NCBI RefSeq assembly: GCF_900105015.1
Contig: NZ_FNLK01000014.1
Location: 30,001 to 62,000 of the forward strand
Source of the DNA: Schaalia meyeri
GTDB lineage: Bacteria; Actinomycetota; Actinomycetes; Actinomycetales; Actinomycetaceae
Direction: 5' to 3'
Length of the DNA stretch: 32,000 nucleotides
Part shown: piece by piece, positions 1 through 32,000 of the stretch
Position numbering within the stretch: position 1 is the first letter of the stretch
Layout of the letters: the number at the start of each line of letters is the position of its first letter
Translations under genes and position numbers: made by a program
The notes under the pieces: model-generated
Database searches by the model: none
Told to the model about the DNA's origin: nothing
Seen by the model: the letters and a program-made list of their open reading frames with translations, nothing else

Positions 1-543
1 GGCACCAACTACGCGCTCGCCGACCAGGCCTCTCAAAAGAGCTTCGAAAAGTTCTTCAACGAGAACAAGGTCGCCTTCATGGTCGGAACCGGAAACATTG
101 GAGAAAAGATCGACAAATCGCTCTGGGACGCTGACGCGGTCGGCGTGATGCCCATTCCGGGTACGACCAGCGGCTCCGTCGGACAGACGTTCGCGGGAGG
201 CTCCTCCGTCTCGATGGCGGCCAAGGCGCACAACCCGGAACTGGCCGCCAAGGCACTCGAGCTCATCTATTCGAAGGACTTCCAAGAGTCGGTCGCCAAG
301 GCCGGATGGACGCCGGGCAACTCCACGTACGCAAGCGCTCAGACGGGAGCTTTCGCGAAGATCGCGCCCACTATCGTCGCCAACTCCAAGCTCACTCCCA
401 ACACTCCGCAGTGGGGAACCTCCGCGGGCGACAGCGACCTGCGCGACTTCTTCATGGCGATCGCACAGGGGTCCGACGTGCGTGGGACCGCAAGCGACTT
501 CGCCCAAAAACTCACTGAAGCCTTGAACACCGAGCAACGATGA
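1..543 (+). CDS. ABC transporter extracellular solute-binding protein, carbohydrate type (3' part; 5' end outside window)
   Basis: Frame 1 is open from base 1 (GTNYALADQASQ...) to TGA 541-543, so the 154-aa track ORF is the tail of a longer gene. The stop overlaps the ATG of the next gene (ATGA at 540-543). It lies directly upstream of two MalF/MalG-type permease genes. Confidence 0.8.
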   Translation, partial: GTNYALADQASQKSFEKFFNENKVAFMVGTGNIGEKIDKSLWDADAVGVMPIPGTTSGSVGQTFAGGSSVSMAAKAHNPELAAKALELIYSKDFQESVAKAGWTPGNSTYASAQTGAFAKIAPTIVANSKLTPNTPQWGTSAGDSDLRDFFMAIAQGSDVRGTASDFAQKLTEALNTEQR

Positions 544-1481
544 CCACCTCAGTGAAGACGCCTGCGCGCCCGGCGAAAGGATGCCGGGCGCGCAGGCGGG
601 GCATCCCGTATCTGCTGCTGACCCCGGCAACGGCAGTCGTGCTCGTCGTCCTCGGTTACCCGATGCTGCGCCAATTCATCATGTCATTCCAAAAGTTTGG
701 CCTGAAGCAGCAGTTCGGCGCCCCACCGGAGTGGGTGGGCCTGGACAATTACACCAGCATCCTCACCGACAGCTACTTTTGGACCGTGACGGCCAAGTCG
801 TTGCTTTTCTGCCTGTGGACCGCCGGATGGACCATGGCGCTGGCAATCGCCTTCGCCCTCATGATGAAAGCTGCCTCCGCTCCGATTCGCACGCTCATGA
901 ACGCGGTTCTGGTCATCGTGTGGGCGATGCCCCTGCTTGCGACTCTGACGGTGTGGCAGTGGCTCGTGAATAAGAACTTCGGGTTGCTGAACTACGTGCT
1001 CGCGGTGCTGGGCTTCGAACAGGCTTCACAGACCGCGTGGCTCGCGCAAAGCTACTGGACCTTCTTCCTGATCGCTTCCGCGATCATCGTATGGGCGTCG
1101 ATGCCGCTGGCCACGATCTCCATCTATGCGGCCATGACGCAGATTGACGGCGCCCTCATCGAAGCCGCACAGATCGACGGAGCCTCCTACTGGCAGCGGC
1201 TGCGCTACGTCGTGTTCCCCTCCGTGTCGCCCGTGATCGCTCTGATCGGCGTCCTCCAGGTCATCTGGGACCTGAGGGTGTTCACGCAGATCTATGTGCT
1301 TCAACAGTCGGGTTCTATATCGGATGAAACGAATCTGCTCGGCACATACATCTACAAGGTCGGCATCTCGCAAGGAAACTACGGCGTGGCATCCGCGCTG
1401 GCAACCATCGTCCTCCTCATCACATTGGTAATCACGTCGCGCTACATTCACATGCTCTTCACGAAGGGAGATCGACTATGA
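540..1481 (+). CDS. ABC sugar transporter permease (MalF/UgpA-type)
   Basis: 313-aa ORF with multiple hydrophobic spans. EAA-loop motif EAAQIDGASYWQRLRYVVFP. 4-bp overlaps with the genes on both sides. Confidence 0.9.
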   Translation: MTTSVKTPARPAKGCRARRRGIPYLLLTPATAVVLVVLGYPMLRQFIMSFQKFGLKQQFGAPPEWVGLDNYTSILTDSYFWTVTAKSLLFCLWTAGWTMALAIAFALMMKAASAPIRTLMNAVLVIVWAMPLLATLTVWQWLVNKNFGLLNYVLAVLGFEQASQTAWLAQSYWTFFLIASAIIVWASMPLATISIYAAMTQIDGALIEAAQIDGASYWQRLRYVVFPSVSPVIALIGVLQVIWDLRVFTQIYVLQQSGSISDETNLLGTYIYKVGISQGNYGVASALATIVLLITLVITSRYIHMLFTKGDRL

Positions 1482-2365
1482 GCGTTATGGGTAGAATCTC
1501 GCCAAAACGCGCCGCGTTGACGAGGCGGCGACCCCTGCGCACGCGCATCGGTGTCGCAGTCGTGAACATCGTCCTCCTCCTGTGCGCCTTGCTGTGGTTG
1601 CTGCCGGTCTATTGGATGGTGAACTCATCGCTTCAGACGGACCGCAACCTGCTTGCCTCGCCTCCGAAACTGTGGCCCGCGCCGGCCACCTTCGAGCATT
1701 TTCACTCGGTGCTCGTTTCCCCCGTCTTTCACCGGGCTCTCGGCATGTCGCTCCTGACCGCGCTCATCACGGTGCTCGCGACGACGACCCTGTCGCTGCT
1801 CGCCGCGCTGGCCCTGACACGTTTCCAATTTCGAGGAAAACGGAGCTTCATCGTCGCGGTCCTCGTCGTCCAGATGATCCCCGCCGAAGCGCTGTTCATC
1901 TCCCAATACCGAATGCTGGACGCGTGGAGCCTTTTGAACTCGGTGGCGGGCCTGTCGTTGCTGTACGTCGGGGGCGTGCTCCCCTTCGTCACGTGGATGA
2001 TGAGAGGCTACGTGGAGGCGGTGCCCGAGGAACTCGAACAGGCCGCGATGATCGACGGATGCTCGCGGATGGGGGCGTTTATGCGGGTGACGCTGCCGCT
2101 GCTGGCGCCGGGCCTCGTCGCGACCAGCGTGTTTTCCTTCCTCCACTCGTGGAACGAATACACGCTGGCCCTCATCGTGCTGTCGCGCGATAGCGCGGTG
2201 ACTCTCCCGCTGTGGCTCCAATCGTTCCAACAGGGACTGCGCGGAAGCGACTGGGGAGGGGTGATGGCCGCATCCACGATCATCACGATCCCCGTCCTCA
2301 TCCTGTTCATGATCGTGCAGAACCGGATGAGCGCCGGCTTAGTGTCCGGAGCGGTCAAAGGGTAG
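1478..2365 (+). CDS. ABC sugar transporter permease (MalG/UgpE-type)
   Basis: 295-aa ORF with multiple hydrophobic spans. EAA-loop motif EQAAMIDGCSRMGAFMRVTLP. ATGA overlap with the upstream permease. Confidence 0.9.
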   Translation: MSVMGRISPKRAALTRRRPLRTRIGVAVVNIVLLLCALLWLLPVYWMVNSSLQTDRNLLASPPKLWPAPATFEHFHSVLVSPVFHRALGMSLLTALITVLATTTLSLLAALALTRFQFRGKRSFIVAVLVVQMIPAEALFISQYRMLDAWSLLNSVAGLSLLYVGGVLPFVTWMMRGYVEAVPEELEQAAMIDGCSRMGAFMRVTLPLLAPGLVATSVFSFLHSWNEYTLALIVLSRDSAVTLPLWLQSFQQGLRGSDWGGVMAASTIITIPVLILFMIVQNRMSAGLVSGAVKG

Positions 2366-2529
2366 GGACGCGGGGCCGTGAGCGCGAAACACCAGGCGCT
2401 TCGCTGGCTGTCTACCGCGCCACGCTTCGCCCCTCCCGTTTCCCTTCGGCGGTTCCAACCTGCCACCATACTCGGGTGAGTGAGACAAAGAACCCAGCCC
2501 TGGCTTCGTTAGAGCGCGAGGCGGGACCC

Positions 2530-3963
2530 ATGATCCTGCAGGCCTTTGCGTGGGACATGAAGGCGGACGCAAGCCACTGGCGCTACCTCGCGCACCACGC
2601 GCGCGAGATCGCCGATCTGGGCGTCAGCGTCGTCTGGCTGCCGCCCGCCTACAAGGGCAAAATGGGGATCAACGACGTCGGATACGGCGTCTACGACCTG
2701 TACGACCTGGGCGAGTTCGACCAGAAGGGTTCCGTTCCCACGAAGTACGGGACGAAGGACGAATACTTGGCGGCCATCAATGCGCTGCACGAGGAGGGGG
2801 TGGCAGTTGCCGCCGACATCGTCCTCAACCACCGCATGGGTGCCGACGCCTGTGAGACGGTGCTCGCCACGCCAATCGATCCGAACGATCGGCGCAAGGT
2901 CGTGGGGGAACCCGAGACAATCGAGGCGCGTACGCGCTTTACGTTCCCCGGGCGCGCGGGCGCCTACTCGGACTTCACGTGGGACTGGACGTGCTTCCAC
3001 GGGGTCGACTGGGACGTGGCCACGGAGCGCAAGGGCCTGTGGCTCTTCGAAGGAAAACAGTGGAACGATAACGTCGCAGGCGAGCTGGGCAACTACGACT
3101 ACTTGATGGGCTCTGACGTGGACGTTACGGCCCCGGCTGTGAGCGCCGAGCTCGACCGGTGGGGTCGGTGGTATGTGGAGACAACTGGCGTGGACGCGTT
3201 GCGCTTAGACGCCGTGAAACACATCGGCTCCGACTTCTACGCGCGTTGGATCGCCAACCTGCGCGCGGCCACAGGGCGGACGCTGCCCGCCGTCGGTGAG
3301 TATTGGAGCGGGGACGTGAGGGAGCTCGAACGCTATCTTGAGGCCGTGCCCGACATCATGCTCTTCGATGTTCCCCTGCACTTCCGCCTCCACGCCGCCT
3401 CCACCTCGGATGGGAACGCCGACCTGTCGCGCCTGTGGGAGGGGACGCTCACCAGTTCGTACCCGGACCGCTCCGTCACCTTCGTCGAGAACCACGACAC
3501 GCAGCCCGGCCAGTCGCTGGCGTCCACGGTCGCGCCCTGGTTTAAGGCGTCCGCGTACGCGCTGATCCTGCTGGGCGAGGCCGGGGTGCCCTGCGTGTTT
3601 TGGGGCGATCTCTTTGGGACTCCCGAGACCGGCGATCTGACGGCGGTGCCTGAGCTGCCCATCCTCATGTCGATCCGTTCGCGCGCGGCCATCGGCGTCC
3701 AACATGACGCCTTCGACGACCCCGACGTGGTCGGTTTTGCCCGCGAGGGCAAAGCGGACGTGGACGGATCGGGTTGCGCGGTCATCGTTTCCGACCGCTA
3801 CGCCGCCGAAAAGAGACTCTACGTGGGGGAGCGCCACGCGGGTCAGGAGTGGGAGTGCATCATCGGCTCGCACCCGTGCGTGCGCGTCGGCGATGACGGT
3901 ACCCTCACGGGGTTTGTCAAAGACGGTGGGCTGAGCGTCTACGTTCCGTGCGCGGGCGCCTAG
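2530..3963 (+). CDS. Cytoplasmic GH13 alpha-amylase
   Basis: All four GH13 conserved regions are readable: DIVLNHR, GVDALRLDAVKHI, AVGEYW, FVENHD. No signal peptide. ATG 2530 (MILQAFAWD...) has GAGG 8 nt upstream. The 583-aa track ORF start at 2212 would overlap the permease gene. Confidence 0.9.
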   Translation: MILQAFAWDMKADASHWRYLAHHAREIADLGVSVVWLPPAYKGKMGINDVGYGVYDLYDLGEFDQKGSVPTKYGTKDEYLAAINALHEEGVAVAADIVLNHRMGADACETVLATPIDPNDRRKVVGEPETIEARTRFTFPGRAGAYSDFTWDWTCFHGVDWDVATERKGLWLFEGKQWNDNVAGELGNYDYLMGSDVDVTAPAVSAELDRWGRWYVETTGVDALRLDAVKHIGSDFYARWIANLRAATGRTLPAVGEYWSGDVRELERYLEAVPDIMLFDVPLHFRLHAASTSDGNADLSRLWEGTLTSSYPDRSVTFVENHDTQPGQSLASTVAPWFKASAYALILLGEAGVPCVFWGDLFGTPETGDLTAVPELPILMSIRSRAAIGVQHDAFDDPDVVGFAREGKADVDGSGCAVIVSDRYAAEKRLYVGERHAGQEWECIIGSHPCVRVGDDGTLTGFVKDGGLSVYVPCAGA

Positions 3964-3969
3964 GAAACC

Positions 3970-3990
3970 CCGGCCTCGTGCCCAGGCCGG
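3970..3990. terminator. Hairpin between convergent genes (candidate bidirectional terminator)
   Basis: CCGGCCT (3970-3976) pairs with AGGCCGG (3984-3990) around a 7-nt loop. It lies in the 47-bp gap between the amylase stop (3963) and the minus-strand gene stop (4011). Confidence 0.45.
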
Positions 3991-4010
3991 TGCCCCTCCC
4001 GCTCGGCGCG

Positions 4011-4829
4011 TTACTCCTGCGTGCCGCCCAGCGCGGGAATGCGTTCAATCTGCTCCTTGAAGAAGGCCTCGGCCGCAGAAATGAAACGGTCGATGTTCAT
4101 CCCGACCTGCGTGTCAGTGAGGCCGTAGCGCGCGGTCACAAACTGTTCGGCGCACACGCGCTGGGTTCCATCGTCCAGCGCCGCAACGTAGACCTTGGGC
4201 CACCTGGTGGACGCGTTCCAGTCGTTGCACGCCTGGATCAGGCGCGGGCGCAACTCCATCGACACGTCCTCGCGGATCGCGCCCCACATGCTCAGGTCCG
4301 CAGAGTCCTCAACGACAGAGAACATGTAATAGCCCTGGGAGAATCCCGTGCGCAGGCGCTTGTCCTCAACGTCGTACTTGTAATCGTTGCGATCAAAGAA
4401 ATCGGTGATCGCCTTCATGTCGAGGGGACGCACGACCGTGCGTAGTTCGAGGGCGCGCTTGCATTCGGCGATGATCTGCGGAGCGTCCTCGTTGGTCGGA
4501 TCCATAGCGAGGCATTGCTCAAGGTAGGTCAGCGCGTTCTCTTCCTCGTCCTGCCAGTACAGGGCGGTACCGATCCGGTAGTACCACAGCGGGTCGGACA
4601 TGCCTTCCGCCTCAACGCCGCGCAGCAGCTCGACAGCGTGCTTGATGTGCTCCCGGAAGGAATCCATGTAGGGTTGCGCGTAGTTGATGTATGCGCGGGC
4701 CAGCAGGCTGGTGAGCTCGTAGTCCAACACGGACGGGGGCTGGCCTTCAATGAGGGCAATGATCTTTTGATGTTCCTTCTCATCGTGCAGGGTATTGATC
4801 TGCGCGATGAGCGATGAACGCGAATCCAC
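4011..4829 (-). CDS. TPR-like helical-repeat domain fused to a YbjN-family (T3SS-chaperone-like) domain
   Basis: The N-terminal half has a TPR-type consensus (LWYYRIGTALYWQDEEENALTYLEQCLAMDPTNEDA). The C-terminal half has the YbjN-type signature (LIQACNDWNASTRWPKVYVA...DGTQRVCAEQ). The GTG at 4829 is preceded by AAGGAG with a 5-nt spacer. The track ATG at 4856 has no SD and is the alternative start. Confidence 0.75.
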   Translation of the reverse strand: MDSRSSLIAQINTLHDEKEHQKIIALIEGQPPSVLDYELTSLLARAYINYAQPYMDSFREHIKHAVELLRGVEAEGMSDPLWYYRIGTALYWQDEEENALTYLEQCLAMDPTNEDAPQIIAECKRALELRTVVRPLDMKAITDFFDRNDYKYDVEDKRLRTGFSQGYYMFSVVEDSADLSMWGAIREDVSMELRPRLIQACNDWNASTRWPKVYVAALDDGTQRVCAEQFVTARYGLTDTQVGMNIDRFISAAEAFFKEQIERIPALGGTQE

Positions 4830-5085
4830 GGAAGCTCCTTTATAGCAAGGGGACATGCGAGTACCTGGTCACAAGCATATCAGGGGTTGCCAGGAGGCTG
4901 AGCGTTGGGTGGGCGTCTCGCTCACCGTGTCGGGCGGCGAGGTGAGCGACATCGTTGCGAAGACGGCCAAGCACGATTGACGGCCTGCGTGCCGCCGGGT
5001 GGCCGGGGCGCCCGCACAGGCGTCACCGTTGCCGCAAATACCGTCGGTGCTGGGAAGAGCGCCGGGCTGATGCGGATCTCCCGGA

Positions 5086-7854
5086 TCAGCTTCTAGAGTT
5101 CCAGTTCTGCCAGTCGTTCCAGTCATCGTCTTGCGCGTCGATGGCGATGATCGGTACGCGGTCGGACGGCGTCTGTTCGTCGACTTCAGGCGTGGCGGGT
5201 GCGGGTTCTTCCCGCTGCTTCCGGCGCCTGCCCCAGCCCCAGCGCTTGCGGCGCTTCGACTCGCCTTCCTGCTCCTGGCGAGCCTCTTCGTTCCACGAGA
5301 ACTCCGCGTTCCAGTCCTCCTGAACTGACGGTGGCACCGCCGGTGCCTGCGGGGCGGCCGGTGCCTGCGGAGTGGCCATGGGACCAGGCTGTGAGGGAAG
5401 CGGTGGCGCCGAGCTCTGGGGGGCCGGCGTGCTCTCGCGCGCCGGCGGAGGCGCGAGCGGGGGAGTGTCCACGAACGCGTGTTCCCGTCGCGGCGGCTCG
5501 GGGGCGGGCGTAGCCGAGGCCGGCGTCGACCAGTCAAAGGAACTGGTGCTTCGAATCCGAGGCAATCGAGCGGTGGGCAGCTCCGCTTCGTCGTCAACAG
5601 GCATCAACGAGGCCGGGGCGGGCTCGGGTTCGGGCGCAAAGACCGGTTCTGGTTCCGGCGTGGCATCCGGTGTGTACGGGGGTGCGATGGCCGGTTCCGG
5701 TTTGGGCGCGAGCGGCGGCGTGATCGCCGGTTCCGGCTCGGGCGCGACGACCGGCTCCGGCTCGGGCGCGGGCGGTGGCGTGATGGCCGGTTCCGGCTCC
5801 GGCTTGGGTTCGGGCGCAAAGACCGGCTCCGGCTCGGGCGTGGGGTCCGGTGTGTACGGGGGTGCGATGGCCGGTTCCGGTTTGGGCGCGGGCGGTGGCG
5901 TGATGGCCGGTTCCGGCTCCGGCTTGGGTTCGGGCGCAAAGACCGGCTCTGGTTCCGGCGTGGGGTCCGGTGTGTACGGGGGTGCGATGGCCGGTTCCGG
6001 TTCGGGTGCGAAGACTGGCTCCGGGTCCGGCGTGGGCGCGACGGGTGCGGGCGGAGGCGCGAGGATCGGCTCTGGTTCGGGAACCGCGACGGATTCCGCA
6101 GCGGGCATCGGAATGACGGCTCGCTGAATCCTGGGAAGCAGCAGAGTATCGGTCGCCTCGTCGGGGTTTTCGGCCGCCTCGTCGAGGCTGGCGGGAGGAG
6201 GGGGGACGGGCGCTGCAAAATGCGCGGGAGCCTCTTCCGCGCGAGCGGGCGCGTTCGCCTCGGGTTGGGGCACGGCGCGTGCCTGCACCTGTTTGCCCGG
6301 CTGTGCGAACGATGCCGCAGAGGAATCCTCAATGGGCGCTCGTTCGGATGCGACGTGGGTCTCGCGATCCCACACGGAAGCGCTCCGGCGGGAACCTTGG
6401 CTGCCTTCGATCGACGGTGGGGCGGCAGGAATCGGCGCAACCGGGGTGTTCGCACCCCGCTGTGGCGAGGCCGCGTCCGGGACGCTCGGTTCCTGGGTTG
6501 AACCCGCGGAGGAGGGGGGCTGCGGGAACGGCTGCGCGGGACGCTCAGGGAAGACCGCGGGGCGGTGACCGCTGCGTGAATGCCTCCTCTTCGGTGTCAT
6601 CGGCACCCGCGCGGATGCATCAGCACTGGTCTGTGCGGCGTGAGCGGGGCGTGACTTATCCCCCCGGGCGAAACTTGTGTCGCTTGGGGTTGACTGGGGA
6701 GGAGTGGAGGTGCTCGCCTGCGTAGGCTCGGGCGCGGGCACCGACTCGGGCGCAGGTACTCGCTTGGACACAGGCACCCGCTTGGGTTCGGACGCGGGTG
6801 GTGTCGCGGGTGCGGGCATCGGCTTGGGTGCCGGCGCGGGTGCCGGTTTGGGTGCAGGTGCCGGCGCCGGCGGGGGAATGGGCGGGGTAGGACGCCGGGA
6901 GGAATCGGGATCCACCGATTCCCGACGCGCCTGGACCGGCGGGGGAACGGCGGCCGCGGAAGGCCGGGATGGCGGCGCGAAAGCCACGGGCGCCGTGGAA
7001 GCACGAGGCCCCCCGGCCTCGTTGATCCGTGATGCGGAGGGACGCCGGACGTGCGACGGATGCGCGGGGCGCTTCGCTCCCCTCGACGACTCCTCGGATT
7101 TCCTCGCGCGCAACACGTAGAAGATGATGACGGCCACGAGCACCAGGACAATGAGACTAACGATCAAAGCGATAAGCAGGCCGATCGAGGGATCCGAGGA
7201 CGAGGCCGCGGCCGCAGCCTCGGGAGAGGCACCGTTTCCGGGGATGGGAGTGACCCCCCACGGATTCTTCAGGCCGTTCGCGCCGCCCCCCGTCGAGAGG
7301 TTGCCGCCAGCGTTAAGCGAACCGTTGACCGTGATCACCTGGGGAACTGGGGTGGTCCAAGTGGACACGGACAGGGACCTGCCCTCGTAGATTGTCGCAG
7401 AGGTTGATGCCCCGGAAGTTGACGACTTCACTTCTCCTTCGACGCTCAGGAACACCGACGCCAGGGACAGCGACGAACCAAAAATCTTGCGGTACTCGGA
7501 TAACGTCTGATCCGTGCGGGCCGTCAACACAAACTCGCCCGAGTCCTGGACCGCGAACTCAGGATCGTCCTGGAGGCGGCTGTACATGAGCTGCATGTGG
7601 CAAACGGATGCGTCATCGCGCGTCATGAACTCGACGTGGTGGTCCGTGGAATTGCCCACATAGGGGTTGCAGATGGACTCGCTCATCGTGCGCGAGGGAT
7701 CCGTGACAGTCAACGTGTCGACGACCTGACCGTCCTTGGTCACAACGTATGCCTCCGACAGGGTCGGTGCGTTGGCAGCGTGAGTGGCCGACGGTAGCGT
7801 GAGCGCGATGAACAGTGCCCCGAGCGTGGCGCACAGGGCGCGAGAGAGTCGCAT
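5086..7854 (-). CDS. Type-I membrane protein: signal peptide, ~195-aa uncharacterised ectodomain, one TM helix, ~670-aa proline-rich repeat tail
   Basis: 922-aa ORF with AGGAGG (7860-7865) 5 nt upstream of the ATG. Signal peptide MRLSRALCATLGALFIALTLPSATHA. TM at IGLLIALIVSLIVLVLVAVIIFYVL followed by RARK. The remainder is Pro/Ala/Glu-rich with 40-aa tandem repeats. Confidence 0.8.
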   Translation of the reverse strand: MRLSRALCATLGALFIALTLPSATHAANAPTLSEAYVVTKDGQVVDTLTVTDPSRTMSESICNPYVGNSTDHHVEFMTRDDASVCHMQLMYSRLQDDPEFAVQDSGEFVLTARTDQTLSEYRKIFGSSLSLASVFLSVEGEVKSSTSGASTSATIYEGRSLSVSTWTTPVPQVITVNGSLNAGGNLSTGGGANGLKNPWGVTPIPGNGASPEAAAAASSSDPSIGLLIALIVSLIVLVLVAVIIFYVLRARKSEESSRGAKRPAHPSHVRRPSASRINEAGGPRASTAPVAFAPPSRPSAAAVPPPVQARRESVDPDSSRRPTPPIPPPAPAPAPKPAPAPAPKPMPAPATPPASEPKRVPVSKRVPAPESVPAPEPTQASTSTPPQSTPSDTSFARGDKSRPAHAAQTSADASARVPMTPKRRHSRSGHRPAVFPERPAQPFPQPPSSAGSTQEPSVPDAASPQRGANTPVAPIPAAPPSIEGSQGSRRSASVWDRETHVASERAPIEDSSAASFAQPGKQVQARAVPQPEANAPARAEEAPAHFAAPVPPPPASLDEAAENPDEATDTLLLPRIQRAVIPMPAAESVAVPEPEPILAPPPAPVAPTPDPEPVFAPEPEPAIAPPYTPDPTPEPEPVFAPEPKPEPEPAITPPPAPKPEPAIAPPYTPDPTPEPEPVFAPEPKPEPEPAITPPPAPEPEPVVAPEPEPAITPPLAPKPEPAIAPPYTPDATPEPEPVFAPEPEPAPASLMPVDDEAELPTARLPRIRSTSSFDWSTPASATPAPEPPRREHAFVDTPPLAPPPARESTPAPQSSAPPLPSQPGPMATPQAPAAPQAPAVPPSVQEDWNAEFSWNEEARQEQEGESKRRKRWGWGRRRKQREEPAPATPEVDEQTPSDRVPIIAIDAQDDDWNDWQNWNSRS
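5621..6040 (-). repeat. In-frame tandem repeat array, 120-bp unit (40 aa), about 3.5 copies with an internal 60-bp duplication
   Basis: 5761-5820 versus 5881-5940 differ only in the first 3 nt. 5821-5880 versus 5941-6000 differ at about 4 positions. 5641-5700 is a further copy. 5701-5760 is an extra half-unit, and there are degenerate ends at 5621-5640 and 6001-6040. Confidence 0.9.
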
Positions 7855-7880
7855 GCAGTCCTCCTGATATGAGTCACTCG

Positions 7881-7909
7881 ATTATCGTCCGTTCGTGGAT
7901 ACAAAGCAA
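7881..7909 (-). promoter_or_regulatory. Candidate sigma-70-type promoter of the 922-aa gene
   Basis: On the minus strand: TTGCTT (7909-7904), a 17-nt spacer, then GATAAT (7886-7881), about 27 nt upstream of the ATG. It lies in a ~50% GC intergenic region. Confidence 0.3.
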
Positions 7910-8096
7910 CGAGGGGACCTCAATGCGAGATTAACTGACCGGCTGTAAAGGGAAAGGGGGGCGACTGTCAAAAAGAAACGCACCCTCTTGGTAAGGTCAG
8001 ATGGTATTGTGTCGCGTACTATGACAGGAGTCTACCTGCAGTCAGGATTTCAATGAAGAAGGACGTTGTTGCCAGCTGTCACGAAGGAAGTGTCCC

Positions 8097-8723
8097 ATGA
8101 AGTGCCGACACGCCACGCGCGAAGACATCCCCGCGATCACACGAATTGTCACCGAGGGATTTCTGGACTACCCGCTGCACATCATGCTGAAGCCGTACCT
8201 CTACCAGCCGGAGCATTACCCGCAGTGCCTGACCGCGATGAATCGCATGCTCGCCCGAGCCTATCAGCGGTCACGGAAAGCCCTCGTCGTCGAGCAAGAC
8301 GGGCGTGTTATCGCAACGGCCCTCATGCACGACCGCAAGGTGGGCCTGATGCGCAATGTCACGAGCGGGGGGTATGACCTCTTTCGATATGCCTCCCCCC
8401 GACTCATCGCCGACTTTGCTGACGTCACCGACCGTGCCGACCAGATTGCCATCGACAACGGGCATTTTGACTGGTACCTCGAGATCCTCTCGGTGGACAA
8501 AAGCATGCGCGGCCACGGAGTCGGTCGTTGGCTCGTCTCCAAGGTGCTGCCCGACTTCGTGGCGAAGCGAGGCGGGTATGGGTACGGATTTGTGACGTCA
8601 ACGGAATCGAATGCTCGTTTCTACATCAACGGCGGCTGCGAGCTCGTTGGACGCGTGGATGTGTCGATGAGGGAACAGACGTGCCCGATTTGGGCCTTTC
8701 AGAGGCGGGCGGAGAGGCTGTGA
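8097..8723 (+). CDS. GNAT-family N-acetyltransferase
   Basis: 208-aa ORF with GAAGGAAG upstream of the ATG. Acetyl-CoA pocket motif MRGHGVGRWLV (R/Q-x-x-G-x-G/A) within LEILSVDKSMRGHGVGRWLVSKVL. Confidence 0.85.
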   Translation: MKCRHATREDIPAITRIVTEGFLDYPLHIMLKPYLYQPEHYPQCLTAMNRMLARAYQRSRKALVVEQDGRVIATALMHDRKVGLMRNVTSGGYDLFRYASPRLIADFADVTDRADQIAIDNGHFDWYLEILSVDKSMRGHGVGRWLVSKVLPDFVAKRGGYGYGFVTSTESNARFYINGGCELVGRVDVSMREQTCPIWAFQRRAERL

Positions 8724-8835
8724 CGGGAAGGGGAATCCGGCAGGCTGCGAGGTGGCGTACCGAGCATCCTGAGGGGGCCGCGTTGTGCGCGGTTTGCGCA
8801 GGTCGCAGGGCGTGATACACGTCCCGCAGTTCCGC

Positions 8836-8866
8836 TTGACTTCAAGGGCTTGAGGTCTTTTAGGGT
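8836..8866 (+). promoter_or_regulatory. MerR-type promoter: -35 TTGACT, 19-bp spacer containing a dyad operator, -10 TAGGGT
   Basis: TTGACT (8836-8841), a 19-nt spacer (8842-8860), then TAGGGT (8861-8866). The dyad GACTTCAAG-GG-CTTGAGGTC (8838-8857) has 9-bp arms with one mismatch. The ATG lies 6 nt after the -10, which suggests a leaderless transcript. Confidence 0.6.
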
Positions 8867-8872
8867 GAAGCC

Positions 8873-9334
8873 ATGGCAGGAACAGGCTCCGGGCGCACGT
8901 ACTCCATCAAGGAGGTGTCGGCGCTCGTCGGCTTGCCCGCATCCACGTTGCGTTACTACGAGGACGTGAGTGTCATTCCTGCCATCGCGCGCGACCCCTC
9001 CAGCGGTCACCGCATCTACATGGAAGAAGACCTCGAACTGCTGACGTGGGTCGCCTGCCTGTCCGCCTCGGGCATGTCCATCGCCGACATGCGCGAATAC
9101 GTGCGGTCGGGATTGGGCGGAGAACGCGACATTTCCGAGTTCGTCGCCCTGCTGGAGCATCAGGATGAGCGATTGCGGGAAGAAGCGCAGATCATCGAGC
9201 TGCGCCGCGAGTTTTTGCGCACGAAGGTCGCCTACTGGCGCGCGGTCAAGCGTGAGGACACGCCGGAAGCCGCGCGTTTGGACGCCGCTGCACGCGCGCT
9301 TGCGGAGCGGTTGAAGGCGTGGTCGTTGCGCTAG
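8873..9334 (+). CDS. MerR-family transcriptional regulator (short, NmlR/AdhR-like, no ligand domain)
   Basis: N-terminal HTH YSIKEVSALVGLPASTLRYYEDVSVIP...GHRIY, followed only by a coiled-coil dimerisation helix. A single Cys sits in WVACLSASGMSIADMREY, at the position of the conserved Cys of NmlR/AdhR-type regulators. Confidence 0.88.
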   Translation: MAGTGSGRTYSIKEVSALVGLPASTLRYYEDVSVIPAIARDPSSGHRIYMEEDLELLTWVACLSASGMSIADMREYVRSGLGGERDISEFVALLEHQDERLREEAQIIELRREFLRTKVAYWRAVKREDTPEAARLDAAARALAERLKAWSLR

Positions 9335-9340
9335 TTAAAG

Positions 9341-9387
9341 CCTAGTGGGGCGGGTTTCAAGCCTGCTCCGAACCTCGCCCCGCTAGG
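9341..9387. terminator. Long imperfect GC-rich stem-loop downstream of merR
   Basis: CCTAGTGGGGCG (9341-9352) pairs with CGCCCCGCTAGG (9376-9387), with one G-U pair. The stem can extend via GGTT/AACC inside the loop. Confidence 0.4.
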
Positions 9388-9394
9388 GGGCACG

Positions 9395-9425
9395 GGGCCG
9401 CGCACCTGGCTCGGGTGCGCGGCCC
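9395..9425. terminator. Perfect 12-bp GC-rich hairpin (candidate bidirectional terminator)
   Basis: GGGCCGCGCACC (9395-9406) pairs with GGTGCGCGGCCC (9414-9425) around a 7-nt loop, followed by TCATTT. It lies between convergent reading frames ending at 9334 (+) and 9430 (-). Confidence 0.6.
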
Positions 9426-9429
9426 TCAT

Positions 9430-9792
9430 TTACGCGCGCTGGGGGAAGGAGGGAAACACGCGCCCCAGGTAAGCCGTGTCGCGTTCGATGAGGGCGGACA
9501 GATGTTCCCAGGCAAGCCCCTCATCCTCGTGCCAGGAGATTTCTGCGACAACGAGGAGGCGGGGAAACAGGTCGCACGCACGGTGCAAGGCCGCTTCAAC
9601 GAAGTTCAGAGAGGAGGCGAGCGGCCAGAGGGGCGTGTTAGCGGCACAAACGTCGCCGTGGGTGACCAGGCGTGGGTTTCCCATGTGCGGGTACGAACGG
9701 ATGGATGCGCCGGCGTGGGAGGGGACGGAGATCTCCGGGACGATGGCGAAAAACGTTGCGCTGGCGCGTGATGCGAGAGCTTTTGTTCGGTG
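9430..9792 (-). pseudogene. C-terminal relic of an APH/choline-kinase-fold phosphotransferase
   Basis: The frame is open only from 9792 (stop at 9793-9795). It contains the catalytic-loop pattern LVTHGDVCAAN (HGDxxxxN). The following metal-binding segment reads NFVEAA where D-W/F-E is expected. There is no room for an N-lobe, because the next gene starts at 9846. The only ATG gives 84 aa. Confidence 0.35.
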
Positions 9793-9817
9793 TCAAAGTG
9801 TGTCACAATCGTGTGAA
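9791..9817 (+). promoter_or_regulatory. Three phased direct repeats TGTCAA / TGTCAC / TGTGAA upstream of the GS-family gene (candidate response-regulator box)
   Basis: The repeats start at 9791, 9801 and 9812, a spacing of 10 and 11 bp. GTCAC-n6-GTGAA loosely resembles the actinobacterial GlnR a-site/b-site layout (gTnAc-n6-GaAAc). They lie 29-55 nt upstream of ATG 9846. Confidence 0.25.
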
Positions 9818-9845
9818 CCTAATCATGCTCAATGAGGAGTGATCT

Positions 9846-11339
9846 ATGCTGTCGACCGACACTATTTCCCTCAGTCCCAACCCCCTCGTCCAGGCGCTCG
9901 GAAAGCCTGCGAAGGAGTTTACGAAGTCCGACATCATCGGCTATATCGAGGACAACAACATCCCGATGCTGAACCTGCGCTACGTCGGAGGCGACGGGCG
10001 TCTCAAGACACTTAACTTTGCGGTCCAATCCAAGGCGCACTTGGACCGCGTCCTCACGCTCGGCGAGCGCGTCGACGGGTCTTCGCTCTTTACTTTTGTC
10101 GATGCGACCTCCTCGGACCTGTACGTCGTGCCGCGCTTGTCGACGGCCTTTCTGAACCCATTCACGCCGATCAAGGCGCTCGATATCCTGTGCGGTTTCT
10201 ATGACGTGGACGGAGTACCCTTGGCCTCGGCGCCCCAGGAGATCTTGCGCAAGGCACAAAACGCCCTGAGGCAGGAAACCGGCTGCGAGCTTCAGGCGCT
10301 GGGAGAATTGGAATACTACCTGTTCTCCGACCGGGAGGAGCTCTTCCCCGTCGAACCCCAGCGGGGCTACCACGAGTCCGGCCCCTTCTCGAAGTGGGAG
10401 AACGTGCGCACGCAGACCCTGCTTCACCTGGTCACAATGGGATGTGCGGTGAAGTACGCGCATTCGGAGGTGGGCAACTTCGTGGCGGACGGGCGCCAAA
10501 TGATCCAGCAGGAAATCGAGTTCCTCCCCGTCGATGTGGTTGATGCTGCCGACCAGATGGTGCTGGCCAAGTGGGTGCTGCGCGAGGTTGCGCACGCCCA
10601 TGGCATTGAGGTGTCATTCGCGCCGAAGATCGCGGTCGGGCAAGCCGGATCCGGCATGCACTTCCACACCCGTCTGGTGAAGGACGGCGTTAACCGGTTC
10701 TCGACAGGATCGGGCCTGACCAAGGACGCGCTCAAGGTCATCGGCGGGTATCTTTCGCATGCCGCGTCGCTCACCGCTTTCGGCAATACCGCGCCCACAT
10801 CCTTCCTGCGCCTGGTTCCCCACCAGGAGGCGCCAACAGCGATCTGTTGGGGCGATCGCAACCGTTCCGTTCTGGTGCGCGTTCCGCTGGGATGGCAAAA
10901 CATCGATGATTCGATGTTCCGCGACGCAAACCCCGCCGAAACGCAGCTGATCGACCTGCCCAACGATTCCCAGACGATCGAGCTGCGCAGCCCCGACGGA
11001 TCCGCGGACATCCACCTGCTGCTGGCGGGCATCACGGTCGCCGCGCGCCTTGGGCTGACGGAGCCGGGCATGGCTAAATACGCGCGCCAGCGCAAAGTCG
11101 ATGGCGATGCCTCGCAGACGCCCGGCCTCGAGCAGCTGCCCGCCTCGTGCTTCGAGGCCGCCGGTCGACTCCTTGCTCAGCGAAAGGACTACGAGGCGCG
11201 CGGCGTATTCCCCTGCGGCCTCATAGATTCGTGGGTGTCGCACCTGGTCGACCTGGGCGACGAGCACCTACGGGACGACCTGGCAGAATCCAGGGTCTCA
11301 GTCGAGGAACTCGTCACACGCTACTTTCATGTCGGCTGA
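9846..11339 (+). CDS. Glutamine synthetase family protein (GSI-like catalytic motifs, atypical subtype)
   Basis: GAGGAG lies 6 nt upstream of the ATG. GS motifs present: ELEYYLF, HSEVG...QQEIEF, GSGMHFH, TSFLRLVPHQEAP, RNRSVLVRVP, IELRSPD. Confidence 0.88.
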   Translation: MLSTDTISLSPNPLVQALGKPAKEFTKSDIIGYIEDNNIPMLNLRYVGGDGRLKTLNFAVQSKAHLDRVLTLGERVDGSSLFTFVDATSSDLYVVPRLSTAFLNPFTPIKALDILCGFYDVDGVPLASAPQEILRKAQNALRQETGCELQALGELEYYLFSDREELFPVEPQRGYHESGPFSKWENVRTQTLLHLVTMGCAVKYAHSEVGNFVADGRQMIQQEIEFLPVDVVDAADQMVLAKWVLREVAHAHGIEVSFAPKIAVGQAGSGMHFHTRLVKDGVNRFSTGSGLTKDALKVIGGYLSHAASLTAFGNTAPTSFLRLVPHQEAPTAICWGDRNRSVLVRVPLGWQNIDDSMFRDANPAETQLIDLPNDSQTIELRSPDGSADIHLLLAGITVAARLGLTEPGMAKYARQRKVDGDASQTPGLEQLPASCFEAAGRLLAQRKDYEARGVFPCGLIDSWVSHLVDLGDEHLRDDLAESRVSVEELVTRYFHVG

Positions 11340-11397
11340 CGAAAAAGCGGTCCCAACCGGCGTGAATGGGCAGCGGTGCGGTTTTCCGCGCGGCGGG

Positions 11398-12309
11398 CTA
11401 CGGACGCCCCGGAGGGGAGAATCGATCGGAATCCTGGACGTCCGCTCCGCCTTGGTCAGGCGCTGGCGTCTCGGGGGTACGTGCGGAGCGGCTGAGTCCC
11501 CGAGGCGTCGCAGCGTCGCCCGCGAAGGCGCGCCGCTGCGCGGCGCGCTCCGACGCGTCGCGGTCGAATCGCGCGTCGGCGGCCCTGCGGCGCGCCCCCG
11601 TCACGAAGCGTACGGCCGCGCCGGCGATGGCGAGCCCGAGCACGGCGGCAGTGAGGCCGATGATCGGGGCCAGCAGGCGCCACGAGGATTCGTGTTCTCC
11701 TCTGTTAGTAGTCGCGGACGCGGCCAAGGAGGGCGAAGGCGTCGCGGATGGAGTGCTGGTGCCGGTTGCATCAACCGTGCCCGCCGCGCTCACATCCTCG
11801 GTGACGTTCTCCCACGTGACGGTGCTGGCGTCCGTCTTCGTGGACCCCGCGTGCGAGGACACGGACCCGCCGGCGGAGGCCTCCTCAACTTGGGAAGCGT
11901 GAGCGACCAGGGTGACGCGCGCGATCGTGGCTGTTGCCTCGGGTGAGGAGTAGCCCTCGAGAAGCCTCGCGGACACCGAGTGGAAGCGGAAGATCCCACC
12001 GTCTTCGATCGAAACGACCTCGGCACCGGCGTCCTCGAGCACCCACGTGAAGCGGCAGCCCGCGACCCCGTCGACATCCACCAGCACCGACGACGTCGCC
12101 TTGGCTGCGGTCCCCATCGACTGGCACTGCTCGCCAATCAACGGGTGGTCCGTGGACAGGGTCACCTCGTGGGTCGCGTTCACCCCCGGCGTGATCTCAT
12201 AGACCTCAATGAGACGGATCGGGGTTGGCTCATCCGCCAACGCAACCCCACCGAACGCCGTCAGAGCCAGAGTGGCTGCGGCGCTGCACAATACCCGCGC
12301 GAGCCTCAT
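11398..12309 (-). CDS. Type-I membrane protein, short paralogue of the 922-aa protein (signal peptide, ectodomain, Ser/Thr linker, TM, 70-aa tail)
   Basis: 303-aa ORF. Signal peptide MRLARVLCSAAATLALTAFGGVALA. TM at LLAPIIGLTAAVLGLAIAGAAV followed by RFVTGARRR. The ATG overlaps the stop of the upstream acyltransferase gene (ATGA). It is collinear with the 5086-7854 product (Cys62, Cys85 and Trp166 at identical residue numbers). Confidence 0.78.
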   Translation of the reverse strand: MRLARVLCSAAATLALTAFGGVALADEPTPIRLIEVYEITPGVNATHEVTLSTDHPLIGEQCQSMGTAAKATSSVLVDVDGVAGCRFTWVLEDAGAEVVSIEDGGIFRFHSVSARLLEGYSSPEATATIARVTLVAHASQVEEASAGGSVSSHAGSTKTDASTVTWENVTEDVSAAGTVDATGTSTPSATPSPSLAASATTNRGEHESSWRLLAPIIGLTAAVLGLAIAGAAVRFVTGARRRAADARFDRDASERAAQRRAFAGDAATPRGLSRSARTPETPAPDQGGADVQDSDRFSPPGRP

Positions 12310-12884
12310 GCGTCCTCATCCTCGGTGCGCAGGCGAGGAACCGACGTGTATTCCGGGCGCGCGCCGACCTTATCCGCGTAAAACGCGCGGATCACGTCCA
12401 TGTCGGCCCGCACGTCGCCCGTCAGACGGTAAGACGGCCCCCACCCGAAGGTGTGAGTGGCGCTGTCCACGAACCCCAGCTGAATCGGCACATCCGCCTG
12501 CATCGCGATGCGGTAGAAACCGGACTTCCAAAAGTCGCGCGGTGACCGAGTGCCCTTCGGGGTGAGGCACAGCGTGAAACTCTGTGACTCCCTGATCCGG
12601 GTGGCCACCTGCTCCACGAGCCCGTGCGCGGCGCCGCGCTTCACCGGGATCCCGCCAATCTTTTTGACGAACCACCCCAGGAGCGGGGCCTTCACCACGG
12701 AGTCCTTGACCAGGAAGGAGAAGCTACGGCCCTGCTTCCACATGGCGACCGTCATGAACACTCCGTCCCAATTCGACGTGTGCGGGGCGCCGATCACGAT
12801 GACCTTGTCCGGCAGGGGCTGCGTCGACAACTTCCAGCGGGAGACGCCAAGGTAGGCGGACGCGAGTGCGCGAGTGAGAGCCAT
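12306..12884 (-). CDS. PlsC-type lysophospholipid/glycerolipid acyltransferase
   Basis: H(X)4D catalytic motif HTSNWD and the second block LTPKGTRS. ATG 12884 is preceded by GAAAGG with a 5-nt spacer. The track start at 12914 is a TTG 10 codons upstream. Confidence 0.85.
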   Translation of the reverse strand: MALTRALASAYLGVSRWKLSTQPLPDKVIVIGAPHTSNWDGVFMTVAMWKQGRSFSFLVKDSVVKAPLLGWFVKKIGGIPVKRGAAHGLVEQVATRIRESQSFTLCLTPKGTRSPRDFWKSGFYRIAMQADVPIQLGFVDSATHTFGWGPSYRLTGDVRADMDVIRAFYADKVGARPEYTSVPRLRTEDEDA

Positions 12885-13342
12885 GGTGGCCTTTCTGTTC
12901 GTAGCTGGAGCCAATCCTACTCGGGTCTCGCTCGCTCAAGCGTTTCCGTCGCTGGGGTCTGTGTCATGCGCGTGCGCGCTATCCGAGATGGTGCGGGAGG
13001 AGAGCCTATGAACCTTGGAAGGCTTCGCCCGGCGGGGGCGGCAGGGATGCGCGCCGAGAGGGGGCGTGACTCGACCCTCGGGGATGTCGGCGCCGAGCGC
13101 GGCGATGTTTGTCATAGTCCTCAGTTAACGGCATGTGAGGTTGTCCGGCAAATAGACCGGTTGGTTTGATCCATTGTTGTCGTGACGTGGTGGAAGTCGC
13201 AGGGTGGGGTCCGCATCGGCCATCCGTAAGCCGATATTCTTGGGAAGCGTGTGTCTGGAATCGGTCAGGTGGCCGAACAACATCGGGCCGTTTGTGCCCC
13301 ATCACACGCGGTAACAGGTATCCATATTCGAGGAGTCCACAT

Positions 13343-15262
<1,920 letters not shown>

Positions 15263-15280
15263 CGGTCTGGTCGTTCCCCG

Positions 15281-15607
15281 CTACAGCGTCGGCGGGGGAG
15301 GGACGCGCTTGCCCGTCACCATCGTTCGCGCGTCGACACGGACCACGCCGCGCCTGGTCGCAACGCTCACGTGGGTGGGGGCAACCTCAACGGCCTCACC
15401 CAGTGCGTCGTGCAGACCGTCGGCCAGGCGATAGCGGATCACGATCCGCTCACCAACCTCGAACTGCATCCACGGCAACACGGGAATTGCGCCAGGGGTA
15501 CGTGCAGAAATTTCCTCACGCGCCCCCAATGGCTTCTTCGCGTGATTTGGCGGAATAGTGCCGCTGGGAACGTCGTCGTGGATGCCGGGTGACTCGGGAC
15601 TGCTCAT
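15281..15607 (-). CDS. Hypothetical small protein (possible SH3-like beta-barrel; function unknown)
   Basis: 108-aa ORF divergent from fdxA, with a beta-rich core EVGERIVIRYRLADGLHDALGEAVEV...RRGVVRVDARTMVTGKRV. No SD. TATTAT lies 6 nt upstream of the ATG. Confidence 0.65.
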   Translation of the reverse strand: MSSPESPGIHDDVPSGTIPPNHAKKPLGAREEISARTPGAIPVLPWMQFEVGERIVIRYRLADGLHDALGEAVEVAPTHVSVATRRGVVRVDARTMVTGKRVPPPPTL

Positions 15608-15613
15608 ACGTGA

Positions 15614-15619
15614 ATAATA
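15614..15619 (-). promoter_or_regulatory. -10 hexamer TATTAT, 6 nt upstream of ATG 15607 (leaderless-type promoter)
   Basis: The minus strand reads TATTAT-tcacgt-ATG. There is no Shine-Dalgarno sequence. Confidence 0.35.
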
Positions 15620-15623
15620 GAAT
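15618..15623 (+). promoter_or_regulatory. Candidate -10 TAGAAT for fdxA
   Basis: TAGAAT lies 37 nt upstream of ATG 15660, which itself has AGGAGG. It overlaps the divergent -10 on the other strand. Confidence 0.3.
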
Positions 15624-15659
15624 CAACGAGCCTATGGAACTGACTAGGAGGAACGTCTC

Positions 15660-16001
15660 ATGACCTACGTCATCGCGCAGCCGTGCGTGGACGTTAAGGA
15701 TCGCGCGTGCGTGGACGAGTGCCCCGTCGATTGCATCTACGAGGGCGAGCGCACGCTCTACATCCACCCGGAGGAGTGCGTCGACTGCGGGGCGTGCGAA
15801 CCCGTCTGCCCCACCGAGGCCATCTTCTACGAGGACGACCTGCCCGATGAATGGTCCGACTACCTGCGCGCGAACGCCGACTTCTTCAACCAGCTGGGCA
15901 GCCCGGGCGGCGCCCAGAAGACCGGCGCCCAGGATTATGACGATCCGATGATTACCGCGCTGCCGCCCCAGAATGAGGACTGGAAAGCCGAGAACATGTA
16001 A
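15660..16001 (+). CDS. fdxA: 7Fe ferredoxin ([3Fe-4S][4Fe-4S])
   Basis: Cys pattern [17 protein letters not shown] followed by [18 protein letters not shown] upstream of the ATG. Confidence 0.95.
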
Positions 16002-16021
16002 AGGTCAGATAGGGTGGGGGG

Positions 16022-17161
16022 ATGACGTTTCCCCTTCCCCGCGCCCTCGACCTGCCCGAGTTCCCCTGGGATCAGCTGGCCCCCGCCAAAACGCGGGCAG
16101 CCGACTACCCCGGGGGGCTCTGTGATTTAAGCGTCGGAACGCCCGTTGACGACACCCCGGCGTTCATCCGCGCCGCCCTCGCCGACGCCGCGAACGCGCA
16201 CGGCTATCCCACGGTCGCGGGGACCCGGGAGGTGCGCGATGCGATCCTGGCGTGGGGCGCTCGCCGAGGCATGGTCGACGTGGGCCGCTCCGGCGTGACT
16301 CCCACGATCGGATCCAAGGAAGCCGTCGCCTGGATCCCCGCGCTGCTCGGTGTGCGGGCGGGGGACGCCGTTTTGGTTCCCGAGGTCGCTTACCCCACCT
16401 ACGACGTGGGAGCCCGACTGGCGGGCGCCACCCCCATCCCCGTTGACCCGACTCGCCCCGGCTCCTGGCCCGACGCGCCCCTGGTTTACCTGAATTCGCC
16501 CGGAAACCCCGACGGTCACGTGATGAACAAGGAACAGCTGCGCGGTGCCGTCGCCTGGGCACGCGCTCGCGGGGCTGTGATCGTCTCGGACGAATGCTAC
16601 GCGGCCCTGCCGTGGTCCGAGCCGTACGTGAGCGAGGGGGTTCCGTCGCTGCTCGACGCGCACGTCTGTGGTGGGGATCCTTCCGGCCTGCTAGTCCTGT
16701 ATTCGCTGTCCAAGCAGTCGAATCTCGCCGGCTACCGCGCGGCCCTCATGTACGGCGATCCCGCGCTGGTTCAGGCAATCGTGACGGTGCGCAGGCACTC
16801 CGGCCTGATGGTTCCTTCCCCCGTGCAGCACGCCATGGCCCTGACCCTGGCCGACACGGAGCACGTCGCTGCCCAGAGGAGCGTGTACGAGGCTCGGCGT
16901 GCCCTGCTGCTGCACGCCCTCGCCTGTGCCGGACTCGAGGTTGACCCGGCCAGCGCGGCGGGCCTGTACCTGTGGGTCGCAGACCCGACGGCAGGGGCAG
17001 ATTCGTGGGCGCTCGTCAACCGCTTTGCGGAGCTGGGCATTCTCGTCGCTCCCGGCGACTTCTACGGCACCGCCGCCCGCGGCCGTGTTCGCGTGGCGCT
17101 CACGGCCACGGACGAGCGCATGAAGGCCGCTGCAAGCCGCATCGCTTCGCGGTGGCGATAG
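16022..17161 (+). CDS. dapC: Succinyldiaminopimelate aminotransferase (actinobacterial DapC type), class I PLP aminotransferase
   Basis: PLP-lysine block YSLSKQSNLAGYR. It sits immediately after fdxA, the conserved actinobacterial arrangement. Confidence 0.8.
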   Translation: MTFPLPRALDLPEFPWDQLAPAKTRAADYPGGLCDLSVGTPVDDTPAFIRAALADAANAHGYPTVAGTREVRDAILAWGARRGMVDVGRSGVTPTIGSKEAVAWIPALLGVRAGDAVLVPEVAYPTYDVGARLAGATPIPVDPTRPGSWPDAPLVYLNSPGNPDGHVMNKEQLRGAVAWARARGAVIVSDECYAALPWSEPYVSEGVPSLLDAHVCGGDPSGLLVLYSLSKQSNLAGYRAALMYGDPALVQAIVTVRRHSGLMVPSPVQHAMALTLADTEHVAAQRSVYEARRALLLHALACAGLEVDPASAAGLYLWVADPTAGADSWALVNRFAELGILVAPGDFYGTAARGRVRVALTATDERMKAAASRIASRWR

Positions 17162-17171
17162 CCAATGTCTT

Positions 17172-17190
17172 CACCGGCAAACGCCGGGTG
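17172..17190. terminator. Weak hairpin after dapC
   Basis: CACCGGC-aaac-GCCGGGTG forms 7 bp with one bulge. It lies in the 64-bp gap between convergent dapC and dapD. Confidence 0.3.
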
Positions 17191-17225
17191 CAGCGTGAGG
17201 GAGCCCGGCCTCGTCGCGGAGGCGG

Positions 17226-18182
17226 TCAGTTCGATGCGTGCAGCGCGTCGTTGAGTTCGATGCCCACCACGCCGGCGCGGGCGATGGCCTCAATACGCCC
17301 GGTCTGCGAGTTGCGGCGGAATAGGATGTTGGAAGCGCCGGACAGTTCGCGCGCCGCCACCGTGCGTGGCTCGGCCTCGCCGGAGGGGTCGATCAGCGTG
17401 ACCTTCGCGCCGGCGGTGACGTACAGGCCCGCTTCGACGACGCAGTCATCGCCCAGGGCGATGCCCAGGCCGGAGTTTGCGCCCAGCAGGCATCGCGCGC
17501 CCAAGCGCACGCGCTGATTGCCGCCGCCCGACAGGGTGCCCATCGTGGAGGCGCCGCCGCCCACGTCCGATCCGTCGCCGATGACGACGCCCTGCGAGAC
17601 GCGGCCCTCGACCATGGAGCGGCCCAGCGTTCCAGCGTTGAAATTCACGAAACCGGCGTGCATGACGGTGGTGCCCTCTGAGAGGTAGGCGCCCAGGCGC
17701 ACGCGCGCGCCGTCGCCGATACGCACACCGGAGGGAAGAACGTAATTCACCATCGGGGGGAACTTGTCGATGCCCAGGACCGTGACGGGACGGCCGTCGC
17801 GGGCCAGCAGGCGCATGCGGGTGGCCTCGAAGTTCGTCACGGCGCACGCTCCGGCGTCCGTCCACACGACGTTGGGCAGCACCGCGAAGATGCCGTCCAG
17901 GTTGATCGTGTTCGGCTTGACCAGGCGGTGGGAGAGCAGGTGCAGGCGCAGGTACGCGTCCGCGGTCGTTTCCGGAGCCTCCTCCAACTTGATTGCCGTC
18001 ACCTGGACGGCCGTGCGCACGCGGCGCGCGTCGTCGAGACGCTCCAGCGCGGATAGCGAGGCCGCCAGCTCCTCGTCGGTTCCGGGTTCGCCCAGGTGCG
18101 GGGCGGGGTACCAGGTGTCCAGCGTGGTTCCGTCCAGGGTGATCGTTGCGAGGCCGACGCCCCATGCAGTGCTGTTTTCCAT
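17226..18182 (-). CDS. dapD: Tetrahydrodipicolinate N-succinyltransferase (long actinobacterial DapD)
   Basis: 318 aa. The C-terminal half is made of left-handed beta-helix hexapeptide repeats ([47 protein letters not shown]). Confidence 0.88.
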
Positions 18183-18189
18183 GTGTCCT

Positions 18190-18195
18190 ACACTA
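18190..18195 (-). promoter_or_regulatory. -10 hexamer TAGTGT, 7 nt upstream of dapD ATG (leaderless-type promoter)
   Basis: The minus strand reads TAGTGT-aggacac-ATG. Confidence 0.3.
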
Positions 18196-18227
18196 CGGGG
18201 CGCAACCCGCTCGATTGGCCGCGAAAC

Positions 18228-18938
18228 TCAGGGGCGCGGCGTATCCCACAGGTCGGGCCAGAAGAGGCCCAGCTCGGTCGCCATCGAACGCAGCAACGGC
18301 AGTGAAATGCCGACCACTAAGTGGTAGTCGCCGGTGACGCCCTCAATGAAGGGGCCGCCCAGCCCGTCCACCGTGAAAGAGCCGGCGACCTGCAGGGGCT
18401 CTCCTGTGGCCACGTAGGCGTCGATTTCCTGGTCCGAGATGTCGCCGAAATGGACCTGGGTGGACGCGCAGCGGGTGAGTTGGGCCTTAATGGTCCGCGC
18501 GCTGGGCTTCGTTCCCGGCGCGGACGAGGCAGGGGAGAGGAGGGCGACCGAGTGGCCGGTCCACAGGGTGGCGGTCATGCGCCGCATAGCTCGAATGCGT
18601 TCGCGGGCGACATCGGGGGTGTGCGGCTTTCCCTGCATCTGGCCGTTAATCTCGAGCATGGAATCGCAGCCGATGACCAGGGCGGCTTCGCTATCGGGCA
18701 GCGCCGCCTCGGAGCCCGGCGCGCGTAGGGCCTCGCTGACGTTTGCGCACTTGGCCGCGGCCAGTGCCCCAACTTCGTCCCCGGGGGTCGTGTGGCCCCC
18801 CGAAAACGCGCGTCCGCCCGGAAGTTTGGCGAGGACGGATTCCTCGTTGACTGTTGACACCTTGACGATGGGGGTGATCCCCGCTGCGACGAGTGTTGCG
18901 CGGCGGGCGGGCGAGGCGGAGGCGAGTATGAGGCGCAT
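18228..18938 (-). CDS. maf: Maf-family nucleoside triphosphate pyrophosphatase
   Basis: MRLILASASPARRATL..., LVIGCDSML, GKP, AGSFTVDGLG. The ATG at 18938 gives the canonical Maf N-terminus. The track start at 18995 adds 19 non-homologous residues. Confidence 0.85.
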   Translation of the reverse strand: MRLILASASPARRATLVAAGITPIVKVSTVNEESVLAKLPGGRAFSGGHTTPGDEVGALAAAKCANVSEALRAPGSEAALPDSEAALVIGCDSMLEINGQMQGKPHTPDVARERIRAMRRMTATLWTGHSVALLSPASSAPGTKPSARTIKAQLTRCASTQVHFGDISDQEIDAYVATGEPLQVAGSFTVDGLGGPFIEGVTGDYHLVVGISLPLLRSMATELGLFWPDLWDTPRP

Positions 18939-19165
18939 AGGAACATTGTGGACCATCGGGGCGCAAACGTGCAGGCGGGCTGACAATTGGTGCACAAATC
19001 TGGATTATTGCAGGTAAACGCGCAAATCCCTGGTGAAAGGGATATGGGACCACTACAATAAATAGTGTGAGAGGTCGCATTTTCGGTGTGACTTTTGAAA
19101 AATGATCCGATAACCGTCTACCCGCTGATGTGGTGTTGAGTCAGCCCAACGAGGAGTGATGTGCG

Positions 19166-20200
19166 ATGGATGAGCCCATGGCGTCGTCCCAGGCGGCTCC
19201 TGACGACCTGACCGCAACAAGCTATGTTCCTCAGCTGCTCGGCGGTCACCTGACATATTCCGCCCGGGACATTTCTCAGGCCACGAATACGCCGATCGAG
19301 CGCGTCTTCCAGTTCTGGATCGCCCTGGGTTTCCAGGCTCCCGGCGCCGACGATCCTGTCTTTTCTCAGCGTGACCTTGACGTGTTCAATCGGTGGCACG
19401 ACCTCGTTGAGTCCGGCGATATTGACACCGCGACGTCCCGTTCGCTCCTGCGCGCGAGCTCCCACCTGGCCGACAGGCTGGCCCTGTGGCAGTACGAGGC
19501 CCTGGTCGAGGATTCGATGCGCCGATTGATGCTGGACGACACGACCGCCCGCATGTACGTGCTGGACCACATGCGCGAGTACGTCGACGTCTTCCAAGAG
19601 ATGTTCACCTATTCGTGGCGACGCCAGCTTGAGGCAACCCTGTCACGCTTCGATCGAGAGGTCTCTCAGCGAGGCCACGAGGAGCGGCATGACCGCTTCC
19701 CGCTGAATCGATGCCTCGGCTTTGTCGACATGGTTTCCTACACGTCCTCATCGACGATCCTCGGCGACGCGCTGGTCGGGCTTATCGGGCGCTTCGAAGA
19801 GGAGAGCCGAACCGCCGTGATCGAGGAGGGCGGGCGCGTCGTAAAGATGATCGGGGACGCCGTGCTGTACATCGCGGATGACCTGTCGACCGGGCTGCGC
19901 GTCGTCACCGCACTCATCGAACGCCTGAATGCCGACGACGAGATGCTGCCCGTGCGCGCTTCCTTCGTGCGCGGGGACGTTTTTTCACGCTCGGGCGACG
20001 TGTTCGGGCCGACCGTCAACCTCGCGTCTCGCCTCGTGGACATCGCGCCGGTCGGGAAAATCCTCACCGATCCGGCGACCGCCGCCGCTATCGCCGCAGG
20101 CAAGGGGGGAGACGGCTACGAACTCGAGGAATTCCCCACCGCGGACTTGCGCGGTTTTGGTCCGGTTTCCCCCTACCTGCTGTCTAGCGTCGTGGACTAG
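19166..20200 (+). CDS. Class III adenylate/guanylate cyclase with ~170-aa N-terminal helical (HTH-like) domain
   Basis: Cyclase blocks GFVDMVSYTS, VKMIGDAVLY and GDVFGPTVNLASRL in the C-terminal half. GAGGAG lies 9 nt upstream of the ATG. Confidence 0.85.
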   Translation: MDEPMASSQAAPDDLTATSYVPQLLGGHLTYSARDISQATNTPIERVFQFWIALGFQAPGADDPVFSQRDLDVFNRWHDLVESGDIDTATSRSLLRASSHLADRLALWQYEALVEDSMRRLMLDDTTARMYVLDHMREYVDVFQEMFTYSWRRQLEATLSRFDREVSQRGHEERHDRFPLNRCLGFVDMVSYTSSSTILGDALVGLIGRFEEESRTAVIEEGGRVVKMIGDAVLYIADDLSTGLRVVTALIERLNADDEMLPVRASFVRGDVFSRSGDVFGPTVNLASRLVDIAPVGKILTDPATAAAIAAGKGGDGYELEEFPTADLRGFGPVSPYLLSSVVD

Positions 20201-20281
20201 ACGCCTCTCACGCCGCCGAACCGGCGCCCGACCGGCCGCAACGGCGGGTCAAGAAAGGTGAAAGTTTTGGTTCGGGATTGC

Positions 20282-20287
20282 TAAGAT
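20282..20287 (+). promoter_or_regulatory. -10 hexamer TAAGAT, 6 nt upstream of GTG 20294 (leaderless-type promoter)
   Basis: TAAGAT-gctcag-GTG. GTGAAA lies 18 nt further upstream as a weak -35. No SD. Confidence 0.35.
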
Positions 20288-20293
20288 GCTCAG

Positions 20294-20971
20294 GTGACTA
20301 CAGTTCTCCTCGTTGAAGACGACCCGGCCATCTCTGAGCCCCTCGCCCGCGCACTGGGCAGGGAAGGCTATGACGTGCGCGCGCACGCGAGCGGCGGCGA
20401 AGCCCTGGCCGACGTTCGCGGCGTTGACCTGGTTGTTCTGGACCTCGGCCTGCCCGACATGGACGGCCTGGACGTCGCGCGAGAAATTCGCGCCTGCGGA
20501 AACCGGGTCCCGATCCTGATCCTCACCGCGCGCACGGATGAGGTCGACATGGTCGTTGGCCTCGATGCGGGCGCGGACGACTACGTGACGAAGCCCTTCC
20601 GTCTGGCGGAGCTGCTGGCCCGCGTGCGCGCGCTCCTGCGCCGCCAGGCCTCCGAGCCCTCCGAGGGCGAGCTGCGCGCCCAGGACATCCGCATGGACGT
20701 CGCCGCGCACCGCGCGTTCGTCGGCGACGTGGAACTGAGCCTGACGGCCAAGGAATTCGACCTGCTGCGCGTGCTCCTGCGCGAGGCCGGATCCGTCGTC
20801 GCGCGAGATGCCCTCATGCGCGAGGTGTGGGGTTCGGATCCGACCAGCTCGACCAAGACTCTCGACATGCACGTGTCCTGGCTGCGGCGCAAGCTCGGCG
20901 ACGACGCAACCGACCCGCACTACATCACGACCGTGCGCGGGATGGGTTTCCGCTTCGAGAACGCGCGCTGA
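20294..20971 (+). CDS. OmpR-family response regulator
   Basis: Receiver domain LLVEDD...VVLDLGLPDMDG...KPF and a winged-helix C-terminus (LTAKEFDLLRVLL...TVRGMGFRF). GTG start. Confidence 0.92.
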   Translation: MTTVLLVEDDPAISEPLARALGREGYDVRAHASGGEALADVRGVDLVVLDLGLPDMDGLDVAREIRACGNRVPILILTARTDEVDMVVGLDAGADDYVTKPFRLAELLARVRALLRRQASEPSEGELRAQDIRMDVAAHRAFVGDVELSLTAKEFDLLRVLLREAGSVVARDALMREVWGSDPTSSTKTLDMHVSWLRRKLGDDATDPHYITTVRGMGFRFENAR

Positions 20972-20995
20972 GCGCGACGCCAAGGGAGGCCCGCC

Positions 20996-22324
20996 ATGCG
21001 CGCACGCGCGGTGAGGATGATCGTTAGCGTCGTCGCCGTCGTGTGCATGCTGATGGGCCTTCCAGGCGCGTTTTTTGCCTCCGCGTCCGTCTGGGCGTCC
21101 GAGCAGCGCAGCCTGGAGGTCCAGTCGCAGCTGATCCTGCGCAGCATCGAACGCAGACGCGCCGCGGGAGAAAACAACGATGCCGCGACGCTGGCCTCGT
21201 TGGTCGCCGATCAGGCGAAGAGCCGAGGCGGTGAGCTGGCCTACCGGATCAAGATCCCGGACGCGAACCTGGTGACCAACGGGAAGAACATCCCGGGGCA
21301 CACAATGTCGGCGGTCGCCTCCTCGCCCAGCGGCGTCTCCGTGCAGCTGACCTCCTCCGCGTCGGGCGCACTGAGTCGCATCGCGTGGGTGTGTGCGCTG
21401 TTCGGGAGCGGCATGGCGATCTCCATGCTGATCGGCTGGCTGATGGCGCGCTCGCTATCGCGCGACCTGTCGGCCCCCCTCATCTACCTGGCGGCGCAGG
21501 CCGAGCAGATCGGATCGGGCGGCGTTCGCGCACGCGTGGAGCGTTCGGGTATCGAAGAGATCGACCTGGTCTCAGAGGAACTGGCCCGCACGGGCGAGCG
21601 CATGGCCGGGCGCCTGGCCGCCGAACGACAGGCCGCAGCGGACGCCTCCCACCAGCTGCGCACCCCGATCACGGCGCTATCGATGCGGTTGGAGGAGATC
21701 GAATTGATCTCCTCGGAGGAAGACGTGCGCGCCGAGGCCCGCACCTGCCTCGAACAGGTCGAACGCATGACGAACGTCGTCACGGAGCTCCTGGACGTCT
21801 CCAAGCGAGAGAGCGGGCAGACCGAGGCGATCCACATCCTGGAGGTCTTTAACACGGCCCGCGAAGAGTGGGAGGACCAATTCGAGGCGGCGGGCAGGTC
21901 CCTGGTGTTCCTAGACGAAGCCGAGCGCCCGATCCTGGCGGATGCGGGAAAGCTCGGGCAGGTGCTCGCGACCCTCATCGAAAACTCGCTGCGATACGGC
22001 GACGGGACGACTCGTGTCTGGGCGCACGCGGGTTCCTCCAAGCGTGGCGTCGTCATCGAAGTGAGCGACGAAGGGGAGGGAATCGAAGAAAGTCTCGCCC
22101 CGGACATCTTCGAAAAGGGCGTGTCCGGGCACGGGTCGACGGGTATTGGTCTGGCCCTCGCACACGACCTGGCACAGGCGATGGGGGGACGGCTCGAACT
22201 GAAAAACAATAAACCCCCGGTCTTTACGGTCTCCGTGGCCGCCATTCCAGCGTCCCTGGACCCCGATCGCGTCATGCCAGAGGGGCCCCTCATGTCGATG
22301 GGACGCAGGTCGCGTCGCTTCTAG
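20996..22324 (+). CDS. Sensor histidine kinase (two TM helices, HAMP, HisKA, HATPase_c)
   Basis: H-box SHQLRTPITAL, N-box LIENSLRYG, G1 DEGEGI, G2 GHGSTGIGLALA. GGGAGG upstream of the ATG, 24 nt after the regulator's stop. Confidence 0.92.
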   Translation: MRARAVRMIVSVVAVVCMLMGLPGAFFASASVWASEQRSLEVQSQLILRSIERRRAAGENNDAATLASLVADQAKSRGGELAYRIKIPDANLVTNGKNIPGHTMSAVASSPSGVSVQLTSSASGALSRIAWVCALFGSGMAISMLIGWLMARSLSRDLSAPLIYLAAQAEQIGSGGVRARVERSGIEEIDLVSEELARTGERMAGRLAAERQAAADASHQLRTPITALSMRLEEIELISSEEDVRAEARTCLEQVERMTNVVTELLDVSKRESGQTEAIHILEVFNTAREEWEDQFEAAGRSLVFLDEAERPILADAGKLGQVLATLIENSLRYGDGTTRVWAHAGSSKRGVVIEVSDEGEGIEESLAPDIFEKGVSGHGSTGIGLALAHDLAQAMGGRLELKNNKPPVFTVSVAAIPASLDPDRVMPEGPLMSMGRRSRRF

Positions 22325-22340
22325 CCCAGCGGTGGATTGA

Positions 22341-22529
22341 TCCCCATGGAGCACGCGATCGAGGCCCCCGACCGTCGCCGTCATCGGCGGGCAGCTGATG
22401 CATGAGAGCGCGACCGCGCTCGGCATCGACCTGCGGGCAGTGGTGGAGCCGACGGTGGCTCCACCGCAGAGGATCGTCGGCCGGTTGGCGCCTGACGCGC
22501 CCGTCGATTCACGCGGTTCCTGCGGGTAG
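22341..22529 (+). pseudogene. Probable N-terminal relic of purK (N5-CAIR synthase)
   Basis: A stop-free frame reads PPTVAVIGGQLMHESATALGIDLRAVVEP..., resembling the PurK/PurT N-terminus (V-x-V-I-G-G-G-Q-L-x-R-M...A...LG..L..L) with internal deletions. A plausible ATG (22346, MEHAIEAPD) lies in a different frame, so a frameshift is implied. The frame ends at TAG 22527-22529, leaving about 330 codons missing. Confidence 0.35.
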
Positions 22530-22550
22530 CAGCCGGTAGCGTGCGCGGCG

Positions 22551-22556
22551 TATCCT
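22551..22556 (+). promoter_or_regulatory. -10 hexamer TATCCT, 6 nt upstream of galE ATG (leaderless-type promoter)
   Basis: TATCCT-gaaggc-ATG. Confidence 0.3.
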
Positions 22557-22562
22557 GAAGGC

Positions 22563-23558
22563 ATGAGTATTCTCGTTTGTGGTGGCGCCGGCTACATCGG
22601 CGCACATGTTGTCCGCCTCCTGCGTCAGCGCGGGGATCGCGTCGTTGTCGTTGATGACCTCTCCAGTGGTAAGGCCTCGCGTATCGGCGACGCCACGCTC
22701 GTCCGCCTCGACGTGACCAGCGACGAAGCGCGCTCCGTGCTGTCTACCCTCATGGCGGACGAAGACGTCACGGCCGTCATCCACTTTTCGGCTCGCAAAC
22801 AGGTCGGTGAATCCGTGCAGCGCCCCGCGTGGTACTACCAGCAGAACGTCGGCGGGATGGCCAACGTGCTCCTGGCGATGGAGGACGCAGGCGTCGACCA
22901 GATGATCTTCTCCTCCTCCGCGGCCGTCTACGGAATGCCGGATGTTCCGGTGGTCACCGAGGACATGGGTGGCCATCCCATCAACCCATACGGCGAAACG
23001 AAGCTGATCGGCGAATGGATGATGGCGGACTGTGAGCTCGCGTGGGACCTGAAGTGGATCGGTTTGCGCTACTTTAACGTCGCGGGTGCCGGATGGCCCG
23101 ACCTGGCCGACGACGCCATCATGAACCTGATCCCGATGGTGCTTGACCGCGTTGAGCGTGGCGACAGCGCCAAGATCTTTGGCGCCGACTACGATACCCC
23201 GGACGGCACGTGCGTGCGCGACTACATCCACGTCCTGGATCTGGCGGAGGCCCACGTCGCCGCCCTCGACGTGCTGGCCGAAGGACGCCAGCCCGAGCAT
23301 CACACGTACAACGTGGGCACCGGGCTGGGCACGTCCGTTCGCGAGATCATCGACGGCCTGCGTCGCGTGATGGGATGGGACTTTCCGGTCGAGGTGCTGG
23401 ACCGCCGCGCCGGGGATCCGCCGAAGCTCATCGGCGACCCCCTCTCCATCGGCGTCGATCTTGGTTGGAAGGCAAACAACGGGGTCGATGAGATCCTCGC
23501 CTCCGCGTGGGAAGGCTGGCAGGCGGGGCCGCGCCCCATTACTGTGCCCGGCACCTGA
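22563..23558 (+). CDS. galE: UDP-glucose 4-epimerase
   Basis: Rossmann motif GGAGYIG, catalytic YGETK (YxxxK). 331 aa, typical GalE length. Confidence 0.92.
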   Translation: MSILVCGGAGYIGAHVVRLLRQRGDRVVVVDDLSSGKASRIGDATLVRLDVTSDEARSVLSTLMADEDVTAVIHFSARKQVGESVQRPAWYYQQNVGGMANVLLAMEDAGVDQMIFSSSAAVYGMPDVPVVTEDMGGHPINPYGETKLIGEWMMADCELAWDLKWIGLRYFNVAGAGWPDLADDAIMNLIPMVLDRVERGDSAKIFGADYDTPDGTCVRDYIHVLDLAEAHVAALDVLAEGRQPEHHTYNVGTGLGTSVREIIDGLRRVMGWDFPVEVLDRRAGDPPKLIGDPLSIGVDLGWKANNGVDEILASAWEGWQAGPRPITVPGT

Positions 23559-23583
23559 GGGCCATCTTCGCATCTCAAGACGT

Positions 23584-23621
23584 CCCGGCCCCGTTCCTGA
23601 TAAGAAGGAAACGGGGCCGGG
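23584..23621. terminator. Strong 12-bp GC hairpin between convergent galE and the LCP gene
   Basis: CCCGGCCCCGTT (23584-23595) pairs with AACGGGGCCGGG (23610-23621), followed by GCTTTGT on the plus strand. Confidence 0.6.
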
Positions 23622-23654
23622 GCTTTGTCGAGCAGCCGGAGGCGAGCGGATCTC

Positions 23655-24998
23655 CTAGAGGCCGTCGACCTGGTTCAGGTCGGAGGACACCAGGGTTCCC
23701 GATCGGAGCTTGGCAAAGAAATCGTCCGCGGTGGTGTCGCGCAGAAGCACGGCCGAACCGCCCGCGCTGGTCGTGTAGTTGAGCGATTCGATGGGCGGTA
23801 CCCCCATCAGCTGGTGGGAGGAGGCGCTGCGCAGGGCCATCACCAGGGCGGCGACGGTGAACACGGAGGAGTCCTCGTCGACCGTGAAAGACTTCGATCC
23901 CGCGCGCTCCACGCGCAGGGTCTTCGCCGGATTAACTAGGGTCGAGGGGGACACGGCGGCAGAAATGACCTTGGAAATCACCTGGCGCTGGCGCTTCGTG
24001 CGGCCGATATCCCCCTCGGGATCCTGGTAACGCATGCGCGAGAACTGCAGCGCGGTCTTCCCATCCACGCTGTGGCAGCCAGCCGTCCAGGTGAGCCCCG
24101 AATACGCGTCGTCGGCGTCGTTGTCGTAGCAGAGCGTGACGCCGCCGACCGCGTCCACCATGCCGGGGACCGCGGCCATGCCGATCTGAACGAAATGATC
24201 GACGGTCAGGCCCGTCAGCTTCTCCACCGTTTCCACCAGCAGCTGCGGGCCGCCGTACGCGTAGGAGGCGTTGATCTTGTCCCAGCCCACCCCCGGAATC
24301 TGCGCGTAGGTGTCCCGGGGGATCGACAGAGCGACGGCCTGGCCGTTCGGGGCGACATTCACCAGCATGATCGAGTCGGCGCGCTCGGATTCGTCGAAGC
24401 CGTCCTGGACGGCCCCGTCCGCGCGCGAGTCGGACCCGGCCAACAGGTACGTGGTTCCCGGCGTGTTGGTGCCGCCGGACAGAGCGCTGACGCGCCCCAT
24501 GTTCGTGTTCGCGTCCCACAGCAGGAAAGCGCCCCACGCGAGGAGAAGAACCAGGAGGAAACACAGGGTCTTGAGGATCGGGTGACGGCGCTTGCGGCGT
24601 GGCGTCGCGGCGGGAACGGGGGGTGCCGCAGGGGGGAGGGGGGAGACGGGCGCCGATTGAGGAGGGCGCGCTTGTGCCTGGTTCTGTCCGCTCCCCGACG
24701 GTGTGTAGGACGGGGGAATCGAGGCCGAAGATGGCCGGAACGAAGGGGGCGCCTGCTCGGGAGTCGAACGGCGCGGCCCTCGCGGCGTGGGCCTCCTCTT
24801 TGGCTGATCCAGCGTGCGCGGCATCAGCGGGTGGGAAGCGTCGGCCTCCTCCTCGTTGATCCTCCACATGCGAGGCGCCAGGGCCTCCGGCGGGGGAGCG
24901 GGCGCGCCCCCGCGCACCTCTTCACCGACGACGTGAACGTCATCAGATCCGGGGCGGCGCCGCGCGGGGTCGGGCCTGAACGAGGGAGGAGTGCTCAT
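23655..24998 (-). CDS. LCP (LytR-CpsA-Psr) family cell-wall glycopolymer ligase with ~140-aa Pro-rich cytoplasmic N-tail
   Basis: After a TM helix (ILKTLCFLLVLLLAWGAFLLW): LLAGSDSR, ERADSIMLV, SIPRDTY. ATG 24998 overlaps the upstream stop (ATGA) and has AAGGA upstream. The track start at 25016 is 6 codons longer. Confidence 0.88.
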   Translation of the reverse strand: MSTPPSFRPDPARRRPGSDDVHVVGEEVRGGAPAPPPEALAPRMWRINEEEADASHPLMPRTLDQPKRRPTPRGPRRSTPEQAPPSFRPSSASIPPSYTPSGSGQNQAQARPPQSAPVSPLPPAAPPVPAATPRRKRRHPILKTLCFLLVLLLAWGAFLLWDANTNMGRVSALSGGTNTPGTTYLLAGSDSRADGAVQDGFDESERADSIMLVNVAPNGQAVALSIPRDTYAQIPGVGWDKINASYAYGGPQLLVETVEKLTGLTVDHFVQIGMAAVPGMVDAVGGVTLCYDNDADDAYSGLTWTAGCHSVDGKTALQFSRMRYQDPEGDIGRTKRQRQVISKVISAAVSPSTLVNPAKTLRVERAGSKSFTVDEDSSVFTVAALVMALRSASSHQLMGVPPIESLNYTTSAGGSAVLLRDTTADDFFAKLRSGTLVSSDLNQVDGL

Positions 24999-26320
24999 TT
25001 GTCCTTCGGCGGGCAAGAAGCTACGGTCTGTTGGGCCGCGGCCTCGTTGGCGGCGTTATTGTCGACGGACACGGACTGCTCGGTGTTGTCCGTGCTCCCC
25101 TCGCCGCTGCCCGGCGTGGAGGGATTCGTGTCCTGGCCGGAGGAGTCACCCGAACTCTGGGCAGAGTCCGCGTTCGGGTCGGGCACCACCAGCTGGGCGC
25201 CGTTCCCGTCGGTGTAGGTGGTACCCACAGGAAGGGCCTGGTCGTTTTTCAGCGCGTTCCACACGTTGCGAGCCATCGGCTCGGACGCGATGCGGCGGTT
25301 CGGGTCCCAGGAGGGTTCCTTGACCGGCATGGTGACGAACTGGATGTTCGCGCGGTTGACCTTCGACAAGACGTTGACGAGCAGGGTAGCGTCGGAGCTG
25401 GCGTCACCCAGGTTGGAGGACACCTTGACTGCCTTGATCGCGGCCTGCAGGAAACTAATGAGTGCGCCCGGATCGGTGACGTAGTTCTTGGACTGCAGCT
25501 CGCGCACCATCGCAGAAATCAGCTGCTGCTGGCGGCCGATGCGGGAGATATCGGAGCCGTCCCCCTGGCCCTTGCGCGAACGCATATAGGCCAGCGAGTT
25601 GGTTCCGTCGAGCTTGTAACAGCCAGCATCGACGTACAGCTGCGCTTCCTCGTCCTCAACGCGGTGAGGGATGTTGAACCAGATGCCGCCCAGCGCATCG
25701 ATCATGTCGATAAAGCCAGCGAAGTTGACGACCATGAATGCGTCGACCGTCATGCCGGACATGTTTTCGACGGTCGACTTAACGCAGGCGATACCGGGAA
25801 CGATGTCTTCTTCCGAGTTGCCGCCGTCGGCGCCATAGAACATGGCGTTGTTGAACATCTCGTTACTCAGGGGGGCGCTGCTGGAGCCGTCGCGGTGCTT
25901 ACACGCGGGGATGTCAACCAGGGTATCGCGCGGGATGGAAACAATCTGCACGCGCGAGCGGTCGGCGCTGATGTGGATGACCATCGTCGAATCGTTGCGC
26001 ACGCCCGGGACGTCGTCCTGGTCGCCGGCACCCACGTCGCCGCTGGCCCCGCTGCGGGAGTCCGTGCCGACCACAAGGATGTTGACGGCCCGCCCATCGA
26101 AGGAATCGGGGGTCGCCTTGTTCTGCTCGTCGGTCGTGTAGGCGTTGATGTCGACAACGCGTTCGGCGAACTGCGAGCTGAGCTTGGCGTAGACGAAGCC
26201 AGCCGTGGAGACGACGAAGAGCACGCCGGTCATCAAGATGGCAAGCGCGCTGCGCACGAGGCCGAAGCGTCCGTAGTTGATGGCCGAGTGCTGGATCGGC
26301 CGCAGATTCACGTTACTCAT
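24995..26320 (-). CDS. LCP (LytR-CpsA-Psr) family cell-wall glycopolymer ligase
   Basis: N-terminal TM helix, then NILVVGTDSRSG, NDSTMVIHI, SIPRDTLV. The C-terminus is Ser/Gly/Asp-rich. Confidence 0.9.
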   Translation of the reverse strand: MSNVNLRPIQHSAINYGRFGLVRSALAILMTGVLFVVSTAGFVYAKLSSQFAERVVDINAYTTDEQNKATPDSFDGRAVNILVVGTDSRSGASGDVGAGDQDDVPGVRNDSTMVIHISADRSRVQIVSIPRDTLVDIPACKHRDGSSSAPLSNEMFNNAMFYGADGGNSEEDIVPGIACVKSTVENMSGMTVDAFMVVNFAGFIDMIDALGGIWFNIPHRVEDEEAQLYVDAGCYKLDGTNSLAYMRSRKGQGDGSDISRIGRQQQLISAMVRELQSKNYVTDPGALISFLQAAIKAVKVSSNLGDASSDATLLVNVLSKVNRANIQFVTMPVKEPSWDPNRRIASEPMARNVWNALKNDQALPVGTTYTDGNGAQLVVPDPNADSAQSSGDSSGQDTNPSTPGSGEGSTDNTEQSVSVDNNAANEAAAQQTVASCPPKDK

Positions 26321-26783
26321 TACTTGTAACCATATCGTTATCGGACGTATTTGTCGGGGAAGCGGGGCCGGAAGCGGCGCGTTCCACTTCTGGCGGATGG
26401 GGGGCAGAGGAGTCAGAAGGGGCGGGCAAAGCCCCGGGATCCTCGGGCGGAAGCACGTGCGCGAGGGCCAGCGCGCGGGCGAGCGACGCCATGCGTGCCT
26501 CCGCGCGCGCCTCGCGCCGATAGGCCGTCACCATCTGAGCGATCGAAGCGACAACCAGACCGTAGACGATCAGGTTCACGCCCCGTTCGACACCTATCGC
26601 GTGGGCGAGCGTGTTCGCCAGCGACGGCACGAGGATGGCGACGGTGGCGCCCGCAACCAACACGCCGATGCCAAGTCGGCGCAGGGCCAGCGAGGCCGCT
26701 GACGACACCGGGCGGACGAGCCACCAAATGATCGCGGCCAGGGCGATGAGAAGGAGGATACGAATGATTGGGTAGGTACTCAT
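26313..26783 (-). CDS. DUF2304-type small membrane protein (partner of the GT2 polyprenyl-phosphate glycosyltransferase)
   Basis: 156 aa with about 4 hydrophobic helices and then a charged helix (YRREARAEARMASLARALALA). ATGA overlap with the GT2 gene upstream and an 8-bp overlap with the LCP gene downstream. Confidence 0.7.
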   Translation of the reverse strand: MSTYPIIRILLLIALAAIIWWLVRPVSSAASLALRRLGIGVLVAGATVAILVPSLANTLAHAIGVERGVNLIVYGLVVASIAQMVTAYRREARAEARMASLARALALAHVLPPEDPGALPAPSDSSAPHPPEVERAASGPASPTNTSDNDMVTSNE

Positions 26784-27460
26784 TGCCCCCCCAGCGCCAG
26801 GTCCACGACGATGTTGATCGAGTTCAGCAGGGGCTGTCCCTTGGAGCGCGAATAGTCCGTGTAGGAGATGGTGACGGGATGCTCGCAGCCGGTAAGGCCG
26901 CTCGCGGCCAACTGCGAGACGATCTGGGACGCGTGTGCCATCCGCGTGTGTGTCAGGTGAACGTGGGCAAGCGCGTCGGAGCGAATCACCCGCAGGCCGT
27001 TGTGCGTGTCGGTGAGCGCCATGCCCGTGCGTGCTCGGGCCGCGGCCGCTCCGAAGCGCAGCAGGGTTCGCCTCAGCCTCCCCGGGCGAGCGTGTCCACC
27101 CGCCAGGAAACGGGAACCGAGCACGAAGGCCAGGTCCTCGTCGCGCGCGCGGTCGACCATCGTCGCGGCGTCGGCGGGATCATGCTGACCGTCGGCATCG
27201 AAGGTGACGACGTATTGGGCGCCGCGCGCGAGGGCGGCGTCAAAGCCCGTCTGTAAGGCGGCGCCCTGGCCCAGGTTCAGCGGGTGCGAGGCCACGAAGG
27301 CGCCGACCCGTCTGGCGAGGATCGCGGTGTCGTCGGTCGAGGCGTCATCCACGACGAGAACATGAGAGAAAAGAGCGCGCACGCCCGCAACGACGCCCCC
27401 GATGACGGGCGCCTCGTTGAACGCGGGGATAACAACCCACGTGTCTGAGCGCTGCTGCAT
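26780..27460 (-). CDS. GT2-family glycosyltransferase, polyprenyl-phosphate sugar synthase type (GtrB/PpgS-like)
   Basis: VVIPAFNE, VDDASTDDT, FDADGQH (DxD). Start at ATG 27460 (MQQRSDTW...), or ATG 27478. The 347-aa track ORF would cross the divergent promoter. Confidence 0.86.
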   Translation of the reverse strand: MQQRSDTWVVIPAFNEAPVIGGVVAGVRALFSHVLVVDDASTDDTAILARRVGAFVASHPLNLGQGAALQTGFDAALARGAQYVVTFDADGQHDPADAATMVDRARDEDLAFVLGSRFLAGGHARPGRLRRTLLRFGAAAARARTGMALTDTHNGLRVIRSDALAHVHLTHTRMAHASQIVSQLAASGLTGCEHPVTISYTDYSRSKGQPLLNSINIVVDLALGGQ

Positions 27461-27495
27461 TCGTCCAGTGTCGCACATTGGGGTGTCGGCGCGCC

Positions 27496-27501
27496 TATAG
27501 T
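27496..27501 (+). promoter_or_regulatory. Candidate -10 TATAGT for the plus-strand sugar-modification operon
   Basis: TATAGT lies in the 111-bp divergent intergenic region, 70 nt upstream of GTG 27572, which has its own GAGGGAG SD. Confidence 0.3.
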
Positions 27502-27571
27502 GTGGGTATCTGGCGGGCATCCCGTCCGCCGGGGGCGCGCCTGAGCTCACACGAAACCCGAGGGAGATACT

Positions 27572-28249
27572 GTGATCGATCCCAATGCCGATGTCGCGGC
27601 CAGCGCGCGGATCGCGGCCAGCGCGCGCGTGTGGCACCTGGCCCAGATTCGCGAAGACGCCGAGGTCGGGGAAGAAACGATCGTTGGCCGCGGCGCCTAC
27701 ATCGGCGAGGGGGTACGAGTCGGCGCGCGCTGCAAGATCCAAAATTACGCGCTCATCTACGAACCCGCGTCTCTCGCGGAGGGAGTGTTTGTCGGCCCGG
27801 CCGCCGTTTTCACGAACGATCACTGCCCCCGTGCAATCAATCCGGACGGCGGCCTCAAGGGCACCCAGGATTGGAACAAAGTCGGGGTCATCGTCGAGCG
27901 GGGAGCATCGATCGGTGCGCGCGCCGTGTGCGTCGCCCCGGTGCGCGTCGGAGCGTGGGCGTCCATCGGTGCCGGAGCCGTCGTCACTCGCGACGTGGCC
28001 CCCTACGCTCTGGTCGTGGGGGTTCCCGCGCGTCGCGTCGGATGGGTCGGCGAGGCCGGCGTGCCCCTCGTCCGCGACACCGCCGAAAGCGCCGGAGAAT
28101 CGCTCGATGAGGCCCTAGAAGAGGCCTGGGTATGCCCGGCTACCGGCGCGCGCTACGTCGAGCGTGGGGGAAGGCTCACGGCTGAGGCCCCCCGGGCCTG
28201 GTCGCCGACGCACGCCCGGCCAGACGAAACCCGCGGGGAGGAACGGTGA
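27572..28249 (+). CDS. Left-handed beta-helix N-acetyltransferase, WbpD/WlbB-like (3-amino sugar N-acetyltransferase)
   Basis: Hexapeptide repeats throughout. It can be aligned by eye with WbpD-type proteins (SARVWHLAQI..., CKIQNYALIYE, GVFVGPAAVFTND, YALVVGVPARRVGW). GTG start with GAGGGAG. Confidence 0.85.
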   Translation: MIDPNADVAASARIAASARVWHLAQIREDAEVGEETIVGRGAYIGEGVRVGARCKIQNYALIYEPASLAEGVFVGPAAVFTNDHCPRAINPDGGLKGTQDWNKVGVIVERGASIGARAVCVAPVRVGAWASIGAGAVVTRDVAPYALVVGVPARRVGWVGEAGVPLVRDTAESAGESLDEALEEAWVCPATGARYVERGGRLTAEAPRAWSPTHARPDETRGEER

Positions 28250-29346
28250 AGCACCCCTTTATCCCGTCCGCCCGTCCCCTCATCGGGGAGGAGGAGATCA
28301 ACGCGGTCGCGGACGTCATGCGCACGGGCATGATCGCCCAGGGGCCCCAGGTCGGGGCCTTCGAGGAGGAGTTCGCGCGCCAGCTGGTGCCCGGAACGCA
28401 GGCGGTCGCGGTGAACTCCGGTACGTCTGCCCTGCACCTGGGGCTTCTGGCCGCCGGGATCGGGCCGGGCGACGAGGTCATCGTTCCATCCTTCACCTTC
28501 GCGGCCACCGCTAACTCCGTTGCCATCACGGGGGCCACACCGGTCTTCGCGGACATCGACCCGCTCACCTTTACTCTATCGCCCGCCTCAGCGTCCCAAG
28601 CGATCACCCCCCGCACCCGCGCCATCATGCCCGTCCACCTCTATGGCCACCCCGCGTCAATGGATGCGCTCCAGGCCATCGCCGACGAACGAGGATTGGC
28701 GATCTTCGAGGACGCCGCCCAGGCTCACGGCGCGACCCTGCACGGCCGCCCGGTCGGCTCCTTCGGTGCCTTCGCGGCCTTCTCCTTCTATCCGACCAAG
28801 AACATGACCAGCGGCGAGGGCGGTATGGTCACCAGCTTCGACCCGGAGCTGATCTGGTGGGTACGCCTCGTGCGCAACCAGGGCATGGAGAAGCGCTACG
28901 CAAACGAGATCATCGGGCTCAATAACCGCATGACGGACATTCACGCCGCCATCGGCCGCGTCCAATTGACCAAGGTCGGCGGTTGGACGGCCCAGCGCCA
29001 GGCCAACGCCGCCTACCTGAGCGCCCACCTGCGAGGCGTCGTCACCCCGCACGTGGCCCCGGGCGCCACCCACGTCTACCACCAGTACACGATCCGAGTG
29101 GAAGAGGACCGCGACGGATTCGCACGCGCCCTGGGCGAAGAACACGGTATTGGCTCGGGCGTCTACTACCCGATCCCGAACCACGAGCTGCCCTCTCTGG
29201 CGTGCTTCGCCCCCGCAACCGATCTTCCAGCCACGCGCGCCGCCGCCGCCCAGGTCCTCTCCCTGCCCGTCTATCCGTCGCTCACGCGAAGCAACCTGGA
29301 CCGCATCGTTGAGGCAGTGAACGCGCTCGCGGAAGCCGGTGCCTGA
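28246..29346 (+). CDS. DegT/DnrJ/EryC1/StrS-family PLP sugar aminotransferase (WbpE-like)
   Basis: GTGA overlap with the upstream gene. PLP-lysine block FSFYPTKNMTSGEGG. N-terminal PLIGEEEINAVADVMRTG. Confidence 0.92.
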   Translation: MKHPFIPSARPLIGEEEINAVADVMRTGMIAQGPQVGAFEEEFARQLVPGTQAVAVNSGTSALHLGLLAAGIGPGDEVIVPSFTFAATANSVAITGATPVFADIDPLTFTLSPASASQAITPRTRAIMPVHLYGHPASMDALQAIADERGLAIFEDAAQAHGATLHGRPVGSFGAFAAFSFYPTKNMTSGEGGMVTSFDPELIWWVRLVRNQGMEKRYANEIIGLNNRMTDIHAAIGRVQLTKVGGWTAQRQANAAYLSAHLRGVVTPHVAPGATHVYHQYTIRVEEDRDGFARALGEEHGIGSGVYYPIPNHELPSLACFAPATDLPATRAAAAQVLSLPVYPSLTRSNLDRIVEAVNALAEAGA

Positions 29347-29347
29347 A

Positions 29348-30334
29348 ATGGGGAACATTCGTCTGGGGATCCTGGGGATCGGATCAATGGGACGCCACCA
29401 CGTGCGCAACGCGCGCGCCACTGCGGGTATCGACCTGGTGGCCGTGGCAGACCCGGGTGGCGACCGCTTCGCGGTGGCGGGAGATCTGCCCGTCCTGGGG
29501 GGCGTCCGAGAGCTCATTGAGGCCGGGATCGACGCCGCGATCATCGCCGCCCCGACCGCCCACCACGAGCAGGCCGCGCTGGCCCTGGCAGAGGCCGGGG
29601 TGCACACCCTCGTCGAAAAGCCCCTCGCAGCGAGCGTGGAGGCGGGCACGCGCATCCGTGACGCCTTCGCGGCGGCGGGCCTGGTGGGTGCCGTCGGCTA
29701 CGTGGAGCGCTGTAACCCGGCGCTGATCGATATGCGTGCCAGGATCGCTTCCGGTCAGCTGGGCCAGATCGAACAGATCGCGACCCGCAGGCAGTCGCCC
29801 TTTCCCGCGCGTATCAGCGACGTGGGCGTCGTCAAAGACCTGGCCACGCACGACGTCGATCTCGCCGCCTGGGTGGCGGGCGCCCCCTACCAGAGCATTT
29901 ACGCGCGCACGTCGGCGCGATCGGGTCGCCCCCACGAGGACATGATGGTCGCCTCGGGCGTGCTTGCCGGGGGGATCCTCGTCAATCACCTGGTCAACTG
30001 GCTGAGCCCCTACAAGGACCGCACGACGATCGTGACGGGCGAGAGGGGCGCCCTCGTGGCGGACACGGCGATGGGGGACCTGACCTTCTATGAGAACGGA
30101 CACGCGCCCCTGCAGTGGGATGCGATCGCCGCCTTCCGGGGCGTCAGCGAGGGGCAGGTCGTGCGCTACGCCCTGACCAAACGCGAGCCCCTCGCGCTTG
30201 AGCACGAGCGTTTCCGCGACGCGATCCGCGATGGCGGCGCTGAGCACGTGACCATGGACGAGGCCGTGGATAACCTGCGCGTTGTCGAGGCGATCCTGGC
30301 CTCCGCCAGCTGCGGGCGGGCCATCGATCTGTGA
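29348..30334 (+). CDS. Gfo/Idh/MocA-family NAD-dependent sugar-nucleotide oxidoreductase (WbpB/WlbA-like 3-dehydrogenase candidate)
   Basis: Rossmann motif LGILGIGSMGRHH and the EKP motif (LVEKPLA). ATG 29348 lies 1 nt after the aminotransferase stop. GTG 29339 is an alternative start. Confidence 0.86.
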   Translation: MGNIRLGILGIGSMGRHHVRNARATAGIDLVAVADPGGDRFAVAGDLPVLGGVRELIEAGIDAAIIAAPTAHHEQAALALAEAGVHTLVEKPLAASVEAGTRIRDAFAAAGLVGAVGYVERCNPALIDMRARIASGQLGQIEQIATRRQSPFPARISDVGVVKDLATHDVDLAAWVAGAPYQSIYARTSARSGRPHEDMMVASGVLAGGILVNHLVNWLSPYKDRTTIVTGERGALVADTAMGDLTFYENGHAPLQWDAIAAFRGVSEGQVVRYALTKREPLALEHERFRDAIRDGGAEHVTMDEAVDNLRVVEAILASASCGRAIDL

Positions 30335-30347
30335 GGAAGTGGCGCGG

Positions 30348-31460
30348 CTAGGGCGTCACCTCATCGTAGACGGCGCGCAGCTGGTCGATGGAGGCGCGCA
30401 GCGAGCGGTGTTCCTGGACCCACTCCCGGCACGCCCGCCCGTGGTCCGCGCGCTCTGAGTCGGACCACGCCAACGCCCGCTCCAGCGCGCGCGCGAGCGC
30501 ATCCGGCGTGCGCGCCTGCGTGAGCGTCGATGCGCCCGGCGCGACCATTTCCGGCGTCCCGCCCGTGGCATAGGCGATCACGGGAACCCCGCACGCCTGA
30601 GCTTCGAGCAGCACCAAACCGGCCGCTTCCTCCCGGCCCTGCGTCGGTTTTGTCGGCAGCGCGAGCACGCGGGAAAGCCGCATCCAGCCGCGCACGCCGT
30701 TTCGGTCGAGCGGCCCGGTGAGTGTCACGTGCTCAGGGGCGGTTGCGCGCAGGCCCGAGGCGAGCGGCCCGTCACCCACGAGAACCAGCGCGTGGGGGTG
30801 GGTAGCGTGCAGCCTGGTTGATGCCTCCACCAGGTCGGTGACCCCCTTGAGGGTGCTGAGCGCCCCAACGAAAAGAACCACGGGCACCTCCCCGGTGGGG
30901 GAATGCTGGGGGCCTTGAGGCATCGGCGTCCACCAGGAGGTGTCCACCCCCTGATAGTGCACGCTCAGGCGCTCCCCGCTCGCCCCCGCGCCCAGCGCGA
31001 CGTCCGCCAGGTACCGCGAGACCGCGAGGAGACGGTTCGCGCCGCGGAAGGCGGCGGCGCGGTTGTATGCGTTCCACGCGGCGCCCGGGGGCCGCCCGAG
31101 CCGGCGGTAGGCGTCTCCTCCGTGCAGCGTGACCACCAGGGGCGCGCCCGTGTCGCGTGCCGCGCCCAGAGCGGGCAGGGACCACGTGGCCTGGTGCTGG
31201 TGAATGACGTCGGGCTTCCACGCCCCGACCGCCCGGCGCATCGCGCCCATGCCCCGCGCCTGTGAGACGACGCGCGACGGGAGGGCGCCGCGCAGCGCCC
31301 CCGGTGCCGACTCGTGGACGGGGACCGCAACGGTCGGGTCCTGGACGCGGGCCGCCAGCGTGAAGGCCTGCCACGTGAGCTCCGGCATCGCACCCGCGTG
31401 CGTGAGAGCGAAGTAGGTCGGGGGAACCAGCAGAGTTCCCTTTGTCAGGGCGACCCTCAC
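30348..31460 (-). CDS. GT4-family (GT-B fold) glycosyltransferase
   Basis: C-terminal nucleotide-sugar block EEAAGLVLLEAQACGVPVIAYATGGTPEMV (E-x7-E). GTG start (MRVALTKG...). Confidence 0.85.
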   Translation of the reverse strand: MRVALTKGTLLVPPTYFALTHAGAMPELTWQAFTLAARVQDPTVAVPVHESAPGALRGALPSRVVSQARGMGAMRRAVGAWKPDVIHQHQATWSLPALGAARDTGAPLVVTLHGGDAYRRLGRPPGAAWNAYNRAAAFRGANRLLAVSRYLADVALGAGASGERLSVHYQGVDTSWWTPMPQGPQHSPTGEVPVVLFVGALSTLKGVTDLVEASTRLHATHPHALVLVGDGPLASGLRATAPEHVTLTGPLDRNGVRGWMRLSRVLALPTKPTQGREEAAGLVLLEAQACGVPVIAYATGGTPEMVAPGASTLTQARTPDALARALERALAWSDSERADHGRACREWVQEHRSLRASIDQLRAVYDEVTP

Positions 31461-31544
31461 GGGAGCCGCCCGAGGCTCAGGCGCAACAGCGTGAACGGGT
31501 GAGCGGGCATGAACCCATCCTAGGGGCTTAGCCGGGCGGGCAGG

Positions 31545-31553
31545 TGATTAAAT
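31545..31553 (+). promoter_or_regulatory. Extended -10 (TGaTTAAAT), 6 nt upstream of ATG 31560 (leaderless-type promoter)
   Basis: TG-a-TTAAAT-gagggc-ATG. The reading frame only opens at 31548, so 31560 is the only possible start. Confidence 0.3.
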
Positions 31554-31559
31554 GAGGGC

Positions 31560-32000
31560 ATGACGAACGCTCCTTGTGCCCCCGACGCGCGCCCCGGCGT
31601 CCTGCGACAGGTGCTCACGCTTCTTGGCGGGACTCTCCTCGCGCAGCTCATCGCGTTCGTCGCGCAGGTCGGCGTCGCCCGCCTCTACACTGACGCCGAC
31701 CTGGGTTACCTGGGTATCTTCACCTCGGCGGCAACCCTGGGGGCAGCTGTGGCCGGGGCACGCTTCGATCTGAGCGTCGTCCTGCCCGCACCGGGAGACG
31801 AGGCTACCGCCCGTTCCCTGACCCGATTGGCCTCCCGGTGTCTTCTGGTGGCCTCCGGGCTTGCCACGCTCGTGGCCGCGCTCGCCCGACCGTGGGTGGA
31901 GGCGCGCTACGGGGCGGCGCTCGCGGGATGGATGCTGGCCGTGGGGGCCTCCATCCTGTTCCTGGCGCAGGGGCAGGTGTGCTCCTACTGGCTGACCCGC
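31560..32000 (+). CDS. Wzx-type polysaccharide/oligosaccharide flippase (MOP superfamily), 5' part; continues beyond the window
   Basis: This frame is not in the ORF track because it has no stop. It is open for 147 codons to the window end: MTNAPCAPDARPGVLRQVLTLLGGTLLAQLIAFVAQVGVARLYTDADLGYLGIFTSAATLGAAVAGARFDLSVVLP..., the usual N-terminal pattern of Wzx/RfbX flippases, followed by further hydrophobic helices. Confidence 0.7.
   Translation, partial: MTNAPCAPDARPGVLRQVLTLLGGTLLAQLIAFVAQVGVARLYTDADLGYLGIFTSAATLGAAVAGARFDLSVVLPAPGDEATARSLTRLASRCLLVASGLATLVAALARPWVEARYGAALAGWMLAVGASILFLAQGQVCSYWLTR

Follow-up and report, generated by a model that had tools for sequence, protein, structure and literature searches.

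The minus strand of the 32-kb stretch of Schaalia meyeri DNA analysed here (the window) carries, at positions 5086..7854, a complete coding sequence for a protein of 922 amino acids, with its stop codon at 5086-5088. Translation starts at an ATG codon, and a Shine-Dalgarno sequence, AGGAGG (7860..7865, minus strand), lies 5 nt 5' of it, the upstream region reading ...ATCAGGAGGACTGC-ATG. An earlier note, made from the sequence alone, had described a 922-aa membrane protein at this place; the open reading frame was found there, on the minus strand, and every sequence feature quoted in that note was located where it had been reported. The frame is kept in 13 complete orthologues of 784-995 aa from other Schaalia/Pauljensenia species, which have a common C-terminal end, ...DDWNDWQNWNSRS, and in four conspecific S. 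meyeri alleles of 865-915 aa, in which in-frame indels are the sole differences from the window. In the last 17 codons, six positions vary synonymously and none carries an amino acid replacement. Because orthologues and alleles hold both the frame and the C-terminus, and because the C-terminal codons vary only synonymously, the sequence comparisons indicate that this is a genuine conserved gene and more than an open frame arising by chance in GC-rich DNA. S. meyeri is an oral bacterium.

Directly downstream and co-directional, after a gap of 229 nt, is a gene for a 281-aa protein with a YbjN domain (Pfam, 1.5e-12) and TPRs (4011..4856, minus strand), which is a candidate partner only. Synteny of this TPR+YbjN gene extends to every Schaalia lineage, L028 and L031 among them, and the gene is kept where the homologue studied here has lost its ectodomain. 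In L028, three tandem TPR+YbjN paralogues begin 130 nt after the homologue of the gene studied here, and the two genes are separated in most species by one or two EcsC genes in convergent orientation. No YbjN gene was found within 6 kb in the more distant L029 lineage. The 32-kb window holds no kinase, FHA or phosphatase genes and no division genes.

The gene occurs at 22 genome loci, all of them in the Schaalia/Pauljensenia group, and a search of 1.84 billion representative proteins returned only 30 matches. Mapping of the family, which the earlier note had proposed across the Actinomycetales, placed the ectodomain family within the Actinomycetaceae and the gene itself within one genus-level clade. 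Given this restriction, the function may be specific to a niche, or constraint on it may be weak outside the motifs described below.

Signal peptide, ectodomain and predicted topology

Residues 1-26 (7777..7854, minus strand) form a signal peptide with the n-region MRLSR, a hydrophobic core and a c-region, T-H-A/AN, consistent with the -3/-1 rule, in agreement with the signal-peptide-like N-terminus ...PSATHA/AN reported earlier. The element is kept in every orthologue, with the equivalent sites GAHA/AD, GAYA/AD and ASFA/TD, and cleavage would presumably occur after T-H-A, at a type I site. A lipobox was not found, the sole N-terminal cysteine being C8 within the hydrophobic core (R-A-L-C).

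The signal peptide is followed by a predicted folded extracytoplasmic beta-domain (residues ~30-190; 7285..7767, minus strand). The AlphaFold2 model of the ectodomain has pLDDT >90 over residues 30-190 and comprises 11 strands and one helix (114-125). Two invariant cysteines, C62 and C85 (the latter in CHMQLMY), are those that had been read from the sequence; with C8 of the signal peptide they place all cysteines in the N-terminal part of the protein, and the tail has none. A Ser/Ala/Gly/Pro-rich acidic linker (residues 191-222; 7189..7284, minus strand), with pLDDT <50 at 208-221, joins the domain to the membrane. The ectodomain belongs to a small two-Cys family, which has undergone tandem expansion in one lineage.

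The statement that the protein contains no named domain stands for its sequence and not for its modelled structure. Pfam (at E<=10) and NCBIfam searches with the window protein gave no relevant match, nor did Pfam at E<=10 with distant relatives. The structural search that had been suggested returned M. tuberculosis LppM (2nc8) as the top match of the ectodomain model in the PDB (Foldseek E 8e-5, probability 1.0, 10% identity), with a borderline TMt of 0.50 and an rmsd of 5.9 A. A profile of the ectodomain run against all PDB sequences at E<=10 gave no match and did not retrieve 2nc8. The model points to a probable LppM-like fold, a borderline similarity without sequence support.

A single strongly hydrophobic helix spans residues 223-248 (7111..7188, minus strand; 19-residue Kyte-Doolittle mean up to 3.64; modelled helix 224-258). 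The basic stop-transfer sequence RARK follows at residues 249-252 (7099..7110, minus strand), as had been described, and six K/R residues fall within the 15 residues past the helix. Orthologues carry RSKRSK, RAKRGKK or KRSKKS in the same place. In 22 of 22 family members, 0-1 K/R residues occur in the 15 residues before the helix (none in the window protein) and 3-6 in the 15 after it. Because this positive-inside bias is strong and conserved, the protein is predicted to be a type I single-pass protein (N-out, C-in) with its tail in the cytoplasm. The topology proposed in the earlier note is upheld as a prediction by the signal sequence, the one hydrophobic helix, the K/R bias and the restriction of cysteines to the N-terminal part.

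Variable spacers and conserved motifs in the tail

The tail comprises 674 aa, of which 26% are Pro, 16% Ala and 9% Glu. The Pro-rich composition reported for these ~670 residues was borne out; the picture of uniform low complexity was not, as full-length and C-terminal alignments show conserved islands, short motifs that alternate with length-variable spacers. Charge is blocky: in 25-residue windows, residues 249-448 are net positive nearly throughout, residues 549-748 have a net charge of -1 to -6, and a polybasic patch occupies residues 868-881.

Two Pro-rich arrays make up the spacers. Spacer 1 is a PAPAPKP micro-repeat array (residues 329-345; 6820..6870, minus strand), in which the previously reported micro-repeat PAPAPAPKPAPAPAPKP begins at residue 329 and Tandem Repeats Finder detects a 24-nt period at 6809-6871. 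This array is length-variable, with in-frame indels among S. meyeri alleles, and is missing from other species. Spacer 2 is an acidic PEPEP-x-x-x array (residues ~591-752; 5599..6084, minus strand) that includes the 40-aa higher-order tandem repeat, for which the same program gives a period of 120 nt, 2.4 copies and 89% matches at 5727-6010; PEPEPVFAPEP recurs at residues 633, 673 and 733. Its length differs between species, whose tails measure 531-742 aa, and within S. meyeri through in-frame indels. All differences between the conspecific alleles are confined to these two arrays. The tail is predicted to be intrinsically disordered. A model of the last 183 aa, built with an alignment, reached pLDDT ~55 and pTM 0.15 with two short marginal helices, and no folded C-terminal domain after the Pro-rich linker was found in it.

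In the membrane-proximal half, residues 390-403 (6646..6687, minus strand) hold PSDTSFARGDKSRP, a degenerate copy of the family motif PR[DE]TGF[VT]W.HKSRP, which persists in the ectodomain-less relatives as TPRETGFVWQ. A basic island, PKRRHSRSGHRPAVFPERPAQP (residues 421-442; 6529..6594, minus strand), contains the invariant HRPAVFP, and 7 of 15 codons vary synonymously only.

The two LPRI motifs that had been placed on either side of the repeat array are present (residues 573 and 764) and form part of a conserved T-x-x-[LI]-P-[RK]-Φ motif, here called the T-motif. T-motif A, DEATD-TLLLPRI-QRAVIPMP (residues 565-584; 6103..6162, minus strand), takes the form [DE]..TMLIPKV in all complete Schaalia-clade orthologues that have the canonical C-terminus. 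T-motif B, DDEAELP-TARLPRI-RSTSSFDW (residues 754-775; 5530..5595, minus strand), corresponds to DDxEMPTAQI[PR]RVRRV....W in orthologues and to GVPTVQMPQF..FDW in the ectodomain-less lineage. Across 20 family members the pattern T..[LIF]P[RK][IVFYL] was counted 28 times, where shuffled sequences would give 0.22, for a motif that was defined post hoc and orthologues that are non-independent. An exact match is absent from the divergent orthologue P0036 and from one fragment.

At the C-terminus, a Trp-acidic segment with a polybasic Trp/Gly patch, QEDWNAEFSWNEEARQEQEGESKRRKRWGWGRRRKQR (residues 845-881; 5212..5322, minus strand), is nearly invariant in the C-terminal alignment and has a weak helix predicted at 854-868; the equivalents are KKRHWPWSKRRKQK and KKRFGFGRR. 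The protein ends in the peptide RVPIIAIDAQDDDWNDWQNWNSRS-COOH (residues 899-922; 5089..5160, minus strand), whose columns are invariant across 16 sequences with synonymous substitutions only. This peptide is modelled as helical and has the highest pLDDT (~73) of the tail model; its codons indicate that it is under purifying selection. The Trp-acidic clusters EDWNAEFSWNEE (residue 846) and DDDWNDWQNWNSRS (residue 909), reported earlier on either side of the basic RRKRWGWGRRRKQR (residue 868), are thus real and conserved across orthologues. Judged from the alignments, neither the LPRI motifs nor the Trp-acidic/basic C-terminus is noise; both qualify as conserved functional islands.

Proposed function and rival readings

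In one sister lineage the gene occupies the same syntenic slot and lacks the ectodomain, yet retains the signal peptide, the TM helix and every module of the tail: PRETGFVW, the C-terminus and the Trp/basic patch are still there, and the T-motif occurs as five tandem copies of PEDPGxxTVKLPR[FY]KPE. The L028 homologue has an unrelated tail without Trp motifs. Because the sister lineage dispenses with the ectodomain and still keeps the tail, a receptor that signals through its tail appears less likely than a membrane-tethered scaffold.

The favoured reading, held with about as much belief as doubt, is a membrane-anchored multivalent scaffold of short motifs, in which the T-motifs are possible kinase/FHA targets. 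The protein is made up of two separable modules: a signal peptide and a ~165-aa two-Cys beta-domain, probably LppM-like, leading into the TM helix; and a tail of ~670 aa, predicted to be disordered and cytoplasmic, which, tethered at the membrane, would present conserved short linear motifs to partners in the cytoplasm. Nearest the membrane are the basic islands SHVRRPS, PR[DE]TGFxW and RRRSRxxHRPAVFP, followed by at least two copies of an acidic-T-x-x-[LI]-[PR]-[RK]-Φ motif, then by the polybasic Trp/Gly patch, whose probable ligand is an anionic surface, either nucleic acid or lipids of the inner leaflet, and last by the invariant Trp-acidic C-terminal peptide with its helical propensity. 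The two Pro-rich arrays would act as extended spacers whose length drifts through in-frame gain and loss of repeats.

FHA domains prefer a hydrophobic residue at +3. The T-motifs may be phospho-acceptor sites of Hanks-type Ser/Thr kinases and then FHA ligands (pT, with L/I at +3). When both window copies and those of the orthologues are set against the published M. tuberculosis kinase motif, X-acidic(4)-T-X-(X/V)-Φ-(P/R)-I, the T0, the Φ at +3, the P/R at +4 and the upstream acidic residues agree. The final hydrophobic residue does not, being at +6 where the published motif has +5, and most of the acidic residues are further upstream than in it, between -3 and -6. A bolder version, which seems improbable, is that the protein is a bacterial counterpart of eukaryotic transmembrane adaptors, in which phospho-Thr motifs of a >500-residue tail recruit FHA or other readers into a membrane hub. 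If so, the Trp/basic patch and the C-terminal peptide would be extra docking sites, the hub, possibly a condensate on the inner side of the membrane, would serve signalling or envelope biogenesis, and the LppM-like ectodomain would supply an input that is optional, one lineage having discarded this module.

Acidic C-terminal peptides and Trp-acidic motifs are ligands of TPR domains. The tail could accordingly be read by the neighbouring TPR+YbjN protein in place of kinase/FHA proteins, with the TPRs clamping the acidic Trp-rich C-terminal peptide and the YbjN protein being tethered to the membrane or the tail being chaperoned. The co-directional downstream position of its gene, its retention throughout the Schaalia lineages, even where the ectodomain is gone, and the three tandem paralogues in L028 favour such a pairing. 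The literature points the same way: the fold of YbjN proteins is like that of class I T3S chaperones, and for one of them binding to another protein has been documented (PMC5398634, PMC3575483). The adjacency nevertheless says little about function because the genomes are closely related (>82% GlnA identity) and the whole region is syntenic, and in most species the two genes are not one operon because convergent EcsC genes intervene. Moreover, L029 has no YbjN gene within 6 kb, and L028 has its YbjN neighbours even though the tail there lacks the Trp motifs; the pairing is considered unlikely. A similarly low probability is attached to a tail without partners, that is, a charge-blocked disordered polymer whose role is physical, either that of an entropic spacer or bristle or that of an element that self-associates into condensates and organises a membrane domain. 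The blocky charge (basic in the membrane-proximal half, acidic in the PEPEP array, basic again in the Trp patch), the extreme Pro content, the freely variable repeat length and the predicted disorder are all as expected of such a polymer. Polymer functions tolerate scrambling, however, and several islands of 7-24 residues are invariant with synonymous-only change; one motif is also amplified five-fold as an exact unit in the sister lineage. Both observations suggest sequence-specific recognition. Polymer behaviour can coexist with the scaffold model.

Variable-copy Pro/Glu-rich repeat arrays are typical of Gram-positive surface proteins. An extracellular Pro-rich tail, whether a stalk or adhesin spanning the wall or a disordered region that probes it, as known from some Gram-positive proteins, would account for repeats of this type and for their strain-to-strain length variation, as in surface antigens. 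It is very hard to reconcile with a signal peptide and single TM helix that force the C-terminus into the cytoplasm, with a K/R bias across the helix that is strong and invariant, with 64 K/R residues in the tail, including RRKRWGWGRRRKQR, that would be costly to translocate, and with cysteines only in the N-terminal domain. An LPXTG-anchored adhesin was considered and rejected: there is no LPXTG, the repeats (residues 329-345 and ~591-752) come after the TM helix (223-248), and the helix has 674 residues on its C-terminal side. The earlier contrast with repeat-bearing adhesins is borne out, the Pro-rich region being on the wrong side of the helix for a wall-spanning stalk. Scarcely more probable is a ZipA-like tether of the divisome or cytoskeleton, in which acidic-x-P-T-x-x-Φ-[PR]-R mimics the FtsZ C-terminal peptide (D-[IV]-P-x-F-[LM]-R) and is read by SepF or another FtsZ-tail reader, or in which the C-terminal peptide binds a cytoskeletal protein. 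ZipA has an N-out TM helix and a long Pro-rich cytoplasmic linker, an architecture resembling that of the window protein, and DDAEMPTAQIRR is superficially similar to actinobacterial FtsZ C-terminal peptides, e.g. DDLDVPSFLQ. The model of the last 183 aa, however, contains no C-terminal globular domain, no division genes are nearby, and the family is limited to one genus while the divisome is universal.

Comparison with known systems

The ectodomain is best compared with LppM (Rv2171), which has a signal peptide, the lipobox 22-ATGC-25 and a C-terminal TM segment after its soluble domain (PMC5217060). Its fold consists of 11 beta-strands in a pseudo-barrel closed by one alpha-helix, and it binds phosphatidylinositol mannosides (PMC6151718). 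Both proteins come from Actinomycetota, and in both a signal peptide precedes an extracytoplasmic beta-domain of ~160 aa and then a C-terminal TM helix; the 11 strands and one helix of LppM are matched in number by the AlphaFold2 model of the window protein. The window protein differs in having no lipobox, so that it is not a lipoprotein, and in having a conserved Cys pair and a predicted cytoplasmic tail of ~670 aa that is absent from LppM. The binding of phosphatidylinositol mannosides is not to be transferred to it by assumption.

With LPXTG surface proteins, the window protein shares a signal peptide, strain-variable Pro/Glu tandem repeats and a hydrophobic segment followed by basic residues, but only 5-10 residues follow the stop-transfer sequence there, against ~670 here. 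Similarly, ZipA and TonB have a single TM anchor and a long, Pro-rich, charge-patterned linker that varies in length between species. Both end in a folded binding domain, whereas the tail of the window protein ends in short motifs, and the TonB linker is periplasmic, unlike the predicted cytoplasmic tail; there is no homology. The likeness to actinobacterial Hanks-kinase substrates and FHA ligands, such as phosphorylated disordered regions of mycobacterial envelope and division proteins, lies in disordered cytoplasmic segments of membrane proteins with a Thr-centred motif, present here in 2-5 copies at a predicted cytoplasmic location, although the T-motif of the window protein could equally be a non-phosphorylated docking strand.

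To our knowledge, the organisation of a small ectodomain, a single helix and a long motif-bearing tail has rarely been described in bacteria. The closest functional analogy, with no evolutionary relationship, is with eukaryotic type I scaffolds and receptors, which also combine a small ectodomain and a single helix with a long, disordered, motif-bearing tail, and in which the ectodomain is likewise dispensable for the identity of the tail.

The gene and its conservation

An open reading frame of 922 codons, with an ATG start preceded by AGGAGG, occupies positions 5086-7854 on the minus strand of the window. The coordinates given in the earlier note thus hold, and every sequence feature it quoted was found at the residues it named. 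The N-terminus is signal-peptide-like and ends THA/AN; it is followed by an ectodomain with two cysteines (C62 and C85) and a single very hydrophobic segment (residues 223-248), after which comes RARK. The tail of 674 residues is 26% Pro, 16% Ala and 9% Glu, with 64 basic, 88 acidic and 0 Cys residues. It contains PAPAPAPKP micro-repeats and a 40-aa higher-order repeat, LPRI at residues 573 and 764, and two Trp-acidic clusters flanking RRKRWGWGRRRKQR. In the DNA, Tandem Repeats Finder detected a 120-nt period of 2.4 copies at 5727-6010 and a 24-nt period at 6809-6871.

DNA of 70% G+C often yields long ORFs by chance, and several overlap that of the target; conservation is therefore the decisive test of whether the gene is real. 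Long ORFs at 3948-4445 (plus), 4869-5597 (minus) and 5479-6501 (plus), which overlap real genes in other frames or strands and have no family matches, are typical spurious ORFs of high-G+C DNA. When one genome per species was scanned, relatives of the ectodomain were encoded at 22 loci, all in the Schaalia/Pauljensenia/'Actinomyces odontolyticus-group' clade, two of them in obviously mislabelled assemblies. Complete ORFs at 13 of the 22 loci encode 784-995 aa, and all 13 end in ...DDWNDWQNWNSRS. The MerR neighbour in the window is identical to that of CP012072. The ORF is also intact in four other S. meyeri alleles (865-915 aa), which differ from the window almost only by in-frame indels in two repeat arrays, with the remainder 97-100% identical. 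Across species, the last 17 codons include six positions with synonymous-only variation and no replacements, which indicates that the frame is translated and under purifying selection up to the stop codon.

The loci labelled Sanguibacter keddieii 250_SKED (NZ_JVOJ01000058.1) and Xylanimonas cellulosilytica 352_XCEL (NZ_JVKM01000038.1) are syntenic with Schaalia loci, with ectodomains 64-65% identical. Both are nearly identical to Schaalia sp. ORNL0103, so their organism labels look wrong. An exact-sequence look-up of the target protein returned no record, because the collection's annotation of NCBI S. meyeri genomes does not call the gene. At the S. meyeri W712 locus L024 (CP012072.1; 1-3100) and at L026 (KV814510.1; 1-3100), an intact ORF of 911-915 aa is uncalled and short opposite-strand ORFs (83-236 aa) are called in its place; two ENA metagenome contigs do include it among their called genes (865 and 905 aa). 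A gene missed in two NCBI genomes in favour of spurious ORFs is a warning for annotation.

The ectodomain and its family

The earlier view that the protein contains no named domain was upheld at the sequence level. Searches of Pfam and NCBIfam gave no curated family match, only sub-threshold matches to the TM helix or none, and the ectodomain profile had no match among PDB sequences. An AlphaFold2 model built on a 27-sequence alignment reached pLDDT >90 over residues ~30-190. It shows eleven strands and a single helix; a linker of low confidence and the TM helix come next. Its best PDB structure match was the NMR structure of LppM from M. tuberculosis, 2nc8 (E 8e-5, probability 1.0), with a TM-score of 0.50 on target length, an rmsd of 5.9 A and 10% identity. 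LppM has its own fold, a pseudo-barrel of 11 strands with one helix closing it (PMC6151718). An LppM-like fold of the modelled ectodomain is probable rather than established.

A profile search of 1.84 billion representative proteins returned 30 ectodomain matches only. Two distant members, P0049 (at locus L028) and P0051 (of the L029 lineage), have the signal peptide, domain, TM helix and basic anchor of the target, and their genes occupy its chromosomal slot; their tails are disordered, shorter and unrelated to that of the target. Downstream of the gene, the P0051 lineage has four more ectodomain+TM paralogues in tandem, plus one ectodomain-less copy. Profile-profile comparison (hhalign) of these paralogues with the ectodomain+TM family gave a probability of 98.3% and E 1.6e-14, with both Cys aligned. 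The unrelated tails of the distant members and the paralogue array indicate that the ectodomain+TM unit is a small Actinomycetaceae-specific family in its own right, to which the giant tail is a lineage-specific addition.

The array at L029 (2967-10012) comprises at least five ectodomain+TM family genes (394, 319, 349, 342 and 310 aa) and the ectodomain-less copy (240 aa), all with signal peptide, TM helix, basic anchor and a short Q/P/S-rich tail. A YbjN-like identity of the downstream ORFs at this locus was ruled out by HMM search, as these are family paralogues. A 304-aa ORF at 4138-5052, beside a run of N, is probably a wrong-frame artefact. When the ectodomain model was compared with the BFVD viral structure library, the sole match below E 1e-3 was A0A1W6DYJ3 of Aeromonas phage phiA8-29 (DUF7424; E 9e-6, TM-score 0.30-0.35, rmsd 11.5 A), which is probably not meaningful. 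P0054, a large low-G+C surface protein of 1807 aa with a Big_2 domain, an InlB B-repeat and a C-terminal PQTGS + TM + KKYRKLKR anchor, carries at residues ~1120-1560 five tandem ~95-aa repeats that match ectodomain profile positions 51-143 (library-wide E 5e-7). These may be a distant structural relative of half the ectodomain, or a compositional match.

Topology and anatomy of the tail

Charge is biased across the TM helix in 22 of 22 family members: the preceding 15 residues include 0-1 K/R and 1-4 D/E, and the following 15 residues 3-6 K/R. The conserved N-terminal signal sequence of the family fits the -3/-1 rule and, as there is a sole further hydrophobic segment, the C-terminus is predicted to be cytoplasmic. 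Confinement of the conserved Cys pair to the N-terminal domain, dense Arg/Lys clusters in the tail and the lack of an LPXTG motif in the target are all consistent with this. As a prediction, the cytoplasmic placing of the tail proposed earlier is thus supported. An adhesin or wall-spanning reading is disfavoured by the predicted topology and the lack of LPXTG.

The tail had been described as low complexity, but it is not uniform: full-length alignment of orthologues resolved conserved islands between variable spacers. The basic stop-transfer (residues 249-252) is followed by SHVRRPS (267-273), PR[DE]TGF[VT]W.HKSRP (390-403, degenerate in S. meyeri) and [KR]3-4.SR..HRPAVFPE.P.QP (421-442). Copy A of the T-motif (T-x-x-[LI]-P-[RK]-Φ, the LPRI motif of the earlier note) lies at 565-584 as [DE]...T[ML]L[IL]P[KR][IV]. 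An acidic PEPEP-x-x-x array of very variable length (~591-752) precedes copy B, DD.E[ML]PTA.[ILF][PR]R[VI]R......W (754-775). A P/Q/A-rich stretch then leads to QEDWN.E.SW..EA..EQEG..KRR..WGWG[KR]RRK.R (845-881), and the protein ends in the invariant P[MI]I[SA][VI]DAQDDDWNDWQNWNSRS-COOH (899-922). The membrane-proximal half of the tail is net basic and the repeat array strongly acidic.

The last 183 residues, modelled by AlphaFold on a 16-sequence alignment, were predicted to be disordered (mean pLDDT 57, pTM 0.15), and no hidden folded domain was found in the tail by this means. Marginal helices appeared at 854-868 and in the C-terminal Trp motif, the latter having the highest confidence in the model. 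An amphipathic-helix scan of the tail found no convincing membrane-binding helix; the top hydrophobic moments lay in basic Pro-containing segments. A wider family search with the same 183 aa returned just fragments of known orthologues, indicating that the Trp-acidic module is clade-specific.

A sister lineage of Pauljensenia/Schaalia species carries the gene in the same slot without the ectodomain. Its GlnA is 86-91% identical to that of the other members, which places it within the clade. A first-strand vestige (PPLSETSVLATD...) remains, and the lineage keeps its signal peptide, TM helix and basic anchor. Also kept are TPRETGFVWQ, the KKRHWPWSKRRKQK / KKRFGFGRR patch, PTVQMPQF..FDW (a T-motif B copy) and the C-terminus VDAQNDDWQNWNSRN, while five tandem PEDPG..TVKLPR[FY]KPE copies replace the PEPEP array. 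Loss of the ectodomain with retention of the tail indicates that the membrane-tethered tail is the conserved functional core in the clade, and the comparison identifies the Pro-rich arrays as spacers. The pattern T..[LIF]P[RK][IVFYL], which was set post hoc and counted in orthologues that are not independent, gave 28 matches across 20 family members, where shuffled sequences would give 0.22. Retention, five-fold copies and enrichment mark LPRI as a genuine multivalent short linear motif. The family is a clean natural experiment, with tails with and without the ectodomain, 2 to 5 motif copies and spacer lengths that differ in frame between strains.

At L031, the locus of an ectodomain-less orthologue, the gene (9001-11245) is split into two overlapping called genes (323 and 438 aa) that jointly reconstitute the full tail with the canonical C-terminus. 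The split is either a repeat-region frameshift or an assembly error.

Neighbourhood, proposed role and known systems

The target lies in a housekeeping region of the chromosome. Sugar ABC permeases and an alpha-amylase are followed in order by a TPR+YbjN protein and the target; beyond it come a divergent GNAT acetyltransferase, a MerR/NmlR regulator and a GlnA-like protein, then an acyltransferase, BipA and others, and farther away LytR-CpsA-Psr proteins and glycosyltransferases. At 23655-31460, two adjacent LytR-CpsA-Psr genes, then DUF2304, a GT2 glycosyltransferase, a DegT-type aminotransferase, a GFO/IDH/MocA oxidoreductase and a GT4 glycosyltransferase, look like a cluster for cell-wall glycopolymer biosynthesis and attachment. 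Apart from a histidine kinase with a DraK-type N-terminal sensor domain (20996-22324, plus), no kinase, FHA, sortase or secretion genes were found in the 32-kb window. Near this histidine kinase is a 344-aa protein (19166-20200, plus) whose match to adenylate/guanylate cyclase is sub-threshold (E 5e-4, 20.0 bits vs cutoff 21.9).

The order GlnA-MerR-GNAT, target, TPR-YbjN, amylase is kept throughout the clade. In most Schaalia species 1-2 convergent EcsC-family genes lie between the target and TPR-YbjN, making the target effectively monocistronic. Such EcsC paralogues (~350-360 aa; Pfam PF12787) are found at 10689-12916 (minus) of locus L001, 10443-11501 of L014 and 11270-12313 of L031; the S. 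meyeri window has none, and a gap of just 229 nt separates the target from TPR-YbjN there. A promoter and terminator scan gave nothing above shuffled expectation, with no terminator-like site in this gap 3' of the stop. The intervening EcsC genes speak against an operon with TPR-YbjN; at L028, three tandem TPR+YbjN paralogues (275, 279 and 282 aa; 4195-6730) lie directly downstream of P0049. The operon is not convincing, the linkage being genus-level synteny only and L029 having no YbjN.

The architecture is modular, with conserved motifs, variable spacers and a dispensable ectodomain. The earlier note had favoured a scaffold or signalling protein over an adhesin; the adhesin is rejected on topology and lack of LPXTG, and the modular architecture suggests a membrane-anchored scaffold whose tail would present conserved motifs to cytoplasmic partners. 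Ser/Thr kinases of M. tuberculosis have X-acidic(4)-T-X-(X/V)-Φ-(P/R)-I as their dominant phospho-acceptor motif (Prisic et al., 2010, cited from PMC6888350). In sequence the T-motif resembles it in its Thr, in the acidic residues upstream and in having a large hydrophobic side chain at +3 and either Pro or Arg at +4, although its final hydrophobic residue lies one position farther along; this likeness is the most specific mechanistic lead. A hydrophobic +3 residue suits recognition of pThr by FHA domains, which the T-motif would fit. Composition suggests that the polybasic Trp/Gly patch binds an anionic surface, membrane or nucleic acid, with the KRRKRWGWGRRRK segment as a candidate membrane binder, and that the C-terminal peptide, which is invariant, acidic and rich in Trp, is a docking helix.

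Acidic C-terminal peptides are ligands of TPR domains, and it is an attractive alternative that the neighbouring TPR+YbjN protein reads the tail motifs, all the more with three paralogues directly after the homologue at L028. However, its linkage to the target goes no further than genus-level synteny; convergent genes interrupt it, the most distant lineage (L029) lacks it, and it persists beside a homologue whose tail is without the motifs. A purely physical role as bristle or condensate would fit the charge blocks of the tail but leaves the invariant motifs unexplained. The predicted topology contradicts an extracellular Pro-rich stalk, and a ZipA-like divisome tether is at odds with a target that has no terminal folded domain and no division genes around it.

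To our knowledge, bitopic bacterial proteins that are mainly a cytoplasmic disordered tail of conserved short motifs have rarely been described. Motif-based multivalent scaffolding is a eukaryotic paradigm whose exploration in bacteria is just starting. The anatomy of the target is unusual for bacteria and gives clean testable hypotheses for a narrow family of putative function; should that function prove mundane, the value would be one more small orphan family with a probable LppM-like fold. S. meyeri is an abundant member of the human oral microbiota. Its strain W712 serves as a cultivation host for Saccharibacteria HMT-952 episymbionts (PMC7651992). Oral abundance and this use as a host give a clade-specific envelope protein some practical interest.

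LppM is laid out as a signal peptide, a soluble domain and a C-terminal TM segment (PMC5217060). The target has this outer layout in common with LppM but is missing the lipobox that makes LppM a lipoprotein, which rules out a lipoprotein reading. By sequence and lipobox the target is not an LppM, and by fold it is borderline. On the features tested it is neither an LPXTG adhesin nor a ZipA, and membership of any named family is not demonstrable. By analogy, its way of working would come closest to that of a bitopic scaffold whose disordered tail bears motifs: on the models, a predicted LppM-like ectodomain+TM unit joined to a multivalent disordered cytoplasmic tail of unusual length, in one oral actinobacterial clade only.

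Follow-up and report, generated by a model that had tools for sequence, protein, structure and literature searches.

The locus examined here raises the question of whether two membrane proteins of very different length, encoded in the same window (the whole 32,000-nucleotide stretch of Schaalia meyeri DNA that was analysed), share an extracellular domain through common descent, and what such a domain might do. An earlier note had grouped them as a two-member family with a collinear, unnamed ectodomain, differing only in tail length and recalling the actinobacterial LppM/DUF3153 layout. Both open reading frames, with the near-identical N-termini that it quoted, are present, and are referred to here as gene A (303 aa) and gene B (922 aa). 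Their GC3 values (0.81 for A and 0.76 for B, versus 0.66-0.68 in overlapping alternative frames) are those of real genes. The product of gene A is 98% identical to 'hypothetical protein ADJ76_01250 [Schaalia meyeri]' and has orthologues in 25 Schaalia/Pauljensenia genomes, while the exact protein sequence of gene B is present in NCBI, unnamed, and its syntenic orthologues span 413-995 aa. A consensus scan for promoters and terminators over positions 4800-13400 gave counts no higher than shuffle expectation. The features of the two genes and their neighbours are as follows.

11398..12309, minus strand: gene A, the short paralogue, a type I single-pass membrane protein
12235..12309, minus strand: A signal peptide, residues 1-25 (MRLARVLCSAAATLALTAFGGVALA↓DE), type I (AxA) without a lipobox, from sequence and hydropathy
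11770..12234, minus strand: A ectodomain, residues 26-180, holding the family-invariant C62, C85, W166 and G177
11677..11769, minus strand: A stalk, Ser/Thr/Pro/Ala-rich, residues 181-211, from sequence and pLDDT < 50
11611..11676, minus strand: A transmembrane (TM) helix, residues 212-233, followed by R234 and RRR240-242, from Kyte-Doolittle windows > 1.6
11401..11610, minus strand: A cytoplasmic tail, residues 234-303, 70 aa, with the C-terminal motif (E/D)RF(A/S)PP
5086..7854, minus strand: gene B, the long-tailed paralogue, a type I single-pass membrane protein
7777..7854, minus strand: B signal peptide, residues 1-26 (MRLSRALCATLGALFIALTLPSATHA↓AN), from sequence and hydropathy
7315..7776, minus strand: B ectodomain, residues 27-180, with invariant C62, C85, W166 and G178 and a predicted LppM-like, beta-rich fold
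7186..7314, minus strand: B stalk, Gly/Ser/Ala/Pro-rich, residues 181-223, from sequence and low pLDDT over 208-223
7111..7185, minus strand: B TM helix, residues 224-248, followed by R249-A-R-K, Kyte-Doolittle peak 3.6
5089..7110, minus strand: B cytoplasmic tail, residues 249-922, 674 aa, 26% Pro, 16% Ala and 9% Glu
5089..5319, minus strand: B C-terminal module, residues 846-922, comprising in order W-x-x-x-F-S-W-N-E-E, the basic patch RWGWGRRRK and VPIIAIDAQDDDWNDWQNWNSRS
12306..12914, minus strand: PlsC-type acyltransferase, 202 aa, HX4D motif HTSNWD (PF01553, E=5.5e-17)
8097..8723, plus strand: GNAT acetyltransferase, 208 aa (PF00583/PF13508), head-to-head with B

Each protein carries a single strong hydrophobic segment after its globular domain (residues 212-233 in A, 224-248 in B) that is predicted to be helical, the helix spanning residues 214-264 of A and 224-258 of B in the AF2 models. 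One TM helix, a basic stop-transfer behind it and then a tail (70 residues in A, 674 in B) agree with the earlier description. Both signal peptides end in AxA-type cleavage sites at residues 25/26 (ALA↓D in A, THA↓A in B). Exactly three Cys are found in each protein, at position 8 and at the previously reported positions 62 and 85; Cys8 lies in an RVLC or RALC context ahead of the hydrophobic core and is missing from most A orthologues, and the mature ectodomain holds exactly two Cys, both invariant. We read A and B as type I proteins (N-out/C-in) with cleavable Sec signal peptides, in which a beta-rich ectodomain of ~155 aa, a low-complexity stalk, a TM helix, a disordered cytoplasmic tail and, at its end, a conserved short motif follow one another in that order.

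Pairwise methods do not connect the two ectodomains. BLASTP aligned only residues 1-40 of A and B, mostly signal peptide (E=0.007), and a Smith-Waterman comparison of the mature ectodomains gave z=0.3 against 2000 shuffles; the pairwise check proposed in the earlier note therefore yielded no significant ectodomain score, the very outcome that it had named as refuting. Together with an hhalign comparison of shallow, Schaalia-only profiles (P=0.23), these results favour the view that A and B have no common ancestry and are unrelated anchored secreted proteins, whose generic parts are alike and whose Cys and Trp matches are coincidental. However, the pairwise nulls weigh nothing against homology, because such methods are too insensitive at this level of divergence (the ectodomains are 15-18% identical). 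The hhalign result became significant through the addition to the profiles of divergent members from an exhaustive representative search: the deeper profiles gave P=2.4e-5 and 1.5e-5 over ~145 collinear columns, with a score of 36.5 versus 12.5-13.5 +/- 2.5 (maximum 23) in 400 column and block shuffles, ~9 SD above them, and versus 13-15 on reversed profiles. Reciprocal HMMs of A and B gave E=4.8e-5 and 1.9e-6. An independent HMM, built from the nine paralogues of the tandem arrays described below and zero Schaalia sequences, gave scores of 50.0 bits for B and 36.1 bits for A, where 946 shuffles peaked at 7.9 bits, and individual array members match both A-only and B-only profiles.

Structural register points the same way. 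The secondary structures of the independent AF2 models of A and B agree at 72% in register and at ~40% when shifted. The shared TW at residues 165-166 is present in both proteins, and the previously listed motif pairs EVYEIT/EAYVVT, EDGGIFRF/QDSGEFVL, LEGY/LSEY and ARVTLVAH.../ASVFLSVE... occupy columns that both MAFFT and hhalign align. Moreover, the coincident residues are exactly the invariant columns of the family. Chance resemblance is effectively refuted by the profile HMMs, the shuffles, the register and the invariant columns, and an unrelated origin is now extremely improbable. A and B form a homologous family with a shared signal peptide-ectodomain-stalk-TM-tail architecture; they are ancient, very distant paralogues, and the single-pass membrane protein family to which they belong is unnamed.

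The family is larger than the two members first proposed. A scan of metagenomes seeded by a 3-sequence alignment revealed, in an Actinomycetales organism of ~55% GC, arrays with at least nine paralogues in tandem, whose members also have the signal peptide, ectodomain, stalk, TM helix and tail architecture, and exactly two copies per locus are found only in the window and its Schaalia/Pauljensenia relatives. The searches located the family only in Actinomycetales, namely in Schaalia/Pauljensenia and the ~55% GC organism, and its database relatives comprise 353 A-type matches, 31 B-type matches and a 691-member array-type cluster. A joint HMM retrieves A (E=8e-45) and B (E=4e-52) and matches no third ORF in the window. 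Family members are recognized by an ectodomain of ~155 aa in which two invariant Cys are separated by 22-23 residues and followed by an invariant Trp and Gly, with a near-invariant Glu close to the N-terminus. C62, C85, W166 and G178 are the sole invariant columns among 17 diverse members; in mature numbering of the 17 sequences (A, B and array subfamilies) these are C36, C59, W140 and G152, with E8 conserved to at least 90%. Paralogous ectodomains are only 15-20% identical, and orthologous ones evolve under purifying selection (dN/dS of 0.13 for A and 0.11 for B). The earlier statement that the ectodomain is unnamed in databases stands, as neither Pfam nor NCBIfam gave a match above noise for A, B, the ectodomains or relatives; matches to Big_4, Filament_head, CD1107-like and similar models fell below cut-off, in low-complexity or TM regions, and were rejected. 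A homologue search with the joint profile returned close Schaalia sequences only, without informative Pfam annotation.

Conservation along these proteins is modular and peaks at the ectodomain and again at the C-terminal motif. The A stalk is poorly conserved (24-52% identity), and the A tail has a conserved juxtamembrane helix, AADA(R/Q)FDRDA, and ends in (E/D)RF(A/S)PP (R296-P300, nt 11410-11424), in which F297, P299 and P300 are invariant among 13 diverse orthologues. The B tail contains PEPEP-type tandem repeats at nt 5680-6010 (periods 36/60/120 by TRF), and its middle is only ~40% identical across orthologues, versus 64-77% for the C-terminal module, which is near-identical in 13 full-length orthologues and in an ectodomain-less variant from Actinomyces sp. 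ICM47. This variant has lost the ectodomain and kept the signal peptide, the TM helix, ~600 aa of tail and the C-terminal module; B proteins of this type come from an isolate genome, a MAG and JGI metagenome data. The proposal that A and B differ only in tail length does not hold, as their ectodomains have diverged to the extent given above, and their tail composition, gene partners and terminal motifs, (E/D)RF(A/S)PP in A and DDDWNDWQNWNSRS in B, differ as well. At the C-termini, the motifs RNRFAPPEE, GWHNPFEPP and DWRNSL recur across lineages, and a common origin of both motif types is proposed from visual comparison rather than statistics.

To gain insight into the ectodomain fold, AF2 models were compared with the PDB. 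LppM (Rv2171) is tied to phagosome arrest by M. tuberculosis and to PIM binding, and to our knowledge its fold is represented by one solved structure. The B model, one of five from a 10-sequence alignment (pLDDT 80 for the best and 36 for the worst), has pLDDT > 90 over residues 31-200 and comprises 12 strands and one main helix. Foldseek placed the LppM structure (2nc8) first among its PDB matches (E=6.5e-5, probability 1.00, target-normalised TM 0.53, 178 columns), and later matches had a target-normalised TM of at most 0.27. The A model is mediocre (core pLDDT ~80, all-beta with two helices), and this low-confidence model had zero PDB matches at E<=0.001; for A, an LppM-like fold is suggested by its homology with B and the 72% agreement in secondary structure. 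LppM resembles B in having a signal peptide, a beta-rich globular domain and then a C-terminal TM segment, in adjoining a GNAT gene, and in its similar strand and helix counts, as its 11 strands form a pseudo-barrel that is closed by a helix. The LppM paper gives the order as signal peptide, ~160 aa domain and C-terminal TM, describes a lipoprotein with the lipobox 22-ATGC-25, names PI, PIM2Ac2 and PIM6Ac2 as ligands, and states that LppM affects the interaction with macrophages. In contrast, the signal peptides of A and B are of type I, and the two proteins show zero detectable sequence similarity to LppM and add to its plan the invariant Cys pair, the low-complexity stalk and cytoplasmic tails of 70-674 aa with terminal motifs; the tandem arrays, found elsewhere than in Schaalia, are a further difference. 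The LppM-like fold of the family ectodomain probably reflects common descent, judging from one B model, but the match could be analogy, as sequence methods never connect the family to LppM or PF11353.

The earlier suggestion of an LppM resemblance thus survives at the level of the fold and of the layout that A and B share with it (an exported domain with a C-terminal anchor, in Actinobacteria), whereas membership of LppM/DUF3153 could not be demonstrated, with no link by any sequence method and no lipobox. DUF3153 (PF11353) is presumably the family to which LppM belongs; it goes unmentioned in the literature that was searched. A more far-reaching view is that A and B are highly diverged true members of this family, with B the glycolipid-presenting positional orthologue of LppM. 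The top-ranked fold match and the common layout agree with this, as does the gene context: Rv2170, a GNAT of 206 aa whose GNAT domain lies in the C-terminal half, and Rv2171 (lppM) are consecutive genes by H37Rv numbering, the window GNAT is of similar size (208 aa), and adjacency of B and GNAT is kept in two lineages. The GNAT gene adjoins B in all Schaalia loci long enough to show the neighbour, and each array examined ends in a long-tailed member with a homologous GNAT (27% identity to that of the window over residues 5-206, E ~1e-28) beside it. However, the orientation differs, being head-to-head in the window and tail-to-tail in the arrays. A PDB search with the window GNAT returned distant GNATs only and no Rv2170 structure. 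Pfam scans for DUF3153 in 23 family members, which took in A and B, 14 ectodomains and a further 9 relatives, found none at thresholds up to E<=10 (for the first two proteins, mostly E<=1), nor did NCBIfam give a relevant match. Searches of all PDB sequences with three profiles (A2, A3 and A6; hmmsearch, E<=10) never returned 2nc8; the matches to APP and MHC (single-pass TM look-alikes), the BON region of Rv0899 (E=0.16) and RACK1 (E=0.54) were treated as chance. With a lipobox absent from A and B and a long cytoplasmic tail absent from LppM, direct membership is unlikely.

Gene A has its own conserved partner. The stop codon of the acyltransferase gene overlaps the A start by 4 nt (ATGA), an arrangement of translational coupling that recurs in P. 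hongkongensis and in contigs of the S. odontolytica type; the acyltransferase lies upstream of A in 25/25 loci, and both the overlap and the order of the genes are maintained across the range that extends from S. meyeri to P. hongkongensis and S. georgiae. The enzyme also matches TIGR00530 at E=1.8e-11, below the model cut-off. No acyltransferase gene is visible in the tandem arrays, and the coupling concerns A only.

The explanation that we favour, at a rough probability of 0.6, is that A and B are ancient paralogues with an LppM-like ectodomain that may bind a lipid or glycolipid, linked across the membrane to a tethered tail with a conserved motif. The two invariant Cys would form a disulfide through the actinobacterial MdbA pathway, in which exported proteins, typically with even Cys numbers, are oxidised. 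The ectodomain may bind an envelope lipid or glycolipid such as PI or PIM, polar lipids of Actinomycetaceae relatives, on the external surface of the membrane in the manner of LppM. A might work with its coupled PlsC-type acyltransferase, which would give it a role in the acylation or handling of envelope lipids. Cytoplasmic partners may dock on the tails, chiefly on the conserved motifs at their C-termini, and the 674-aa Pro-rich tail of B would act as a long flexible tether. As a mechanism for the family, lipid handling is put forward tentatively. Mycobacterial LprG/LppX-type lipoproteins, which the LppM paper cites for comparison and for which a role in binding acylated glycolipids (PIM, LM, LAM) and presenting or transferring them is proposed, offer a functional analogy only; unlike A and B, they have another fold and family and lack a TM helix and cytoplasmic tail.

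Two other functional readings must be weighed against this lipid-binding explanation. The proteins could be variable surface proteins (adhesins, antigens or phage-receptor decoys) displayed on glycosylated stalks and diversified by tandem duplication. The arrays of at least nine divergent paralogues, with ectodomains down to 15-20% identity, the human-associated hosts, the Ser/Thr-rich stalks and the reported effect of LppM on macrophage interaction are consistent with such a role. However, diversifying selection on the ectodomains is rejected by the dN/dS of 0.11-0.13 among orthologues, the stalks of ~30-45 residues are short for crossing an actinobacterial wall, and LPXTG or other wall-anchoring signals are absent. 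The conserved cytoplasmic motifs and the coupling of A to the acyltransferase also indicate a role in envelope housekeeping, and a surface-variation function is very unlikely. Alternatively, function could reside mainly in the tail, as a membrane-tethered disordered scaffold whose C-terminal motifs recruit partners, the ectodomain being accessory or regulatory. Here the ICM47 variant is informative: it retains the rest of the protein after loss of the ectodomain, which suggests that at least part of the role of B needs no ectodomain. The C-terminal modules are conserved as strongly as the ectodomains, and the basic, Trp-rich RWGWGRRRK patch could bind membrane or a partner. Purifying selection on the ectodomain in all other lineages and the family-wide invariance of its Cys/Trp core argue against this reading, and a mainly tail-borne function is unlikely. 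It is, in any case, more a complement to the lipid-binding explanation than a competitor that excludes it.

A still more speculative extension, to which we assign little likelihood, is a transmembrane relay of lipid status. The disulfide-locked, LppM-like ectodomain would sample PI/PIM-type glycolipids of the outer leaflet, and the tail motif would recruit or regulate cytoplasmic enzymes, for A the co-translated PlsC-type acyltransferase and for B possibly the adjacent GNAT. If this were true, the tandem arrays of other Actinomycetales would represent a panel of ligand specificities.

Because function is inferred, the immediate value of this work is better annotation and a testable hypothesis rather than a new mechanism, and it provides a family definition for several hundred proteins now labelled 'hypothetical'. 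On the favoured explanation, the A/B family would be a sister family of LppM, invisible to sequence comparison, in oral and commensal Actinomycetales, distinguished from LppM by the lack of lipidation, by conserved cytoplasmic motifs, by genetic coupling to a phospholipid-type acyltransferase and by expansion to at least nine tandem copies in one lineage. Its members would offer tractable, non-pathogenic settings and naturally occurring variants, an ectodomain-less allele among them, in which to probe what LppM-like domains do in actinobacterial envelopes.

The two proteins under study, A and B, and the genes close to them are encoded as follows:

4011-4856, minus strand: YbjN-domain protein, immediately downstream of B; this copy has a TPR
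5086-7854, minus strand: B, 922 aa
8097-8723, plus strand: GNAT, 208 aa
11398-12309, minus strand: A, 303 aa
12306-12914, minus strand: PlsC-type acyltransferase, 202 aa (PF01553, HX4D motif HTSNWD)

When the ORFs were read, the N-termini of A and B were as quoted in the earlier note, as were cysteines at residues 62 and 85 of both proteins (each contains three in all, at residues 8, 62 and 85), a TW at residues 165-166 in each, a single strong hydrophobic segment (residues 212-233 in A and 224-248 in B) followed by Arg/Lys, and tails of 70 aa in A and 674 aa in B. The GC3 values of A (0.81) and B (0.76) show the bias of real genes, as compared to 0.66-0.68 for alternative overlapping frames. 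The exact A sequence is present in NCBI, and A shares 98% identity with 'hypothetical protein ADJ76_01250 [Schaalia meyeri]'; B is also found in NCBI, without a name. No model in Pfam or NCBIfam matches any of the 23 family members that were scanned. A and B are shown to be bitopic type I proteins, in which the exported domain (the ectodomain) and the cytoplasmic termini are conserved.

The proposal that A and B are paralogues with a common ectodomain was evaluated by pairwise, profile and structural comparison. BLASTP aligned only residues 1-40, for the most part signal peptide (E=0.007), and a Smith-Waterman comparison of the mature ectodomains scored like shuffles (z=0.3). Profiles built from close Schaalia orthologues alone (Neff 1.3-1.7) were uninformative in hhalign (P=0.23). 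An exhaustive HMM search with the A family against 1.84 billion representatives returned 29 proteins at E<=0.001, including the divergent full-length relatives P0160 and P0178; after these joined the A profile, the A-B comparison by hhalign reached P=2.4e-5 (probability 75%), with 145 collinear columns spanning the whole ectodomain, and P=1.5e-5 with the divergent S. georgiae B orthologue included. The true score was 36.5, as compared to 12.5-13.5 +/- 2.5 (maximum 23) in 400 column/block shuffles and 13-15 in reversed-profile controls. The strongest homology test employed an HMM trained solely on nine tandem paralogues from a different organism, whose sequences are independent of A and B: it recognized the ectodomains of B (50.0 bits, E=1e-17) and A (36.1 bits, E=2e-13), with the highest of 946 shuffled controls reaching 7.9 bits. 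When kept in register, independent AlphaFold2 models of A and B agree at 72% of positions, versus ~40% at shifts of >=6 residues; both have strands at ~44-53, 71-79, 82-92, 105-113, 127-138, 139-145, 148-156, 159-169 and 173-180, and a helix from 114 onward. A-B homology is established, a chance resemblance is rejected, and profile methods and models show the proposal to be correct at its core. Among 17 diverse members the two cysteines, the tryptophan and one glycine are the sole invariant columns, so the Cys/Trp signature is the conserved core of the family; a glutamate close to the N-terminus is kept in at least 90% of them.

The family is larger than the two members to which it had been limited. 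P0178 is encoded on a 55% GC metagenomic contig, within a run of same-strand genes that share one architecture: a signal peptide, two-Cys ectodomain, Ser-rich stalk, TM helix and Pro/Gln-rich tail. A metagenome scan yielded 74 array-type loci, and on long contigs (up to 1.47 Mb) the arrays comprise nine or more family genes:

~1-11500 in L054, L055, L063, L085, L049, L044 and L083, and 1-11131 in L030: arrays of at least nine paralogues from a ~55% GC organism

Trueperella pyogenes is the sole taxon label in this cluster, and as a single label is to be taken cautiously. The terminal member of every array examined is long-tailed (785-820 aa) and B-like by profile (20.1 bits versus B, 0.2 versus A); tail-to-tail beyond it lies a GNAT homologous to that in the window (27% identity across residues 5-206, E ~1e-28). 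The window and its relatives have exactly two family copies per locus. In array L030, an ectodomain ORF (2924-3637, 237 aa) and a TM-plus-tail ORF (3659-4153, 164 aa) represent one split member; this gene is whole (409 aa) in other contigs (e.g. L055:3311-4540), so the split is a frameshift or sequencing error.

A species-level genome scan identified 25 loci, throughout in Schaalia/Pauljensenia, with the conserved order BipA / acyltransferase>A / GlnA / (GH20) / MerR / GNAT<>B / (EcsC) / YbjN. The acyltransferase stop shares 4 nt (ATGA, 12306-12309) with the start codon of A, and this overlap recurs in S. odontolytica-type contigs (L001:10001-10004) and in P. hongkongensis (L027:9821-9824); its retention from S. 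meyeri to P. hongkongensis indicates that the two genes are translationally coupled. Two loci titled Xylanimonas (L004 and L016) have complete synteny and BipA proteins 94-96% identical to those of Schaalia loci, and are probably mislabelled or contaminated assemblies. The P. hongkongensis locus has a masked N run (L027:15100-16500) downstream of GlnA, at the expected B-type site. In related species there are two or three YbjN-like paralogues in tandem (L005:18412-19245; L027:16816-19352), and two EcsC genes separate B from YbjN; the window has no EcsC gene there. Elsewhere in the window, the longest alpha-amylase ORF (2212-3963, plus strand, 583 aa, GTG start) overlaps an opposite-strand tRNA-Ala (2512-2604, minus strand); since the NCBIfam match sets in only around residues 100-107, translation probably starts downstream of the tRNA. 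Conserved ORFs of 344 aa (19166-20200, plus strand) and 354 aa (22509-23573, minus strand), neither matched by Pfam, flank a two-component system, and with two nearby LCP-family genes (23655-26320) and a GT2 glycosyltransferase (26780-27823) form an envelope-biogenesis neighbourhood.

A and B had been said to differ only in tail length, and in fact differ in more than this. B orthologues vary in length between 413 and 995 aa, and the B tail contains tandem repeats of 36, 60 and 120 nt with PEPEP-type units (5680-6010 and 6809-6871). Comparison of loci L001, L006, L008, L010 and L019 revealed that several short B orthologues from MAGs frameshift inside these repeats into an alternative frame (SPNPN...); assembly error or genuine length/phase variation could account for this. 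Identity between orthologues is 66-80% in the ectodomain, ~40% in the mid-tail of B and 64-77% over its last 77 residues; every full-length B orthologue has the C-terminal end ...RWGWG(K/R)RRK...DAQDDDWNDWQNWNSRS. A terminates in an invariant RF(A/S)PP (11410-11424), and array members in RNRFAPPEE, GWHNPFEPP, PRNPYGPP, EWRNPSA or DWRNSL. Two terminal motif types recur in A (11410-11424), B (5089-5160) and the L055 array members, [RN]-[PR]-[FY]-x-P-P and [DEG]-W-[RHQ]-N; they are fused in GWHNPFEPP, and a S. georgiae B-type protein carries DPDRFAPE internal to its tail. The array-member termini, including the fused one, suggest that the A-type and B-type ends may be halves of one ancestral cytoplasmic linear motif.

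The resemblance to LppM/DUF3153 raised in the earlier note holds at the level of the fold only. The B model has pLDDT >90 across residues 31-200 (10-sequence alignment; mean pLDDT of the five models 80 down to 36), and the PDB entry it matches best is M. tuberculosis LppM, solved by NMR (2nc8; E=6.5e-5, probability 1.00), with a TM of 0.53 normalised to LppM over 178 columns at 9% identity; every other match has a target-normalised TM <=0.27. The weaker A model gave no significant structure match, and when profiles from three increasingly diverse family alignments were searched against PDB sequences, LppM was never recovered. In published work, residues 26-185 of LppM form an 11-stranded pseudo-barrel closed by a helix, with a lipobox (22-ATGC-25), a TM segment at the C-terminal end, and binding of PI, PIM2Ac2 and PIM6Ac2. 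Layout and fold agree with B, whereas the lipobox has no counterpart there. Positions 97-151 of the joint ectodomain profile match the BON-domain region of M. tuberculosis Rv0899 (ArfA/OmpATb) non-significantly (E=0.16), and this match, including the common 'TW' context, is taken as chance. By its number, lppM (Rv2171) adjoins Rv2170, which encodes a 206-aa GNAT; as a lead, this adjacency parallels that of GNAT and B in the window. We conclude that the fold is LppM-like, probably by very remote homology; membership in LppM/DUF3153 is not demonstrable, and true LppM orthology is a less likely possibility.

Two further readings concern what the family does. Variable surface antigens are disfavoured by the short stalks and by dN/dS among close relatives, which is 0.13 for the A and 0.11 for the B ectodomain (0.04-0.07 for adjoining enzymes); selection on the ectodomains is purifying, not diversifying. 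A scaffold role centred on the tails is supported by the B orthologue of Actinomyces sp. ICM47 (L005:15058-17196; L022:14394-14813; P0151), which has lost the ectodomain. This allele, which an isolate genome, a MAG and also a JGI protein show, retains the signal peptide, TM helix, ~600-aa tail and C-terminal module ending in DDDWQNWNSRN; only ~50 extracellular residues are left, and these lack the Cys pair and give no signal with the family HMM. Such a role is compatible with our main model, that the A/B family comprises unannotated LppM-like proteins whose function we infer. In this model the two invariant cysteines would form a disulfide via the MdbA pathway, whose disulfides are typical of exported actinobacterial proteins. 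The ectodomain would bind a lipid or glycolipid of the envelope; Actinomycetaceae relatives contain PI and PIM. A may work together with the co-translated PlsC-type acyltransferase, and the tails of A and B would dock cytoplasmic partners.
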